The position numbers and the translations under genes were made by a program. Under the pieces are notes generated by a model. The model saw only the letters and a list, made by a program, of their open reading frames with translations. It did no database searches and had not been told where the DNA came from. Below are positions 1 to 64,000 of a stretch of 64,000 nt of DNA, piece after piece (position 1 is the stretch's first letter; every line of letters starts with the position of its first letter). The stretch is taken from sequence record MK250017.1; one strand, 5' to 3'.

Positions 1-123
1 TCAACAAACTTCTTTCCGTATACATCAATATTCATCTTATTTACACCCTCTGCTAAAGTTTCATTAAGATTTTCTAATTCTTTCTTTATATCTACTTTTT
101 CCATAATAAATTTTATTTAAATA

Positions 124-1059
124 TTACATTGATCCATCATTTGGCTGCAAACACATAATACCATGTTCTCTCCACATTTTTACTACTTTTGAAGAATCTT
201 CCAAAACAAATAATACATTATAATATGGTTCAATAAATGTTTTATATAGGTTATACTTACAATCTGGACCCTTTGTAAAATTCTTGTATGGTCTCATCAT
301 AACCATATCTACATCACCATCCAAATTATTTTTTAACCATGTTTCAGTTGCTTTTCGTATATCAGGTGTATCTTCTCTACCTGTTAAAATAATAACTTTT
401 ACATTATCATCTTTAATATACTTATTAACTAACTTACAAATTTGTTCACATGGTACATCATTTGTCATTGTATCAGAAGCGCCATTACCATAAAATGGTC
501 TACCTTGTAAATTAAAACAAAGTGTTGCATCCATATCTACAAGAATACAATCTTTCTTATCCTTATCATATGGAACAAAACTGTTATATTGCTTCTTATT
601 AAGCTCTGTTGCTATAAAATTTCTATATTGTCTATATGTTCTCTTAATAACAGATTCTCCAATTGGATTTGTTCTCATTGAATCTCGCCTAATACACTCT
701 TCAACTGAAACATCAAAGAAATCTTTAAATACAAGTTCATATTGATATTTAGTATGTGTATTATTATAATTATCAATTCTATCCTGCATTTCTTTCCAAC
801 CCTTTGGATTAAGGTTCATATTATCCATAATAATATTTAAACCGTTTTCCATTGATGATTTAAAAAATGCATCTGTCATTTCTTTAATAATGTTTAATTT
901 TTCTCTTTCCTCTACCCAATACTGTCCAAACATATTTCTAAGAGAATCCCAATTAATTCTAATTCGTTCTGTTGGTTTTTCCTTTGCCCATTGTTCTGCA
1001 TAAGTTGACTTTCCAGAAGCTTGAATTCCCCTTGTTAATATAATTTCTCTTTTTTCCAT
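124..1059 (-). CDS. pseT: Polynucleotide 5'-kinase/3'-phosphatase (T4 PseT-like)
   Basis: N-terminal P-loop RGIQASGKST, C-terminal HAD DMDATL, LEDS; no in-frame TAG. Confidence 0.85.
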   Translation of the reverse strand: MEKREIILTRGIQASGKSTYAEQWAKEKPTERIRINWDSLRNMFGQYWVEEREKLNIIKEMTDAFFKSSMENGLNIIMDNMNLNPKGWKEMQDRIDNYNNTHTKYQYELVFKDFFDVSVEECIRRDSMRTNPIGESVIKRTYRQYRNFIATELNKKQYNSFVPYDKDKKDCILVDMDATLCFNLQGRPFYGNGASDTMTNDVPCEQICKLVNKYIKDDNVKVIILTGREDTPDIRKATETWLKNNLDGDVDMVMMRPYKNFTKGPDCKYNLYKTFIEPYYNVLFVLEDSSKVVKMWREHGIMCLQPNDGSM

Positions 1060-1086
1060 TATTCTTTTCTAATTTTATTTACAATA

Positions 1087-1094
1087 CAAAGATA
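1087..1094 (-). promoter_or_regulatory. Bacteroidetes-type -7 promoter element (TATCTTTG)
   Basis: Matches TAnnTTTG within the conserved ATGTATCTTTGTATT motif; 28 nt upstream of the pseT-like ATG. Confidence 0.75.
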
Positions 1095-1144
1095 CATATA
1101 TTTTTCCTAAATAAAAAATATAAATCTAATTATTTTCCTAAAAA

Positions 1145-1357
1145 TTATTCATTATCCATAGACATTCCTATAGTTGCATTTCTCATACAATCTAAATAAC
1201 CTTTCATATATAATGATTTCATATGTTCATGTAACTTCTTTAATTTATCCGGTATGTCTGTTTTTATATCTTCTGAAATTTTATCATCACCAAATAAAGA
1301 TATAAGTGAAACTCTTGATTTATGATCAGCAATATTTTTTAATTTTTCTATATTCAT
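1145..1357 (-). CDS. Hypothetical protein
   Basis: ORF in co-oriented gene run. Confidence 0.6.
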   Translation of the reverse strand: MNIEKLKNIADHKSRVSLISLFGDDKISEDIKTDIPDKLKKLHEHMKSLYMKGYLDCMRNATIGMSMDNE

Positions 1358-1368
1358 ATTTTAAATTA

Positions 1369-2064
1369 TTATAAGTTAGACAAGACTAAACCTAAACAAT
1401 ATTCGTTATTAATATCACAAATAAATTTACTAAGTTTACCTTTTAATATTTCAGCGTTTATTTCAAATTCTTCTAATATCTCTTTTTCTTTCTTTATAGT
1501 ATTAATATCAGTTTCTTTCAAATAACTATAAGTATCTTTAGTTTTAAAATTAATATTAGATATTGTATCATTTCTGATAGAATTTATAATTAACATTACA
1601 GATAACTCATATGTATCTTCATTTAATGCTGAACCATGATAACCACATATACCTTTATTTTTCAGTTCAAAAAATACAGGTCCATAACAGTATTTTCCTT
1701 CATGTACAATAGTTCCCAATGATTTCAAACCAAATGTCTTACATATATTAAACTTCTTATCAAGATAATCATTAAATAATTTATTAATAAACATCATCTG
1801 ATATGAAATAAATGTATCAGCATTTAATTCTAATTTAAAATGTGTCTTATCTAAAATATCATACATTAAATCTTGTATATTCATATTACCTAATTCTTCT
1901 TTATATAAAGATGATAAACACATATATAATCTATGTAATGTTTCTTTAATATCATAATTAATATGAACATTTTTCAATTTATCTTCATAATAATTTAAAA
2001 TCGATTTATTAATTAATGTTGCTGCATTATCAATAAAATATTTTCTATTTTCATCATATGTCAT
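1369..2064 (-). CDS. Hypothetical protein
   Basis: 231-aa ORF in tight operon. Confidence 0.7.
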   Translation of the reverse strand: MTYDENRKYFIDNAATLINKSILNYYEDKLKNVHINYDIKETLHRLYMCLSSLYKEELGNMNIQDLMYDILDKTHFKLELNADTFISYQMMFINKLFNDYLDKKFNICKTFGLKSLGTIVHEGKYCYGPVFFELKNKGICGYHGSALNEDTYELSVMLIINSIRNDTISNINFKTKDTYSYLKETDINTIKKEKEILEEFEINAEILKGKLSKFICDINNEYCLGLVLSNL

Positions 2065-2078
2065 ATAATTTAAAAAAA

Positions 2079-2276
2079 TTATTTTTCTTTCATTCGTCTT
2101 AAGATATGTTTAGGTTCTGTATAATAAAAATAATCTTTTGTATTATCATCGATAATATTAAGATTGTATAATGCTTGTGAAAACCTTATATCTTTATATG
2201 TAGTGAGATATTTCTTCAGTATATCTAATATTTCCATATTAGCCTTATATCTCTCAAATGTTTCTTTATCTTCCAT
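2079..2276 (-). CDS. Small hypothetical protein (DIRFSQ motif)
   Basis: 65-aa ORF abutting neighbours. Confidence 0.65.
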   Translation of the reverse strand: MEDKETFERYKANMEILDILKKYLTTYKDIRFSQALYNLNIIDDNTKDYFYYTEPKHILRRMKEK

Positions 2277-2675
2277 TTAAAATAACGGATTAATTTTTAT
2301 TTCATCTGTTTTAGAATATTCAGTTACATTTAATCTCAATGTTTCATTTAACCATTCTGCAATTAAATGTCTATGACAAAATTCATCTGGTTTTTCAAAA
2401 CAACATAATGCACAGTCATTTCCACTTGATATAAATTTAATTCTATCTACAAATATAGATGGATCTTTAAATAAAGATAAAACTTCATTTTTATATCGTT
2501 TTCTGAATTCCTGATGATTAGATCTACAGTTATTTAATATATCAGGTGTAGGAGCAATTGCTATTAAATTAGGTCCATGAAAATCTTTTGGTGGATAACA
2601 GCATATTCCTATTGGAACTATATTATTCTCTTTTAATTTCTTTAGATTTCCAAAATAACTCGTATATATCTTCAT
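2277..2675 (-). CDS. DUF488-like protein
   Basis: MKIYTSYF start and LCCFEKPDEFCHRHLIAEWL motif. Confidence 0.65.
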   Translation of the reverse strand: MKIYTSYFGNLKKLKENNIVPIGICCYPPKDFHGPNLIAIAPTPDILNNCRSNHQEFRKRYKNEVLSLFKDPSIFVDRIKFISSGNDCALCCFEKPDEFCHRHLIAEWLNETLRLNVTEYSKTDEIKINPLF

Positions 2676-2678
2676 ATA

Positions 2679-2894
2679 TTATTTAAAAATATCTTCTAAT
2701 TTTTTATATTCATCTTTTGATATATCATATTTAACAACTGAAGATGAATGAGCAGAACTCAAAGTATTACAAGTATCTATATGGTAAGAATTATCATATC
2801 TATCAAGATAAAAACGTACTATACATGAAATATTAATATAACCTGCACTTTTTGTATATATAAATTTTGTCTTATTATTCTTTAACTTTATCAT
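2679..2894 (-). CDS. Small hypothetical protein; possible paralog of 41981..42286
   Basis: MIKLKNNK start, INISCIV motif. Confidence 0.6.
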   Translation of the reverse strand: MIKLKNNKTKFIYTKSAGYINISCIVRFYLDRYDNSYHIDTCNTLSSAHSSSVVKYDISKDEYKKLEDIFK

Positions 2895-2954
2895 AGTATA
2901 AAAACATTATTATATATTTTTTATATAATATTAAATTGATTTTGTTTAATATAA

Positions 2955-3278
2955 ATGGCAGGTTTTGTATATCTTATTTGTAACCCTGATTAGAATTGTT
3001 ATAAAATCGGAGTAACAAGGGATTTAGCATAGAAACGATTAAAATAGTTATAGACAGGAAATTCATCAAAATTACATATAGTTCATTCTGTATATAGTGA
3101 ATATCCATTTAGGTTAGAATCTATGTTACATAAAACATTTGATTCAAAACGTTCTGAAGGTGAATGGTTTAATTTAGAATAGAAGGATGTAATTAATTTT
3201 AAAGATATATGTAATGAAAAAATTAATATTATTAATATTATGAAAGATAATCCATTCTTTAATAAAGATTTAAAATGA
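2955..3278 (+). CDS. GIY-YIG superfamily T5orf172/Mug113-like protein (TAG=Gln)
   Basis: Absent from the ORF track. Read with TAG=Q: MAGFVYLIC..CYKIGVT..RLKQLQTGN..GEWF; 107 aa, 5 TAG, ends TGA. Confidence 0.85.
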
Positions 3279-3280
3279 AT

Positions 3281-3318
3281 AAAGGTGATATAAGTTATTG
3301 GATTCTTATATCACCTTT
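3281..3318. terminator. Bidirectional intrinsic terminator
   Basis: 14-bp inverted repeat aaaggtgatataag/cttatatcaccttt between convergent genes. Confidence 0.75.
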
Positions 3319-3323
3319 ATTTT

Positions 3324-3590
3324 TTACTTGTTTAATTCTTTATTTAATTCAATCATTTCATCTTCAGATAATTCATGTAAATTAATGAAATTATCTATAT
3401 CTAATAATCCATATTTCAGCATATATGCAATTGTCATTCTTACGGCATAATCTGCAACATCATATGTAGATGCAATTTCCATATTAGATAAATCTGGATT
3501 TTGTAATGTTATTGTTGAAATATTATCTGATAAATCATTAATTGCATCCTTTAATGAATTTATCTGGTTATTTGTTAATGTATTACTCAT
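3324..3590 (-). CDS. Hypothetical protein
   Basis: 88-aa ORF. Confidence 0.65.
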   Translation of the reverse strand: MSNTLTNNQINSLKDAINDLSDNISTITLQNPDLSNMEIASTYDVADYAVRMTIAYMLKYGLLDIDNFINLHELSEDEMIELNKELNK

Positions 3591-3620
3591 TTTATTTTTT
3601 ATTATAATTTAAATAAAAAA

Positions 3621-3652
3621 GATGTTATTAAATTGTGAAATTTAATAACATC
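3621..3652 (-). terminator. Intrinsic terminator downstream of the large ncRNA
   Basis: 14-bp stem GATGTTATTAAATT/AATTTAATAACATC followed by a T tract on the minus strand. Confidence 0.75.
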
Positions 3653-3811
3653 AAGAACTTATGAAAAACTGCTTAAAAATATTCTATTCTTTTTAGGGAA
3701 TATGTTTTAGATTTTTGTACAAACATAAGGTTCTGCCCCTTATGATTCATTTTAACGTTTGCTCGTTATAATGAATGTTCATACTGAACTTTGTTATGTC
3801 CATGAGGACAA

Positions 3812-4690
3812 ATGGCTGAGAACTTGACCAACACCGACTCTCTATGCTGTAACGTTGGAGTTACATGTTCACACAACTCTTATTTCTAAGAGGTTGAGAG
3901 CATACCCACAACTTTTGTGAAAAATCGTAAACTCTTACTTGATAGGTTTCATAGAAATTCATTTCATACCAACTTCCTTGGAAGGATTCAATGTGTCCCC
4001 ACATTTAGCACGATACTACTTTTACTATTCTCATGTCTTTCCTTGCGGTACTCGAATCATGTCTACATATTTCAGTAGAATAAGGGTATTTTAACCACCA
4101 AGTGTCGCACACTTTTGCTTTTGTATAATTTATATACTTAAATAATGTAATCCTAATATTATTATTCTTTATATATTATATTTGATTAGACTTGAAAGAC
4201 GAGGTGCGACCAATAGCATTTCTTCCTTTTGAGAAGAACCCACTAAATCGCCTTTCTGAATTTACATTGCACCATACAATCATAATTCTACTCTTATAAC
4301 TTAACTACATATTTCAGTAGTAATCTTACCATTTCTGAACAAGTTACCAGCTTGCATAGATTATTTAGTTTATAATCCATATAAGATTCATTATAACAAT
4401 TAATATCAGCACTGGGAATTGGTATTCCGATCACTGAATATCCATAAACATAAACCTATTGTATTACTACTCACATCAGTTGCATATTTCACTTCCAATG
4501 TATTTAAACTTCATCTCAGAAAGTTTTCCCTTGATTTCCCATTCAAACAGGTTATTTATGTTTGGTTTTCTGTAGAATGCTCATTATTCATAAACATCAA
4601 CCAACATGCCTACTGTTGATTTTTATCACATCACTGCTTTATCCTTAACTCCACCGAAACCATGGATTCATATTTCAAAGAACTCATTTA
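3812..4690 (-). ncRNA. Large structured ncRNA, GOLLD-like
   Basis: ~880 nt non-coding and more GC-rich than its flanks. Ordered motifs TTCTCAAAAGGAAG..GGTCGCAC..GCAAAAGTGTGCGAC..CTACTGAAATATGTAG..CCGCAAGG..TCTCAGCC recall GOLLD; GTCGCAC/GTGCGAC pair. Boundaries approximate. Confidence 0.6.
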
Positions 4691-4964
4691 AAATGAAATA
4701 ATCTTCAAATTAAATTTGTTATTATTTAGATATTTAACTTAATAACATATATCTATAATATATGTGAAGTTAACCTAAGAAAACTTTATTTAATTTAAAT
4801 AGAGAAAGATAATTATCTAAATCTTATCTTTTTTAAGAAATATAATTTAAACTAAATTTTATATACATAATTTATAACTTAAATTCTTCCAATGACTTAA
4901 GATATAAACACTTAATAAACATACTTAAATTTAATCAAATTATATATTCTTTTATAATTTAAAT

Positions 4965-4993
4965 ATTATATAATCTATAATTTAAAAAGTCTA
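4965..4993 (-). promoter_or_regulatory. Sigma-70-type promoter TAGACT-N17-TATAAT
   Basis: -35 at 4988-4993, -10 at 4965-4970, 17-nt spacer; upstream of the GOLLD-like RNA. Confidence 0.6.
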
Positions 4994-5182
4994 TATTTTA
5001 ATCAAAAAATATTTTATTTTTTTAATTACTTTATTAACTATATGTGTCTTTATCTTCTTTTAATTGATAAAATATAATTTAATTAAAAACTTAATAATTT
5101 AGATTATCAATATGTTTCAAATTTAAATATTATATATGATAATAGAATAATTGTCTATATTTTATAGAAAAAATTTTAAAAA

Positions 5183-5359
5183 TTATTTTAAACAATATTC
5201 TAAATCAAAAATAAAACTCCCTAATAATTCAATCTTATGTCTAATAAGTTCTGCTTCAAGATTAAATTTATGTTCTGAACAAAATGATAATTCAGATAAT
5301 AATTTAGTTCTTTCAGTTTTCCACTTATTTATTAAATCATCTTTAGATAACTCTTCCAT
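5183..5359 (-). CDS. Small hypothetical protein
   Basis: 58-aa ORF MEELSKDDLINKW.., below the track cutoff, in the minus-strand run. Confidence 0.5.
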   Translation of the reverse strand: MEELSKDDLINKWKTERTKLLSELSFCSEHKFNLEAELIRHKIELLGSFIFDLEYCLK

Positions 5360-5384
5360 AATACATTTTCTTTAATCTATTTCA

Positions 5385-5660
5385 TTATTTAATAGTAACT
5401 TTAATTTTTGAATCAGTTACTTTGCCATTAACAACAGTATTTATAGTATCAATAGAAATAGAATCAAGGCTCTTAATAAACATATTAGGTATCTTTACAA
5501 TTGTATCTACACTATCTCTTATCTGAATTGAATCTTTAGTAATATTGATAGTATCATGAATAGGTTTATTATTTGTTACATATCTTGGATTAATCCAAAA
5601 ATACTGAATAGCAACACCTACAATAATTCCTATAATAAATGTCCAAAAAATATGTTTCAT
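5385..5660 (-). CDS. Membrane-anchored hypothetical protein
   Basis: N-terminal TM helix, then DT/DS-rich repeats typical of Bacteroidetes proteins. Confidence 0.65.
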   Translation of the reverse strand: MKHIFWTFIIGIIVGVAIQYFWINPRYVTNNKPIHDTINITKDSIQIRDSVDTIVKIPNMFIKSLDSISIDTINTVVNGKVTDSKIKVTIK

Positions 5661-5680
5661 TTTATATTATAAATTAAAAA

Positions 5681-5890
5681 TTAAACTTTATTTATTAAAT
5701 CAACTAAATCATTATATGTTATCTCTTCATATTTTGTTTTATTTCTACTAATAAAAATAGGTTTATTTAATGATATATTAACATCTTTTAATATCTCATT
5801 CTTATCATTCTCTAAAACATACCAATGTGTTTGTTTATCTAATATTTTTCCAGAACTTGTCTGTCCTAATCCCAACCGTACTATTGTCAT
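5681..5890 (-). CDS. Hypothetical protein
   Basis: 69-aa ORF. Confidence 0.6.
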   Translation of the reverse strand: MTIVRLGLGQTSSGKILDKQTHWYVLENDKNEILKDVNISLNKPIFISRNKTKYEEITYNDLVDLINKV

Positions 5891-6425
5891 ATGAATATAA
5901 TATTTTTAATATTTGAAAAAATCTACCTTCAAAAAAGAAAGAAATNNNNNNNNNNNNNNNNNNNNNNNNNNNNNNNNNNNNNNNNNNNNNNNNNNNNNNN
6001 NNNNNNNNNNNNNNNNNNNNNNNNNNNNNNNNNNNNNNNNNNNNNNNNNNNNNNNNNNNNNNNNNNNNNNNNNNNNNNNNNNNNNNNNNNNNNNNNNNNN
6101 NNNNNNNNTGTTTTACCAAAAAGTCTACATTTATCTTAATTATTTTTTAATCGGATTAAAAATAATTTATAACTAATTAATAATCAATAATTTAAATAAA
6201 TTAATTTTCATATAAATTAATATAAAATAAAAATTCAGATCTAAATTACTTAAATTTAAATCTGAATTTTTAACTAATATAAAAAATTAAATATTATATA
6301 TAAATATCTATCTCAANNNNNNNNNNNNNNNNNNNNNNNNNNNNCAAGTTTCAAGAAAAAGTCTATTTTTTTACAAAATATTTTTAATAAACACTAAAAA
6401 TAATTTATAACTAATTGATATATAA

Positions 6426-7136
6426 TTATTTAAGGTATTCCATTACATCATTAAATGCTTTATTATATTCATCTTCTGATGAACTCTCTAATTTTTCATA
6501 ATATATACGTTCCTGTAATATCTCTTTAATATCTGCATATTCTCGTTTAATATTATATACAGGTTCACCATCAGACCAAGTCTTAACAATAACTCGAGTA
6601 ATATCTAAATATCCTTTATATACATTATCTAACCCATGAATTTTAATATATTCATATATTGGCATAAATGTTTCTTTTATCAATGATTCTTCATCATCTT
6701 TTGAAAGATTCATTTCTTTAATTTGATTTAGTTTTTCTGTATATTCTGCTTTATGAAATTTAAGCCTTAAGGTTCGATAACGTATATATGATGTCGGAAC
6801 AATAGGAACTATATTTGTTTCAGGAAAATCTGAACATAAAGGATAAATTTGATCGAATAACCAAATAATGTATTTGTTATTTACATTAAATTGATATAGA
6901 TTATAAGATTGACGTTTATCATTACTTAACTCCCATAGTTCCTCACTATATGGCATTACTGCAATATAAGTTTCATTCCATATAGAATTATCTAATTTAT
7001 CGATATGAATACTTCGTTCATTCGATCTATCTTTATTGATACAATATAATTTTACATCATCAGGAACAAGAATTTTATCTACATATGAATCATATGCAAA
7101 TCTCCAAATTTTATATTCTTTATAGTTTTTATTCAT
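6426..7136 (-). CDS. Hypothetical protein
   Basis: 236-aa ORF, TAG-free. Confidence 0.7.
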   Translation of the reverse strand: MNKNYKEYKIWRFAYDSYVDKILVPDDVKLYCINKDRSNERSIHIDKLDNSIWNETYIAVMPYSEELWELSNDKRQSYNLYQFNVNNKYIIWLFDQIYPLCSDFPETNIVPIVPTSYIRYRTLRLKFHKAEYTEKLNQIKEMNLSKDDEESLIKETFMPIYEYIKIHGLDNVYKGYLDITRVIVKTWSDGEPVYNIKREYADIKEILQERIYYEKLESSSEDEYNKAFNDVMEYLK

Positions 7137-7156
7137 TTTATAGAAATGTTAAATGA

Positions 7157-7456
7157 TTATCTTCCAATAGCATCATCATCTCCCCATCTGTTTTTAATAA
7201 CATACCCATTTTTATCTACAAAACAATTTGCAAATTTAAATAATTGTAAATATGTTATATTATTGGTATCACATGGTAATGAACCATATATTACATAATT
7301 ACCAGGTTTCATTTCTTCTACAATATTACCATATGTTTCTGGATATTTTGGATATGATGCAGTTTTCTTAGCAAATGCAATATTCAATTCAAGAATATGA
7401 AGTTTTAATTCAATATTTAAATTATCTATTGAATCTGTTTTAATAATATTATTCAT
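7157..7456 (-). CDS. Hypothetical protein (ATG start at 7456 preferred over TTG at 7525)
   Basis: MNNIIK..; the upstream extension is hydrophobic, AT-rich filler. Confidence 0.6.
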   Translation of the reverse strand: MNNIIKTDSIDNLNIELKLHILELNIAFAKKTASYPKYPETYGNIVEEMKPGNYVIYGSLPCDTNNITYLQLFKFANCFVDKNGYVIKNRWGDDDAIGR

Positions 7457-7611
7457 TTTATTATTAATTAAAATAATTATAGAAAAATCGAGAAAAATGA
7501 TATAAAAATACTCAAATTTTCTCAATTTTTCTTATGTTTTTGATAGTATTTTTCAAACAAGTAGAAGTATACTGTGATACTTTAAAATATTCGTTTTAAG
7601 TATCTAAAACG

Positions 7612-8256
7612 TTACTTTGTAGAACTGTTAAATTCTGCTCTAACTTTCTCAATTGCATCACACATATTCACCTTCTTACCAGTAGTACGATCTACCTTTG
7701 TACAATCGTCATTATTAGTGCCATAAATATATACATATGTATCATATGCCTCAGGAAATTCATCTTTTAACTTATTCAATGTTGTAATGTTATTCAATAC
7801 ACAAAGAACTTCTTTGGACCATTTATTGATTTTATATGCATCCAATATAATTTCACGACATTCTGCATACAACTTAGGATAATGAATCTCTAAATATGTT
7901 GCAAGTGGATGATTATCTGATGAATAACCATTATGAACATTGAAATTATTATAAAAGTTATTCAGAAGTTTTGACAATTTAAATGCAGGTGCAGAATAAT
8001 ATCTGAAATTACTATCCAATTCGTTACTTCTAAAAAAGTTATAACCATACATGTTATATTCTCTTGCATTCACATATTGAGGATACTTATCATAAAGATC
8101 TTTTACTTCTGTTGGAACTTCATTCCAAAGTGCATCTTCAATCTCCTTTGAAATCTTTTCAACTCGATCATCAATTTCCTTACGACGTCTCATAGTCTCC
8201 ATTCTACGTGAAATAGTCTGACGCTCATCTTTTGTTAATTTCTTATATGCTACCAT
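7612..8256 (-). CDS. Nmad5-like protein (nucleotide modification associated domain)
   Basis: KLTKDERQTI N-terminus and ITTLNKLKDEFPEA C-terminal motif. Confidence 0.5.
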   Translation of the reverse strand: MVAYKKLTKDERQTISRRMETMRRRKEIDDRVEKISKEIEDALWNEVPTEVKDLYDKYPQYVNAREYNMYGYNFFRSNELDSNFRYYSAPAFKLSKLLNNFYNNFNVHNGYSSDNHPLATYLEIHYPKLYAECREIILDAYKINKWSKEVLCVLNNITTLNKLKDEFPEAYDTYVYIYGTNNDDCTKVDRTTGKKVNMCDAIEKVRAEFNSSTK

Positions 8257-8281
8257 TTTATCTAATTTTTAAAAATATTTG

Positions 8282-8884
8282 TTAAACCTTTGTTCTTTTC
8301 TTATTATATGGATCATTCCAAATTCCTTTAATAATAAGTTTATCAATATCAATATTAAACTTATTTGCAATATCTTCAAGTGAAATCATGTTAGCTGAAT
8401 CCGATTCTTTATCTGCTTTAATCTTCTTTCTAAGAATCTTTTCGGTTTCTTTACGATAATACTCTGCATCGCCAGGGCTATCAAATAACTTAATATCAAA
8501 ATTAGTTAAATCTGTAACTTCATTTATATTCAAAAATTGAAGTTCACTATATATTGATAAACCAGATGTATATCTTATATGAGACCATGCAATATCGAAC
8601 ATTTCTTTTGCAGTTTCAACATAATGATACTTATCATTAAAAGATGTATTAATACTAAACAATACATAACAACCTTCATTTGAATTATTATAAATCATCA
8701 AAGGAAATACATAATTCATTTGAACTTTCTTATCATGTTCACATATACCACATCCCCATATAATTTTTGAATAAGGAAAAATATCATTATTATTTGGCGA
8801 ACCAATTGCATAATGACGATATGTAAAATCATCATTAATAAGATACTTATCTAAGTCTTTAATATCTTTAATATTATTAAACAT
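8282..8884 (-). CDS. Hypothetical protein with C-terminal HTH-like segment; paralog of 8955..9590
   Basis: ISLEDIANKFNID vs FTIKEIADALGVE; shared FDSxxDAExYRK. Confidence 0.7.
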   Translation of the reverse strand: MFNNIKDIKDLDKYLINDDFTYRHYAIGSPNNNDIFPYSKIIWGCGICEHDKKVQMNYVFPLMIYNNSNEGCYVLFSINTSFNDKYHYVETAKEMFDIAWSHIRYTSGLSIYSELQFLNINEVTDLTNFDIKLFDSPGDAEYYRKETEKILRKKIKADKESDSANMISLEDIANKFNIDIDKLIIKGIWNDPYNKKRTKV

Positions 8885-8954
8885 ATAATTCTTCTTTTAT
8901 ATTAAAACTTTTTTAACTCTTATTAGTATAATAATTACTAATGTGTCTTGTTAT

Positions 8955-9590
8955 TTAAATATGGTCAGCAGAATCAAATAATACATTCATATTTTCAATT
9001 GAATCAATTATCTTGAAATTAGACGTTTCAACTCCTAATGCATCTGCGATCTCTTTAATTGTAAAATAACCTTCTTTTGCTTTTTTAATAGCATTACGTG
9101 TATATTCTTCAAATGACTTGCGGTATGTTTCAGCAATATCAAATGAGTTAAAAATTTTAGCTGGATAATTTTTTGTAAAAAATACGTCGGAAAAATCACA
9201 TGAATATACACGAGGTGTAAAGAATGTACGAATTGTCTTCTTATTCTTACTAAGAATAGAAGGATATATACATTCCAAAACGTGTTTTGGAATTGCATGC
9301 ATATGATAGTATGGAGTATTAATACAATTATAATACTTAACAATAAGTATAGGTACAATATAATTATTAACAATACGATTATTTCTCTTTAAAACAATTG
9401 TATACCAGCAAATATTATAATCTTCTCCTAATTTAAGAGTAGATACATCAATACTATTATTAATAATTTTTTCTGCAATATCTTTATCAGTAAGATACTT
9501 ATTTAATTCTTCGAAAGAATTAATAGCAGATGCAGATGCATTAATTAATGTATTATGTGACTCTGATAAGTAATTTTTATTTGATTTCAT
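8955..9590 (-). CDS. Hypothetical protein with C-terminal HTH-like segment; paralog of 8282..8884
   Basis: See paralog. Confidence 0.7.
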   Translation of the reverse strand: MKSNKNYLSESHNTLINASASAINSFEELNKYLTDKDIAEKIINNSIDVSTLKLGEDYNICWYTIVLKRNNRIVNNYIVPILIVKYYNCINTPYYHMHAIPKHVLECIYPSILSKNKKTIRTFFTPRVYSCDFSDVFFTKNYPAKIFNSFDIAETYRKSFEEYTRNAIKKAKEGYFTIKEIADALGVETSNFKIIDSIENMNVLFDSADHI

Positions 9591-9628
9591 ATTCTTTATA
9601 TTTTTTAATTGTTTATTATTTTATAATA

Positions 9629-9636
9629 CAAAGATA
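9629..9636 (-). promoter_or_regulatory. Bacteroidetes-type -7 promoter element
   Basis: TATCTTTG in the conserved motif upstream of 9590. Confidence 0.75.
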
Positions 9637-9704
9637 CATATTTTATTCCAAATAAAAAAATGTCTACAAGAATATATTTCAATTCTCATAGACATATAAT
9701 TATA

Positions 9705-10874
9705 TTAATATATTACTAATCTTACTGTGTTCATTACTTTTCCACCTGGTGTTTTGAATGTAATAATAGCATAATTATATTCATAACCATCCCATTCACA
9801 TTCACGGTCTTCACCATATCCATTATAACGGTCACCATCTTCCAACTTATATTTAAATTCAATAGTTGCTTTCCAATTTGGCTTCTTTATAGATTGTAAT
9901 GTTGTTTTATAATCCTTACATTTTTTTGAATCATGTGCAAGTAATCGTAATCCATATCTTTCAAAAATTTGACCACGTTTTCCTGCAACACTTTCTGCTG
10001 ATACTGTTGTTATTTCTAATGGTTTACATTTCAATACATTAACAATATACTTATTTAATGATTCAAATTCTTTACATGGTTTTGAAATAAAATGAATAAT
10101 ATCGATATATGTACTACGTTCGCTTCTTAACCACCCACTAGGACTATGTATCTCTGTTTTTTGTATATAACCAGGAACATCCACCTTATAAAGATCATAT
10201 CTATAAATATCTTCCTCTAATTGATCAACATCACCGTTAGGATAAAATTTAGATAATACTTTTTCATTCTTAAAATAAAAATCAACAATATTAATTTCAA
10301 TTACTGGTGATTTTTTTGATTTCTGTTCAGTAATATCTTTCTTTATAAGTTTTTTTAATATACCAACTTTATCATTTGATGATATACGAGGTTTTGATGT
10401 AGTTCTTGTATTTGTATTTGATGAACTATATGTATTCATACTTTTATCAGTAATACCAAAATCTTTTAATGTAATAGTACCTCCAATTTTAGTATTAACC
10501 CAATTAATAACGTTATTTGCATCTGCTGTATTACGTCTAAATAAATTAGTAAATGCTTCAATAGTTGCATTATCACGCTTAGGCATTTTTGCTTCAGCTT
10601 CACCAACAAAAGTCCAGATTAATTTAGGATTACCAAATGAAGCAAGTTTACATTTTCTACCTTGTTTAATAATACGTAGAACATATGATTGTTTTTGTGT
10701 TTCATCAACTAAATACAAATAATATACTGGATAACCAGTAGTACCATTAGCAATAAGTTTTATAATACTACCTCTGTAAGGTATATCATCAAAACTTGCA
10801 ATATTTTCAAAATTAAACTTAACAACTTTTTGTTCAGTTGTTGAAAGTGCTTCGAATAATCTATTAAATTTCAT
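9705..10874 (-). CDS. Putative virion internal protein
   Basis: MKFNRLFEA start (capsid-targeting-like); AATAAATA at 10901-10908. Confidence 0.6.
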   Translation of the reverse strand: MKFNRLFEALSTTEQKVVKFNFENIASFDDIPYRGSIIKLIANGTTGYPVYYLYLVDETQKQSYVLRIIKQGRKCKLASFGNPKLIWTFVGEAEAKMPKRDNATIEAFTNLFRRNTADANNVINWVNTKIGGTITLKDFGITDKSMNTYSSSNTNTRTTSKPRISSNDKVGILKKLIKKDITEQKSKKSPVIEINIVDFYFKNEKVLSKFYPNGDVDQLEEDIYRYDLYKVDVPGYIQKTEIHSPSGWLRSERSTYIDIIHFISKPCKEFESLNKYIVNVLKCKPLEITTVSAESVAGKRGQIFERYGLRLLAHDSKKCKDYKTTLQSIKKPNWKATIEFKYKLEDGDRYNGYGEDRECEWDGYEYNYAIITFKTPGGKVMNTVRLVIY

Positions 10875-10903
10875 TATTAAAAATATTTTAATGTTTAATA
10901 TAT

Positions 10904-11602
10904 TTATTTTCTACGAATTGCTCTAATTGGTAATGATGATAACATATCATATATAGTTATACCAATATTATTTGCATTTAATATTTTATATCCATAATTA
11001 AAATCATATCCGTCATACTCAGTAGAACTCCAGAAACATGCATCTGTTTTATCCTGTACTTTTTTTCCTTTAACAAAACCTGTTGAAGGAATAATTATGA
11101 ATTTATTAGGATTTTTTAATGATGAAACTTTAAATGCAATACCATTTCTTCCTACTCGTATTTGTGATACATCTGTATTATTAATTAATTCTTCAATATC
11201 TTTTTTAGAAGGTATATCCCAACTGGTTCCTAATATAAATTCAGGAACTGAATTATATTTTATTGTTTTATTTTTTAAACGACTATATAATAACTCTACA
11301 TAAGAATCCCAGTTAATACCAGCTGCACTATCTAGTGAAATTTTATCTAATGTAAATCCTTTTCGTCTAAAATAACCTCCTGTTTTTGTTGGTCTAGTTG
11401 CTCCGATATTTCTATCACACCATAAGTTTCCTGATGGTAAATCTAAATCAACAGCTTCATATTCAATTTTATCTTTTCCTATAGTTACACCTGTTACTTT
11501 TTCGGCAAATACCGTATCTATGGAATCTTTATCTGATGCTAAAATATTATCAGTTTCTTCATCAAATAAAGATTCCATAAGTATTTTTATATTTTTATTC
11601 AT
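10904..11602 (-). CDS. DUF1566/Lcl-like domain protein with LMES propeptide
   Basis: VDLDLPSGNLWCDRNIGA, WDIPSKKDIEEL, FWSSTE motifs; AATAAATA at 11626-11633. Confidence 0.6.
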   Translation of the reverse strand: MNKNIKILMESLFDEETDNILASDKDSIDTVFAEKVTGVTIGKDKIEYEAVDLDLPSGNLWCDRNIGATRPTKTGGYFRRKGFTLDKISLDSAAGINWDSYVELLYSRLKNKTIKYNSVPEFILGTSWDIPSKKDIEELINNTDVSQIRVGRNGIAFKVSSLKNPNKFIIIPSTGFVKGKKVQDKTDACFWSSTEYDGYDFNYGYKILNANNIGITIYDMLSSLPIRAIRRK

Positions 11603-11632
11603 TAATATTATATTAATATTTAAAATATTTAT

Positions 11633-12775
11633 TTAATAACGTCCATATATACCACTTGGTTTATCTAATGTAAACTCATTTGTTATAACCCAATATGAAA
11701 TGCCGACATTATAACATAGTATAATAATAAGAATTGCGATATACCAACCAATACTTAATTCTATACTTAGATAATTAAAATCATTAAATTCTTTTCTATG
11801 CCAATTTTTATCAATTTGTGTATCTAACCATTCAGCATAATCTTTGAAATTAATATCAGGATGTTTTATAAAATAATCTCTTGTTTTAACTTCAAGCATA
11901 GGTTCATCACTCCACGAGAATGGATTACACCAAATAACTGTATTATTTTTCACACCGAGACATACGACAAATTCATTTTTATTTCCACCTTGCCAATATG
12001 CTTTTTGCATTTCCGCAACTTCTAATGATGGATTATTAAAGCATAGAATAAAAACATGTATTTGATTTTTTGGACCTCTATAACCATTTAAATATCGTAC
12101 TGCATCAATATCAGTATCAGTCGCAGTGAAACCAAGAATAGGATTTTGATCATTATTTTTAATTTCTGGATAATCAAATAACTTATTTTCCTTAATTTCT
12201 TCTTCACTCATATTTCCGTATTTGAATATAGAATATGATGAAGCTTTAACTTTATTTTGATATAAATGTGTCCACGTTACAGGATAAGAGTTTTCTCTTG
12301 TTCTATTCCATGATGTAACATATGCATCGCCATCTTTTGATCTATATGATCTATGCATATCTTTAAAAACAGCAGGCATATTTAATTTATAACAAATTAA
12401 TTTATATTCATCTTCAGATACATCATTTGTTTCACCTGTTACTGTTTCATATACATATCGTTTAGGATGATAACGCCGTTCCGGAACTACATATGTTTCT
12501 GTACGAGTTTTACCTTTACCACATGAAACCGTTCTTGTATGTGTTATCATAACAGTTTCATCCCAATCTTCATAATATGTTATTTTACTTACCAAATCAC
12601 TTAAATATTCTTTATCTAATGATGATATATAAACAAATGAATATTTAAGAGCAAAAAATAACAATATTGATGGAACAAGTACAACTACATATTCCCACCA
12701 TGCTGTTTTTTCTCTAAATTTAAATGCAAGTATTCCCACTGTAACAATAGGAATTAAAAAGATTAATATTTCCAT
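11633..12775 (-). CDS. Conserved phage membrane protein
   Basis: Two N-terminal and one C-terminal TM helices around a soluble domain. Confidence 0.7.
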   Translation of the reverse strand: MEILIFLIPIVTVGILAFKFREKTAWWEYVVVLVPSILLFFALKYSFVYISSLDKEYLSDLVSKITYYEDWDETVMITHTRTVSCGKGKTRTETYVVPERRYHPKRYVYETVTGETNDVSEDEYKLICYKLNMPAVFKDMHRSYRSKDGDAYVTSWNRTRENSYPVTWTHLYQNKVKASSYSIFKYGNMSEEEIKENKLFDYPEIKNNDQNPILGFTATDTDIDAVRYLNGYRGPKNQIHVFILCFNNPSLEVAEMQKAYWQGGNKNEFVVCLGVKNNTVIWCNPFSWSDEPMLEVKTRDYFIKHPDINFKDYAEWLDTQIDKNWHRKEFNDFNYLSIELSIGWYIAILIIILCYNVGISYWVITNEFTLDKPSGIYGRY

Positions 12776-12815
12776 ATTTAATTAATACTATTTACTGATA
12801 TTCATATTTATAATA

Positions 12816-12823
12816 CAAAGATA
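12816..12823 (-). promoter_or_regulatory. Bacteroidetes-type -7 promoter element
   Basis: TATCTTTG upstream of 12775. Confidence 0.75.
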
Positions 12824-12869
12824 CATTTTTATTATTAAATAAAAAAATCTTGAAGATTTTACATTATCT

Positions 12870-13325
12870 TCAAGATTTCTCATATTTCTTTTTTAATTGT
12901 TCATATAATTTACGTTCATTATCTTCATTTTCTTTTTTATTCTTTTCCTCGATATATGTTTTGAATCTATTATAACGTTTATCACGCTCTTTATAATAGT
13001 CATCTCCATTTTTCAGAAAGTCTTCAAGTTGTTTTGCTGTTAAACCTCGCGTTGAATAATCATCATGCTCACCTCTTCCATAATAATCATTCCACTCAAT
13101 ATAATATAACCCATTAAATTTAGATATTTCAATATATGTTATATTACAAGATTCTACATCTACATCATCATTACAGAATGAATGAAGAAACTGCTTATAT
13201 GATTTTTTACTTGTAAATTCTTTTATAAACTTCTGTTTATATTCTTTGTATTTCTGTAATGAATTATTGTATTCTTTTTCTATTTCATTAAATTTCTCAA
13301 ATGAAAAATTAGTATTATTATCCAT
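12870..13325 (-). CDS. Hypothetical protein, tandem paralog of 13413..13859
   Basis: MDN..FSF start and LYExLKKKYEKS end shared. Confidence 0.75.
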   Translation of the reverse strand: MDNNTNFSFEKFNEIEKEYNNSLQKYKEYKQKFIKEFTSKKSYKQFLHSFCNDDVDVESCNITYIEISKFNGLYYIEWNDYYGRGEHDDYSTRGLTAKQLEDFLKNGDDYYKERDKRYNRFKTYIEEKNKKENEDNERKLYEQLKKKYEKS

Positions 13326-13412
13326 ATTTTAATAAATTTTAGTAAAATTATTATAAAAATCTTATGCATATCTTACAAAATATTGAAAACATTTAAAGAC
13401 GTTGTATTATCT

Positions 13413-13859
13413 TCAAGATTTCTCATATTTCTTTTTCAAACGTTCATATAATTCCCTTTCTTCTTTATCTTGATCTATATATTCATTATTTTTTGCATTT
13501 TGAATACGTTCATAACGTTCTTTAACTTTCTCATAATATTCATCTCCATTTTTGAAAAAGTCATCAATCTGCTTTATTGTTAAAGGTTTAGTCATAAATG
13601 ATTCAGTTTCACCAAGAAAAGAATCATCCCATTGAATATAAAATATATCACCGTATCTTAATAACTGAATAAATGAAATATTTTGATTAAATACGTCTAT
13701 ATCTTTATCATCTCTATGTTTATTCAAGAAATATTTATATGATTTCATATTCTCAAATGCAACACTAAAAGATTTTATATGTTCATTATATTTACGTAAG
13801 ATGTCTGCAAATTTATCATCATCTTCTACATACTGTTTAAATGAAAAAGTATTATCCAT
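13413..13859 (-). CDS. Hypothetical protein, tandem paralog of 12870..13325
   Basis: See paralog. Confidence 0.75.
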   Translation of the reverse strand: MDNTFSFKQYVEDDDKFADILRKYNEHIKSFSVAFENMKSYKYFLNKHRDDKDIDVFNQNISFIQLLRYGDIFYIQWDDSFLGETESFMTKPLTIKQIDDFFKNGDEYYEKVKERYERIQNAKNNEYIDQDKEERELYERLKKKYEKS

Positions 13860-13861
13860 AA

Positions 13862-14395
13862 TTAATAAATTTTTGTAAAATTATCATAAAAATCTTCTGC
13901 ATGTCTTACAAAATATGGTCCATCTGGACAATCATCATATAATGCTTTATAAAGAATAAGATTATTATTTTTTCGCCAATAATAATTATTTCTTTCTATA
14001 TATTCACCATCAATACAATCAGGTTCAATATCAAGATCTTTAAATAAAATATTTTCTTGAATAACTTCATATTCTCGATGATCAAAATCTTTTGCATTAT
14101 TGTATATATAATGTCCTATACCTGTTTTTGATTCACATATATGTTTAGTAGTATACCAAAAATCATTAAAATCATAATGTTCATCTGGAACTTTATCTTT
14201 ATTCATATATTGTTTTTCAACATGCAATTTTGTTACTGTACATTTTGCATAACTTCCAAACCAACATATTTCAAATATTGTTTCATTATAGAATTCATAT
14301 ATGTTTAATATTCTTTTTGGTTCAACTAGTAAAGGAAATTCTTTACATTTATGAAATATATAATCTCCAATTTTTAATTCATTGAATGTTTTCAT
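13862..14395 (-). CDS. Protein with C-terminal DUF1653-like domain
   Basis: ILYKALYD..YFVRHAEDFYDNF motif. Confidence 0.55.
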   Translation of the reverse strand: MKTFNELKIGDYIFHKCKEFPLLVEPKRILNIYEFYNETIFEICWFGSYAKCTVTKLHVEKQYMNKDKVPDEHYDFNDFWYTTKHICESKTGIGHYIYNNAKDFDHREYEVIQENILFKDLDIEPDCIDGEYIERNNYYWRKNNNLILYKALYDDCPDGPYFVRHAEDFYDNFTKIY

Positions 14396-14399
14396 ATTA

Positions 14400-15080
14400 T
14401 TAACTTATAATAGATAAAATATTTTCTATTTGATTAAATAAACTTTCTTGGTGTTCATCAATTAATTTTAATGAATATGATAATTTCATATCTTTCCATG
14501 AATCCATAAGAAATTTAATATGGTTTCCTAAAAATAATTTCCAATCATTAATACGTAATTCATCTTTTAAACCTATTGCACATTGTGTAAAATAATCGGA
14601 TGAAAATGAAACGAGTATATCACATTCTCTTAATATACGTTGATATAAATTAAGTTTATCATCTTCTATAATATATGGATAACATGTTGCTATGATATTA
14701 TCATGAACAATTTCTTTAATTCGTTCAACTGTATCTATATCATTAGGGAATTCTCTTGTAAAATAATCTTCCATAATTTTACATGCATTACTTACATTTA
14801 TATCATCTGTAAATCTTCCTGCACTATGATTAAAATCATGAAATATTGCAGATACAAGCAAAATATATAAACCTTCTGAATCTAATTTAAATTCATAATC
14901 ATCTTTTTGACTTTCTTCATATATACAACATATATGATACATCATTGATAATGTATGATTAGCATTATGATATGGATTAGAAAGTGTTATACAGTTATTA
15001 ACATAGAAAGAAAATATTTTCTTTAAATTATCATTACCATTAATAAAATTAAATACTTTATTATAATCTATATTAATCAT
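14400..15080 (-). CDS. HD-domain phosphohydrolase (PDEase-like)
   Basis: PYHNANH, AIFHDFNH and a downstream CDI aspartate. Confidence 0.75.
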   Translation of the reverse strand: MINIDYNKVFNFINGNDNLKKIFSFYVNNCITLSNPYHNANHTLSMMYHICCIYEESQKDDYEFKLDSEGLYILLVSAIFHDFNHSAGRFTDDINVSNACKIMEDYFTREFPNDIDTVERIKEIVHDNIIATCYPYIIEDDKLNLYQRILRECDILVSFSSDYFTQCAIGLKDELRINDWKLFLGNHIKFLMDSWKDMKLSYSLKLIDEHQESLFNQIENILSIIS

Positions 15081-15200
15081 TTTTAAATTTATTTTTTAAC
15101 TTATATTTTCTTATATATGTATGAATATAAAAAGTCCTGATTAACGTTTGAATTAATCAGGACTTTTATATATATTTAACATAATTTTATTTAATATTAA

Positions 15201-16955
15201 TTAAATATTATCATAAGTTTGTTCAAGAATCTTTGCATAATCCATATGGTAACCAAGTGGATGTTCTGATTCTTGTACAGGTTTCATAATAGGTTTCTGT
15301 GCAACTTTATAACGACGAACGAATTCTTCATTCATTACTCGCTGTGCTTCTCTGGTACGAAGACCAGTTTTCTCCCAGAATTCATCTACATCTTGTTTAT
15401 TTTCAAGAACCCAGTAACGAGCCATATTTTCAATAGCATCCTGCTCTTGAAGTGGTGCTTTTGTATAAAGTTCAATATCTTTAGGATCTGCTAATCTTAA
15501 CCAGTTTTTGAGAACACGCTTTTCTGCAAGTAGAGGAACATTCCATTGATTGTTAATATCTTCTATCTTATAGATATTATGTTCAACTACATATTTCATA
15601 CACTTCTTTTTCTGTGTAGGTTTAAGAGCTGCAAATTTAGCAAAATTTTCAGGAGATAATGAAATAGAGAATGGATAACGTGAAACAATTTGTTCTTTAA
15701 TACTTTCTTTCTTTTCAAGATTGTCAAGAAGATCCTGAAATTCTTCCATATCTTTTTCAGTTTCTGCTGCAATTCTTTCTGCTTTTTCTGTAGATGTTTT
15801 TGAGTCTTCATCAGCAGGCGCTGCCTCATCTGCCTCATCATTTGCAGTATCTGTATCGGAAACATCTTCTGAATCATCTGACTTATCTGCATCGCCATCA
15901 TCAGCTTTATCTTCATCTGACTGTCCTTCAATGTCGATAATATCCGCACGTTTTTCATCTTTATCATCACTGTCTTCATCAGATGATTCGCCATCAGCAT
16001 CTTCTGATGTAATATCAAGAATTAAGGCACGTTTCTTCTGTTTCTCTTCATCTGTTGGTTCTGACTTATTAGTATCTGTAGATGTATTTGTATCATTATC
16101 TTTATTATCATCCGATTTATCATCTTTATTATCACTATCAGATGATGAATTATCTGCACCATCAGGTGTTACATCAGCTTCAGGTAATTTGAATTCTTCT
16201 TCATCTTCCTCAAGTAATGGCTTAGATAAATCTTTTAGGTTAACAGGCTTGTTTTTCATTTCCATACATTTTTCATTAATTGGCGCTTCTTGCTCTAATT
16301 CATTAACAGTAACGCCTTCCATAAGAACTTTATATTTCTTATTAGTTGTTTCTTTCTGTGATTTTTGAGCAGAAACAGATTCATTAAGATATGACATAGT
16401 ATTTACACCAAGTGATTCATTGATTCTATCAAGACGTGCTTCTGCAAAACCTGGTGTACATACAATATCATAAGTGAATATTTGAGCGATTTCAACTTCA
16501 TGTGTTTTTTCATCTACATCACCTGCTGCACGAGAAGATACAAATAAAGGATAACCAGCTTCAACTAATTCCTGTGCGATTTTACCGTTTGGTGTATCAA
16601 GGATTTCAAGTTTTCCCATTACATTATGATTCTCCTGATCATACCAAAGATCTGTAATTTTATGAGAGGCTTCTTTTAATTGAATATCAAAACGTCCTTC
16701 AGGATGATCTAATTCACCAAGAATTGAACCACTTTGTTTAATCATTTCACGTAAATATCCAAGATGACGTAAAACTTCCTTTTCCGGATAACTTCTATTG
16801 TTTCTGTTAATTACAACATGTCCAGGTACAGAGCATGCAGTAAAAACACCAGAGAATATATATTTCTTATTATTTGGTGTACTGTCAAAGGCTTCATTAA
16901 GAGTAAGAGGCTGCAATGACTTACTTTTTATCATTAATTTACTATTCTTTGTCAT
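15201..16955 (-). CDS. Prohead protease (T4 gp21-like) fused to an acidic scaffold-like region
   Basis: NRNNRSYP, LGELDHP, VSSRAAG, YDIVCTPGFAEA motifs; long D/E-rich linker; AATAAATA at 16982 and 16999. Confidence 0.85.
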   Translation of the reverse strand: MTKNSKLMIKSKSLQPLTLNEAFDSTPNNKKYIFSGVFTACSVPGHVVINRNNRSYPEKEVLRHLGYLREMIKQSGSILGELDHPEGRFDIQLKEASHKITDLWYDQENHNVMGKLEILDTPNGKIAQELVEAGYPLFVSSRAAGDVDEKTHEVEIAQIFTYDIVCTPGFAEARLDRINESLGVNTMSYLNESVSAQKSQKETTNKKYKVLMEGVTVNELEQEAPINEKCMEMKNKPVNLKDLSKPLLEEDEEEFKLPEADVTPDGADNSSSDSDNKDDKSDDNKDNDTNTSTDTNKSEPTDEEKQKKRALILDITSEDADGESSDEDSDDKDEKRADIIDIEGQSDEDKADDGDADKSDDSEDVSDTDTANDEADEAAPADEDSKTSTEKAERIAAETEKDMEEFQDLLDNLEKKESIKEQIVSRYPFSISLSPENFAKFAALKPTQKKKCMKYVVEHNIYKIEDINNQWNVPLLAEKRVLKNWLRLADPKDIELYTKAPLQEQDAIENMARYWVLENKQDVDEFWEKTGLRTREAQRVMNEEFVRRYKVAQKPIMKPVQESEHPLGYHMDYAKILEQTYDNI

Positions 16956-17050
16956 ATAAACAAAATAATTCTTATTTTTATTATTTATTCATTCTATATA
17001 TTTATTAAAAATGCAATTTAAAATAAATATTTAAATATGATATAACTATA

Positions 17051-17752
17051 ATGAATAAAAATATAAAACATTTATTAGAATATATTGTTAACGAAGAAAA
17101 TATACAATTAACTAATAAATTGAATAATAATGGTGATTTTCTAAATAATATTATAACTTATTTTAAAACAAATTTCAAGCCTCAAATTTTAGTAAATATT
17201 AAAATAAAAGATGAAAACATTAAAAATAATGATTTTTATAAAGCAGTAATGATAAATATCGCGAGTTAGTTAATAGAATATTATGTCGCGAATTTTATGC
17301 TTAATATGTTTAAATCTAAATTTAAATTTAATGGTAATTTAATTTTTGATGAAGATAAAGATGATGAAAATAATAAAATTACTATTAAAAGAGGTAGAGT
17401 TCATGATTTTATAGTATAGTTTAAAAATGATGATAAGGATGATTTTTATAATTAGCCATTTGAAATTAAATCATATAATAAAGAATTCGGTAATATTACA
17501 TTAACAGATAATCAAAGAAAAATAAGTAATATAGGAACGCCTATTTATGTTTTATGCAATTATGATTTAAACGATAATGCAATAATTATTACAGATATTG
17601 ATTTAGTATTAGGAAGTAACTTATTAAGTTACTTATTAAGTAAGTCACTATTTAATAATGATAAGGCAGGTTCAAGACATATCAGTAAAGATGTAGGAAG
17701 AATTAATATATATAAAAGAGAATAGGAATAGTTAAATTCTTCAACTAAATAA
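17051..17752 (+). CDS. Hypothetical protein (TAG=Gln), possible PD-(D/E)XK nuclease fold
   Basis: Open for 233 aa with 5 TAG; HDFIV..FEIKS; AATAAATA at 17022. Confidence 0.7.
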
Positions 17753-17774
17753 AAAGTAAATGGATAACTTATCA

Positions 17775-18383
17775 TCAAGATAAGTTATCCATTTTTTGTT
17801 TACAATTATCAAATGAGTTTGTAAGTTTTGTGCAAAATGAATCAATATCATCTGGTGAATAACCATGAAATGTAATTTCCCATAAAACTTCAGCAATAAT
17901 TGTATTTTTATTGAAATTCTTTAATGTATCTGGGTGAATATTCAAATACAAAACATTACGCCAATCCATAAGATCTATTGCATAACTAACATCTCTTTCT
18001 TTAATAAAACCAGATACATTGATATATTCATCATGATTTCCTAAATATTCATCAATTACTGTATTTAAACATATGTACATATTAAATGATGGTTTAATAG
18101 GTTTCATATTTTTGAGAATATGAAATGCTTGTTTATAACCATCAATATTTTTCTTTTCATCATGATGATGTATGTACATTGCATTCATAATATCATTAAA
18201 TGATGAATTCATTATTAATTCCTTAAAAGAAATAGTACGATCATTATTTCTTTTAGGACATGTATTTAATGTATTTAATGGTCTAATGTTATTTAGAGTT
18301 GGCTGAATTAAGTTGTATTTACAACCATGATGAGAACAATTCTTACACCAAATTTTCCCAATTTTGCAATAATTCTTACTCAT
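17775..18383 (-). CDS. Hypothetical protein with N-terminal Cys cluster and LWEITFHGY motif
   Basis: 202-aa ORF. Confidence 0.7.
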   Translation of the reverse strand: MSKNYCKIGKIWCKNCSHHGCKYNLIQPTLNNIRPLNTLNTCPKRNNDRTISFKELIMNSSFNDIMNAMYIHHHDEKKNIDGYKQAFHILKNMKPIKPSFNMYICLNTVIDEYLGNHDEYINVSGFIKERDVSYAIDLMDWRNVLYLNIHPDTLKNFNKNTIIAEVLWEITFHGYSPDDIDSFCTKLTNSFDNCKQKMDNLS

Positions 18384-18388
18384 AATTA

Positions 18389-18514
18389 TTATTTTTTAGT
18401 ATTCACCTTATTTAAATATTCTTGTTTCATACACATATCAATATATTCATCTTCTAACATACCTCCGATGAAATTACAAAAACATTCTTTAAATTTTATG
18501 AAAACCTTTTTCAT
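18389..18514 (-). CDS. Small hypothetical protein (MKKVFIKF..)
   Basis: ATG just downstream of a host-type promoter; the longer track ORF overlaps the promoter and neighbour gene. Confidence 0.45.
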   Translation of the reverse strand: MKKVFIKFKECFCNFIGGMLEDEYIDMCMKQEYLNKVNTKK

Positions 18515-18542
18515 ATAAATATTAATTTTAATTATTATAATA

Positions 18543-18550
18543 CAAAGATA
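18543..18550 (-). promoter_or_regulatory. Bacteroidetes-type -7 promoter element
   Basis: TATCTTTG in the conserved motif. Confidence 0.75.
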
Positions 18551-18584
18551 CATATTTTTATTGACACATAAAAATTTATGTATA

Positions 18585-19607
18585 TTAAATATTGCTAAAT
18601 AATGATTCTCGATAATATTCATCAAACTTATTTTCTTTTAATGCATAATTAATAGCTTTTTGTAACTTAAAAAAATAATTTGAAATAAATTTATTAATAT
18701 CATATTTAACGTTATCTGCATTTTGTTTATCTAATGATGTATATTTATTATTCTATAACATTTTTCTTATGGATGATTCCTTAATATCATTTTTTAATAA
18801 TTTCTAAATATGTCCATAATAACCTATAATATTTAATAATAATACATATTCATAATTATTAGAAACAATATCATTTTTTAATAATATATTAAAATCAAGG
18901 AGATATTTGTCGTATAAATTAATATTTTTAAAATATTGTATAAGTGAACCAATAACATCATTATTTTTTATTATTTCATTAATTTCTTCATTTGTTAAAT
19001 CACATATCAATCTATATTGTTGATTTACTCTTGCTTGAATTTCTGTAGGAGACATTAAATATAATATATCTTTAACTTTATCAAATAAATCATCTGATAT
19101 ATTGAAAATATTATCAATATTATCTGCCATATTTTTATTATTTAAAATAATATTTTTATTTTTGAATTTATACATATGTTTTACATGTATAAATTCATGA
19201 TGAAATATTGATTTAATTGTTTTTATATTAAACCCTTTTACTACATTTGCATTTATTTTTACAATATGATCATTTAAATTTATATCAATTCCTCGAATAT
19301 CAGTTGTAGCATTTGCATTACTATTCCAATTTGCTTCCCAATATACAAATATAGAATATAAGTCTTCATTTTCGGTTTCTTTACATTTAACACATTCAGA
19401 CGTTTCTATATTTAATTTCCATCCAGTATAAATTAATCCATACATACGTCCTCTACTTTTTATAAATGTATCGTATATATCATCAACAACATCATCAAAT
19501 GTTCTTAAAATATGAAATTCTTCTAATAATGTATTTGATATTGCATCTATTAATGATTCCTATAATCTTAATCTTAAATTTCGTGGTATTGTATTATAAC
19601 AACTCAT
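18585..19607 (-). CDS. Zincin-like HExxH metalloprotein (TAG=Gln)
   Basis: 340 aa when TAG=Q; HHEFIH and PTEIQARV. Confidence 0.7.
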
Positions 19608-19628
19608 TATTATAATTATTAAATTTTG

Positions 19629-20378
19629 TTATTTACGAAATATATTTTCATATATAAGTTTAATATCATTACTTGTTAATTTATGATAAGATTCTTTAAT
19701 CGATATAGGTTCAACTCTACTAGAAAAATCTTCTATACATTGTTTTGTATCAAATTCTATATTTCTACCAAGTCCCCTTAATTTATTAATGTCTTTCTTT
19801 TTATCTAATATACCATCTTTAACTAATTGATCAAATGCATACTTATCATCTGATATAAAAGTTTTACCACCTTTCTTCCATTCATCTGTATATGTTTCAG
19901 ATTTATGATCATATTTAGGATCACAATTACCAAATAAACGTTTTACATCTTTTCTGTATGCATTTCCTTTTTCTGGTATATAACATCTGAATTGTTTACC
20001 ATCATAATATACCATAATACATATAGGACATTCCCAGTCACCGCCAGCATACATAATAATATATGGACATCCTTTTACTGTTCTAAGACTACCACTGATT
20101 TCAAAATTTTCCCAATCTGGTTTAATATCTTTAAAGTCTTTATAAATAGTAGATTTATCATCATAATATGATTGTCTGACTGCTCGTGGTAAAGTTGCAA
20201 TAATTTTATTTGATGCATTTGTATTGTTTATTTTATCAACAGTGTATGTATCATCTTTACAAATATTTAATATAAATGCTTTAGCTTTTTCGACAAACTA
20301 AGTTTCACTTAATTTTGCAATTTTCCTACCACCTTTTCTTAATTTTATATTGTTATATAATGAATAATATTTACTCAT
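19629..20378 (-). CDS. Hypothetical protein (TAG=Gln; single TAG at codon 27)
   Basis: In-frame extension of track ORF 19629..20054; AGGDWECP motif. Confidence 0.75.
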
Positions 20379-20380
20379 AA

Positions 20381-21766
20381 TTAATTTTGTTTAATTTTAT
20401 TAATCTCATTATTAATGTTTAACAAGAATTTCTTAAATTCATTGATATTCCATCCTGTATATGAATTAAACTCTTCATATTTAATATCTAACGATAATAA
20501 TTCTCGTTTAATATAATATTCTATATTAGTATTATCTACAATTTCTTTTATATCGTATAAGTCATTAACAACTTTATTTTTTATAAGAATTTTCATTGGT
20601 GGAAATCCGTCTCCTTTGTTAACATTATCTTCTGAAACTTCTGAACATATATCATATAATAATTCAAATTCACTGTATGTTAATACATCTATTGTTAATA
20701 AATCTTCATTTTGATATGTATCTGGATCCTATCCTTCTAATGTGATAATATCTTCTAAATCCATAAAATAATCATCATCTGTTAAATGATTAATTGCATC
20801 AATATCGATGTTTACTCTATATATTTTAGGATAATAATGGTTATCCCCACCATCACCATATTCAAATTCACCTACATCAAACTGTTCTGTACTTCTATCA
20901 AATCCAAGTTTTAAGAAATCCCATTCATCCAATACTCTTGCAGATTTATGTTCTTTCTATGTTTTTGTACCTGTATCATACAGATCAAAATAACCGTTTT
21001 TAAATGAACGTAAATCAATTAATGATAAATCCTAATTAAATGATGTACAACCATATAGTAAATAACTTATATCCATATTTTTTGTTATATTCCATTTCTA
21101 TATAGGCTAATTGAATTTTCTACAATTATAAAACATATATGATAAATTTTCAGCACTAGATATATCCCAATTACTTATATCCTAATTAAATGATGAACAC
21201 CCATAAAACATAGAATCAAATCTTGTAACTTTACTTACATTCCAATTACTAATATTGCTGTTGAACGTTGAACATTCATAAAACATATTTACCATTGATG
21301 TTACTTTAGATGTATCCCATTTACTTAAATCACAAATATCTTTACATCCGTTAAATGTACCAACCATGGATGTTACATGTGATGTATCCCAATCTGAAAC
21401 ATTCCAAAATATATACTGCCTGTTAAATGTACCAACATTAAATAATTGGTCTAACATGGTAACATTAGAAATATCAAGCCAATTTAAATTAAAAGCATCT
21501 ACCTTATCTTTATATAATTGTTTTTTTATATCTGCTATTATATGAACCAATTCACTAAAATCTTTTACTTTATATTTAAATGCATCCTAACATACTAATT
21601 CTAAATCATCATCAGATACAACCATGCCTTTTAATAATTGTTCATGTATTTTTTTAGCATCATCTTCTAATAAATCATTAGTCATACCTATGTTATCATC
21701 ATTAAATAATTCATCATCGTCATCATCAAATAACGATTCTAATAATTTATTTATTTCTTTAATCAT
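20381..21766 (-). CDS. BspA/DUF285 repeat protein (TAG=Gln)
   Basis: Three track ORFs join in frame; repeats WDTSxVTSMxxMF and FNQDISNW, with Q encoded by TAG. Confidence 0.85.
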
Positions 21767-21793
21767 AAAAATAATATGTGTGTTTTTTAATAA

Positions 21794-22120
21794 TTACCAA
21801 TGATAACCTAATTCTGCACCCATTGCAGCTAATACAAGTCTCGATGTTAGTAAATTTCCTAATGTACCTTTTTCATCTATACCTAAACATTTACATATAG
21901 CTTTCATAATACTCTACCCAATTGTTGATGAAACTGCACTTCCCAATAATGCAGTAAATAAACCTTCATCTACTATATCATCTAAAGGAACACCTTCTTT
22001 TTTTGCAATTTCATTTGCTTCAACAATATAATCATATACTTTTTTACTATCCATTATTTGCTTAGGTGTATAATTACTTAAATCAATACCTTCAAATAAA
22101 TTATTATATTTTTCACTCAT
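21794..22120 (-). CDS. Small putative virion protein (TAG=Gln)
   Basis: 108 aa, NLFEG start, hydrophobic Gly-rich C-terminus; AATAAATA at 22154. Confidence 0.7.
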
Positions 22121-22256
22121 AATAGTTATTATTTTAGTTAGCTTATTTTAAGATATTTATTTTTAATAATAAATAAGTTAAATAAATAATAAAAAGATAA
22201 TTCAACTATATGAATTGTTTTTATAAAAGTAAAAAATAATTTTCGAAAATTATAAT

Positions 22257-23507
22257 ATGAAAAAAACAACAAAAACTGTAAATAGTATGAGAAGTCAGAA
22301 AGCACTTTATAATGCTATTATGGAATCAGTAACTCCTCAGATTGCTAGATTAGTAAAAGAAGCAGAGGAAGCAGATGATGAAGACAAAGCATCTGATGAT
22401 GTAAAGGATGCAGAGAAAAATGAATCAAACGATGTTGATGAAGCAGCACTTAATGAACTTTTTGGTTTTGGTTCATCTGTACAGAAACCAGAGAAAGCAT
22501 TATCTCTTGAAAATTCTGATGATGAAAATGCAGATTTATTTATTGCATGGTGTGCATACTATATGTCTAAATGTAGTAATGACGCAAAGAAAGGAATGGA
22601 TGCATTTTTTAAAGCTTCTGGTGATGTTATTAAGAAAGCACCTATGATGATTGTAAAAGGTATTCTTAAGTTAATGTCAGGTGCAATTAAAGGTTCTGTA
22701 TTTGGTGTAAGTACAGTTGCAGCTGTTGTTCTTGGTAGTATCTCTATGTTGGTACGTTTAACAGTTTCAGGTGTAGAGAAAGCAAAGGAAGCACTTTCGC
22801 AATTATATAAGACTATTAGTCAGGGTATTACTACATTCTATAAGAATTTTACTGGTGGTGCAGAAAAAATGGCAAATGATTCATCAGATAAATTAACTGT
22901 ATGGGTTGGTGTTATTTCTGGTGCACTTATGGCATGTGCAAATAAGGTTCAAGGTGCAGTTGAAACATTAGGTAATTTCTTTAAACAAGTTCTTGCAGAT
23001 GCAAAGGCAAAGAAAGATGGAGCTGTTCTTCTTGTAAAGACATGGTTACAGGCAAAATCAGACGCAGTTAAATCATGGATTACTGAAACAGGTGGTGAGA
23101 TTCGTAAGACTGTTATTGAAGCATGGAATGCAATGGATAAGAAAGTTCGTAATGCATATGATAAAGTTGCAAAGAAACTTGAAGACTGGATGAATGATAT
23201 TAAGGAATTAGTTCAGGAAATAGGTACAAAAATTTCTGATGCTGCTGATAAAGCAAAGGATGTTGTTATTGATAAGAAAGATAAGGCCCTTGTATGGGGT
23301 ATTCAGAAAGGTGTTAAGGGACTTTCAAAGAATTATACAGAAGATCAGGTTGTAGCACTTGTTCGTAAATGTTATAATGAGTCTGTTGTACCTAATACAA
23401 GAACTGGTAATATTGTTATCAATGAAGCATATTTACATGCAAAAGGTACTAGAGCACGTGTACTTTATGAAAGAAAACAAGCACGTCGTGGAAAACTTTT
23501 AAAATGA
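22257..23507 (+). CDS. Helical amphipathic putative virion protein
   Basis: ALYNAIMES motif, hydrophobic central helices, apolipoprotein-like periodicity; AATAAATA at 22181. Confidence 0.7.
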   Translation: MKKTTKTVNSMRSQKALYNAIMESVTPQIARLVKEAEEADDEDKASDDVKDAEKNESNDVDEAALNELFGFGSSVQKPEKALSLENSDDENADLFIAWCAYYMSKCSNDAKKGMDAFFKASGDVIKKAPMMIVKGILKLMSGAIKGSVFGVSTVAAVVLGSISMLVRLTVSGVEKAKEALSQLYKTISQGITTFYKNFTGGAEKMANDSSDKLTVWVGVISGALMACANKVQGAVETLGNFFKQVLADAKAKKDGAVLLVKTWLQAKSDAVKSWITETGGEIRKTVIEAWNAMDKKVRNAYDKVAKKLEDWMNDIKELVQEIGTKISDAADKAKDVVIDKKDKALVWGIQKGVKGLSKNYTEDQVVALVRKCYNESVVPNTRTGNIVINEAYLHAKGTRARVLYERKQARRGKLLK

Positions 23508-23568
23508 TTTTAATTAATATATAATGAAAAAGAGATAAATCTATCAAATAGATTTATCTCTTTATTTT

Positions 23569-23796
23569 TTATAATGTAAATGTAGAATATTGTTGTATTG
23601 TGTCTACAGTTTGTTGTGCAACCGGAATTTTATATTTAATTAATAATTCAATTAATTGTCTTTGTGACAATTCAATTTTATCAGATTTAACATAAACATA
23701 TTCTGTACGAACACCTGTTTTACTTAAATCAATAGGTTTGCACTTTTTATCTTCCGTATCAATGCTTTTAATTTTACTGAAATCAATCGAAAACAT
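23569..23796 (-). CDS. Hypothetical protein
   Basis: 75-aa ORF. Confidence 0.6.
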   Translation of the reverse strand: MFSIDFSKIKSIDTEDKKCKPIDLSKTGVRTEYVYVKSDKIELSQRQLIELLIKYKIPVAQQTVDTIQQYSTFTL

Positions 23797-23825
23797 ATAT
23801 AAACTAATTATTTTTAATTATTTAT

Positions 23826-24101
23826 TTATGCAGATTCTCTCATTTGTCTTTCTTTATTCCAACGCTCAAATTCTCTATTTAATTTTTTAACAGACGCTGG
23901 TGATTTACCAAATTTTAAGTCTCTAATAAATAATGGTAATTTCTTTTCGGCATCTTCTTTTATCTGTTTTTTATGAAGTCTATTTTCTCTTAGAATTCCT
24001 GCATGAATTAAACCATTATAATGCTTTTTACTTCGTACAATAGATTCATCAATAACTTTCTTTTTATTAGAAATTACTTTTCGATTAAAAACTTTTCTCA
24101 T
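23826..24101 (-). CDS. Small basic protein
   Basis: K/R-rich 91 aa. Confidence 0.6.
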   Translation of the reverse strand: MRKVFNRKVISNKKKVIDESIVRSKKHYNGLIHAGILRENRLHKKQIKEDAEKKLPLFIRDLKFGKSPASVKKLNREFERWNKERQMRESA

Positions 24102-24104
24102 ATT

Positions 24105-24329
24105 TTAATAAGGATCAATTTTTATATATTTAGATAACATTTTATTTAAATCTAAATATGGTTCTATATCAATATAATTAATTTTATTTTTAAAATTATT
24201 TTGTAATTTTTGTTTTAGTTTTTCTTTCTCTTTTTCTGATATATAATTGTTATATGAGTCATTAAGTATTTTATAAATAAGGTCTATTAACTTATTAAGG
24301 TTATTATTCTTTTCTCTGAATTTAATCAT
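24105..24329 (-). CDS. Small hypothetical protein (MIKF family-like start)
   Basis: MIKFREK start. Confidence 0.55.
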   Translation of the reverse strand: MIKFREKNNNLNKLIDLIYKILNDSYNNYISEKEKEKLKQKLQNNFKNKINYIDIEPYLDLNKMLSKYIKIDPY

Positions 24330-24331
24330 AA

Positions 24332-24901
24332 TTATTTAAAAACTTTAAATAAACCCATAAATTTCTTTTGCTTCATCTCTTCAATTTCTTGTTTAAGATC
24401 TGTATTTTCATTTTCAAGTTCTTTATTCTTCTTCTTAATGTCGATATAAAGATTTTCAATTTGTTCAAGATCTTGCTTATAATAATTGAATGCATTTTGA
24501 TGTTCTTCTTTATTACAATGATTTATACATTTAACAAACATTTCAATAAGGAGAATAGATGATTCTTTTTGCAAATCTACTAACATTGCATTTTTTCTAT
24601 CAATGTCATTATCGAAATCGAGACCTTCATATTCTTGTGTTTTCTTTGCAAGAATTGCAGTTGATCTTATTTGATATTCATTAAATAAATCTTGAATAAA
24701 TTTTCTGATACTATTAATTATATCTATTTCTTCTTTTGTTTTACCTTCAAGATCTTTTGCATCCCAATTAATTTGAGAACATACATTTTCAGGATTTGTG
24801 CCAGCTTCTTTAATTGCATCAAGTTCTTCCTGTATATTACTTAATTCATTTTGAAATAATGATTTAATAATTTTATCTCGCTTTGTACTTAAATTTTCCA
24901 T
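24332..24901 (-). CDS. Coiled-coil hypothetical protein
   Basis: Heptad-rich C-terminus. Confidence 0.7.
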   Translation of the reverse strand: MENLSTKRDKIIKSLFQNELSNIQEELDAIKEAGTNPENVCSQINWDAKDLEGKTKEEIDIINSIRKFIQDLFNEYQIRSTAILAKKTQEYEGLDFDNDIDRKNAMLVDLQKESSILLIEMFVKCINHCNKEEHQNAFNYYKQDLEQIENLYIDIKKKNKELENENTDLKQEIEEMKQKKFMGLFKVFK

Positions 24902-24960
24902 CTTATAATTATTTACTATTATATAAATTATATAATTATTTTCTTAATATGTTTATTTTT

Positions 24961-25356
24961 TTATTCTGTTAATTCATAATATGTCAATACTTTACAATAT
25001 CCACAATCCCATGAATCATAATAAAATCCATTTATACATGCTACTACATGTCCTCTTAAATTTAATAAAAAATGACCATTATTATGTTGTTTAACAAATT
25101 CACTTACTGTTAAACGATGTTGTCCTTTATGCAGTTTTCCAAATGAACGTTTAATATAACCATGATTCTTTAACCAAAGTTCTATAATTTTCCATTCATT
25201 TGGCATTCGTTTCTTCTTTCTACCTAAATCACAAAGTTCATCATAACATGTTATCCAATCTCTATCAGTCAATTTCATCATTGCACGTATTGCACAATCA
25301 TCTGCATTCTTCTTTTGTGATTCAAATTTTATATAACGGTCATTCATAATAAACAA
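24961..25356 (-). CDS. Conserved phage protein, possible papain/C39-like fold
   Basis: DDCAIRA..GHVVACING.YYDSWD. Confidence 0.55.
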   Translation of the reverse strand: MFIMNDRYIKFESQKKNADDCAIRAMMKLTDRDWITCYDELCDLGRKKKRMPNEWKIIELWLKNHGYIKRSFGKLHKGQHRLTVSEFVKQHNNGHFLLNLRGHVVACINGFYYDSWDCGYCKVLTYYELTE

Positions 25357-25435
25357 TATAAATTTATATAATAATATATTAAACTATTTCTTAAAACGAT
25401 AAAATCTGGAAACACACCATTCCCAGATTTTACTA

Positions 25436-26389
25436 TTACATATCATATTCATGTTTTTTATCTAATTCAGAATCGATTACTTTATAAAAGTCATATATAT
25501 ATTGATTAAAATAATCATTAAAGAAATTATATATTTTCTTTGCAATTATCTTATCATTTCTTGTTAATTTATAATCGAACCTTTTTATCTTTTCAATATA
25601 ATCTTTATCAATTCCAAAATCTCTTACATTCAATTTTGTTAAGAAATAACCTAAATAAAATACAGGTCTTATCTCGTTAGGATCTTCATCCATAAAATGA
25701 AATAAAAAGAAATAAAATAAATTATAATAATTAGAATCAATAAAATTATTAATTAATGTACATACACGTTTAAATCCATGATTACCGTAACATATTAAAT
25801 CAATCTGCTGTTGTGTTAAAGCATTTACTTTATTTTGTATACATTCAATTCTATTCAATTTTTCTGATGGAGATAATAATGATAACATTCTTGTAGCAAA
25901 TAAAAAATCTACAGATGATATATCAATATCATTTTTCAAATAATGTACAAGTGTTATATTATCTTTTATATATACTCTATGTGTTAAACAGAATTCTAAA
26001 TAAAATAATTGAGTTCTTAGATAATGTTTATATTTGTTAATATCTGTAGATACATAATGTACATTTATAAAAATATACATACCATCATCATTTAATTTAA
26101 TATCTACATATTGATAATCATTTTCATCATAATAATGAACATATATAGGAACAGTATCACCATTTTGTGTCATACAACCATATATGGCATACATACTTTC
26201 TGAATTCAATTCATATTTAATTGATAACTCAAATTCATGTTCAAAATTTTCTTCTATTGCAATATCAATAGCTTCATCTGCAATTTTTGTATGAATTAAA
26301 GAGCATTTTGAATAAAATTCTTTTAATGAATTATATCTATATGTAGGAATTATTTCTCGTATTTTATTTACAATACATTTATTAAACAT
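25436..26389 (-). CDS. Degenerate paralog of the zincin-like protein 18585..19607
   Basis: LLSPSEKLNRI vs LMSPTEIQARV; HExxH not intact; AATAAATA at 26414. Confidence 0.6.
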   Translation of the reverse strand: MFNKCIVNKIREIIPTYRYNSLKEFYSKCSLIHTKIADEAIDIAIEENFEHEFELSIKYELNSESMYAIYGCMTQNGDTVPIYVHYYDENDYQYVDIKLNDDGMYIFINVHYVSTDINKYKHYLRTQLFYLEFCLTHRVYIKDNITLVHYLKNDIDISSVDFLFATRMLSLLSPSEKLNRIECIQNKVNALTQQQIDLICYGNHGFKRVCTLINNFIDSNYYNLFYFFLFHFMDEDPNEIRPVFYLGYFLTKLNVRDFGIDKDYIEKIKRFDYKLTRNDKIIAKKIYNFFNDYFNQYIYDFYKVIDSELDKKHEYDM

Positions 26390-26425
26390 TGTATTAACTA
26401 ATGTTATTTAATATATTTATTAAAT

Positions 26426-26644
26426 TTACTTATATCTATATGAAATACGTCCCTTTGTTAAATCATATGGAGACATCTCTACCTTTACCTTATCTCCTGT
26501 AATAAGTTTAATATAATTCATTCTAAGTTTACCAGCAAGTACACAACTAATTTCAAATCCGTTTTCTAACTCTACTTTGAACCTTGTACTTGGAAGACAT
26601 TCTGTAATAATGCCATTCATTTCTAACGCTTTTTCTTTTGCCAT
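26426..26644 (-). CDS. infA: Translation initiation factor IF-1
   Basis: [43 protein letters not shown]. Confidence 0.95.
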
Positions 26645-26665
26645 GTTAAATTATCAATTTTATTA

Positions 26666-26857
26666 TTAATATGAGAAATAAACATTATGAGTTTTATACT
26701 CATCATTCTCATCAAATACAGATATATTTATCTTATTTCCTTTAATACGTTTAATAAACAACTTTATAATATCTTTAAACGTTAATTCTATACCTTCAAT
26801 ATAAGGACCTTTTTCTGAAATCCTTTTTTCTACAATAAGTTTGTTTTGTAAATCCAT
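26666..26857 (-). CDS. Hypothetical protein
   Basis: 63-aa ORF. Confidence 0.55.
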   Translation of the reverse strand: MDLQNKLIVEKRISEKGPYIEGIELTFKDIIKLFIKRIKGNKINISVFDENDEYKTHNVYFSY

Positions 26858-26874
26858 AATAATTATAAATAGTT

Positions 26875-27093
26875 TTATGAAGAAATTTTACGTAATTTAT
26901 TAATTTGACAATTAGTATTTTTTTGAATATCTGTTAGCCGTTCTTGTCCATATATATTTAAACCATGTTTATGAATATTAAAACATATATATAAATTTAA
27001 AATATTATTATTAAGCGTTTCTATATTTTGTTCTAATATATCTAATCTTTCTTGAACATGTTTTACCTTCGTTTTTTTCTTAAATTTAATCAT
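26875..27093 (-). CDS. MIKF-family small coiled-coil/HxH protein, copy 4
   Basis: MIKFKKK..NIHKH. Confidence 0.7.
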   Translation of the reverse strand: MIKFKKKTKVKHVQERLDILEQNIETLNNNILNLYICFNIHKHGLNIYGQERLTDIQKNTNCQINKLRKISS

Positions 27094-27095
27094 AA

Positions 27096-27293
27096 TTAGA
27101 GCATTGGACTTCCTGTCACATATTTTGTATAAATTCTATGTTTATGCTTATTAAATTTATTACGTAAATATTCATAATTTTTAATTATATCTTCTTGTGT
27201 ATCAGTTAAGTTCTTTAATGAATCTAATATATTATCCATAGAATTTTCTATAACAGATATACGATCTTTTTTCTTTTCTTTAAATTTAATCAT
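27096..27293 (-). CDS. MIKF-family small protein, copy 3
   Basis: MIKFKEKKK..NKHKH. Confidence 0.7.
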   Translation of the reverse strand: MIKFKEKKKDRISVIENSMDNILDSLKNLTDTQEDIIKNYEYLRNKFNKHKHRIYTKYVTGSPML

Positions 27294-27507
27294 ATGATAT
27301 TAATTTATGAAAACTAATGTGTTGTTGCATTGCTTTTTCTGATATATGACTTTTTGTATAATGATTATGATTCAAACAAAATTGTCTTAATGAATCCGTA
27401 TTATGATCTAATGCTTTAATGTTAGAATCATATGAATTAATTAAACTAATGAATTTGTTATATTCATCTATTGTTAATTCTTTTTTCTTTTCCTTAAATC
27501 TAATCAT
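27286..27507 (-). CDS. MIKF-family small protein, copy 2 (start corrected to 27507)
   Basis: MIRFKEKKK..NHNH; ATG follows the upstream TAA. Confidence 0.7.
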   Translation of the reverse strand: MIRFKEKKKELTIDEYNKFISLINSYDSNIKALDHNTDSLRQFCLNHNHYTKSHISEKAMQQHISFHKLISYD

Positions 27508-27508
27508 A

Positions 27509-27742
27509 TTACATTTTATATTCAACCTTTTCATCTGTTCTATGTGAACATGTTTCAATCATACCACACTCAACAATATGTGAATGCCTGTTATATGCTG
27601 TTTTAAACCTTGTAAGATCTAAATATATCTTTTTAATTTTATCTTTTATTTGTTTTTGATCATTCATGATATTATCTAAAAACTCATAAATATCAGATAA
27701 TTCATCTCTAATAGGTTTATCTTTCTTTTTAAATTTAATCAT
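27509..27742 (-). CDS. MIKF-family small protein, copy 1
   Basis: MIKFKKKDK..NRHSH. Confidence 0.7.
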   Translation of the reverse strand: MIKFKKKDKPIRDELSDIYEFLDNIMNDQKQIKDKIKKIYLDLTRFKTAYNRHSHIVECGMIETCSHRTDEKVEYKM

Positions 27743-27773
27743 TATTAAAATTAAATTATAATTATAATTAAAA

Positions 27774-28274
27774 TTATCGAGTAATAGAAATATTCAAATC
27801 ATCAAATACATTCTGATCTGCAAGAAGAATCCATCTATATTTTCCGTCAGCTAAACCACATTTTCCAACAATACAATTATCAGATGCATAGATATAGTAA
27901 TATTGCTCTCCTATACCTCTTGTTCCATATGATTTAATCCATTTTGACTCATCTATAAATTTATCAATATCAAAGATTTTTGTAACATTCTTATTATAAT
28001 TACCAAATATACAATACCAATTATAATCGTCATATTTCTCATCTATGACTTTTAATTTCATTTCCTTAATAACATCTAGTATTTTACTAAAAAGTGTCTT
28101 AGAAATGAAATCTGATGCCTTATATCGAGGATATTTATTAACAAGACTATTATCATTCATTGACGTAACAAATACTTTCCAGTTAACTGGATTAAAACAA
28201 CTCTTTGCTTGCTCCTCTCTTTTATTTGTTGTCTCAAATAATATATTCATCGTATCTCTTATCTCTTTATTCAT
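27774..28274 (-). CDS. Hypothetical protein
   Basis: 166-aa ORF. Confidence 0.7.
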   Translation of the reverse strand: MNKEIRDTMNILFETTNKREEQAKSCFNPVNWKVFVTSMNDNSLVNKYPRYKASDFISKTLFSKILDVIKEMKLKVIDEKYDDYNWYCIFGNYNKNVTKIFDIDKFIDESKWIKSYGTRGIGEQYYYIYASDNCIVGKCGLADGKYRWILLADQNVFDDLNISITR

Positions 28275-28305
28275 CTATATAATTATAGTAATATTTAAAT
28301 TAATT

Positions 28306-28334
28306 ATTATAATAATTAAAAATAAAAAAGTCTA
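28306..28334 (-). promoter_or_regulatory. Sigma-70-type promoter TAGACT-N17-TATAAT (overlaps a terminator stem)
   Basis: -35 at 28329-28334, -10 at 28306-28311. Confidence 0.6.
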
Positions 28335-28364
28335 TAACCATATAAAGTTATAGACTTAAATTTA

Positions 28365-29378
28365 TTATGCTTGTTTTTTATTTAATGCATAAAAATAATT
28401 CTTTAATTCAGAAAATGAAAAGAATTCTAAATAATTTAAACCATGTTTTTCTGCTATTTCTCTTTTCATAATATCTCTAGTTGTCCAAACATTAATAGCT
28501 GAAATATAATAATCTTTTTCTTTCGATCTCTTTTTCCATAAATTTAATTTCTTAATGTCGTCGGGATTATTTTTATCAAAACCATGTTTACCATGTGTCC
28601 AATGAAAATTACATTCAATATATAAATCATTATCTGCAATATAAAAATCACAAGCAAAAGGATATTCTTCTGATTTATATTGTCTTTTAATATCAGTATA
28701 TATTGTTTTTAAAAGTTCATATACTTTATCTTCTTCCTTTGAACATGTATGTGTTTTATGTTTCGTTTTAGATTCATGTATTTTGTCTATTGTTGATTGT
28801 AATTGTGTAGTNNNNNNNNNNNNNNNNNNNNNNNNNNNNNNNNCTTTTCTTTTTTCTTTTATAACTTCACATTTACCAACATTATCAACACCATACTTTT
28901 CTAGTACAGTTTCTTTACGTTTTTCCTTTACATAGTCACTAGCTAATGCCATTTCAGTACCATAACGTTCTAAATTCGTGGCTTTAATTTTATCCCATAC
29001 TTTCTATGATTTTGCAGGATTATCTACACCATAACGTTCAATATTTGTTTTCTTTATCTTTTCTTTAACACTTTCTAATTGAAATGGATTTGCAACTCCA
29101 TATTTTTTAATCATAGATTGCTTTTTCAGACCATATATACATTTAGAATTACCACAACTTTTGTGATATTTATAACCGTCACGTTTACATGGTTTTCCAC
29201 AAATATGACATCTTGGTACATCATTAGTATCATTTAATATACATAACAGTTTATCGATAATATCCATATCAGATTTATCGATAAACTGTGTATTTAAATA
29301 TTCAATAATATTAACAGGTATCTTATTTTTATTTAATGAATGCTCCTTATAATACTATTTTATATATTCATTATTCAT
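28365..29378 (-). CDS. Putative free-standing homing endonuclease (Zn ribbon, KYGV repeats, Vsr/PD-(D/E)XK-like C-terminus; TAG=Gln)
   Basis: Two track ORFs join through TAG; CHICG..CGNSKC, RYGVDNP repeats, CDFYI..IECNFHWTHG; contains an N gap. Confidence 0.7.
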
Positions 29379-29386
29379 AATGTTAT

Positions 29387-30934
29387 TTATGCACTTTGTT
29401 TTCTATGTTCAAGAATATGCTTTAATTCTTCATATTCTGTATTAGCTATTTTCTTATCCATTTTTGCTGCTTTTCGCAATGCAAAATAATGTGTAAGAAT
29501 AGCAGGAACCACAGCATTTGGATCTTTTTTATAAACAGCACCCGAACATGTTTTAATTTCATCAGATTTTGGTATATAATTCTCATCTTTAAATAAAAAT
29601 GATTCTGGAGAAATCTGGAACTGCCTCATGATACTCGGATATAGGGAAGCGAAATCCAGTCCACCTATGTATTTGAAGATACCGGGTCTAGTAGGCCATA
29701 CAAAAGCGCCCTGATAATCTCCATCTGAATTGTCTGTTTTTTTATAAGATTTCTCTGGTATTACTTTATAATTTGGATACACAAAGTTACACATTACGAC
29801 ATGTGTAGGTTGAATTGTTGAGAATGCAACATTTAATTCAAGTCTGAGTTCACATGCGAGCATATACCAGATTTCAGCAGTTTTTAGGAATTTATCGATA
29901 TGTTCTACCAATATTGTATCGATGCAATTATAAAATACATATTCTTTGAAATGTTCTTCATAGAATTCTTTGAATCCCCAAGGGTGATTAACTTTTTTGA
30001 TGCCTAATGCTTTTTCTGCAACGAAGTCAAGTGTATTATTTTCTTTAGGTTGAATTGTCATATCCCATGTTTTATATACGAGTAAGTAGTCATATATAAT
30101 TTTGTGCATTGGGACTTTAACATTAATTGTTTTACCTCCAGCGCGTGGTGTAATTTTAAAGTTTGTAAATGTTCTGGTAGGAGATATTCTTTCAATATCA
30201 ATATTATTGATTTTGCATCTATTATAGATATATAACCAGTCGAATCCAAGGAAATTCCAACCAGACATTGCAGTAATTGGTGTGATGAAGTCTATGAAGT
30301 CTTCAAGCATTTCTCTTTCAGTAGGGAAATATCTGAATTCGAATTTATATCCTTTAGTTATATGGGTACCATTATTTTTTTCTGAATATTGTTCTATTTG
30401 TTCTTGAACCCAAATTTTTTCTTCTTCTGTTAGATTTTTCCTGGACCAAATAATTGTTTGTGGAAATTTGGTCATTGATATTGTATTGATTCTTGTAGAT
30501 GCTTCTTCTGGATCAGGAAAACCATCTTCAGAAACTTCTGTTTCAATATCGCACCACCATGTTGGCGGAATATTCATTTCAAATAATGGGTCAACTGCTT
30601 TTCCGAATGAATTTAGAATTTCATTTATACGAAGTTCTGGAAGTTTATCTACAGGATTTCTTCTAACCCATTTATTATCATATGATTTCCATTGATGCAT
30701 AACAGGAGTTCCATCGGGATTGAACTTATATTGTTTTGTTGCAAAATCATATTCTTGAAATGGTTTATCTGCATTTGCTTTATTTGTATATTTCCATTCG
30801 AACATTGATTCTTTAGGAACAGGATATTGTAAAAATTTAACATCTCCTTTTTTATCTACATATGAAACAAGTAATTTCTTTGTAGGTGTCCCATCTGGTA
30901 ATATAAAATCTATCTATTCTTTATTAATAATCAT
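29387..30934 (-). CDS. Family B DNA polymerase, N-terminal subunit (exonuclease + motif A; gp43A-like); single TAG at codon 7
   Basis: DIETE ExoI, GWNFLGFD, DFASLYPSIM; ends in the fingers helix without motifs B/C. Confidence 0.9.
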
Positions 30935-30963
30935 ACTTATATTAATGATATATTTTGCTAATA

Positions 30964-30992
30964 ATTATAGTAAGTTAATCAGTATAAGTTTA
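30964..30992 (-). promoter_or_regulatory. Sigma-70-type promoter TAAACT-N17-TATAAT
   Basis: -35 at 30987-30992, -10 at 30964-30969; upstream of the polymerase. Confidence 0.5.
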
Positions 30993-31598
30993 GATTACTT
31001 TACTGATTAACTTAAGTTTTAATGCTTCATCTGCTGTTATTACCCAGTCTTTTTTCTTATCATAAATATCATCAAGATCTGCTTTTGTAATTGCTGTTTC
31101 TTTCATGAATAAATCAAATATCATATCATTTAATCGTTTTGCTTCTTTAACAGAATCTTCAAGTTCTGCGACTTTACCAACAGCAAGAGATGAAACCGTA
31201 TGAATCATAAATGTTGTATTTTTATATGCAAATCGTTGTTCATATGGAACTGAGAGAAGAATAAATGTCCCAGCAGATAAGCATGCACCAACTGCATATA
31301 TATTAACTTTACAATGGTTATTAAGATTTCTTAACATATCATGTATAGCCCAACCATCATAACATGCCCCGCCAAAAGTATTAAGATATACATTTACATC
31401 AGGTGGAGTAATTTTTTCCTTTAGCTTTTGATGAAATGTATCTTCTAATATTTTGGTATTTTCTTTTATTATTTTATTATCTTTTATTATTAAGTTATTA
31501 CAAAATTTAACAGTATCACATGATGTAACATTATCTATATCATCATTAATATATAATACTCTATCTGATAAATTGAATGTTTGTAATTCGTTTGTCAT
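30990..31598 (-). CDS. clpP: ClpP-like serine protease
   Basis: NTFGGACYDG, CLSAG (Ser), FMIH (His), DWVITADEA (Asp). Confidence 0.85.
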   Translation of the reverse strand: MTNELQTFNLSDRVLYINDDIDNVTSCDTVKFCNNLIIKDNKIIKENTKILEDTFHQKLKEKITPPDVNVYLNTFGGACYDGWAIHDMLRNLNNHCKVNIYAVGACLSAGTFILLSVPYEQRFAYKNTTFMIHTVSSLAVGKVAELEDSVKEAKRLNDMIFDLFMKETAITKADLDDIYDKKKDWVITADEALKLKLISKVI

Positions 31599-31710
31599 CT
31601 ACTTTATTATTATAATTTAACTTTATATGTTATATAACAGAAATTAACTTTTGTTTGAAATAAAAAAGGATATTACATTGCCGTGTAATATCCTTTAATA
31701 TATTAATTTT

Positions 31711-32316
31711 TTATCTTCTACCACCAAAATGTCCTGTTCCTCTATTATTTGATGGGAAATGCCCTTGTGTTACTCTCGTTGAACTTCTTCTGGAACCAAA
31801 ACCATTAGGTCTCCTATTAGATGGTTGACTATTTAAATTTGGTCTTCGAACCATTGGTGGACGTTGCTGATTTCCAAATGATTGTCTATGATTTGGTTTA
31901 CCATAATTAAATGGTGGTCGACTATCATGTGGTTTTCCATAATTTGGATTTCTATATGGTCTCATTGGTGGACGTTTAAATTCATAATCACGTGGACCAT
32001 GTCTCATATAATGTCTATAACCAGGATTATAATGATATACATATCCATGAGGTCTGCAATAATGAGATGGATAGAAATACCAATAATTATTATATCTATA
32101 TGGATAATAATATATACCTCTATATAAATAGTAACTTAAAACATTATCAATATAATATGGTGTTCCATATCTAACAACAGTTGAAAATGTAACAGATGAT
32201 GTTGTATATGTATCATCATATTCATATGGTGATTGTGCAGATGCATATGTAGTTGAACAAGATGCAAATGTAATTATAGTAATTAGCAGAATCAAAAAAT
32301 ATTTAATCTTATTCAT
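31711..32316 (-). CDS. Lipoprotein with Tyr/Arg/Pro/Gly-rich low-complexity tail
   Basis: Signal peptide II FASC. Confidence 0.7.
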   Translation of the reverse strand: MNKIKYFLILLITIITFASCSTTYASAQSPYEYDDTYTTSSVTFSTVVRYGTPYYIDNVLSYYLYRGIYYYPYRYNNYWYFYPSHYCRPHGYVYHYNPGYRHYMRHGPRDYEFKRPPMRPYRNPNYGKPHDSRPPFNYGKPNHRQSFGNQQRPPMVRRPNLNSQPSNRRPNGFGSRRSSTRVTQGHFPSNNRGTGHFGGRR

Positions 32317-32413
32317 ATCTTTAAAATTTTTAATATTTATATATTAGTATATGTAAAAATGCTATGGGTAAATTCATATTTGTTAATATGAAATACCATA
32401 TATTTTTATATTA

Positions 32414-32421
32414 CAAAGATA
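32414..32421 (-). promoter_or_regulatory. Bacteroidetes-type -7 promoter element
   Basis: TATCTTTG next to an N gap. Confidence 0.65.
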
Positions 32422-32445
32422 CATNNNNNNNNNNNNNNNNNNNNN

Positions 32446-33189
32446 TTAAATATCAAAATGTTGATCATCATTTGTTTTACCAAATGGTAAATTATATGTT
32501 CCTTGTAATTTACAATTTTGACCAGTAAAATAAAATAGTTTTATAGTATATCCATAATTCCACTCTTCTCCATCATAATATTTTATTGCTTTATTTTCTC
32601 CTGCAATATATAAATTACTCATATATATATGGTCAGGATATGGATCAGATGAATTAGTATAATAACATTCCATTGTACATAAAGGATATATAGAAGATTT
32701 AATTTTAATTGCACTCCAAGAAGATGGCGAGTCTGTTAATGTACCATTAGAGACAATAGATGGATATACACCATTACTACCTATGTTTCTTATAAATACC
32801 TTATATGTGTAAGTTACTGATGTGCTTTTCTTTTGTTGTAATATAGTAAATAGCGGTGTACCATTATAACTAAATATAATAGTTCTAGTTTTATCACTTT
32901 TGGGTACATTTATATTTATATTCATACCTGTATCATTATCTGGCTGATCCCAATAATGATATACAGAAGCATCACAATTAGGCTAATTACATGTTAACTA
33001 TATAGGCTTATCATTTATTCCTTTTAAATTATTTTTAAAATTTGTTCCATCTGTTAAACCAAAATATATAAGTTTGTTATCAGAATTAATATCATTTGAA
33101 AGCATTCCTGTACTAAGAAGCCCTGAAGATATACCTGAATCTGTGCAATAAAACTTAGTTGAACCTGTATATTTCTAAAATTCTTTCAT
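32446..33189 (-). CDS. Hypothetical beta-rich protein (TAG=Gln; first TAG at codon 5)
   Basis: In-frame extension of track ORF 32446..32925; 247 aa. Confidence 0.7.
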
Positions 33190-33287
33190 AAAATTATAAT
33201 TTATTTTTATATCTACGTCTAATTATGAAATACAATAAGTTACTTTACATATCTAATAAATAATGAAAATTAATTATATTCTAATAC

Positions 33288-34154
33288 ATGAATTCTAAAT
33301 AGATTGGAAAGTTAATATATAATTTAGATCTAGGAAAATTTAATAATAAAACAAAATTATTTGAATCAAATAATAAAGATAATTGGTGGAGAAATGAAGA
33401 AACGTTTAATACAATAAAATATCATCCATTAAATTCTAATACAAATAATTTATTATATAAAGAATATGAACAGGAATATTTATATGAAGGATTAATATGT
33501 TCAGCAGATCCAAATAAAACAAAAGATATATTAAATAGGAATGCAATTGGTTTTATACATGATATAAGAATTGTTTATAATCCATTATAGATAGATATGA
33601 AAACGCCTGTAATAGATTTTTTTATATATAAAGAAGACTATTATGATTTAGAATATGGAAAATTAGCTTATAATGAATTATTAACATTAATTAATAATTT
33701 AGGTTATTTCGTATCAGGTAAGAAAGAATTATCAACTATTATTAATATTGTTATAATGCCGAAATTTTTATATGAAGTTACAGATGAAATATATAAAGAA
33801 GATGGTATATTATATCATATAACACCGTTATAGAATAAAAAGAAAATTTTATAGAAAGGATTAATTCCAAAATATAAAAATTATAGATTAGATAATTATC
33901 CTGATAGAATATATTTTTATAGAAGTAATCAAAAAAATAAATTAGATTTATTATGTAAAAATTTATCATGTGATACATGTATAAAAGAATGGTTAATTCT
34001 TAAAATTAATCTTAAGGATAGGAGAAGTTATAAAGAAAATGATAAATCTACAATGTATCGTTTTTTTGAAGATCCAAAATCATAGTATGGCGTATTTACA
34101 TACGAAAATATAGATCCACAATGTATAGAATTTTATAAAGAAGTTAAATTATAA
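33288..34154 (+). CDS. ADP-ribosyltransferase/KptA-fold protein (TAG=Gln)
   Basis: LYHITP..KILQKGLIPK..YPDRIYF..ILKINL..TYENIDP; 288 aa; AATAAATA at 33255. Confidence 0.65.
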
Positions 34155-34206
34155 AAATAAATGGTTAGATTCTTTATTTCGTTTAAGAATCTAACCATTT
34201 TCTTAT

Positions 34207-35250
34207 TTATGCTTGATAAGAATACTTGTCAAACATTGAATCAATATTAGAGGGATGCACAGCATTAATGCCGATTTCATCACATTTCCTTAATGTATCA
34301 TGAAAATCATCTATAAGACATACATCCTTAAGATCCCACTTCATCTTATGAGCAAGCTGCTCAATAAAGACGTGCTTGAAATTTTTATTTCCAACGAACA
34401 TTCGGTTCTCAACAGGAATTTCAGGAAAATATTTATCAAGCCATTCATTCTTCTCCTTCCACGCAATTGAATTGGCACATGCAGTAACAATATATACATT
34501 ATTCATGTCATAATGTTCCTTTACAAAATCAATAACATGTTTCACTGGTTTCAGATTTTTAAATAGTTCGCTACTTACAAAATCAGAATTACCATGAATG
34601 TCAAGTTTTGCTTTGCCATAACAGGCTAATGTACCATCCATGTCAAGAAGTAAATACTTATTAGTAAAATAATCAACGCGTATGAATTCATCTACTAATG
34701 GAATGTATTTATTCTTACATGCTTCAATACGTAAGTTTTTCTTATAAATATCTTCAACTGGAACTTTACGAGCTCGTCCTTGAAGTCTCTTTATACAAAC
34801 TTCTACAGGAGTATCGAAGAATACACAAGTAATCTTATCTACATTATGTTCTCTTAAATAATCTATAATACTAAGATTATAATGATTATTAATTCCACCA
34901 CCATCAAGAATAATATTAACGTTTAGATTTTTTGATTTTGCAATTTCAAAAATCATTCGTCTTGCTAATTGAACAGAATCCTCATGAACAACTTCAGGAT
35001 GTTCATCAGTATATCCTTCTAACATAGGTTTAATTTCATCAGCAGAAATAATCCATGTAGAATTATCAATTAAATTATTCTCTAATGCCTCATTAATTTC
35101 TTCAAATGAATAATCATCAAATGGATGTGTTGTTGATAATAGAGTTGACAACATATCACATAAATGACCTGCATCTGAATAATTATTTGATATAAACGTA
35201 GATTTACCGCAACACGGTAAACCTACGAAATACATAAACTTACTAATCAT
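34207..35250 (-). CDS. P-loop kinase fused to a HAD 5'(3')-nucleotidase-like domain
   Basis: GLPCCGKST; LLDMDGTL; LIDD. Confidence 0.8.
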   Translation of the reverse strand: MISKFMYFVGLPCCGKSTFISNNYSDAGHLCDMLSTLLSTTHPFDDYSFEEINEALENNLIDNSTWIISADEIKPMLEGYTDEHPEVVHEDSVQLARRMIFEIAKSKNLNVNIILDGGGINNHYNLSIIDYLREHNVDKITCVFFDTPVEVCIKRLQGRARKVPVEDIYKKNLRIEACKNKYIPLVDEFIRVDYFTNKYLLLDMDGTLACYGKAKLDIHGNSDFVSSELFKNLKPVKHVIDFVKEHYDMNNVYIVTACANSIAWKEKNEWLDKYFPEIPVENRMFVGNKNFKHVFIEQLAHKMKWDLKDVCLIDDFHDTLRKCDEIGINAVHPSNIDSMFDKYSYQA

Positions 35251-35277
35251 AACCTATTATAATTTATAAGTTTATTT

Positions 35278-35615
35278 TTAATCAATAGTACCATCAAGAA
35301 GTTTATGAACTGCATCTTGACGTGTTTTACGAATTTCTGCAAGTGTAAACTCTTTTACAAGCTTACCGTCTTCAAACACCGTCTTCAATTCATTCTTATC
35401 TGATGCTTCATCTTCAATAGAAACTCGATCAATAGGTTTATAATTACCATTTTCATCCTTTACAACCATAATAAGACCACGATGTGATTTCTTTGGTGTA
35501 CCAGTAACAGTCTTTGGATCTTTAAAGATCTCTATCTGCTTATTATCTACTTTACACCATGTTGCCTTACATGCAAATGCAAGTTGGTCACGGGTGTTCA
35601 TTTGATAGGAAAATG
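35278..35615 (-). CDS. nadV: Nicotinamide phosphoribosyltransferase, exon 2
   Basis: Spliced junction restores LGIGSFSYQMNTRD; KDP..KKSHRG; joined CDS 1584 nt = 528 codons. Confidence 0.85.
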
Positions 35616-36992
35616 CTTAGAAATATTGCTTTATATGTTCATAAATATTATCAGTAAATAACTCAGAAGAATATGTTGTATATTTCCTAATATTTTTATA
35701 TTCCTATAAAATTTGTTGTTCTATACAAAATGCAGTATAAAGTTCATATTGTTTATAATATAATATCTCTATATCTAATACAATACTAGAATTACGCAAT
35801 GCAGATGAACGTAATGAACGTATTCTCTACTTTGGTGTTTCTTTTTTTGTTATACCTATTTTATAAAGTATTTGGTTATTTGTTTTATCAATAACTTTTA
35901 AATAATATAATATTCCTATATGTGATTTTTGTTCAGGATGATTATTAAACCAATCTATATTATATCCACCTGGTACATATCCATTTAATATAGTTCTTTC
36001 TATTTTACATTTAGGACATTCCTAACCTGCATTTAGAAATTTAGAAATTCTTTTTTCAAAAATCCCATGTTTTGGACAAATAATCTAAATTTTAGATTGT
36101 TTTGTTTTATAAATGTCTCTATTGCTTTCTGGATATGTATAATAATCGCCATATTTTTCTTTACACATACCAATAATCTAATCATATGTAAATGATTTAT
36201 GTAATGCTCTCATTTTATTACCACATAATGGACAACCATTTTTATTGCCGTTTATTATATGTGTACGAGCTAATACATTAAAAGCACCATGTATAGGACA
36301 GATAACCGTTATTTCTGAATTTACTAATCCGGTCCAGTTATCTAAATTATATGTAAATTTATTATTATATTTTTTATTAGCTATTTCTAAAAATTCTTCT
36401 TTTGTTATTCTGGATTCAATTTGAGCTTTTTTATTTGCTAATGTTCCCTTGTATGTTTTATCTTTATATTTCTATGCACACATTGGACATCCAAATTTAT
36501 TTCTTAAATGATCCATCGGGCGTTGCCAGAATGTTCCATGTTCTGGACAAATTATTTCAACTGGAGTTCGCATAGTTATATATTTTACTTTACTATAATC
36601 AAACTTATTATTGAATAATTTTTCACCTCTATTTATGAAACTTTGTTTATAAAACTCATTTCCACGGACTATTTCTTCACCCTCATCATTACATGCTAGG
36701 GGCAAGGCGCTTCCACCATTATTGGAATCTAATGGCGTACTCCCCGAAGGGATAGTCTCTGAACCTTCCTAATGAGTAGTCAATTCATTAGGCTTGGCTG
36801 CAGATTCTTGTACTATATTTTCTATTAAATTATCTGACATCTAAAAAGTATTTTTATGTTTCATTTTATTTATCGTGATAATAAAATATAAAATATGAAT
36901 ATACACATTCCTGCAATTCACCTTGTTATTCAATGCCACTTACGCAGCAAGGGAGCCATTTTTACAATCTGCCTCAACAGCAGTGTACGCTA
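35616..36992 (-). mobile_element. Group I intron in NAMPT
   Basis: Exon 1 ends in U and the intron ends in G; P AATTGCAGGAA, Q AATCTGCAGC, R TCAGAGACTA, S AAGAAATAGTCC; IGS AAAATG-G-CTC (36953-36962) pairs both exons. Confidence 0.92.
35617..36840 (-). CDS. Intron-encoded endonuclease (three CPxHG..CPxC Zn-ribbon repeats + YKIGIT GIY-YIG-like domain; TAG=Gln)
   Basis: Frame open from ATG 36840 (or 36864) to TAA next to the 3' splice site. Confidence 0.8.
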
Positions 36993-38238
36993 ACCCAATT
37001 CCCAAAATCAAATTAGTAGCAGCAAACATCTTATCTTCAAGTTGCGCATAAATCATTCTTTGACGTTTCATATTGATAGAATCACCATAAAGAAGTCCAA
37101 TATGTGTATCAAGTACTTTATATCCCTTCTTATTAAATGTTCCACCAAATGTATTCCAAAGAAATTCATATGAACCCATCTTTACAAATTGATCATTTGC
37201 TTCTGAATCACCACAAATAATCTTTACAGGATCACCACTATCAGGACGGATAACTACTCGACCATTTCGACTCATAATCTGTTCCTTATACTTAGGTACG
37301 ATCTTTGTAATAAAATACCAGTAATCATAGCCGTCTGCTACAATAGAAATAATACCATCAGGAAATTCATCAAGCATTCTCTTAAAATAAATTTCATCAT
37401 CTGGAATACCAGAATCATTTGTTGCATTTGAACATTCCACTGAATGTTCTGTTGCAGGTACTGTAGCTGCAATTAATTCTTTCTTAGGATCTGCTTTATA
37501 ATAGTATTCAATCATTTTAATTGCAGGTACTGATTCAGAACCGCAAAATGATGTAAGATGTGCCATGCCTGAAGTGATTGTAGTTTCAAGAGAACTCATA
37601 CCTCTCATTGAAAAATCATGACACAAGAAATCAAGGTTAGACAAATCATTAGGATTATAAAAACCTGTTTTCATTGCATGTCTAACAAGTTCACGTCTAT
37701 AAACATCTGAAATTGTAGCGGATGTCATTGGTTGCCACAAAATATTTGAAAGAATAGACTCCAAATAATTAGTAAGCCAAGCAAAATCAGGATGTGTGTT
37801 TGTGATTGTCAAAACAGGACATCCGATTGGACAATATGAACCTTCAGGAAGTGCCTTAATTCTAATAGGGAGATAACCAAGCTTATGCAAAGCAATAATA
37901 TGATCTACTCCTACTTTCTTTGCAACTGCTTCACCAAGAAATGATGTAGTTAAATCAGTATATGTTTTTCTAACAGTATCTTCATCAAGGTTAAAGAAGA
38001 AATTATTAAACGTATTAATAAGATACTTCTTGATAAAATACTGAATACCAAATACAACTACACCTTCATTTGCCTCTGGGAGGTACTTATTTCCTCGTGG
38101 TGTAAAATTACTAAAAAGTTGTGTCATTCCCTTAGGATACATACAGTGATGACCAAGCTTGTAGCCATCAGTCATAAGCATTGCATTGAGAAGTATGTCT
38201 TCTACCATTACATGCTGAGAATCTTTTACGTTTGTCAT
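36993..38238 (-). CDS. nadV: Nicotinamide phosphoribosyltransferase, exon 1
   Basis: TDGYKLGH, HDFSMRG, VPATEHSV, IRPDSGDP, YGDSI motifs. Confidence 0.92.
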
Positions 38239-38309
38239 AAAATTAATTTATTTGTTTTTATTATTTGATTACAATAATAATCTGTTTGTTTGATTAACTG
38301 TAATCGTTA

Positions 38310-38338
38310 TTTATATATTATGTTAACTTTAAAGTCTA
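38310..38338 (-). promoter_or_regulatory. Sigma-70-type promoter TAGACT-N17-TATAAA
   Basis: -35 at 38333-38338, -10 at 38310-38315; upstream of NAMPT. Confidence 0.6.
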
Positions 38339-38441
38339 TATTTTTCATTAAAAAATAACATCCTATTTTCACAAACAAGATGTTATTATTTGATTTAATT
38401 TTTTATATGTTTAATTATAAAAATAAAAAGGATCTTTTTAA

Positions 38442-38987
38442 TTAAGCAACTTCACGTACTTCCCAATCACTGATTTCTACATCATACTTTTCTTTGTTAA
38501 TTGAAATAGATTTGATGTTCTTAAGCGACAATGTACGATATTCAATAACTGCAGTACTTGCCTTTTTCTTTGGCATAAATCTTTCCATATATGCTTTGTC
38601 AACTACAGAAATTGGTTCATCATTAAGAATAATGTTATTCTTGCAGTAATTGTTAGGAATATAAATCAAACATACATTACCTGTACTGTTATACTGCATA
38701 ATAACATTCTTAACAATATGACGTCTATTTGTATCAGTTGCCTTATAATCTTCTCCAAGGATTTTACTCATTGTTTTCTCGTAATCCTGACCGAAATGGA
38801 AAGTTACAGAGAAACTTGTGCGAGGCTGAAAGTCATCCTTGATTCTTTCCTTTGGAAGACCATCGGTGTTGAACTTATTCAACTTAATATCTGATTCACC
38901 ATAAACGGTTACATATTTACCATTACACTTAGCGTTTGCCATAATGTTGATAAACTCGTCTACTGATGTGATAATATTTGTATTCAT
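38442..38987 (-). CDS. Hypothetical protein
   Basis: 181-aa ORF. Confidence 0.75.
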   Translation of the reverse strand: MNTNIITSVDEFINIMANAKCNGKYVTVYGESDIKLNKFNTDGLPKERIKDDFQPRTSFSVTFHFGQDYEKTMSKILGEDYKATDTNRRHIVKNVIMQYNSTGNVCLIYIPNNYCKNNIILNDEPISVVDKAYMERFMPKKKASTAVIEYRTLSLKNIKSISINKEKYDVEISDWEVREVA

Positions 38988-39027
38988 AATTTTTATTTTT
39001 TAATTGTTTATTATTTCATTAACAATA

Positions 39028-39035
39028 CAAAGATA
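39028..39035 (-). promoter_or_regulatory. Bacteroidetes-type -7 promoter element
   Basis: TATCTTTG upstream of 38987. Confidence 0.75.
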
Positions 39036-39082
39036 CACATTTTATTCCAAATAAAAAAATATATAAAGATAAAAACTATATT

Positions 39083-39229
39083 TTATTTAAAATTGTCTCT
39101 GATGAAATTATCTATCACATCTTTTACAGAATTACATTTAAATTGTGTTTCAACATAACTACCAGTCCAATCTGTATGAACTTTAAAGTTATCTAAAAAC
39201 CATTTAGAAATTTTTTCTTTATTCATCAT
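39083..39229 (-). CDS. Small hypothetical protein
   Basis: 48 aa; ATGA overlap with the upstream stop. Confidence 0.5.
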   Translation of the reverse strand: MMNKEKISKWFLDNFKVHTDWTGSYVETQFKCNSVKDVIDNFIRDNFK

Positions 39230-39480
39230 TTTTGATTTTTTAAGTCATCAACCAATCGTTCTGTTTCTTTTAATAGAAAACGCAATACTATAAATAATCC
39301 ACAAAGGATAAAAATAAACATAATCCATAATATAGTATTATTATCATGTTTTTCCATTAATATAAAAAACATAATTATATCTATAGATGTAAACGGAAGA
39401 ATTAAATATATTATCCAATTTATTATATGGCGCCAAATTCGTTCTTCTATATAATTATTTTGTTTTATATTATTATTCAT
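39226..39480 (-). CDS. Small membrane protein (2 TM)
   Basis: Two hydrophobic helices. Confidence 0.6.
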   Translation of the reverse strand: MNNNIKQNNYIEERIWRHIINWIIYLILPFTSIDIIMFFILMEKHDNNTILWIMFIFILCGLFIVLRFLLKETERLVDDLKNQK

Positions 39481-39485
39481 ATTAC

Positions 39486-39863
39486 TTATTGTTTAATTTC
39501 TCTTTCTAAAATATTCTTTAATACCCATAATAACATATTATATGCAGTTTCTAACATATTATCATCTGCCGTAGTTTCTGCATGATAAATATCATCATTT
39601 TTAATATATTGTAATTGAATACATACAGGAGTAATAACAAGGAAATAATCTAATGTTATAATATCATCAATACGTTTATAAATATCTTCTAACGTATATG
39701 TATAAAAACCTAATTTACATTTGATAATAGTATCAATATACTTTTCATTTTTATTTAAATTATATTGTCCCTTACCCATATAAACAAGGGAAGCATCTGA
39801 AACATCAAGACCTGCATTAATAAGAGTATCCATCTGTTTCTTTGTTAAAGCTATTTTGTTCAT
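39486..39863 (-). CDS. Hypothetical protein
   Basis: LINAGLDVSDAS..AYNMLLWVL. Confidence 0.65.
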   Translation of the reverse strand: MNKIALTKKQMDTLINAGLDVSDASLVYMGKGQYNLNKNEKYIDTIIKCKLGFYTYTLEDIYKRIDDIITLDYFLVITPVCIQLQYIKNDDIYHAETTADDNMLETAYNMLLWVLKNILEREIKQ

Positions 39864-39889
39864 AATTATTTCGTTTTTATATTACTATA

Positions 39890-39897
39890 CAAAGATA
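39890..39897 (-). promoter_or_regulatory. Bacteroidetes-type -7 promoter element
   Basis: TATCTTTG upstream of 39863. Confidence 0.75.
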
Positions 39898-39968
39898 CAT
39901 ATTTTATTCTAAATAAAAAAGAGAGATACTAAAATATAAAGTATCTCTCTTAAAATTATTATTAATTA

Positions 39969-40985
39969 TTACATGATATATTGTAAAAGCATTCTTGTTT
40001 CTTCATCTTGTCCGAGTTTTTTATTAGCCTCTCTCAAAATCTAATTAACTCGTGTTTCTGTCATATTGTTTTCTTCTGCAATTTGCCAGGTATTTTTCTC
40101 AGGACGACCATTAATAGCATAGCATGCACAAACAATTTCACCATTTCTTTTACCCATAACTCTCTTGATATTATCTTCAAGTTCTCTTGTTAAATCTTCA
40201 TTTTCAAGACTACTTCCAGGCTCATTGAAAACATTATTTGTTGTCATATCACCTAATGTTACTTTAGAATCTCCATCATCTCCAACAGATTGATCTAAAC
40301 TATTTGCACGAGCATTTGCTTTCATCGTCTATACAAATGAATCATAAGTTAAATTAGGATGTTTCTTAACTAATACATCATAAATATCATCAATATCAGG
40401 TTCATAACCATTCTTATTAAATAAACGTTCTTTTACACGAGCAGCTTCACGAGCAATACTACCCATATTACGAGGAACTGCCATATGACCACCTACTTCA
40501 TCAACTGCCATCATAATCTCACGACGAATATACCAAATAGCATATGATACAAATTTTACATCTTTTTCTGGTGTACTTGGATCATATGTTTCAGCTGCTT
40601 TCATAAGTCCAATATTACCATATTGAATTAAATCTTCTTTAGGAATATTAAGATTTTTATACTTATTAACAACAGTAACAACAAACGGAAGATTTGCAGA
40701 AACTAATTTATTTTTTGCTGCCTCTACCTATCTCTTATTTGACGAATGCTGAATAATATCTGCAAGTTTGCATTCATCTTCATGTGTTAATCTTTGTTTC
40801 TTATTAATTGCTTTTAAATATGCTACAAATGATTTTGCTGTATTTTCATCCTATGTAATAGTAAAATCATCATGTAAATCCATATGCATTCCATTATTAT
40901 CTTCATTAAGAGTATTTCGTAATGAACGAGAAATACCTTCCATAAGGCTATTATACAATGCTTTCTTTTTATTAATTACTCTCAT
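39969..40985 (-). CDS. RpoD-like sigma-70 factor with N-terminal extension (TAG=Gln, 4 TAG)
   Basis: Region 1.2 YLKAINK..LTHEDE; region 2 LVSANLPFVV..DLIQYGNIGLMKAAETYDP..KFVSYAIWYIRREI; region 4 TETRVNQIL; 338 aa. Confidence 0.9.
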
Positions 40986-41040
40986 ATTTTATTTAATAAA
41001 TTAATTTCAATAATTTATTATATTTATCAATATATAAAAA

Positions 41041-41069
41041 TAGAGAATAGTTATCCCAACTATTCTCTA
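41041..41069 (-). terminator. Intrinsic terminator insulating the sigma-70 gene from the upstream early operon
   Basis: 12-bp stem tagagaatagtt/aactattctcta with a T tract on the minus strand. Confidence 0.7.
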
Positions 41070-41076
41070 TTATAAT

Positions 41077-41637
41077 TTAGTTATCCTATACAATATTTAA
41101 TATATGTTTAATCTTTTCTATATCATTATCTGTTATCCCTGTATAATTATCAATGTGCACAAAATTATTCATTTGTTTGTCTAACATATCTTTATCATCA
41201 TCTATAATACAATACTCTATATTTAAATCATCACTATTAAAAAAATTTATATCATATAATACAATATTATATGTTTGCGCACTTTTATCTAATACAATCG
41301 TTAAAAAATCATCAATTTCTTTTCCACGTGGTATATTATCTAAATTTATATAATTTGGTGTTATTCCGACTATATATTTGTTTAAGGGTTTTAAATCTTT
41401 GTATCGTTCAAATTCATGTTTTGTTGCATCTAATGTAAATAGTCTCCAAGATGATGATATAACTAATCTTACATTATACTTTTCACAAAGTTCTTTTATT
41501 CTATAAACTGCTTTTTTATCGATAAAAATATCACCACTATTTTTTATATATTCTTTTCCTTCATCATTCTCTGTACACCATATTGCATATTCTTCTGAAT
41601 TCAAAACACCATCTATATCTAAAAATAAAAGTTTCAT
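41077..41637 (-). CDS. HAD-family protein (Swiss-Army-knife RNA repair HAD type)
   Basis: LFLDIDGVLN, VISSSWR, RGKEI, IIDDD; one TAG 3 codons before TAA. Confidence 0.75.
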
Positions 41638-41661
41638 AATTTACAATATATCTTATTTCAT

Positions 41662-41988
41662 TTAATCATCATCAAAATTATCATATATAGAAATTTTATT
41701 CTTTTTCCTCTCTTTATGTTTTTCAATACACGGGAAACAGTATTCACCAATACCTTTTATATATTTTTCATTTGTATATGTTGGTTCACCTTTAAAATTA
41801 AAATTTCGTTGTTCACCGTATGCAATATGTTTCTTCTTTTTCCATTTAACAACTTTATCATGTTGTACTTCAATATCTCGAAGCTCTTTATATTTATTTT
41901 TTATTTTATATTTTTTATCGCCTTCTATAACAAAACTAGATGAACCTTTTTTACTAATTTTATGTGACTGATGATAACTTCTAGACAT
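41662..41988 (-). CDS. Basic hypothetical protein
   Basis: MSRSYH start, K-rich. Confidence 0.6.
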   Translation of the reverse strand: MSRSYHQSHKISKKGSSSFVIEGDKKYKIKNKYKELRDIEVQHDKVVKWKKKKHIAYGEQRNFNFKGEPTYTNEKYIKGIGEYCFPCIEKHKERKKNKISIYDNFDDD

Positions 41989-42286
41989 CTTTTATATTAT
42001 ATATTTTATTTTTAAAATGTTTTAAAAAATCTTGATATTGCTCATAATTTAATTCAATAAAATCATATTTTAATTTAAAATCAGTATTATTATTTGATAA
42101 ACCATAATAAGAATCTGGTTGTTTATACAAAATCTGTTTATTGTAATAAATTTTATATGTATCGTACATACGATTTGAATAACCAGTAGGCTTATATATT
42201 TCGACAGAAATAATACTACTTATCGGTATAATTTTACCATCTGATGTACTAATATAATCATATTTTTTCTTTAATTTTATTGACAT
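41981..42286 (-). CDS. Hypothetical protein
   Basis: 101-aa ORF. Confidence 0.6.
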   Translation of the reverse strand: MSIKLKKKYDYISTSDGKIIPISSIISVEIYKPTGYSNRMYDTYKIYYNKQILYKQPDSYYGLSNNNTDFKLKYDFIELNYEQYQDFLKHFKNKIYNIKDV

Positions 42287-42296
42287 ATTTTTTTAA

Positions 42297-42698
42297 TTAA
42301 TATTCATCATCTATTTCATCACATAAATCTAAAAATTCCTCCTGTATTGCATTATCCAAAATTTGAAATTCTCTGCGTTCGTTATATTCGTCTTCTGATT
42401 TAATCGCATCTGCCAAATCTGCATCAATATCATATACTTTTCTTGTATCTGTTGACATAACACGAATCATATTATGAATTTCTTTTTGCTTTCTGAATCC
42501 ATAATCAGAAATATATCGTTCTACAAGAATTTCTTTTTTAAATATAGGAATAATACAAATGAGTTTCGTATTCATTTCATCTTTCTCACATGAATGAATA
42601 CCAGGAATCAACAATACAGACTTACCTGTTTCTACATTTATATTATATGATGTATTACTGCGAAGAAATACAAGATCACCAATTTTAAATTCTGCCAT
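42297..42698 (-). CDS. Hypothetical protein
   Basis: FKIGDLV start. Confidence 0.65.
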   Translation of the reverse strand: MAEFKIGDLVFLRSNTSYNINVETGKSVLLIPGIHSCEKDEMNTKLICIIPIFKKEILVERYISDYGFRKQKEIHNMIRVMSTDTRKVYDIDADLADAIKSEDEYNERREFQILDNAIQEEFLDLCDEIDDEY

Positions 42699-42738
42699 AA
42701 TTTTAATATCTTATTAATATTGTTTATTATTTACAATA

Positions 42739-42746
42739 CAAAGATA
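42739..42746 (-). promoter_or_regulatory. Bacteroidetes-type -7 promoter element
   Basis: TATCTTTG upstream of 42698. Confidence 0.75.
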
Positions 42747-42852
42747 CACATATTATTTGAATTAAAAAAATAAAAAAAGAAAAATCTTAATATATTATTT
42801 CTATAATAAGAATATATATATTAAGATTTAACGTTTTAAGCCTATGAAATAG

Positions 42853-42953
42853 TAGATGTAGGGAGACTTGAACTCCCAAATTCCATACCTAGAATACCAT
42901 GAAATAAACTCAAAATATTATTGAGTTGCGTTTACCCATTTCGCCATACATCT
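42853..42953 (-). tRNA. Class II (Leu/Tyr-like) tRNA-like gene with aberrant anticodon loop
   Basis: Acceptor AGATGTA/TACATCT + A73; D arm GGCGAAATGGGTAAACGC; T arm GGGAG-TTCAAGT-CTCCC; anticodon arm ACTCA-ATAATATTT-TGAGT; ~30-nt variable region. Confidence 0.75.
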
Positions 42954-43165
42954 ATAAAAAGGTAGTTTCTTATCCGAATGCAGTCTAACTACCAAACCTT
43001 GAGTATCACATTTCGTACGTTTCCCAGATATTGTGACATCTGCTTACTATATTACTATAATAAGTTAATCCTTGAATCACTTAAACCTAATTTAATAGGG
43101 ATACATGTCAATCCATGATTAAAAAGTCTTTAGCTTAACAATATTAAAAAATATCGCAAGGATTG

Positions 43166-43237
43166 CAGCCCTAATAAGATTCGAACTTATAACATCACAA
43201 TTAAATATTATGTGCTCTACCATTGAGCTATAGGGCC
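43166..43237 (-). tRNA. tRNA-Lys(TTT)-like gene with A33
   Basis: GGCCCTA/TAGGGCT, GCTC/GAGC D stem, CATAA-TATTTAA-TTGTG, ATAAG-TTCGAAT-CTTAT. Confidence 0.8.
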
Positions 43238-43324
43238 AAGGTCTTATTTTAAATTTCCACGCAATAAGACCTTAGATTTTTGTAGATATGTGTTCATAGT
43301 ACTTAAACTAATGCTTGTAAATAT

Positions 43325-43416
43325 ACTGACGTGTTAACCACTTCACCAATCGCCCATATATATTGTTTTTTGCTTTAATTGAGGGCAATACGGGAATCGA
43401 ACCCGTGTTGGTCAGT
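43325..43416 (-). tRNA. Circularly permuted tRNA-like gene (3' half 43382-43416 precedes 5' half 43325-43355)
   Basis: 3' half ACTGA-CCAAC-ACGGG-TTCGATT-CCCGT-ATTGCCC-T; 26-nt spacer; 5' half GGGCGAT-TG-GTG..CAC-G-TCAGT; acceptor 7/7 and anticodon stem 5/5 complementary. Confidence 0.75.
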
Positions 43417-43560
43417 AAAATTCATGATGTATCACGAATGAACTATGACAATCTAACATTTACTGTAATACTAAAGCTCTTGACTCAATGCTAATGCTAA
43501 AATCTAGGATTTTGTTTATGCTAAATGTAATCAAGCTAATGCTTTAGTCAATTTACATTA

Positions 43561-43589
43561 TTTATATATCAAACAATATACAAAGTCTA
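43561..43589 (-). promoter_or_regulatory. Sigma-70-type promoter TAGACT-N17-TATAAA
   Basis: -35 at 43584-43589, -10 at 43561-43566; upstream of the tRNA-like cluster. Confidence 0.6.
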
Positions 43590-43652
43590 TTTTTATTCTT
43601 AAAATAATTTCACTTAAATAAATATCATAAATGAAATAGTTATCGTAACTAA

Positions 43653-44870
43653 ATGAAAAAGAATAATTATCTATATGAAGAAATGATACAGGATATTTCT
43701 GTTATCGTTAAACATCGAATAAATGAAGCATATGATAATCAACTTCTTGAAGAATATGGTGCAAAAGATATATTTAATGATGTAATGAAAGAAGCTACAA
43801 AAGATGGAAAAATCTTTTATACACATCTTAAAAAATTTATTATTTATGTTATCAAAAAACTTCAAGAAACAAATCAATATAAGCAAGCAGAAAAAATGAT
43901 GAATGCATATGTTCAGAAAATATAGAAATATATAAATGAACATAAAAAGATTACACCTCGTCGTATGTTAAAAATTACAGTTACTGTATTAGCAATATAT
44001 GGCGGTGTATCAATGGTATAGGATTGTAAATCACTAATAAAATCACTACAAAATAATGTAGAAACATATGAGCAAACAGCAGAAGATATTCCAGATTTAC
44101 AATAGGAAAATATTACTGTTGATGAACCAGAAAATTTTGTAGTCAATGTAAAGGATGAAGCAAAATAGACATTAAGTGTTAAACATGTTTCATAGGAAGA
44201 TATTAATAATTCTCCTGCAAATAAATTCGAACATGATAAGAATTTCAATTTTAAATCAAGTAACAGTGCACGTGAATTTATTAAAAAACATGAAATGCTT
44301 CTACTTTATCCTTATTATGCAAATGAAGCTGAAGAAAAACAAGGTAAAGTAACTATAGGTTATGGACATGTTGTATTAGAAACTGATGGTGCATTATATC
44401 AGCAAATACAACAATTAAAAAAGAAAGGTCTTATAAAGCAGTCATTTACTCGTGATAAGAAAACAGGAAAACTTATATTAAATCCTAAACATTGTAAACC
44501 AATTATTACAAAAGTGCAAGCAAATAAATTATTCTTAAAAGATATTAAGATAGCAGAAGATAGAGCATATAAAGCATTGCAAGATATGCCTACTGATGAT
44601 GATAATGTTAAGTGCTATATGTTATATAATCAAAAAATAAGAGATGGATTAACATCACTATGTTATAATGCTGGTAATCTTAAACATGATAAGTATTCAT
44701 TTATAACAAAAGGACTTGCAAAATGTAGATATGATTATAAAAACCAGAAAATTAATCCAGGTGATTATAATGTATCATTCAGTTATTTTAAAAATATTAA
44801 AGATAATCCTAATAGAAGAAATGAAGAATATAAGTTATTCTTTATGAATGCAAATAAATCAATGTCATAA
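43653..44870 (+). CDS. Lysozyme (GH24/T4L-like) with N-terminal propeptide-like segment and TM helix (TAG=Gln, 5 TAG)
   Basis: FIKKHE..VTIGYGH..DGLTSLCYNAG..RRNEE; 405 aa; AATAAATA at 43617. Confidence 0.85.
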
Positions 44871-44891
44871 AAATAAAAAAATATTAATATA

Positions 44892-46175
44892 ATGAAGAAA
44901 TTATTTGAAGCAAAACAAAAACCATTAGTTGTTTATAATCCTGCTGATATATTTATGAAATATAATATGAAACCAGGAGATTATGTTTCTATTGCATATA
45001 TATCAGACGTTTTACAAGGTGAATCAAGCCATCCTATTGCAAGAAGTGGTTCTCAAAAACAATGTTATAATATTAATGATGAAACAGATGCATAGTTAAT
45101 GGAATATATTGACAACCTTCCTAATAATAGAATTAAACAATTATTAACAGAATTTAGAGAATCTAAGAAATATTAGGATTTTTTAAATGGTACCAGTAAA
45201 TTAAAAACATGTAAATTAAATTTAACGACAGAACATATTATTAAAGTAAGTCATCTTACATGTAACTGGAAAGATTCAAAAGCATTGGCAAAATTCTATG
45301 ATAAGTAGCGAGATGCTATTTGGAAACTCCGTCAAGATTATGGATTTGAAGATGGTTTTGATGATAATTATGATAGAGATGAAGATGATGTAAACTGGAG
45401 AGATTCACATGATGGTAGAAATATAATGCCTCGTACAAAAAAGAATTATAACGGTAATGTATATAAAGATGCTACTATCCTTCCTGGCATTTATGCAAGT
45501 CTTTCAGATCCTGATAAAGTTGCATTTAGATTCGCATATAATCAAAGATCTAGTCATAAAGATTCTGATTATTATTATGTAAATGGTGATGGAACATTAT
45601 TTCCTTTAAATAAAGCATTCGTTACATTCTTAACATATGCATATAAGAAAAATAAAGAAGATGAAATTTATCCTACATAGGAAGAAAGAGAATTTGTTGC
45701 TAAACTTAAACAAATTACTGATGAAGCAGCAAGTACAGCAGAAATGACTCTTAGCTGTAATTAGATTTTATTTATGAAGTCAACTGCACGCACATCAAAG
45801 AACGCAAGAATTTCTCAAAATATTCCATTTGTATGGATTAATACAAAAGCAGTTGTCAATAAATATGATTTTATTAATCCAACTGAATTAAATAACATTA
45901 TTAAAAATCTTGTGTATTCACTTGATGATACTGATGTTAATGGTACAATTGAAAATATCAATGTTAAAGGTAAATCAATAAGTGATCTTCTTAATATAGA
46001 TATGTCTGGTAAAGCAACTGCTGATCCTGCAACTATTAGACAACGTTTAGGAATTACAGAAGCATTACATATGTTAGCATATAAATTTACACAAACAAAA
46101 AAGAAACGTGCATTATATGAATCAATTATGAAAAATGTTTCTAAAACAATAAAAAGAAAATTACAATTAATCTAA
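44892..46175 (+). CDS. Putative virion protein (TAG=Gln, 5 TAG)
   Basis: Three track ORFs join; MKKLFEA start, RALYESIM C-terminal motif. Confidence 0.8.
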
Positions 46176-46181
46176 AATAAT

Positions 46182-46215
46182 AAAGAGATTGAATAATCAA
46201 ATATTCAATCTCTTT
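46182..46215. terminator. Bidirectional intrinsic terminator
   Basis: 14-bp IR aaagagattgaata/tattcaatctcttt between convergent genes. Confidence 0.75.
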
Positions 46216-46232
46216 TCTTTTATATTAAAAAA

Positions 46233-47486
46233 TTAAAATCTAATAAATGAAACTACTTTTGCAGAAACATTAGGATCTGCAATTTTGAATACCTTATCAG
46301 GATTAACCTATAACATGATATTTGCATCACCTTTATCTGCAACAGAAGATGTCCAATATCTACCGGTACCGATAATATCCATTACTTTATTAAGTTCTGG
46401 TAATGTAGGAAGATATGCACGTTCAAAAATTTGTGATTTTACTTCATTAACTTGTTCACTATTCAAACCATTTAATTGTAATTTCTTTATAGCCATTTGC
46501 TTTGCAAGTTTAGCAGCATTATTACCATTATCTTCAAGAATACTTGTATAAAAATTTCCTTTAATTTCCTCTTGATAATAATAATTAGATCCTGGTGTAA
46601 TCTCTAATTTCTATTTAGCACCAACTAGCTTTTTCTTAAAATAATATGAATCATATACATTATTATTTCCTGGATTACCCAATGTTGATTCCTATGAATC
46701 CAATATCATAAATACTGGTTTCTTATCTAATGACTAATAACTAGAAATAACACATTTAGCAAATGATCCCTATGCATCATTACTTAAAACTAAACCATCT
46801 ACTTCATCCCATTTAAGGAACATACCTTCATTTGCTTTTTTCAAAAAATTACCTACTGTTTTAAAATATGGTTTTAAATCTGCATATTTTTCACCAAATG
46901 GTTCATCTTCTGCAATTTCATCCTCTATATCTTCATCATTTGAATCTGATGTATCTACATCATCATAATCAGGATAATCTGTCTATGTAGTTTCTTCAGG
47001 TTCATCAACCTTTTTACTTACACTATCATCAAACCCATGTGAAACTATAGGTTTATCCTAAATAACTGGTTCATCTTCTATTGTATTATCATCTGTTTGC
47101 ACATCATCATAATCAGGATAATCAGGAGTCTATACTGGTTCATCCTAAGAAATATTACCATCGAATTCACCACCATTTTCAACATATAATTTCTGAATAT
47201 CTGCTATACTACCACCAGCATCTATATATGCATTACCAATATTCTTATATGCTTTTAATTTATTAATATCTGAATTATTATGTGGACATCCAACCTTCAT
47301 AGTAAGCAAACCTGCAACATATTTCTATAAAAGAACCTCTTTTGTATCTTTCTTCATTACCTTTGCATCTTCACCTAATGTTGAACGCAAACGACTTGAC
47401 ATTGAACTCATTGAAGCCCAAATTTTTGGATCAATTGTTCTCTATACACGGGCTTCATTTAATATATCATTTATAAATGTTCTCAT
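46233..47486 (-). CDS. Putative virion protein with acidic DYPDYDDV repeats and a DUF1566-like C-terminus (TAG=Gln, ~11 TAG)
   Basis: 417 aa open frame; ILNEA start; LPTLPELN..YWTSS; AATAAATA at 47514. Confidence 0.8.
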
Positions 47487-47616
47487 TTAAAATAAATCAA
47501 TAATTATTTTATATATTTATTTTGTTATAATTATTTATTATAACATTATCATTTACCATAAAATTAAAGAGTATAACTTTTTAAATTATACTCTTTATTC
47601 TTTATTTTGTTTTTAA

Positions 47617-48246
47617 TTATAAAATTGTTGTCCATGCTTCAAATACTGCATCATCATATTCTTCATAAGGAATAGTAATATATCCATGATCTGCCCATGA
47701 TGTTCCCCATGAATTTCTAATAATAAATCCTTGCTTATTATAGCCAACGCATAATACACAATGCCCTCCGGCATAATTAGAACCTTTTCTCCAAAAATAT
47801 GGATCATTATCTGTAAAAACAGGAAAACCCATAGAAACTGGGCCAAACATAATTAATGCACGTTTTAAAACTTCTCCTGATGGAACTAAAGCATATGAAT
47901 TAATTTTTTCACCATTTAAACCATTAGTTTTAAGATATTTTAATGCTTCTTTTATAGACATACCTTCCTATGGTTTATTTGAACGAGAATTATATAATGT
48001 ATTAATAGAGAAATTATTACATTTACCATCAGTTCCTACTTTACTGTTATGAAGATAGTCAAGTACACCAGTTAATGATTGACATACACAAGTCTATGTA
48101 TTACCCTAATCACGAACAGGAGGCATAACATCTCTTAAAGAAAATTCATCAGGTAATGGTATTTTTGAATCAACATTTACTACTTGTTCTGTACCATCTA
48201 ATTTAGACGGAATACATCCATAAAAATGTTTCTACTTATTATCCAT
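47617..48246 (-). CDS. Papain-like C1A cysteine protease (TAG=Gln)
   Basis: PVRDQGNTQTC (oxyanion Q = TAG), GGHCV, IRNSWG; 209 aa. Confidence 0.9.
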
Positions 48247-48334
48247 ATGTCATTAAATATATTTTATATATTTATTTTCTATATAATAAAAGAAAGAGTT
48301 AGATATTCGAATATCTAACTCTTTTATATTTTTA

Positions 48335-50230
48335 TTAAGAGAAATCACCACCGGTATCACCTCCACCAGTATCTGCAATTTCAGAACCACCAGATCCCAT
48401 ACCAGTATCACCACCAGAGAATGCTTCATCACCGCCAGAGAAGTCTCCTCCACCACCGAAGTCACCTCCACCGGTATCACCTTCAGCCCCGAATGAATCA
48501 TCAAAACCTGAACCTCCAGAATCACCGCCGAAATCCATTTCGCCTGGTGCACCATTACCTTGCTGTTCACCAACTTGTTTTCCCATTTCTTGGTGTTGTT
48601 TAATTATTTTGGCTTGTTCTAATCGTTCAATAATTTCGCCTTGCTTATATTTTTCATTAAGTGCAAAATCTTCATCAGACATACCTAGAAATTTCTCAAT
48701 AAGGAATTTCATACTAAAGAATGGTTTATTTTCACCTAATTGAATTTGTGCTAAAGTACCTATAATTTCAGCCCCCTATTTTAATGCAGTTCTTTCTTTT
48801 GCTTTAACAAATAAGTTTTCTTCATTAAATACAATACCTATACATTGTTTAAGCAATTCAGAATTAGCTAATTCTGGCATCATTAAACATATTTGCACCC
48901 ATAAAGGTTTTAACAAAATTTCACGATACATAACGCGAATACGACTAATAAATCTACTAAATGCATATTCCTCTCGTGTTATACTTGCATCATCTCCACC
49001 TAATGGATGTGCGCCATCAGCAGCAGGATCAATCATAAATCTATTTGCTGGAACTTTTGTTTCTAATATAAAACGTCTCCAAAAATATTTCAATGGTGTA
49101 ATATCACTTAAGTCATAACCTTCTGTAGGTATTTCTTCTATTGTCATCGAATTACCATCACGAATTGGGAAAAAATGAGTTTTGGAAAATGAAAAACGTG
49201 GTTGACCATTTACAACCATTTCACCAGATATTTCATCAACTGTTGTTTCTTCATTCCAATCTGCTTTTACTTCATTAACCTTTGCACGAGCTTTGTCCTA
49301 TGAAATATTACCTACTGGAATACCAACTTTAACACGTTTCTGTGAATTCATAATATTCCAAACCATTCTTGATGTTTCAAGTTGTGTTAACATTGTATAT
49401 GATCTTATTAATCCTTCTAGATAAGAAACTCGTGAATTTTCACCATACATACCTGTTGACCATGATATATATACAATATTTGAATCTGGTATTTTTCTTT
49501 CCAACTATGCATCACCTCTATATTGATACCATACTTTTACTTCTTTTCCTGTTTCTGGATCTATTTCAATATCAGGTTCAAGAGTTGCTGCATCCAATTC
49601 TCTCATACCTATAATACGTGTAGGTTTCATAAGATTATCAACAACAATTTCAAATGCCAAATATCCTTCAACTAAGAATTTTTTAAAATAATTCCATGCA
49701 TCATTTGATTTATCCCATCCATATGTAGAATATATAATCTTAAATGCTTTTTGACAATTTTTAATTAAATCATCTGCAGTTTCACCATTTGCACCTTTAT
49801 AATTAGTGTTAAGCTTTAATTTCAGAAGATTTAAATCTAACTATGCAAAATAATTGTTTTCATCTAATATTATAGTTTCATCTGAAATAGTATCAAGAAC
49901 AAAAGAAATTGTTTGTTGTGAAGCGAACTATCTTAACTATTCACGTCTCTATTGATATGATAAATCATAATATGCATAAGATTGTTTTGTATTTTTAGTA
50001 ATATCAACATACTATGAAAAAGAATTTTGATCCTAATTTAAACCATCGTTAAATGGGTATAATGAATCACCTGTATAATTATTTGTTTGAGCGGAACCTA
50101 AAGCTAATGATGTTTTAAGAATACTCTATGATGAATTTAAACTGAGAGAAGACAGATTAATAAGTGTATTGATTTTATTATGATCTGCTTTTCCTGGATT
50201 AAACTTTCTTGCTATATATTTTGTAGGCAT
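48335..50230 (-). CDS. Portal protein (T4 gp20-like; TAG=Gln, 10 TAG)
   Basis: Three track ORFs plus the N-terminal region join into 631 aa; YLEGLIR..QLE, KYFWRRF..KVP..RF, ITREEYAFSRFI; Gly/Asp-rich tail; AATAAATA at 50255. Confidence 0.9.
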
Positions 50231-50351
50231 TATTATGCTTTTATTTAGTTTTTATATTTATTATATATAAAAATAGGTAATATGTTTATGAAAAATACAT
50301 ATTACCTATCAAACAAAATTAAACAATTAAATATATATATTATGAAAAATG

Positions 50352-50744
50352 TGGAGACATCCGGAGTCGAACCGGAGTATTACTAACTTGTCAATAATAA
50401 ACTATCTACGTGCGTATTTCTTAATTAGTTTTCATCATACATTCTTAGGAGTTAAACAGTTTAATGTCGTAATCACTCTTATTGGACAAAAAGTATAGTG
50501 AGTTTTATTTAACAGAGAAAACACTCACCGAACTCCGTGGCGATGCTCAACTTACCTTGTAAGGAGCAAATGCTTCAATGGGTTTATATTACCAATCCTA
50601 CCGGATTAAGCTGCCATACGAAAATCAATTTCGTCGTCATTTAAATTTATTTGCTAAATTTCTTTGTATTACTACAAAAGGCTTTTAACTTTCCTACACG
50701 ATTTATTACCACATAATTAATAAGCAAAACCAAAAAATGTCCCC
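50352..50744 (-). ncRNA. ssrA: tmRNA
   Basis: 5' GGGGACA pairs 3' TGTCTCC (G3.U70); T arm CCGG-TTCGACT-CCGG; tag frame DDEIDFRMAA* at 50606-50638. Confidence 0.92.
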
Positions 50745-50762
50745 TAAATATTAATTACATAT

Positions 50763-50791
50763 TTTATATATGTAATTAATTAAAAAGTTTA
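50763..50791 (-). promoter_or_regulatory. Sigma-70-type promoter TAAACT-N17-TATAAA
   Basis: Directly upstream of the tmRNA. Confidence 0.55.
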
Positions 50792-51139
50792 CTTTTTCTT
50801 TAACTTTTTACCTGTTTTATAATAACGCTGTAACTTATTATTTAATACAGTATTTATCACATTAAGTCTATGATTTTCACTAATTAACTTATTATATTTA
50901 CTATATAATGTATTATATGATATATCAAAATCTTTAAGTATTTTCTCTTGTGCTTTAATTACATCATCTTGTAATAAAGACCTTTCATCCTGTGTTTTAA
51001 TTATATCATCATTATTTTTTATTATTGAAGTATATATAGTATATAGTTCTTCTCGTTTTTTATCAATATTATTACTATTCGGCGTAAAAATAGCACTTAA
51101 TATATTTGTAAAATAATCAGATAATTTCATAATTAACAT
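50789..51139 (-). CDS. Coiled-coil hypothetical protein
   Basis: 116 aa. Confidence 0.6.
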   Translation of the reverse strand: MLIMKLSDYFTNILSAIFTPNSNNIDKKREELYTIYTSIIKNNDDIIKTQDERSLLQDDVIKAQEKILKDFDISYNTLYSKYNKLISENHRLNVINTVLNNKLQRYYKTGKKLKKK

Positions 51140-51149
51140 TCTTATTATA

Positions 51150-51953
51150 TTAAACGAATATAGTTAATTCCATATTTTGTGACATTAAATTTCCAAATAC
51201 ATTCATAGGAAGTGTTTTTGAAAATGTATCATTAACATACAAATCAATATAATTTGCATAACATGATGACTTATTCAATTTATTTTTTCCTTTCTCTAGA
51301 ACTGTAATTCTACCATAAACAATATCACCTTCTTTAACATCACTTAAATAATTTGTCTTGATATGAATTCGTTTAACAATATATTTCGGTGTTGCTAAAT
51401 AAATATCTCCATTGTTTGGCGCATTATCAATTGCATCCCATTTTGCTTTTCTTCTTGCTGCATTCTTTTGTTGTCTCTTATTATATTCAGCAATAGCATC
51501 TTCTTCTGTTTCAAAACAACGATTCCTTGTATTAACATGTGGTACATCACACACAGAAAGAAGATAATATCCCTCTCTAATTTTATAATTATCATCCGCT
51601 TCTCTTACAAAACATACAGACCATTTGTCTGCAGAAGAATATCTTATAATTTCTGAAGCACCTCTAACTGCAGGTGAAATTTCTTTATTAAGCTTTACAA
51701 ATACAATACGTCTACTATCTTTTGATATAGGATCTACTGTATATAATGATTTACATTCATTATCTAATACTTCTTTCTTGATAAGAAATCCATAAATAGT
51801 TCTACTAAAACTAAAATAGTATGATGATCTCCCACTTTCTTCATAATTACCAAGATATAAATCTGTATTATCAATATAATATTCATCAGGAATATTTGAT
51901 AATGATTTATTATGGTCATATGAATTTATAAATGTATATGATTTTGCTTTCAT
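51150..51953 (-). CDS. Hypothetical protein
   Basis: 267 aa. Confidence 0.7.
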   Translation of the reverse strand: MKAKSYTFINSYDHNKSLSNIPDEYYIDNTDLYLGNYEESGRSSYYFSFSRTIYGFLIKKEVLDNECKSLYTVDPISKDSRRIVFVKLNKEISPAVRGASEIIRYSSADKWSVCFVREADDNYKIREGYYLLSVCDVPHVNTRNRCFETEEDAIAEYNKRQQKNAARRKAKWDAIDNAPNNGDIYLATPKYIVKRIHIKTNYLSDVKEGDIVYGRITVLEKGKNKLNKSSCYANYIDLYVNDTFSKTLPMNVFGNLMSQNMELTIFV

Positions 51954-51985
51954 AATTTCTATTTTTCTTTCATTAATTTATATTT

Positions 51986-51993
51986 CAAAGATA
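51986..51993 (-). promoter_or_regulatory. Bacteroidetes-type -7 element, nested in an AAAACT-N17-TATAAA promoter (51977-52005)
   Basis: TATCTTTG upstream of 51953. Confidence 0.7.
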
Positions 51994-52062
51994 CATAAAA
52001 GTTTTTAAAATAAAAAATGGAGACTATATGAATAATCTCCATTTAATGTATAATATCATTTT

Positions 52063-52281
52063 TTAACAATCTTCTACATTTGTAATAGATACCTTATTTA
52101 ATTCATCTTGCCAATTAATAACAAACTGTAAATTAAATAAATTATCTTCTACTAATTTCATATTATTAAGTCTCTTAACTTCATTATATAATGTAATTGC
52201 TTCTTTTACATTATTCTCCATTCTAATTGCTAAATCTGCAATTTCTGTGTATTCTTGCTTTAATATATCTTCTTTAATCAT
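52063..52281 (-). CDS. Hypothetical protein
   Basis: 72 aa. Confidence 0.6.
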   Translation of the reverse strand: MIKEDILKQEYTEIADLAIRMENNVKEAITLYNEVKRLNNMKLVEDNLFNLQFVINWQDELNKVSITNVEDC

Positions 52282-52332
52282 TTAAATTCTCTCACAATTT
52301 TTTTGATCGAAAAAGACAAAATATTATGTTGT

Positions 52333-52614
52333 TTAATTATCAGAGATATAATATTTAAACCCATTCTGTAATTTTGTTAACATATGTTTAATCTTAACAT
52401 CTCTAATTTCTGAATTTTTAATTACATTATATTGTCCTATTATAAGATCAATATAATTAGCAACAGCTTTAGCATCTAATTTATCAATAACTGAATATAG
52501 ATTTATCTCTGGTGTTTTTACTTTACTTTCATATAACTCACATTCTGTTTTATTAGTAAAAACTTTTCCATCATCTGCATAATATTCTGTCTTTATAATT
52601 GTCTTCTGTTTCAT
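52333..52614 (-). CDS. Hypothetical protein (YYADDGKVF..ECELYE motif)
   Basis: 93 aa. Confidence 0.65.
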   Translation of the reverse strand: MKQKTIIKTEYYADDGKVFTNKTECELYESKVKTPEINLYSVIDKLDAKAVANYIDLIIGQYNVIKNSEIRDVKIKHMLTKLQNGFKYYISDN

Positions 52615-52652
52615 AATTGTAAAAAATTAAAAATATTACTAATGTCATGTCG

Positions 52653-52724
52653 TTGGGGATCCGAGACTCGAACTCGGCCTAAGAGTTTTAGAGACTCCTG
52701 TACTGACCACTATACTAATCCCCA
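52653..52724 (-). tRNA. Amber suppressor tRNA (anticodon CTA), Gln-like
   Basis: TGGGGAT/ATCCCCA (U1-A72, G2-C71, G3-C70); loop CT-CTA-AA; canonical T arm. Confidence 0.92.
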
Positions 52725-52754
52725 ATACTATATTTTAATTTACATAACTATTAA

Positions 52755-53525
52755 TTATTCTATATAATCGCTTAATTTCTATTTGTAATGATAATATGTT
52801 GATTTACATACATTATATTTAGTTAAAAAATCTGATTCTGATATATTATTTACAATATCATTCTTCATATCTACTGTTAATTTACTGCAGCCATTAGAAT
52901 TAAATAACTATATTTTCTAATTATATTTAGATATTTTCTACATTAATTCTTGTTTATCACGTGATAATATATATCGTTTTTTAACTAAAAGATTACTGAC
53001 ACTACCTCTTGTAAAATTAACATTCATATCACGTTTTAATTGTTGTAATGATGTAGATGAAACAATATTCTTTGTATTTACATCATAACAATATATTGTA
53101 TGCCTTCCATCATTCTATTTTTCATATGATTTTTTCTAAACTATTAATTTCTATTCATCTGTGAATTTATATCCATCAATACCACCATCACCACCTTTTG
53201 TTTGATTATAACCAGTAGCTCCATAACTATTATATTTACGAATATACTATTTTTCTAATAGATCTAATTGTTGTTTTATATCAGACGTGATATAATTATC
53301 AAATGTTTTTAATATATATAATGAAAAGGAATCTATACCATATTTCTTAAATGCTTTATATATTGGCGCATTATATCTATTATTAACAGAATTATTAATA
53401 TGATGTAATAATCTTTTATGTAGATTTATACTCTAACCAATATAACACTTTTTATTTATATCATTCTAAATCATATAAATACCCGGACACTATGGTATAT
53501 TATTTATAATATCATCTTTACTCAT
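52755..53525 (-). CDS. GIY-YIG homing endonuclease, Seg-like (TAG=Gln, ~11 TAG)
   Basis: Absent from the track; GIYMI..YIGQSINL..R..LEKQYI..GYNQTKGG; 256 aa. Confidence 0.9.
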
Positions 53526-53557
53526 AATAATTTTTAATATTTAATAACCATATTTTG

Positions 53558-53631
53558 TAGCCCCACTCAGATTCGAACTGAGTCAGCGAAAGTTAGAGTT
53601 TCGAATGCTTAAACCATTACATCATAGGGCA
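53558..53631 (-). tRNA. Second amber suppressor tRNA (anticodon CTA), Gln-like
   Basis: TGCCCTA/TGGGGCT (U1.U72 mismatch); CGAAA-CTCTAAC-TTTCG; CTCAG-TTCGAAT-CTGAG. Confidence 0.92.
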
Positions 53632-53646
53632 ATAAAAATATAAAAA

Positions 53647-53997
53647 TTAAATATAATCTTTTCGTCCTGTTCCCGTTTCAGGATTCCATTTATAATATTC
53701 TTTTGGTAAAGTACCTTTACATGTATCAATTAATTTATAATCAGAAATATCAAATCCAAATTTTTGTATATATGTAATATCTGGTTTATTTATACCCCAT
53801 AAATAATAACCTTTTGAATTTTGAAATACATAATAAGTCCAAGTATTATCTATTTCTTCTTCGACTTTTACTTTCTTTTCTGTTTCATCAAATTCACGTA
53901 AAATTTCAATGTCATTTTCTGTAATCTTCATTCTCTTTAATTTCTTCGGAAGATTATTTGTATAACATTTTTGTCCTTTATATAAAAATTCAATCAT
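53647..53997 (-). CDS. Hypothetical protein
   Basis: 116 aa, TAG-free. Confidence 0.7.
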   Translation of the reverse strand: MIEFLYKGQKCYTNNLPKKLKRMKITENDIEILREFDETEKKVKVEEEIDNTWTYYVFQNSKGYYLWGINKPDITYIQKFGFDISDYKLIDTCKGTLPKEYYKWNPETGTGRKDYI

Positions 53998-54012
53998 TTA
54001 ATATTCATATAT

Positions 54013-54041
54013 ATTTTATGAAAAAATGCGTTAAAAGTTTT
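54013..54041 (-). promoter_or_regulatory. Degenerate sigma-70-type promoter AAAACT-N17-TAAAAT
   Basis: Upstream of the unit containing both suppressor tRNAs. Confidence 0.4.
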
Positions 54042-54149
54042 AAATATTCTTAATTATTTTTAAATATTTTTAACTAAGTAATATAAAATATTTTTTGCAT
54101 TTAACATATATTATAACATGAAATATTAATAATGTCTAAAATATTTTTA

Positions 54150-54626
54150 TTATTTTATTTTTTTAATTAACTTTTCTGATTTATCATATAGAGATTCTGT
54201 TTCACTAATCATTTTCATATATTTAGATTTAAATTCATCTGTAGATAATTCAATTATAGTAAGATTAAGAAATTCATTTAAATTATATGATAATTGTTTA
54301 TGTGCATCAAATTCAAACCATATATCATCAAGATATGAGGAATCATTATATTTAAAAAACAATCCATTTAAATATACTCTTGTATCATGTTTATCACACG
54401 TTACAAATTGTTCATATACATGAATATAAACAGCATTATTATATGAACGTTCTTTTGATATACGAACATATTTACCTCTCAAATCTCGTTGGGAAATAAG
54501 TAATTCATTTTTTAATGTTTTATATTCATATGCTTTTTCATATGTTTCATTCTCTAATTTCTGAAGATATTCTATATTTCCTGTTATATCTGGTTTATGT
54601 AGAATATTTTGTAATTGTTTATTCAT
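54150..54626 (-). CDS. Hypothetical protein
   Basis: 158 aa. Confidence 0.7.
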   Translation of the reverse strand: MNKQLQNILHKPDITGNIEYLQKLENETYEKAYEYKTLKNELLISQRDLRGKYVRISKERSYNNAVYIHVYEQFVTCDKHDTRVYLNGLFFKYNDSSYLDDIWFEFDAHKQLSYNLNEFLNLTIIELSTDEFKSKYMKMISETESLYDKSEKLIKKIK

Positions 54627-55710
54627 ACTTAATTATTTCATATAAATTTCTATTGTTATAGTTATTAATAAAATTGTCACAATCTTTCTGTGTAATATTA
54701 TTAATTGGTATAAATATATCATTTTTGCGATATATTAATTGCATTGATTCTGGTATTCCTAAACTTTTCTCTAATGCTTTCTTCTTTTTTTGTTCTTTAA
54801 TATATAAGTCTAATTCTTTTTCTGTTTTGATATTTTTCATGGGAAAAGGATAACGACATAATTTTTTTTCTTCTTCTAAATAATCGTCACCATTATATAT
54901 TTCAAAATTATCCGCTTTAGACCATATTCTGATATTTGATTTATTAAACGGTAATAGCTTATTATCAATACAATAATCAATAAATGTTTTAATATTAGCT
55001 GGATAATATAATTCAGGTAATTTATATCTTTTATATCTATTATCTTTATTATCATTTAAACAATATAAACGTTTAGTTTTTTGAAGTTCAACTATTGTAT
55101 TTCCCTTTAATAAATCTTTATTAATCTTTAATATAGGAATTGACATAAAAATAACTTGGTCATCTTCCCAGGCAACATTATATCCGTTTTGTTTTTCTAA
55201 TTCTTCATCAGCTTCATTAGAATTCATAACATATGAATGTTCCTTCCATAATATTCTGGATTGCCTACAATATACTTGAAATACACCAAAATCTAATTTA
55301 ATAATTCTGAATGTATATGGACCATTATTAGGTCTATTTGCTATTTCTTTATTATATTGTTTTATTACTTGTATATATTCCTTATATTTTAAAGAATTAA
55401 TTGTATCTTGTATCGCAAAATATCCTATATTAACTTTGCTTAATTGTGGACAATCTTTAACGAATTTTTGTATATCGAATAAACGGTCCAAATCCCATGA
55501 ATAACTATTATCTTTCCACTCAGCTTCAAAATTATTTTGTTTTAAGTTATCATATATATCTTTACGAATATCATTTTTAAATTTTGTACAATAATCTTTA
55601 ATTGTATGACAACTCCAATATTTTTTAATTGTGGTAATTTGTTTTTGAGATGGATGCTTTTTTATCACCCATCTCAACCATTCATTTATATCTATAATTT
55701 TATTATCCAT
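54619..55710 (-). CDS. Hypothetical protein
   Basis: 363 aa. Confidence 0.75.
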   Translation of the reverse strand: MDNKIIDINEWLRWVIKKHPSQKQITTIKKYWSCHTIKDYCTKFKNDIRKDIYDNLKQNNFEAEWKDNSYSWDLDRLFDIQKFVKDCPQLSKVNIGYFAIQDTINSLKYKEYIQVIKQYNKEIANRPNNGPYTFRIIKLDFGVFQVYCRQSRILWKEHSYVMNSNEADEELEKQNGYNVAWEDDQVIFMSIPILKINKDLLKGNTIVELQKTKRLYCLNDNKDNRYKRYKLPELYYPANIKTFIDYCIDNKLLPFNKSNIRIWSKADNFEIYNGDDYLEEEKKLCRYPFPMKNIKTEKELDLYIKEQKKKKALEKSLGIPESMQLIYRKNDIFIPINNITQKDCDNFINNYNNRNLYEIIKYE

Positions 55711-55714
55711 ATAA

Positions 55715-57430
55715 TCAATTCAAACCTGTTACTTTTCCATCTACAAAATCAATATGCTTAGCTGCTGGTTCTTTAGGTAATCCTGGCATACGCATCATAT
55801 TTCCTGCAATAACAACAAAAAATTCTGCACCATTATTAATCTTTATTTCATCTATATTAAATATTGTATTATTATTTACAGATGGAATAACCTTAGGATT
55901 ATCAGAGAATGAATATTGTGTTTTTGCCATGCAAATAGGATATTCATAAATTTCATTAATAAATTCATCTTCATGATTTTCATATGTTCTATCAAATCTT
56001 GAAATAAATTTTAATGCATCTTTTGAATATCTTATATTATCTGGATTAATACCATATACATTTTTACATAGATCCGCAATTTTTTCCTTCATACTATCTA
56101 ATGTATGATATGCAAAAATAGGTAACATTGGTTTCCTATTATTGTCTACAATATCAACAACCTCTTTTGCAAGATCAATAGCACCATCACTGCCATTTAA
56201 ATAACTTGTATTCTTAATACATTTTACATTTCTACATGTACAGAAATTCTCAAGAATACGCTGTTCATTATTTGTATCAGTATCAAATACATTATTTGTT
56301 ACAACAATTCTTACACCAAATTTCTTAATATTTGTAATATGTTGTTCAAGATTCTTTAATCCAATTTCAAGTGATTTAATATCTTCTTTAGATAGATCTG
56401 TACATCCACCTTGATTTTTCAATCCTGGAATTGTCGCAACTAATACTACAACATCTGGACATAAACCATTCTTTCTACATTTAATATCTATAAATTTCTC
56501 TGCACCAAGATCTGAACCAAATCCTGCTTCAGTAACCACATAATCACATAATGATAAACCCATACGTGTCGCAATAACAGAATTACAACCATGAGCAATA
56601 TTAGCAAATGGTCCACCATGAACAATAACAGGATTATTATCCAAACTTTGAACAAGATTTGGTTTAATTGCATCTGATAGTAAAGCAACAATAGAACCTG
56701 TTATACCTAATTCACTGCAGAACATAAAACTACCATCTATACGTTCTGCAATAATAATCTTATTGATACGTCTGCGAAGATCATCAATATCACGTGCCAT
56801 ACAGAAAACTGCCATTAATTCAGAAGCGGGTGTAATATCAAATCCTGTTTGAATTAATTTACCATATTTCTGTGTTGTATATATTGTTCGAAGAGAACGA
56901 TCATTAATATCTAAACAACGTCTAAATGTAATATTTTTAATTTTTGATTCTTCTTCTGGATTCTGATAAAAATAATTATCAATAGCAGCTGCAATCATAT
57001 TATTTGCAGTTGTTATAGCATGAAAATCTCCTGTAAAATGTAAATTAATTTTATCCATAGGAACAATCTGTGAATAACCACCACCACATGCACCTCCTTT
57101 CATTCCGAAACAAGGTCCTAATGATGGTTCGCGTAACACCGCGATTGAATTTTTCTTGAGTTTTCGAAGTGCATCATTCAATCCAATACTTACAGTTGTT
57201 TTACCAATACCAGATTTAGTAGGACTAATAGAAGTAACAAGAATAAGATGTTTATCTGTATAACTTGTATACGGTTTCATTAATTCCAAAGGAATCTTTC
57301 CCATATACTTTCCATACATTTCAATATTTCCATTTGATGGTATATTACCTGTAGGAAATAATTTATTAAAAACACAATCAATACTTTGCATAGATGCTTC
57401 TTGAGCAATCTGAATATCTGATTTCATCAT
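55715..57430 (-). CDS. fhs: Formate--tetrahydrofolate ligase
   Basis: TSISPTKSGIGKTT, REPSLGPCFGMKGGACGGG, LHFTGDFHA, HGGPFANIAHGCNS, MPGLPKEP. Confidence 0.95.
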   Translation of the reverse strand: MMKSDIQIAQEASMQSIDCVFNKLFPTGNIPSNGNIEMYGKYMGKIPLELMKPYTSYTDKHLILVTSISPTKSGIGKTTVSIGLNDALRKLKKNSIAVLREPSLGPCFGMKGGACGGGYSQIVPMDKINLHFTGDFHAITTANNMIAAAIDNYFYQNPEEESKIKNITFRRCLDINDRSLRTIYTTQKYGKLIQTGFDITPASELMAVFCMARDIDDLRRRINKIIIAERIDGSFMFCSELGITGSIVALLSDAIKPNLVQSLDNNPVIVHGGPFANIAHGCNSVIATRMGLSLCDYVVTEAGFGSDLGAEKFIDIKCRKNGLCPDVVVLVATIPGLKNQGGCTDLSKEDIKSLEIGLKNLEQHITNIKKFGVRIVVTNNVFDTDTNNEQRILENFCTCRNVKCIKNTSYLNGSDGAIDLAKEVVDIVDNNRKPMLPIFAYHTLDSMKEKIADLCKNVYGINPDNIRYSKDALKFISRFDRTYENHEDEFINEIYEYPICMAKTQYSFSDNPKVIPSVNNNTIFNIDEIKINNGAEFFVVIAGNMMRMPGLPKEPAAKHIDFVDGKVTGLN

Positions 57431-57591
57431 AAATTTTTTTATTATAAATTCAACTTACTTTTTATACAATAAATTATATAAAAAGTTATATAAAAATTAT
57501 AGGAGAATAACAAACGAATGTTATTCTCCTATGTTTATTATATTAAATTATGTTTGTATCTGAATTTAAACGTATTCACAAAGTTATTTAA

Positions 57592-58098
57592 TTAATCGTT
57601 AAAACATTTACAATTTATTGTCCTCCATTCAGTATCACCTGATAATTCTCCTGTTTTAAACTTTTCATAAAATGGACAAATTCCTTTACCATTATATTCA
57701 TGTCCTTCTGATGTTAAATCACCTGGAAAATTATCACAATTACAACAGAGATCTTCAAATCTGTATGGATTATCTTTATTTTCCATATATTCATCAAGTT
57801 CTTCTTGATCTTCTTTTGAAAGTTTCCTGTCATTTAATCGTTTTTTATGTTCTTCTTTAATATCAAAACGTTTATTATCTGTCATTACAGTTCCTGTATT
57901 TTTTATCAATACACCAAATCTGTCTTTTGTAAAATTCTGCCATGATTCAGCAGGGTTTTCACGTATAGATTTTATTGTTCTTGGTTTCTTCTGCTTAATG
58001 GGAGAAATGTAATTCCATAATACATGTGAATTCCAGAGTTTCTTTAATCGTGAAATCCACTTTTTCTTCTGACGATAACGTCGCTCGGCTCTATCCAT
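57592..58098 (-). CDS. Hypothetical protein with basic N-terminus and C-terminal Cys cluster
   Basis: MDRAERRYRQ..CCNCDNF..CPF..CKC. Confidence 0.7.
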   Translation of the reverse strand: MDRAERRYRQKKKWISRLKKLWNSHVLWNYISPIKQKKPRTIKSIRENPAESWQNFTKDRFGVLIKNTGTVMTDNKRFDIKEEHKKRLNDRKLSKEDQEELDEYMENKDNPYRFEDLCCNCDNFPGDLTSEGHEYNGKGICPFYEKFKTGELSGDTEWRTINCKCFND

Positions 58099-58262
58099 AT
58101 TCTTTTGATATAAAAATTTTAAATCATATACATGTCAGTAACATATATATTAATCCCAAAATTACAAACATAATTATTACCTATATAATGGAAATTATGT
58201 GAATACGTATATCTTTATTCATTCAATAAAATAAATTTTATATATTATACTTAGAAAGTATA

Positions 58263-58784
58263 TTAATGTCTTAATGTTCTTTCAGAAAGTAAAACATCAA
58301 GCTTATTATTCATATCTAAAATTTGATTTTTCAAATCTCCAATACACTATATCTGCTCTTTGTTTTCTATCAAAAATTGTTGAATTTTTTTAAGTTTTTC
58401 ATCAAAAATTATCTAATTTTTCTCAATTTTTTCAATGTTTTCTTTATCCTATTGTTTTTCTGCAATAAATTTAACAATCTCTATTAATGCATCATTATCT
58501 AATATATTAAATGACATTGTTTTGATTTCTTTGTCATTATAATCTACATATTTTACATCTATATGATTAATATAATTTTTACTATATGATAACATACTAC
58601 CAGATGCACCACCTGCTATTAAATTAATATCCAATATACGAGATGATATTATTTCACCATTTGAAACAATAACACCTGATTTTGTTATAGGATCTTCACC
58701 AAAGCAGAATAAATTACTTTTATATGCACCAATACGTTTAAGTACATTCTTTACATTTCCTTTTGCGAATATAATATCACTCAT
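58263..58784 (-). CDS. Hypothetical protein with coiled-coil tail (TAG=Gln, 3 TAG)
   Basis: Read-through of the TAG at 58449 gives 173 aa; AATAAATA at 58810. Confidence 0.7.
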
Positions 58785-58858
58785 TATTAAAGTAACTATT
58801 TCTTTATTCTATTTATTGATTTTTAATAAATATATAAAGTTTATTTTAATTAAAGAAG

Positions 58859-59305
58859 ATGAATAATAATCAATACGAAATACTACCAACTGCAAAATCT
58901 AATATTAATGCATATAACCGTTATCCATTTACATGTTATGAAGAAGCAGTTCAGAATATTATGTAGAAAAATTTAAAACCTGGAGAATAGGCTGTTGCAT
59001 ATTATTTTGATGAAAATTCTATTATAGGTATAAGTGCAATAACTGCATTTGGAAATTTAAAAAAAGCAGGAAATATTATTTTTAAAAGTGGTCAGGATCT
59101 CGATAGAGATCTAGAACATTTGCATAAAGATGTTGTTATGCACAAAAAGGTAATTAATAATATGGTTGATACTATTAATCATGCAAATAAAAACTGGTCA
59201 TAGATTGAAGGTAGAATTAAAAAAATAGAATAGAAATTTGATAAAGAACATGATACATTACATGTACAAGTAATCGATTTAGATAATTATGATTTAGATG
59301 TTTAA
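58859..59305 (+). CDS. Hypothetical protein (TAG=Gln, 4 TAG)
   Basis: Absent from the track; 148 aa; AATAAATA at 58825. Confidence 0.7.
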
Positions 59306-59361
59306 AATAATAAAGGATTATAACTCAATAAAAATGAATTATAATCCTTTATTTGTTTCTT

Positions 59362-59544
59362 TTAAAATAAAGACGCAATCTTTCCTTTAATGTGATTTTT
59401 AACATCACTAATAATTGTAATTTTCTTCGTATCCTTCTTTTTCTCAGGAACGAAATTAAATTGTGGAGTCACATCAAAATCCAAACCTTTTGAAGGACAT
59501 CCAGGACAAATCTTTACCCGCCGCGGTGCCATTTTCTTTACCAT
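59362..59544 (-). CDS. Small basic protein (CPGC)
   Basis: 60 aa. Confidence 0.55.
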   Translation of the reverse strand: MVKKMAPRRVKICPGCPSKGLDFDVTPQFNFVPEKKKDTKKITIISDVKNHIKGKIASLF

Positions 59545-59577
59545 TAGTTTCCTCTAAAAATTTAATTATTAAAATAT

Positions 59578-59949
59578 TTATTTTTCTTTTGTAAGATCCT
59601 TCAAGTTGAAGATCTTAGTCTTTAATGGTTCAACTTCTTTACCATCTATTACTTCATACATAGAAAATACATATTTATCAGTAAAACCTTGACATTTCCC
59701 CAATACAACACCTTTAAATATTTTTTCGGATGGTTTATGAAAAACTTTCATTTTTATTTTTTCATTATCTAATAGTCTAGATTGTCTATCTAAAAATGAT
59801 TGAGTTAATACATAATCATCTTCAACTTCATTTGATGTGTCATCTTCATTTTCATTTGATGTATCTTCAGTATCATCTTCATTTTCTACATCCTGAAGAT
59901 ACATCATTTCTTCTAAATCTATATTAGCTTCGTCGTACATGTTAAACAT
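59578..59949 (-). CDS. Protein with acidic N-terminus
   Basis: 123 aa. Confidence 0.65.
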   Translation of the reverse strand: MFNMYDEANIDLEEMMYLQDVENEDDTEDTSNENEDDTSNEVEDDYVLTQSFLDRQSRLLDNEKIKMKVFHKPSEKIFKGVVLGKCQGFTDKYVFSMYEVIDGKEVEPLKTKIFNLKDLTKEK

Positions 59950-60010
59950 AGTTGTTAGATTATTTTATAAATTTAATTTGTTTATTTATACAACAATCTA
60001 AAATTAATTT

Positions 60011-60769
60011 TTAATAGTAGTCAGATAACTTAATTTGTGATTCATATACATTATCATTTTTATAATCAATTCTGTCATTTTTATCATTTCTTATATCTGA
60101 TAAAATTTCTTTCTTATCTGCTTGAATAACCAAAGGAATTGTAGAAATGTAAGAATTAATTATTTTATCATTTATCGGTGCTTTATATAATGGTCCATCT
60201 GCAACCCAGAAAAACTTATCCATAAATGCAATATAATATTGCATGCCTATCCTAGATAATGCATACATAGAAGCATTCCATAATGCAACATCTTTATGAG
60301 TCGTCCAATATATATTATCATCATATTTTTCTAATATATTTTTTGCACGTGGATCTGTAGTAAATCCTCCAAATTGAAGTATATCATAATCTACAGGTAT
60401 ATTATGAATAAAAGTTAAAAAAGTCTCATTATTTTTTAAAAATTTTATATCATCTTCCATTACTAATATATTAGAAAATCCTCTATCATAACATTCTTTT
60501 ACAATTGCATAATGATTTCTTGCACAATCATATTCATTTGCTTTTGTAAATCTACCTTTTCCAGATTCATTAAATGCAGATGCTATTAAACTATTATAAG
60601 GAAATTTTGTCGTATAATGATAACGTAACCATGTACTTTCATTAATATTATCAAAATTCATTTCCTTAAATTGTGTTTCCATATTATTTCTGCGATCTTT
60701 TCGATCACTTAAGTTTAATACATAACATATATCAAACTTTTCTTTTAATACATCTTGTAATTTTTCCAT
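60011..60769 (-). CDS. Glycosyltransferase family 25-like protein (start corrected to ATG 60769)
   Basis: YVLNLSDRKDRR, CARNH, LVMEDDI. Confidence 0.75.
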   Translation of the reverse strand: MEKLQDVLKEKFDICYVLNLSDRKDRRNNMETQFKEMNFDNINESTWLRYHYTTKFPYNSLIASAFNESGKGRFTKANEYDCARNHYAIVKECYDRGFSNILVMEDDIKFLKNNETFLTFIHNIPVDYDILQFGGFTTDPRAKNILEKYDDNIYWTTHKDVALWNASMYALSRIGMQYYIAFMDKFFWVADGPLYKAPINDKIINSYISTIPLVIQADKKEILSDIRNDKNDRIDYKNDNVYESQIKLSDYY

Positions 60770-60824
60770 AATAATAAAAAACTCTAATAGATAAATGTTA
60801 AAAATATCTATTAGAGCATACATT

Positions 60825-61370
60825 TTACATTTTTAATATATCTTGCATATTAACTGGTTCTGTATTGGTATTTTTAGATTTTCTTATTATTTGTTTCACT
60901 TGTGGTTGTTCAAAATAAATACCACTTTTATTATATTTACCTTTATCATATGCTCGTTCAATAGCTTTACGAACTCTACGCTTTGTTTTACCATCCATCA
61001 TATAATGATGCTGCTGATAATAAAGTTCACCTTGCTGATACATCATAGATTCAATAAACTGCTTTCTCTGCTCATGCTTTTGCTTTGTTTTTTCTCTTAT
61101 ATCTGATTCTGATTTTGCTTTTGCAATAGCTGCTTGTGTAATAAGAGTATTCATACCAGATTCTTCATTTAACGTCTCTACTTGCTTATCTAAATTATTA
61201 TCAATAGGTGTACCTGGAATTACTGTATTACCATCATCATATGCATATGATCTTTCAATTCTATCTTGTACTTTATCTTTAGATAACAACATTTTATTTA
61301 ATGTTTCATTATCAATAACTGAACCATTCTCAGTAATATAATTATTTAATGTGTTACTATATGCGGGCAT
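60825..61370 (-). CDS. Hypothetical protein
   Basis: 181 aa. Confidence 0.7.
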   Translation of the reverse strand: MPAYSNTLNNYITENGSVIDNETLNKMLLSKDKVQDRIERSYAYDDGNTVIPGTPIDNNLDKQVETLNEESGMNTLITQAAIAKAKSESDIREKTKQKHEQRKQFIESMMYQQGELYYQQHHYMMDGKTKRRVRKAIERAYDKGKYNKSGIYFEQPQVKQIIRKSKNTNTEPVNMQDILKM

Positions 61371-61394
61371 AATTTATTAATTGTATTTTTTAAT

Positions 61395-61781
61395 TTAAAA
61401 TGAATGTATATTATTATCAAGACTTGTCATTTCAGATGCTTTAAATTTACCATAAATCTTATTCCATCCTTTTGATAAACCGTTACATAACATACTGGTA
61501 TAATATGCAAATGGATTACTAAATCGTTCTGGATCAAAGCTTCGCCAATACATTGCAACATCCAACATTGCTGTCTGTATACAATCTTCCTTATCCTCTT
61601 GACATTTATAATGTTTCTTTTTTGCTAAATTTTCAGCAATTAACTAAAGCATGACAACAGCATTATATGTAAGTTCATCTCTCTATTTTGAAAGAACTAT
61701 TTCTTTCATCAACTCTTTATTCTACACATATGGTTTTCCACCTTTAGTTTTAATACCTTCTACTTTACTAAAATCTTCCAT
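61395..61781 (-). CDS. Late-transcription sigma factor, T4 gp55-like (TAG=Gln, 3 TAG)
   Basis: Absent from the track; PYVQNKEL (cf. HYVNNKEL), LIAENL, FDPERFSNPFAYYT (cf. FDETKYKNPHAYIT); 128 aa. Confidence 0.85.
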
Positions 61782-61809
61782 GGTTTTTAAATAAAAATAG
61801 CTATTTCTT

Positions 61810-61838
61810 ATTTTACTAAGAAATAGCTAAAAAGTTTT
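61810..61838 (-). promoter_or_regulatory. Degenerate sigma-70-type promoter AAAACT-N17-TAAAAT
   Basis: About 30 nt upstream of the gp55-like ATG. Confidence 0.4.
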
Positions 61839-61845
61839 AATAAAT

Positions 61846-62931
61846 TCATTTATTAATTGCTTCCAAATGTTCTTTTTCATTAGGTGTTAAATTATCAGGA
61901 ATCAAATAATGTACGCATACAAAATAATCTCCTCTTTGATTCATATCAGGTCGTTTAAGACCTTCACCAGATAATCGCATAACTGTACCTTCTTTAATAC
62001 AACTCTGCAACTTTATTGTTTTTGATACACCAGAAGGTATATTAACTGTATATGAACAACCAAGTAATAGTTTATAATAAGGTACATGAATATGCTCTAT
62101 TACATTCAAACCATCAACTTGATATTTGTTTGTATCAAATTTATAATCAGCTATAGCAATAAAATTACCATTCTGCCCAACTGATTTCTTTGATTCTGAT
62201 CCTTTACCACTATATACTTTATATTCACCATTCTGAATGCCTGTATTAAATTCAATTTCAATCTTTACTTCTTGCTTTTCAAATCCAGAACCACCACAAT
62301 GATTACATTTATTTTCTACATAAAAACCTGTTCCATGACATAATGGACAAATTTCTTCTTGAATTGAAAATGTTCCTCTTCCTATAAGAGACTGGTGAAT
62401 AATTTTTCCTGCACCATGACACTTTGGACATGTTTTCTGTCCAGTTCCACCAGCACCATGACATGACGGACAACGTACATCTCTCTTATATTTAACAACC
62501 TTCTTAATACCATTAAATATATCTTCAATAGTAACAGGAATTTTCATTTGAATATCTCTGCCTGGTTGAACTTGATTTCTCTGTTGTTTAGCACCTCCAA
62601 AACCGCTAAATCCTCCAAATGGATTAAATCCTCCAAATGGATCAAAACCCGATCCACCAAATGGATCAAAACCTGAACCACCAAATGGATTTTGCTGACC
62701 ATTTTCATCACCATATGTATCATAATTCTGTTTCTTCTGTGGATCACTCAATACTTCATATGCATGATTCACATCCTTAAATTTCTCTTCAGCTTCTTTT
62801 ACTTCAGATGGTGATTTACCTTTCTGCATATCAGGATGATATTTCTTTGAAAGTTTTCTATATGCTGTCTTTAAGTCTTTCTCATTACAATCTCTAGAAA
62901 CACCTAAAATTTCGTATAAGTCTTTTGCCAT
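61846..62931 (-). CDS. dnaJ: Chaperone DnaJ
   Basis: J domain HPD, G/F region, CxxCxGxG repeats. Confidence 0.95.
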   Translation of the reverse strand: MAKDLYEILGVSRDCNEKDLKTAYRKLSKKYHPDMQKGKSPSEVKEAEEKFKDVNHAYEVLSDPQKKQNYDTYGDENGQQNPFGGSGFDPFGGSGFDPFGGFNPFGGFSGFGGAKQQRNQVQPGRDIQMKIPVTIEDIFNGIKKVVKYKRDVRCPSCHGAGGTGQKTCPKCHGAGKIIHQSLIGRGTFSIQEEICPLCHGTGFYVENKCNHCGGSGFEKQEVKIEIEFNTGIQNGEYKVYSGKGSESKKSVGQNGNFIAIADYKFDTNKYQVDGLNVIEHIHVPYYKLLLGCSYTVNIPSGVSKTIKLQSCIKEGTVMRLSGEGLKRPDMNQRGDYFVCVHYLIPDNLTPNEKEHLEAINK

Positions 62932-63068
62932 ATTTAATAACTATATAATAACATTTAAAATAAAAAGGGAACTGAATACAATCCTCTTGTATACGTTCCC
63001 TTCTTCAAATACTTTTACTCACTTTTTATAGTTTTCATTTATTCTAAATTAAAATATTGTATTCTATT

Positions 63069-63097
63069 ATTTTATAGAATTTTTAGAAGTTAGTCTA
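63069..63097 (-). promoter_or_regulatory. Sigma-70-type promoter TAGACT-N17-TAAAAT (overlaps the dnaK terminator)
   Basis: -35 at 63092-63097, -10 at 63069-63074. Confidence 0.5.
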
Positions 63098-63126
63098 TAA
63101 ATTTATAGACTAACTTTTATATCTTT

Positions 63127-64000
63127 TTAGACCTCTTCGTATTCTGCTTCCTGAACGTTATCATCTGTCTTTGAATTCTCAGATGTTGAATTATTTGCAG
63201 TTGCATCACCAAAACCTGCATTTGCAAACATATCGTTAGGGTTTTGCGCAGAATTTTCCTGAGGTTGAGAACCACCAGCATTCTTATACATTTCTTCAAC
63301 AATTGGCTTAAATACTGTCTCAAGCTCTACACGTGCAGATTCTGCTGCAACAGCATCCTTCTTAGAAACTGCATCAAGTACTGCACTAATCTTTGTCTTC
63401 AATGTATCTTTCTTATCAGAAGGAATTGATGAACCTGTCTTCTCATCATCCATATACTTCTGAACCTGAGTTGCATACTGCTCTGCACCATTCAACTTAT
63501 CAACTTCATCCTTCTTCTTCTTATCTGCTTCTGCAAACTTCTCTGCATCTGCCTTAATACGTGCAATCTCTTCATCTGAAAGTGCATTAGGAGACTGAAT
63601 TGTTACCTTCTGCTCTTTATTTGTACCCTTATCTTTTGCTGTTACTTCAAGAATACCATCAGCATTAATATCAAATGTTACTTCAATCTGAGGAACACCC
63701 TTTGGTGCAGGTGCAATACCCTCCAAATTAAAATTACCAATTACCTTATTATCTGCAGACATTGGACGCTCACCCTGAAGAACCTTAATTGTTACTGCAG
63801 GCTGATTATCTACTGCTGTAGTAAATACCTGTGACTTACGTGTAGGAATAGTTGTATTTGCATCAATCAACTTTGCCATCTCACAACCATTTACCTCAAT
63901 ACCCAATGAAATTGGTGTTACATCAAGAAGAAGAACTGAATCTTCTGTTGCATTACCAGCAAGTGTATTTGCCTGAATTGCAGCACCAAGGGCAACAGCC
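63127..64000 (-). CDS. dnaK: Chaperone DnaK (3' part; runs off the window)
   Basis: [52 protein letters not shown] tail. Confidence 0.95.

What the first reader, a model, noticed from the sequence alone, without database searches (positions are those of the whole stretch)
52653..53631. Homing endonuclease nested between two amber suppressor tRNAs
Seen: tRNA(CTA), then a GIY-YIG ORF with ~11 TAG, then tRNA(CTA), with ~30-nt gaps. Established: T4 SegB sits in the tRNA region and drives its inheritance in mixed infections. Inference: a selfish cassette that can spread the recoding machinery and is expressed only once its flanking tRNAs work, i.e. a possible vehicle for horizontal spread of the alternative code.
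Basis: partly seen in the sequence, partly recalled or inferred. Interest (0 to 1): 0.72.

Follow-up and report, generated by a model that had tools for sequence, protein, structure and literature searches.

The report
Homing endonuclease coupled to suppressor tRNAs
In the gut megaphage Lak-A1 a selfish DNA-cutting enzyme gene, itself readable only in the phage's altered genetic code, sits between the genome's only two stop-codon-reading tRNA genes, and relatives of this enzyme lie next to such tRNAs in many other recoded gut phages, so the key part of the altered code appears to be swapped around as a mobile cassette.

Summary
The window is Prevotella phage Lak-A1. On the minus strand lie tRNA(CUA) 53631-53557, a 256-codon GIY-YIG gene (53525-52755) with exactly 11 in-frame TAG, and tRNA(CUA) 52724-52652, with 31- and 30-nt gaps. 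The protein is an intact I-TevI-type homing endonuclease under purifying selection. Two TAGs fall at invariant Gln positions. Both tRNAs are tRNA-Gln-like and are the only intact amber suppressors in a 541-kb genome with about 1,300 in-frame TAGs.

The locus is polymorphic. Some Lak relatives have HEG plus the downstream tRNA only. Others have no HEG but an ortholog of the upstream tRNA split by a 245-nt group-I-like intron in the anticodon loop. One has the downstream tRNA alone, and Lak-C1 has a broken HEG. The HEG belongs to a clade in which 27-28 of 29 members abut a tRNA(CUA), including crAss-like phages. In those phages different tRNA(CUA)+endonuclease cassettes replace each other between identical flanks.

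The "selfish cassette, translated only after the code switch" reading is supported by sequence and comparative evidence. Spread of the code into unrecoded phages is not shown. No cleavage, splicing or charging was tested. I rate it a new variant of a known kind, interest about 0.7.

The parts
52652..52724 (-). tRNA1: tRNA(CUA), 73 nt, downstream of the HEG. It has U1-A72, G2-C71, G3-C70, G10, A73 and anticodon loop CUCUAAA, so it is tRNA-Gln-like.
   Evidence: ARAGORN. Rfam RF00005 60.5 bits. Best match among Lak tRNAs is tRNA-Gln(CUG), 73%. Two compensatory pair changes in the anticodon stem between Lak-A1 and Lak-B2. Exact 5' and 3' halves occur only in Lak-type contigs.
52725..52754 (-). 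30-nt spacer between the HEG stop codon and tRNA1.
   Evidence: Read from sequence. In contig L337, which lacks the HEG, homology to Lak-A1 begins exactly at the HEG stop codon and runs through this spacer into tRNA1.
52755..53525 (-). Free-standing GIY-YIG homing endonuclease gene, 256 codons, 11 in-frame TAG (=Gln). It has an I-TevI-like catalytic domain (about residues 14-110) and a helical C-terminal part.
   Evidence: TIGR01453 70.4 bits against a cutoff of 56.05; phrog_314 and phrog_7168. PDB sequence hit to I-TevI. AF2 model pLDDT 84; Foldseek top hits 1mk0/1ln0, TM 0.80-0.82. Invariant G15, Y17, Y28, G30, R38, H42, E91, N107 in clade alignment A3. dN/dS 0.21-0.37.
53526..53556 (-). 31-nt spacer between tRNA2 and the HEG start codon.
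   Evidence: Read from sequence. A gap of 1-31 nt between a tRNA(CUA) and the HEG start is typical of the whole HEG clade.
53557..53631 (-). tRNA2: tRNA(CUA), 75 nt, upstream of the HEG. It has a U1.U72 mismatch, A73 and anticodon loop CUCUAAC. It is a member of the host-type (Bacteroidales) tRNA-Gln family.
   Evidence: ARAGORN only; missed by Rfam. Its 5' half matches more than 106 viral contigs, of which 67 of the 80 examined are tRNA(cta) and 3 are tRNA-Gln(ttg). It also matches chromosomal tRNA-Gln(CUG/UUG) of Bacteroidales. Covariation in A4.
53647..53997 (-). Upstream flanking gene 'geneX' (116 aa, no TAG), the conserved left border of the variable locus.
   Evidence: ORF lists. Orthologs border the locus in Lak-B genomes, where the C-terminal half differs.
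52333..52614 (-). Downstream flanking gene 'geneY' (93 aa, no TAG), the conserved right border of the variable locus.

Best explanation
The ORF is a free-standing, I-TevI-type GIY-YIG homing endonuclease gene. It belongs to a clade that lives next to amber-suppressor tRNA(CUA) genes of TAG-recoded phages of Bacteroidales. In Lak-A1 it is wedged between the genome's only two intact suppressors. Both are tRNA-Gln derivatives. The upstream one is of host (Bacteroidales) tRNA-Gln type, and the downstream one has been found only in Lak-type contigs. Shown: the gene identity, intact catalytic residues, purifying selection, TAG=Gln at invariant Gln positions, the clade-wide tRNA(CUA) linkage, and the existence of alternative alleles at the same locus. 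Inferred: early in infection the standard-coded genes and the tRNAs are expressed. The endonuclease, whose first TAG is codon 12, is made only once TAG is decoded as Gln. In mixed infections it cuts the suppressor locus of relatives that lack it, probably in or beside the rival tRNA gene. Repair from the HEG-bearing genome then copies the HEG together with its linked, resistant tRNA. Because a recoded phage must keep a suppressor, a nuclease that travels with its own suppressor can replace the resident allele without killing the recipient. The group I intron in the anticodon loop of the alternative allele is a second selfish element at the same target, and may also make that allele uncuttable.
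For: Identity of the HEG.

TAG=Gln: invariant Q31 and Q125 of the clade alignment are TAG in Lak-A1, and TAG/CAA interchange between Lak-A1 and Lak-B2.

Functional constraint: dN/dS 0.21-0.37 among four Lak lineages.

Dependence on recoding: TAG makes up 4.3% of codons, the highest density of any ORF over 110 codons in the window. 11 of 17 Gln codons are TAG, against 20% for the window. The neighbouring genes have 0 TAG. The genome has coding density 0.56 under code 11 and 0.88 under code 15, with 1,307 in-frame TAG.

Mobility signs:
- Four allelic states occur between the same flanking genes: tRNA2-HEG-tRNA1, HEG-tRNA1, tRNA2::intron, and tRNA1 alone.
- The HEG is absent from Lak-B1 and carries an in-frame TGA in Lak-C1.
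- Among 9 baboon Lak-B genomes, about 40 alignment columns within 934 bp on one side of the cassette are fixed between HEG+ and HEG- genomes, and none are fixed beyond that.
- Contig L186 has A-type flanks (95-100% aa identity) but an HEG only 67% identical.

Clade-level linkage: a supported clade (98/94) of 29 non-redundant HEGs has 27 members (28 after correcting one ORF start) within 150 nt of a tRNA(cta). Outside the clade the figure is 1 of 40, and 0 of 500 label shuffles do as well.

Cassette swapping in crAss-like Buchavirus genomes between near-identical flanks: cr109_1 has tRNA(cta)+GIY-YIG, cr113_1 has a different tRNA(cta)+HNH, and cr60_1 has a third tRNA(cta) with no nuclease.

tRNA identity: the spliced Lak-B1 tRNA2 is 85% identical to Bacteroidales tRNA-Gln(CUG).
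Against: No cleavage, homing, expression timing, splicing or aminoacylation was measured, and the target site is unknown. Lak-A1 keeps an intronless tRNA2 right next to the HEG, so if tRNA2-type genes are the target, this copy must be resistant, which is untested. The one-sided linked-divergence block among Lak-B genomes is equally produced by ordinary homologous recombination of a divergent patch. Only two haplotypes exist, and there is a second small block of fixed differences 1.8-2.1 kb away on the other side. In one crAss-like lineage all 17 contigs with a given tRNA type carry the HEG, which fits stable linkage or domestication as well as mobility. RNA-library contigs cover the locus but do not prove transcription.
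Confidence: 0.6

Rival explanations
1. Relic passenger. The endonuclease gene is a once-mobile element now simply inherited with the tRNA cluster. Its position between the two suppressors has no consequence, and its many TAGs only reflect mutational drift in a low-GC recoded genome.
For: Lak-C1 carries a nonsense-mutated copy. The HEG is fixed in 17 of 17 contigs of one crAss-like lineage. Other endonuclease genes in the window are also TAG-rich: an HNH at 35617-36864 with 8 TAG and a fragment at 2955-3278 with 5 TAG.
Against: dN/dS of 0.21-0.37 over 30-38% amino-acid divergence with all catalytic residues kept. Clean presence/absence and replacement alleles in very closely related genomes. 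HEG divergence is decoupled from flank divergence.
Confidence: 0.15
2. Co-opted function. The GIY-YIG protein is kept next to the suppressor tRNA because it serves the code switch or phage competition in another way. Examples would be binding and regulating the tRNA operon (as I-TevI autoregulates), or cutting host or rival-phage tRNA-Gln genes or DNA, rather than homing.
For: The synteny with tRNA(CUA) is strikingly strict across very different phages. In complete crAss-like genomes the HEG accompanies the single suppressor and is itself standard-coded, so it could be made early together with the tRNA.
Against: Lak-B1-type, L337-type and cr60_1-type phages do without it while remaining fully recoded. 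An unrelated nuclease family (HNH) takes the same place in cr113_1. That fits interchangeable selfish elements better than a dedicated cofactor.
Confidence: 0.12
3. Ordinary recombination mosaic. The different locus states arose by illegitimate or homologous recombination and deletion in a hypervariable tRNA region, with the nuclease playing no causal role.
For: Lak-B genomes are known to be extensively admixed (Devoto 2019). Only two haplotypes define the linked block. L337 has a completely different upstream neighbourhood.
Against: The same kind of exact replacement, tRNA(CUA) plus nuclease between conserved flanks, recurs independently in Crassvirales. The breakpoints coincide with the element borders: the stop codon of geneX, the 3' end of the tRNA, and the HEG stop codon. 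Two different classes of homing elements, a free-standing HEG and group I introns with HNH ORFs, concentrate on this one gene family.
Confidence: 0.13

Closest known systems
T4 SegB and other Seg/Mob free-standing GIY-YIG endonucleases of T-even phages (intronless homing, localized marker exclusion)
   Same: A free-standing GIY-YIG gene of the I-TevI type placed among tRNA genes. It shows presence/absence among close relatives and is expected to spread by double-strand-break repair with co-conversion of neighbouring markers (own knowledge of the SegB/SegF/SegG literature).
   Different: Here the neighbours are specifically amber-suppressor tRNA(CUA) genes, the enabling parts of a recoded genetic code. 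The linkage is a property of a whole HEG clade across Lak and crAss-like phages. The Lak copies can be read only in the recoded state. Cleavage has not been demonstrated.
I-TevI (intron-encoded GIY-YIG endonuclease of the T4 td intron)
   Same: Catalytic domain fold and residues: Foldseek TM 0.80-0.82 and TIGR01453 above cutoff.
   Different: It is not inside an intron. The C-terminal DNA-binding part has no detectable sequence match to I-TevI's. The target is unknown.
Recoded group I intron endonuclease of Agate phages (Borges et al., bioRxiv 10.1101/2021.08.26.457843)
   Same: A homing endonuclease enriched in the reassigned stop codon, proposed to be translated only late, after the code switch.
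   Different: That case is TGA=Trp, intron-encoded, in an early protein gene. This case is TAG=Gln, free-standing, and physically flanked by the suppressor tRNAs themselves.
Group I introns in bacterial and plastid tRNA anticodon loops (tRNA-Leu(UAA) of cyanobacteria, tRNA-Ile of Azoarcus), and collaborative homing at cyanophage psbA (free-standing HEG plus ORF-less intron)
   Same: The alternative Lak-B1 allele has a 245-nt insert in the anticodon loop with U.G at the 5' splice site, a terminal G and R/S-like core elements. An ORF-less intron and a free-standing HEG are associated with the same target gene.
   Different: The Rfam score is far below threshold (15.7 against 50 bits) and splicing is untested. 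In Lak the intron and the HEG are alternative alleles, not partners on one genome. The host gene is a suppressor tRNA.
Lak megaphage suppressor tRNAs and 'enigmatic' tRNA introns (Devoto 2019; Crisci 2021)
   Same: Same genomes. The papers report a CTA suppressor, 1-2 copies in 38 of 51 genomes, and tRNA introns.
   Different: The papers as searched do not mention the endonuclease between the suppressors, the split suppressor in B1-type genomes, or the link to crAss-like cassettes.

Membership tests
GIY-YIG homing endonuclease, I-TevI/Seg type (PF01541, TIGR01453) | GIY and YIG motifs about 10 residues apart | tested here: met
   G15-I16-Y17 and Y28-I29-G30. G15, Y17, Y28 and G30 are invariant in clade alignment A3.
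GIY-YIG homing endonuclease, I-TevI/Seg type (PF01541, TIGR01453) | Catalytic Arg, Glu and Asn (I-TevI R27, E75, N90) | tested here: met
   R38, E91 and N107 are invariant in A3. R38 aligns to I-TevI R27 in the phmmer alignment. The equivalence of E91 and N107 rests on motif spacing and my own reading of the alignment.
GIY-YIG homing endonuclease, I-TevI/Seg type (PF01541, TIGR01453) | Profile score above the curated threshold | tested here: met
   TIGR01453 70.4 bits against a cutoff of 56.05. phrog_314 6e-21 and phrog_7168 1e-20.
GIY-YIG homing endonuclease, I-TevI/Seg type (PF01541, TIGR01453) | Alpha/beta GIY-YIG fold | tested here: met
   AF2 model pLDDT 84. Foldseek hits 1mk0/1ln0, E 2e-5, TM (target) 0.80-0.82, rmsd 2.0-2.8 A.
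GIY-YIG homing endonuclease, I-TevI/Seg type (PF01541, TIGR01453) | Separate C-terminal sequence-specific DNA-binding domain (NUMOD/HTH) | tested here: inconclusive
   The model shows helices at 218-255. Some relatives carry PF07453 (NUMOD1) or HTH Pfam hits, but there is no direct hit for the Lak-A1 protein.
GIY-YIG homing endonuclease, I-TevI/Seg type (PF01541, TIGR01453) | Site-specific cleavage of the HEG-less allele and homing | not testable with these tools
   Only indirect evidence: presence/absence alleles, a linked flank block and a degenerate copy.
Free-standing (not intron- or intein-encoded) HEG | ORF lies between genes, not inside an intron or host ORF | tested here: met
   30-31 nt spacers to complete tRNA genes on both sides. 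No Rfam intron hit in 52500-53800.
Amber suppressor tRNA of glutamine identity | Cloverleaf with anticodon CUA | tested here: met
   tRNA1: ARAGORN plus Rfam 60.5 bits. tRNA2: ARAGORN plus family covariation, though missed by Rfam.
Amber suppressor tRNA of glutamine identity | Descent from, or resemblance to, tRNA-Gln (weak 1-72 pair, acceptor and D arm) | tested here: met
   The tRNA2 family shares its acceptor, D and T arms with chromosomal Bacteroidales tRNA-Gln(CUG/UUG). tRNA1 is closest to Lak tRNA-Gln(CUG), at only 73%. RefSeq annotates the crAss-like homologs as tRNA-Gln.
Amber suppressor tRNA of glutamine identity | TAG corresponds to Gln in proteins | tested here: met
   Invariant Q31 and Q125 of the HEG clade are TAG in Lak-A1. 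The literature reports 75-85% Q at TAG positions in Lak.
Amber suppressor tRNA of glutamine identity | Charging with Gln and suppression in vivo | not testable with these tools
   No experiment was possible. All Lak genomes also carry a tRNA(UUA) that might read UAG by wobble.
Group I intron (245-nt insert in the Lak-B1-type tRNA2) | 5' exon ends in U paired to G in P1; the intron ends in G; the exons rejoin to an intact gene | tested here: met
   Exon 1 ends ...GACUCU, followed by uuaaauAGGAG. The intron ends ...GUACG. The joined exons give a cloverleaf with loop CUCUAAA.
Group I intron (245-nt insert in the Lak-B1-type tRNA2) | Conserved catalytic core (P3-P8, R and S elements) recognised by the family model | tested here: inconclusive
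   Rfam RF00028 aligns end to end (1-253) with R- and S-like elements at high posterior, but scores only 15.7 bits (gathering 50), E=0.11 in a 371-nt search. All copies are identical, so there is no covariation.
Group I intron (245-nt insert in the Lak-B1-type tRNA2) | Self-splicing | not testable with these tools
   No RNA runs hold the locus.

The most novel reading that the evidence does not exclude
Amber-suppressor tRNA genes of TAG-recoded Bacteroidales phages are the dedicated homing sites of selfish nucleases: a GIY-YIG clade, HNH genes, and group I introns in the anticodon loop. Each nuclease travels with its own resistant tRNA(CUA) variant. As a result, whole suppressor+nuclease cassettes displace one another and move between unrelated phage lineages (Lak megaphages, Crassvirales and others). 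This would give a concrete mechanism for the horizontal spread and turnover of the enabling component of stop-codon recoding. It could include conversion of an ordinary phage tRNA-Gln locus into a suppressor locus by co-conversion.
Probability: 0.3. Interest if true: 0.85.

Novelty: new variant of a known kind. Interest (0 to 1): 0.7.

Why it matters
How phages acquire and exchange the suppressor tRNA that makes stop-codon recoding possible is an open question. Published work notes suppressors that appear 'from a bacterial source', suppressors without recoding, and recoded genomes with no detectable suppressor. This locus bears on that question in three ways.

1. The suppressor gene is physically coupled to homing endonucleases across very different recoded phages, and is exchanged as a cassette. 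That makes selfish spread of the code-change machinery directly testable by cleavage assays and phage crosses.
2. Some 'missing' suppressors may be missed because they are split by group I introns. Lak-B1-type genomes have about 1,360 in-frame TAG but no intact tRNA(CUA).
3. It is a natural example of a selfish gene whose own translation is gated by the code change that its neighbours bring about.

Tried and rejected
I rebuilt Lak-A1 and Lak-B1 from public records instead.
- Rfam does not detect tRNA2. It also does not detect the ORF-bearing introns in L064/L092, and only weakly detects the 245-nt intron.
- ARAGORN's intron mode labels the split gene 'tRNA-Ser(cga)'. I rejected this. There is no long variable arm, group I rules place the junction one base further, and the ortholog reads CUA.
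- ARAGORN's intron mode also calls a tRNA(cta) with an 890-nt intron at window positions about 50351-51329. I treated it as an artefact of the tmRNA's tRNA-like end and the intervening conserved ORFs.
- I first thought tRNA1 occurs only with the HEG. Contig L337, which has tRNA1 without the HEG, rejects that.
- I tested whether the module occurs in phages that are not yet recoded (incipient recoding). The three complete crAss-like genomes examined are fully TAG-recoded, so there is no support.
- There are no HEG paralogs elsewhere in the Lak genomes.
- The intron ORFs of other phages are HNH, not relatives of this GIY-YIG, so there is no evidence that the Lak HEG derives from those introns.
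- RNA evidence: no RNA run holds the split-tRNA locus. RNA-library contigs from pig gut, wastewater and another gut metagenome cover the A-type locus at 95-99% identity, but contigs cannot show transcription.
- The sigma-70 promoter scan was not used, because Bacteroidota promoters differ.
Full report
**1. What is there**

The window matches Prevotella phage Lak-A1 (MK250015) at 100% identity over 52300-54000. Window position 52001 corresponds to genome position 224678.

On the minus strand ARAGORN finds two tRNAs with anticodon CUA, at 53631-53557 ("tRNA2") and 52724-52652 ("tRNA1"). Between them, reading TAG as a sense codon opens a 256-codon frame at 53525-52755 with exactly 11 TAG, the first at codon 12. 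Under the standard code nothing of 40 aa or more is open there. The spacers are 31 and 30 nt.

Rfam's tRNA model scores tRNA1 at 60.5 bits but does not report tRNA2 even at E<=1, so tRNA2 needed separate validation (section 3).

**2. The protein**

It is an I-TevI-type GIY-YIG homing endonuclease:
- TIGR01453 "group I intron endonuclease" scores 70.4 bits against a curated cutoff of 56.05.
- The PHROG homing-endonuclease families score about 1e-20.
- The closest solved sequence is the I-TevI catalytic domain.
- An AlphaFold model built on 15 homologs (pLDDT 84) superposes on I-TevI (1mk0/1ln0) with target TM 0.80-0.82.

In an alignment with 14 relatives of 39-72% identity, G15, Y17, Y28, G30, R38, H42, E91 and N107 are invariant.

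Two further invariant positions, Q31 (the Q of YIGQS) and Q125, are TAG codons in Lak-A1. TAG and CAA also interchange between the Lak-A1 and Lak-B2 copies. TAG therefore means Gln in this gene, as published for Lak phages.

dN/dS between four Lak-lineage copies is 0.21-0.37, so the frame is maintained as a protein.

With 4.3% TAG codons (11 of 17 Gln codons) it has the highest TAG density of any ORF over 110 codons in the window. Only a 107-codon endonuclease-domain fragment is denser, at 4.67%. In the window, 41 of 64 ORFs, including all immediate neighbours of the HEG, have no TAG, and the window average is 20% of Gln codons. Other TAG-bearing genes are the portal, an endolysin-like gene, a late sigma factor and an HNH endonuclease. 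That fits the published early-standard/late-recoded pattern.

**3. The tRNAs**

*tRNA1.* It has U1-A72, G2-C71, G3-C70, G10 and A73. Its best match among Lak tRNAs is tRNA-Gln(CUG). Between Lak-A1 and Lak-B2 its anticodon stem differs by two compensatory pair changes.

*tRNA2.* It has a U1.U72 mismatch. Its 19-nt 5' half (acceptor plus D arm) occurs in more than 106 IMG/VR contigs. Of the 80 examined, 67 are tRNA(cta) and 3 are tRNA-Gln(ttg). In bacterial genomes the same 5' half marks chromosomal tRNA-Gln(CUG/UUG) of Bacteroidales, including Prevotellaceae.

An alignment of 28 family members supports the cloverleaf, with compensatory changes at 8 of 20 pairs. It also shows that U72 is common in the phage suppressors, while bacterial tRNA-Gln has A72. 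From what is known of E. coli GlnRS, which has to open the 1-72 pair, this is compatible with Gln identity. That is my inference, not a test.

*Genome context.* In the whole Lak-A1 genome these are the only two intronless tRNA(cta). Coding density is 0.56 under code 11 and 0.88 under code 15, with 1,307 in-frame TAG in 213 ORFs. The endonuclease therefore sits in the middle of the genome's amber-decoding genes.

One caveat applies. All Lak genomes also carry a tRNA(UUA), which might read UAG by wobble.

**4. The locus is polymorphic**

Four states occur between the same flanking genes, geneX (53647-53997) and geneY (52333-52614).

| State | Arrangement | Found in |
|---|---|---|
| a | tRNA2-HEG-tRNA1 | Lak-A1, A2, C1, several metagenome contigs |
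| b | HEG-tRNA1, HEG start 6 nt after the geneX stop | Lak-B2/4/5/7/8, two IMG/VR contigs, L186, probably L183 |
| c | no HEG, no tRNA1; an ortholog of tRNA2 interrupted after U35 by 245 nt | Lak-B1/3/6/9, four other contigs |
| d | tRNA1 alone | contig L337 |

In state d, homology to Lak-A1 starts exactly at the HEG stop codon.

Other points bearing on mobility:
- The HEG is single-copy where present, absent from Lak-B1, and carries an in-frame TGA (a true stop in Lak) at about codon 87 in Lak-C1.
- L186 has flanking proteins 95-100% identical to Lak-A1, but its HEG is only 67% identical.
- Among the nine baboon Lak-B genomes, about 40 alignment columns within 934 bp on the geneX side are fixed between HEG+ and HEG- genomes, and none are fixed further out.
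- On the geneY side nothing is fixed for 1.8 kb, although a small block at 1.84-2.14 kb is.

This is what a co-conversion tract would look like. With only two haplotypes, ordinary recombination of a divergent patch explains it equally well.

**5. The insert in state (c)**

Four features fit a group I intron:
- The 5' exon ends in U and can pair (CUCU / AGGAG, with U.G) with the start of the insert.
- The insert ends in G.
- Joining the exons gives a normal cloverleaf with loop CUCUAAA, 85% identical to Bacteroidales tRNA-Gln(CUG).
- Rfam's group I model aligns end to end, with R- and S-like core elements.

The Rfam score is only 15.7 bits against a gathering score of 50. All copies are identical, so there is no covariation, and no RNA data exist. 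I therefore call it group-I-like.

Three observations support a spliced, functional gene:
- Lak-B1 has 1,362 in-frame TAG but no other tRNA(cta).
- Five other phage contigs have members of the same tRNA family interrupted at the same position. In the two where the whole insert is held (L064, L092) it is about 1 kb and encodes an HNH endonuclease with no TAG.
- Devoto et al. reported "enigmatic" tRNA introns in Lak but listed only a tRNA-Tyr intron for the B genomes.

**6. Beyond Lak**

Homologs of the HEG were traced to their contigs. In nine contexts taken from assemblies, eight have a tRNA(cta) within 31 nt. This counts L183, whose contig ends inside what looks like the start of a tRNA1-type gene. 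The ninth has tRNA-Met and tRNA-Gln(ttg) upstream.

A profile-guided scan of IMG/VR gave 80 loci. In a tree of 69 non-redundant catalytic domains, a supported clade (98/94) holds 29 sequences, including the Lak ones. Of these, 27 have a tRNA(cta) within 150 nt on the same strand, or 28 after correcting one ORF start. Outside the clade the figure is 1 of 40, and 0 of 500 label shuffles cluster as well.

Most members come from contigs of about 100 kb. Three complete ones are strongly TAG-recoded (coding density 0.53-0.54 under code 11 against 0.88-0.90 under code 15). Each has a single tRNA(cta), the one upstream of the HEG, and their HEGs contain no TAG.

A named example is Crassvirales phage cr109_1 (NC_055892). 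There an annotated "tRNA-Gln" with anticodon CUA lies 14 nt upstream of an annotated homing endonuclease, next to TerL.

Three Buchavirus genomes share near-identical flanks, but the segment between them differs:

| Genome | tRNA(cta) | Nuclease |
|---|---|---|
| cr109_1 | one type | GIY-YIG HEG |
| cr113_1 | a different, 91-nt type | HNH endonuclease |
| cr60_1 | a tRNA2-family type, plus tRNA-Met | none |

. This is the same kind of cassette replacement as in the Lak-B population.

**7. Interpretation**

*Shown:*
- the identity and integrity of the endonuclease
- its dependence on TAG decoding
- the Gln-type nature of both tRNAs
- the alternative alleles
- the clade-wide coupling to tRNA(CUA)

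*Inferred:* the enzyme is made only after the code switch. It cuts rival suppressor alleles in co-infecting relatives and is copied together with its linked tRNA. Because a recoded phage cannot lose its suppressor, a nuclease that brings its own suppressor can replace the resident allele harmlessly. That would explain the tight linkage and the allele-specific tRNA variants. The anticodon-loop introns are a second selfish class on the same target.

*Not shown:* any cleavage, the target site, splicing, charging or expression timing. Transfer into an unrecoded phage is also not shown. Every genome examined with the module is already recoded.

**8. Relation to what is known**

Free-standing GIY-YIG endonucleases in tRNA regions (T4 SegB) and marker exclusion are established. 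I cite them from my own knowledge, not from a paper read here. A recoded intron endonuclease gated by in-frame stops was proposed for Agate phages. Lak suppressors and tRNA introns are published.

Full-text searches found no paper linking GIY-YIG genes or group I introns with phage suppressor tRNAs. That library covers only open-access papers and bioRxiv preprints.

I rate it a new variant of a known kind, with interest about 0.7.

Noticed in passing
window 50349-50744 (-): Phage-encoded tmRNA. Rfam RF00023 scores 54 bits (gathering 47), a full-length match. ARAGORN calls the ortholog in Lak-A2 with tag peptide DDEIDFRMAA*, and orthologs occur in Lak-B1 and Lak-B2. It lies between the portal gene and the suppressor locus.
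   Followed up: partly
Lak-B1 record MK250020 412033-412350 (= L002 2777-3094, - strand); also L096, L107, L108, L338: Lak-B1-type genomes lack any intact tRNA(CUA). Their only candidate is a tRNA2 ortholog split after U35 by a 245-nt group-I-like insert. This may explain some recoded genomes reported without a TAG suppressor.
   Followed up: yes
L064 4342-5414 (-), L092 1421-2472 (+); also L046, L114, L090 (cut by locus ends): In other phage contigs, members of the same tRNA(CUA) family are interrupted at the same anticodon-loop position. In L064 and L092 the insert is about 1 kb and encodes an HNH endonuclease (272-301 aa) with no TAG codons.
   Followed up: partly
L305 (cr109_1), L339 (cr113_1), L340 (cr60_1): Three closely related Crassvirales (Buchavirus) genomes carry three different tRNA(CUA) genes at the same site next to TerL. 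One is paired with a GIY-YIG HEG, one with an HNH endonuclease and one with no nuclease.
   Followed up: partly
Lak-C1 record MK250029 184639-185406 (L003/L010): The Lak-C1 copy of the endonuclease has an in-frame TGA at about codon 87 (TTA in Lak-A1), upstream of the catalytic Glu. It is probably a degenerating copy, unless this is a sequencing error.
   Followed up: partly
alignment A4 (tRNA2 family): Most phage CUA members carry U72, giving a U1.U72 mismatch, or G72. Bacterial tRNA-Gln with the same acceptor stem has A72. This may be an adaptation for GlnRS recognition after the anticodon change.
   Followed up: no
window 35617-36864 (-) and 2955-3278 (+): An HNH endonuclease gene (phrog_681/559) with 8 in-frame TAG, and a 107-aa endonuclease-domain fragment with 5 TAG. 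Nuclease genes seem generally TAG-rich in this region.
   Followed up: partly
window 48335-50230 (-), 43653-44870 (+), 61395-61880 (-): The portal protein (10 TAG), an endolysin-like protein (5 TAG) and a late sigma factor (4 TAG) lie among TAG-free genes. Recoded and standard-coded genes are interleaved at short range.
   Followed up: no
window about 50351-51329 (Lak-A1 genome 223028-224006): ARAGORN's intron mode proposes a third tRNA(cta) with an 890-nt intron here. It overlaps the tmRNA 3' end and two conserved ORFs, and is most likely an artefact.
   Followed up: no
Lak-A1 genome 290204-290276; Lak-B1 genome 344976-345048: A tRNA with anticodon UUA is present in both genomes, as published for all Lak. 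It could in principle read UAG by wobble, which weakens the argument that B1-type phages depend on the split tRNA.
   Followed up: no
L064 8391-8597 and 9251-9318: In the 282-kb phage contig with the intron-bearing suppressor, Rfam finds a RAGATH-14 RNA (156.6 bits, above gathering) and a sub-threshold type III hammerhead near the tRNA cluster.
   Followed up: no
window 5946-6108, 6317-6344, 28812-28843, 32425-32445: Runs of N (244 bases in all).
   Followed up: no

What the first reader, a model, noticed from the sequence alone, without database searches (positions are those of the whole stretch)
61395..61838. Late sigma (gp55-like) is invisible in the standard code and triple amber-gated
Seen: TAG at codons 20, 33 and 46, all before the region-2 motif; a degenerate phage-sigma-type promoter lies just upstream. 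Inference: one small gene makes the whole late programme conditional on recoding, even for TAG-free late genes such as the prohead protease.
Basis: partly seen in the sequence, partly recalled or inferred. Interest (0 to 1): 0.75.

Follow-up and report, generated by a model that had tools for sequence, protein, structure and literature searches.

The report
Amber-interrupted late sigma of Lak megaphage
A small T4-gp55-type sigma factor gene of the Prevotella megaphage Lak-A1 contains three in-frame TAG codons read as glutamine, so it can only be made once the phage's own suppressor tRNA works. This plausibly ties late transcription to the phage's known genetic-code switch, but it is one of many genes with that dependency.

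Summary
On the minus strand, 61781..61395 encodes a 128-aa protein with TAG at codons 20, 33 and 46. Under table 11 only a 57-aa remnant is open.

The window is Prevotella phage Lak-A1, a known TAG=Gln megaphage. The protein is a minimal gp55-family sigma (phrog_234 E=5e-11; hhalign 92% to T4 gp55; AF2 model's top PDB match is gp55). It is the only such gene in the 541-kb genome.

The gene is a TAG island among TAG-free neighbours (DnaK, DnaJ and others), and that pattern holds across about a dozen divergent Lak lineages. The TAG positions themselves turn over among Gln codons. Its TAG load is ordinary for TAG-using genes.

New context:
- TAG-free genes sit behind a host-sigmaA-type box, TATCTTTG: 41 of 42 genes, p=2e-8.
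- TAG-bearing genes sit behind an AT-rich box, ATAAATA[T/A], resembling T4's late promoter: p=1e-17.
- Both results replicate in Lak-B1.

The gating inference is physically sound but not unique. 224 of 575 ORFs also need TAG decoding, including terminase, portal, a DNA polymerase fragment and a second RpoD-like sigma. Expression timing, and which sigma reads the box, are untested. This is a new twist on the published model that recoding regulates late genes.

The parts
61395..61781 (-). gp55-family minimal sigma factor gene, 128 aa when TAG is read as Gln (P0001)
   Evidence: Translation. phrog_234 E=4.9e-11. T4 gp55 is the only PDB sequence hit. hhalign gives 92% probability, E=5e-7. AF2 model has pLDDT 87.6 and its Foldseek top hit is 7d7c_F gp55, TM 0.67.
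61722..61724 (-). In-frame TAG, codon 20
   Evidence: Relatives have CAA, TCN, AGY or AAN at this column.
61683..61685 (-). In-frame TAG, codon 33
   Evidence: Relatives have CAA, GAA/GAG or AAA at this column.
61644..61646 (-). In-frame TAG, codon 46
   Evidence: Relatives have TAG, CAG, CAT, TGG, TAT or ATG at this column.
61798..61829 (-). Intrinsic-terminator-like hairpin (13 pairs, 6-nt loop, T-run) between dnaJ and sigma, ending 17 nt before the sigma ATG
   Evidence: Terminator scan. RNA fold -18 kcal/mol, z=-3.15. A hairpin is kept, with different sequence, in Lak-B-type, L053 and L060 relatives.
61846..61853 (-). Degenerate ATAAATGA box, 72 nt upstream of the sigma ATG, overlapping the dnaJ stop codon
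   Evidence: The Lak-B-type relative L005 has ATAAATAA at the same place. Exact ATAAATAT lies at -37 in L056 and -35 in L009. Not above chance on its own.
61846..62931 (-). DnaJ-like gene directly upstream, TAG-free (0 TAG among 19 Gln codons)
   Evidence: Pfam DnaJ domains in the syntenic genes of relatives. TAG-free in every lineage examined.
60825..61370 (-). Conserved 181-aa gene directly downstream, TAG-free, function unknown
   Evidence: Conserved throughout the Lak clade only.
52652..52724 (-). tRNA with CUA anticodon and a tRNA-Gln-like acceptor stem (U1-A72, G2-C71, G3-C70). One of only two tRNA-CUA genes in the genome.
   Evidence: ARAGORN. Rfam tRNA 60.5 bits. Sequence read.
53557..53631 (-). 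Second, atypical tRNA with CUA anticodon
   Evidence: Called by ARAGORN only; no Rfam tRNA match. Its Lak-B1 homolog is split by an intron-like insert.
39969..40985 (-). Second phage sigma, RpoD/SigA-like (regions 2-4), 338 aa, 4 in-frame TAG, with ATAAATAT at -42
   Evidence: phrog_351 E=1.5e-43. PDB 6wmr_Z RpoD E=4e-25. Box position.
50254..50261 (-). Example of the ATAAATAT box, 31 nt upstream of the portal gene (48335-50230, 10 TAG)
16998..17005 (-). ATAAATAT box 50 nt upstream of the TAG-free head-maturation protease (15201-16955)
51986..51993 (-). Example of the early-type box TATCTTTG (matches the Bacteroidota sigmaA -7 consensus TAnnTTTG), 40 nt upstream of a TAG-free gene
   Evidence: Genome-wide, 41 of 42 such genes are TAG-free.

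Best explanation
The gene encodes a minimal gp55-type sigma of Lak megaphage: a sigma region-2-like helical domain plus a short, flexible, sequence-conserved C-terminal tail.

Shown here:
- It belongs to the gp55 family and is single-copy.
- Its reading frame needs UAG decoded as Gln at three codons.
- The phage carries its only tRNA-CUA genes 8 kb downstream on the same strand, and carries a TAG-free RF2.
- The gene is a TAG-bearing island in a TAG-free cluster, directly behind the dnaJ terminator.
- Genome-wide, TAG-free genes follow a host-sigmaA-type box, while TAG-bearing genes follow a single AT-rich box, ATAAATA[T/A], about 30-39 nt before the start codon.

Inferred:
- Early in infection the host holoenzyme transcribes the TAG-free genes.
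- Any sigma mRNA made then, by read-through of the dnaJ terminator, yields only a 19-residue peptide.
- Once tRNA-CUA accumulates, full-length sigma and the second sigma are made.
- The phage-directed polymerase then turns on the ATAAATA[T/A] class (terminase, portal, head protease, tail and lysis genes).
- In some lineages this class includes the sigma gene itself, which would give positive feedback.

The TAGs therefore impose a real translational dependency on the code switch. They are probably maintained at the level of the gene's class (translated only after the switch), not as three specific sites.
For: Identity: the window equals Lak-A1 MK250015 at 100%.

gp55 membership: phrog_234 E=4.9e-11, and T4 gp55 itself falls in phrog_234. 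hhalign 92%, E=5e-7. Foldseek top hit 7d7c_F, probability 1.0, TM 0.67. Single copy in Lak-A1 and in Lak-B1.

TAG = Gln: the same alignment columns alternate between TAG and CAA/CAG, including the near-invariant Q69. tRNA-CUA with a Gln-type acceptor stem. RF2 is present and TAG-free. Code 15 is published for Lak.

Purifying selection: Lak-A1 and Lak-B1 differ at 33 nucleotides in the gene but only 2 amino acids.

Island pattern across lineages: DnaJ 0 TAG in every lineage; the downstream gene 0-1 TAG; sigma 1-5 TAG. Sigma's TAG share of Gln codons is 28 of 53 across 10 lineages.

Promoter/TAG partition: the early box precedes 42 ORFs, 41 of them TAG-free (p=2e-8). ATAAATAW precedes 112 ORFs against 49+-7 in shuffles, 84 of them TAG-bearing (p=1e-17). 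Replicated in Lak-B1 with 43 of 44 and 80 of 113.

Box genes include large terminase, portal, head protease, tape-measure-like and endolysin-like proteins.

Exact box at -37 and -35 of the sigma gene in L056 and L009. Terminator directly upstream.
Against: - There are no timing data of any kind.
- Sigma's TAG load is typical of TAG-using genes. 'At least one TAG in all 10 lineages' is expected by drift, P=0.19-0.6.
- The TAG positions are not conserved outside Lak-A/B/C.
- The ATAAATAW class also contains a DNA helicase and topoisomerase II, so it is post-early rather than strictly late.
- A second, full-length RpoD-like phage sigma could be the factor that reads the box.
- In Lak-A1 the sigma gene has no canonical box, only a 2-mismatch version at -72.
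- Non-Lak phages with the same sigma family show a different upstream word, GATATATAA.
- No gp45-type or DnaN-type clamp was found.
- Lak-B1 lacks an intact tRNA-CUA, so the decoder is not always the simple tRNA assumed here.
Confidence: 0.55

Rival explanations
1. Permissive drift. The gene is simply translated after the code switch, for reasons set by its transcription. In such genes CAA, CAG and TAG are interchangeable Gln codons in a 26% G+C genome. Under this view the three TAGs are neutral and carry no gating function of their own.
For: TAG positions turn over among Gln sites, and L053 is the mirror image of Lak-A1. Sigma's TAG density and TAG share are unremarkable among TAG-bearing ORFs. 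Retention of three TAGs between Lak-A1 and Lak-B1 is expected at that divergence, by my estimate. Relatives L056 and L009 carry the post-early box, so there the gene would be transcribed late anyway.
Against: In Lak-A1 and most lineages the gene sits inside a TAG-free, early-looking cluster with no promoter of its own. TAG share of Gln codons is 53% against 33% in the box class (binomial p=0.003, lineages not independent). Whatever its origin, the dependency on suppression is physically real.
Confidence: 0.35
2. The RpoD-like phage sigma (39969-40985), not the gp55-like protein, reads the ATAAATA[T/A] box. The gp55-like sigma would then serve a smaller or later promoter set that was not detected here.
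For: The second sigma has regions 2-4. The box class includes replication genes. Both sigma genes can themselves carry the box. No second AT-rich motif could be separated from the background.
Against: The box is a single -10-like element with no visible -35 partner, and it shares the ATAAATA core with T4's gp55-dependent TATAAATA. The T4 consensus is from established knowledge; the Lak consensus is. A single-element promoter is the architecture expected for a sigma that has only region 2.
Confidence: 0.3
3. The TAGs are true stops, and the gene is a decaying pseudogene or encodes only short peptides.
For: Under table 11 the frame is closed three times.
Against: There is strong purifying selection: Lak-A1 and Lak-B1 differ at 33 nucleotides but only 2 amino acids. 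The family is conserved across 2,428 cluster representatives. TAG aligns with conserved Gln. The genome has tRNA-CUA, RF2 and 1,321 in-frame TAGs. The full-length fold is confident.
Confidence: 0.02

Closest known systems
T4 gp55, late sigma factor (PDB 7d7c chain F; PHROG 234)
   Same: Same family by profile and fold. It is a sigma with region 2 and no region 4. Both have an acidic or hydrophobic C-terminal tail containing SLD (T4 ...SLDFLYEAND, Lak ...SLDNNIHSF). The Lak genome has an enriched single-box AT-rich upstream element sharing the ATAAATA core with T4's TATAAATA.
   Different: It is 128 aa against 185 aa, and lacks T4 residues of roughly 110-175. It has three in-frame TAG codons. 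No gp45-type clamp or gp33 was identified. Exact TATAAATA is not enriched in the window, 26 found against 39.9 expected. The host is a Bacteroidota bacterium.
Stop-codon recoding as a regulator of late and lytic genes (Borges et al., preprint 10.1101/2021.08.26.457843; Devoto et al. 2019, PMC6784885)
   Same: Same phage clade and the same code (TAG=Gln). Same logic: TAG-containing genes cannot be made until the code change takes effect. Devoto et al. already noted that TAG-free regions alternate with TAG-rich structural regions.
   Different: Those papers do not mention sigma factors or promoters in this context ('sigma' and 'promoter' each occur 0 times in the preprint). Here the recoded gene is a transcription master regulator, and TAG use is tied to two promoter classes. 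That adds a transcriptional layer to a model that was purely translational.
Classical T4 gene 55 amber mutants (established knowledge, not tested here)
   Same: In both, late transcription depends on an amber suppressor tRNA because the late sigma gene carries UAG.
   Different: In T4 this is a laboratory conditional-lethal mutation rescued by a host suppressor. In Lak it is the wild-type state, and the phage supplies the suppressor.
Code-change module of Jade phages (suppressor tRNA, tRNA synthetase and release factor upstream of the lysis cassette; Borges et al.)
   Same: In both, the code-switch parts are written in standard code and lie near the genes they unlock. In Lak-A1 RF2 is TAG-free and 1.5 kb downstream of an early box, and the tRNA-CUA genes lie in a TAG-free cluster.
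   Different: Jade phages recode TGA to Trp and the module precedes lysis genes. In Lak the nearby unlocked gene is a sigma factor.

Membership tests
T4 gp55-type late sigma (PHROG 234) | Significant sequence-profile match to the family | tested here: met
   phrog_234 E=4.9e-11 over residues 16-100. T4 gp55 scores 2.9e-69 to the same family. hhalign of the Lak family against T4 gp55 gives 92.4%, E=5.3e-7.
T4 gp55-type late sigma (PHROG 234) | gp55 / sigma region-2 fold | tested here: met
   AF2 model pLDDT 87.6, pTM 0.79. The Foldseek best PDB hit is 7d7c_F gp55 (prob 1.00, TM 0.67, 116 columns), followed by sigma region-2 domains. The E-value of 4e-3 is modest.
T4 gp55-type late sigma (PHROG 234) | No sigma region 4; recognises a single -10-like promoter element | tested here: inconclusive
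   At 128 aa there is no room for region 4. A single-element box, ATAAATA[T/A], is enriched at -20 to -55 (112 ORFs against 49+-7). Which sigma reads it was not tested.
T4 gp55-type late sigma (PHROG 234) | C-terminal tail that binds the sliding clamp, and dependence on gp33 and gp45 | tested here: inconclusive
   The tail (residues 112-128) is disordered but conserved and contains SLD. A gp44-like clamp loader is present. No gp45 (phrog_223) or DnaN (TIGR00663) match was found. gp33 was not searched.
T4 gp55-type late sigma (PHROG 234) | Acts late in infection | not testable with these tools
   RNA-library contigs only show that the sequence is present.
Code-15 (TAG=Gln) recoded phage gene | In-frame TAG at positions where homologs have Gln | tested here: met
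   Columns 12, 20, 33, 36, 46 and 69 alternate between TAG and CAA/CAG across lineages. Q69 is near-invariant in the family.
Code-15 (TAG=Gln) recoded phage gene | Genome carries the decoding machinery (tRNA-CUA, RF2) and uses TAA/TGA as stops | tested here: met
   Two tRNA-CUA genes. prfB scores 406 bits, over its cut-off, with no internal stops. There are 1,321 in-frame TAGs in 224 ORFs.
Recoding as temporal gate (Borges model) | Early genes are compatible with the standard code; later genes are not | tested here: met
   Host-sigmaA-type box genes: 41 of 42 TAG-free in Lak-A1 and 43 of 44 in Lak-B1. ATAAATAW box genes: 75% and 71% TAG-bearing. That the first box is 'early' is inferred from its match to the Bacteroidota -7 consensus.
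Recoding as temporal gate (Borges model) | Protein appears only after suppressor activity | not testable with these tools
   This needs time-resolved proteomics, or a reporter assay with and without tRNA-CUA.

The most novel reading that the evidence does not exclude
The code switch is the master clock of Lak's transcription cascade. Both phage sigma genes are amber-locked, and the gp55-like one sits as a silent passenger in an early transcript. In some lineages it carries its own post-early box, so that suppressor-tRNA maturation ignites a self-amplifying sigma loop. In Lak-B that maturation would even require splicing of an intron out of the anticodon loop. The loop then fires about 110 ATAAATA[T/A] promoters. 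That would be a translational checkpoint placed on top of a transcriptional switch, a regulatory architecture not described for any phage.
Probability: 0.2. Interest if true: 0.8.

Novelty: new variant of a known kind. Interest (0 to 1): 0.5.

Why it matters
Lak megaphages are uncultivated, and their infection programme is unknown. The published idea that stop-codon recoding times late gene expression rests mainly on which genes contain TAG.

This analysis adds three things:
1. The phage's only gp55-type sigma, and also its RpoD-like sigma, are themselves behind the amber lock.
2. TAG-free and TAG-bearing genes are preceded by two different, strongly enriched upstream boxes. This holds in two genomes that are about 20% divergent.
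3. It gives concrete promoter sequences and a small protein that can be tested in vitro without culturing the phage.

If the link holds, recoding would control not only translation of late proteins but also the transcription of TAG-free late genes.

Tried and rejected
- Exact T4 late promoter TATAAATA: 26 matches against 39.9+-6.5 expected, so not enriched.
- Generic sigma-70 promoter scan: 108 against 104.8 in shuffles, uninformative.
- A third motif, ATGAATAAAGATA, seen upstream of DnaK and one other gene: only one occurrence in the intergenic upstream survey, so dropped.
- The conserved downstream 181-aa gene as a family-wide partner of the sigma: it is conserved in the Lak clade only. The equally placed ~160-aa gene of the non-Lak relatives is unrelated (hhalign 0.2%). 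It has no PDB relatives.
- A second 128-aa TAG island (MK250015 488114-488500) as a hidden paralog: no similarity.
- gp45 (phrog_223) and DnaN (TIGR00663) searches of the whole genome: no hit. The 273-aa ORF beside the clamp loader had no PHROG or PDB match. No complex prediction was run, because no binding claim is made.
- Retention of the three TAGs between Lak-A1 and Lak-B1 as evidence of selection: not significant at that divergence.
- 'Every lineage keeps at least one TAG': expected by drift (P=0.19 at p=0.33).
- The ATAAATAT box in non-Lak phages with the same sigma family: not enriched, 4 against 2.7.
- RNA-library contigs: they cover the gene but cannot show transcript ends, strand, level or timing.
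- The masked N runs of the window (5946-6108, 6317-6344, 28812-28843, 32425-32445) were kept masked in the whole-genome copy and were never read.

Full report
WHAT IS THERE

The finding's interval holds a gene on the minus strand. The ATG is at 61781 and the TAA stop at 61397-61395, giving 128 codons. TAG occurs at codon 20 (61724-61722), codon 33 (61685-61683) and codon 46 (61646-61644). Under table 11 the only in-frame remnant is a 57-aa ORF starting at Met72. The rest of the stated interval (61782-61838) is not coding. It contains a 13-bp hairpin followed by a T-run (61829-61798). This is the intrinsic-terminator-like end of the upstream dnaJ gene, and it stops 17 nt before the sigma ATG.

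WHERE IT COMES FROM

Window 55000-63900 is 100% identical to Prevotella phage Lak-A1 (MK250015, 541,664 bp). The whole window matches that record without a mismatch outside the masked N runs. I kept those N runs masked in my working copy and never read them. Lak phages are already known to read TAG as glutamine and to carry tRNA-CUA and RF2 (Devoto et al. 2019; Crisci et al. 2021). The alternative code is therefore shown by the genome itself, not assumed:
- two tRNA-CUA genes lie in the window, and they are the only two in the genome;
- the better-formed one (52652-52724; Rfam tRNA 60.5 bits) has a tRNA-Gln-type acceptor stem;
- prfB is present without internal stops;
- 224 of 575 ORFs hold 1,321 in-frame TAGs.

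IS IT A GP55 HOMOLOG?

Yes.
- PHROG 234 ('late sigma transcription factor') matches at E=4.9e-11, and T4 gp55 itself belongs to that PHROG.
- T4 gp55 is the only PDB sequence hit.
- A profile of 22 family members aligns to T4 gp55 residues 4-108 with 92% probability.
- An AlphaFold2 model built on 38 sequences is confident (pLDDT 87.6). Its best structural match in the PDB is gp55 in the T4 late-promoter open complex (7d7c_F, probability 1.0, TM 0.67), followed by sigma region-2 domains.

The protein is a shortened gp55. It has a beta-hairpin, four helices, and a disordered but sequence-conserved tail (...SLDNNIHSF in Lak...GIYSI in more distant members). T4 gp55 ends in ...SLDFLYEAND. From established knowledge, that tail binds the sliding clamp in T4. 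Here this is only a resemblance. I found a gp44-like clamp loader but no clamp.

The gene is single-copy in Lak-A1 and Lak-B1. The family is large, with 2,428 cluster representatives, mostly 110-135 aa.

ARE THE TAGS CONSERVED?

Only in part.
- Lak-A1, A2, C1, B1 and B7, plus seven IMG/VR contigs, keep TAG at 20, 33 and 46.
- Lak-A1 and Lak-B1 differ at 33 of 387 nucleotides but only 2 amino acids, so the gene is under strong purifying selection.
- In lineages with 51-81% protein identity, TAG sits elsewhere: at 7, 12, 14, 17, 27, 34, 36, 39, 43, 69, 70, 80 or 103. The Lak-A1 positions then carry CAA, CAG or other codons. L053 is the mirror image of Lak-A1, with TAG at 12 and 69 and CAA/CAG at 20, 33 and 46.
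- One 673-kb, 41% G+C Lak-like contig has none, and it barely uses TAG at all.
- Non-Lak relatives have none.

What is conserved is the status of the gene, not the sites. In about a dozen lineages DnaK and DnaJ are TAG-free and the downstream gene has 0-1 TAG, while sigma has 1-5.

IS THAT MORE THAN CHANCE?

Compared with its neighbours, clearly yes. Compared with TAG-using genes, no. Sigma is at the 79th percentile for TAG density and the 68th for TAG share of Gln codons. 'At least one TAG in all ten lineages' has probability 0.19-0.6 under simple drift.

Two weak signals go the other way:
- TAG makes up 28 of 53 Gln codons across ten lineages, against 33% in comparable genes (binomial p=0.003).
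- TAGs lie more 5' than CAA/CAG codons (p=0.015).

The lineages are not independent, however. The 5' bias is also a small genome-wide trend.

Sigma is one of 15 isolated TAG islands among the 164 ORFs with two or more TAGs. At least two of the other islands are homing endonucleases.

PROMOTER CONTEXT (NEW)

Upstream regions fall into two classes.

Class 1 is a roughly 40-nt conserved block containing TATCTTTG, an exact match to the Bacteroidota sigmaA -7 consensus TAnnTTTG (the consensus is from established knowledge). It precedes 42 ORFs in Lak-A1, of which 41 are TAG-free (Fisher p=2e-8). Those genes use TAG for 1 of 181 Gln codons.

Class 2 is a single AT-rich box, ATAAATA[T/A], peaking 30-39 nt before the start codon.
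- It precedes 112 ORFs, against 49+-7 in shuffles, and 84 of them are TAG-bearing (p=1e-17).
- Both results replicate in Lak-B1 (43 of 44; 80 of 113, p=6e-15).
- Box genes include large terminase, portal, the TAG-free head-maturation protease, tape-measure-like and endolysin-like proteins, and the second sigma.
- They also include a helicase and topoisomerase II. The class is therefore 'post-early', not strictly late.

The box shares the ATAAATA core with T4's gp55-dependent TATAAATA, although exact TATAAATA is not enriched. Neither Devoto et al. nor the Borges preprint mentions promoters or a recoded sigma. No paper in the searchable library links gp55 to recoding.

WHERE SIGMA FITS

In Lak-A1 the sigma gene has neither box at the canonical distance. 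There is only ATAAATGA at -72, overlapping the dnaJ stop and followed by the hairpin. The nearest early box on its strand is 6 kb upstream. No box occurs in the spacers from there down to the tRNA-CUA genes, which lie 8 kb downstream of sigma on the same strand. In L056 and L009, where the neighbourhood differs, an exact ATAAATAT sits at -37 and -35.

My reading is as follows. Sigma mRNA can arise by read-through of an early transcript. Its translation waits for tRNA-CUA. In at least some lineages the gene also belongs to the class it may itself activate.

LIMITS

- Nothing here measures timing.
- RNA-library contigs from three studies cover the ORF, and an X8 contig spanning all three TAG positions shows no differences from the window. 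Contigs cannot show transcripts, though.
- The RpoD-like phage sigma (39969-40985, 4 TAG) is an equally available reader of the box.
- Lak-B1 has no intact tRNA-CUA. Its homolog is split in the anticodon loop by a 245-nt insert that weakly resembles a group I intron.

VERDICT

The idea that late transcription is locked behind the code switch is physically reasonable, and it gains support from the promoter/TAG partition. It is nonetheless a special case of a published model. The lock is shared by hundreds of genes, and the three sites themselves are not special.

Noticed in passing
window 1087-1094, 9629-9636, 12816-12823, 32414-32421, 39028-39035, 39890-39897, 42739-42746, 51986-51993 (all minus strand): A conserved ~40-nt block (T-run, rGAATAAAATATG, TATCTTTG, TATTGTAAAT) lies 34-105 nt upstream of TAG-free genes. 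TATCTTTG fits the Bacteroidota sigmaA -7 consensus. Genome-wide it precedes 42 ORFs, 41 of them TAG-free; in Lak-B1 it is 43 of 44.
   Followed up: yes
window 50254-50261, 48268-48275, 47513-47520, 41020-41027, 16998-17005 (minus strand); 17023-17030, 43618-43625 (plus strand): ATAAATA[T/A] box, peaking 30-39 nt before start codons. It precedes 112 ORFs in Lak-A1 (shuffles 49+-7), 75% of them TAG-bearing. The class includes terminase, portal, head protease and the second sigma, but also a helicase and topoisomerase II.
   Followed up: yes
window 39969-40985 (-): A second phage sigma, RpoD/SigA-like with regions 2-4. It is 338 aa, carries 4 in-frame TAG, and has an ATAAATAT box at -42. Both phage sigmas therefore need TAG decoding.
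   Followed up: partly
window 52755-53525 (-), 35617-36939 (-), 2955-3278 (+), 28365-29378 (-): Homing endonuclease genes carry many in-frame TAGs (11, 8, 5 and 2); the first and third have the highest TAG density in the window. The GIY-YIG gene with 11 TAGs sits exactly between the two tRNA-CUA genes. The one at 28365-29378 abuts a DNA polymerase fragment (29387-30934).
   Followed up: partly
L118 12033-12350 (Lak-B1 MK250020 412033-412350): Lak-B1 has no intact tRNA-CUA although 221 of its ORFs use TAG. At the syntenic site a homolog of the first Lak-A1 tRNA-CUA is split in its anticodon loop by about 245 nt. Joining the flanks restores the loop CUCUAAA (anticodon CUA). Rfam's group I intron model matches the insert over its full length but below threshold (15.7 bits, E=0.17).
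   Followed up: partly
window 53557-53631 (-): The first tRNA-CUA is called by ARAGORN only, with the anticodon at position 36. It gets no match to Rfam's tRNA model at E<=1, unlike the second (60.5 bits). It may be atypical or not functional as it stands.
   Followed up: partly
whole Lak-A1 record (L067-L094): TAG is mildly enriched towards the 5' ends of genes. Its share of Gln codons falls from 0.51 in the first decile to about 0.3 in the last. The trend survives removal of the first 30% of each ORF (p=0.004) but is not significant in genes whose start is anchored by the box (p=0.14). Part of it may come from over-extended ORF starts.
   Followed up: partly
window 61644-61724: The three TAGs are exactly 13 codons apart (20, 33, 46). 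I saw no periodic structure or repeat behind this, and relatives do not share the spacing. It is probably coincidence.
   Followed up: no
window 61395-61448 (residues 112-128 of the sigma): The C-terminal tail is predicted disordered (pLDDT below 50 from residue 120) yet highly conserved across the family (SLDNNIHSF; GIYSI in distant members). It recalls the clamp-binding tail of T4 gp55 (...SLDFLYEAND).
   Followed up: partly
L014-L046 (IMG/VR contigs, mean 35% G+C): Non-Lak phages with the same mini-sigma use the standard code in this gene. Their commonest upstream word is GATATATAA (28 of 144 genes). They always have a ~160-aa gene with a PD-(D/E)XK-like motif directly downstream, and it is unrelated to the Lak downstream gene.
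   Followed up: partly
L008 (IMGVR_UViG_3300021431_000075, 673 kb contig, 41% G+C): A Lak-like contig has the same DnaK-DnaJ-sigma synteny but essentially no in-frame TAG in the 6 kb examined, and none in sigma. It is a possible standard-code relative for comparison.
   Followed up: no
MK250015 367252-368055 (L095): A 267-aa ORF with 5 TAGs lies immediately upstream of the TAG-free RF2 gene, downstream of an early box and a tRNA-Leu(UAA) gene. It was not annotated here.
   Followed up: no
MK250015 290204-290276: ARAGORN calls a tRNA with anticodon UUA, which would read TAA, in both Lak-A1 and Lak-B1. Crisci et al. report such tRNAs in all Lak genomes without evidence that TAA is recoded.
   Followed up: no
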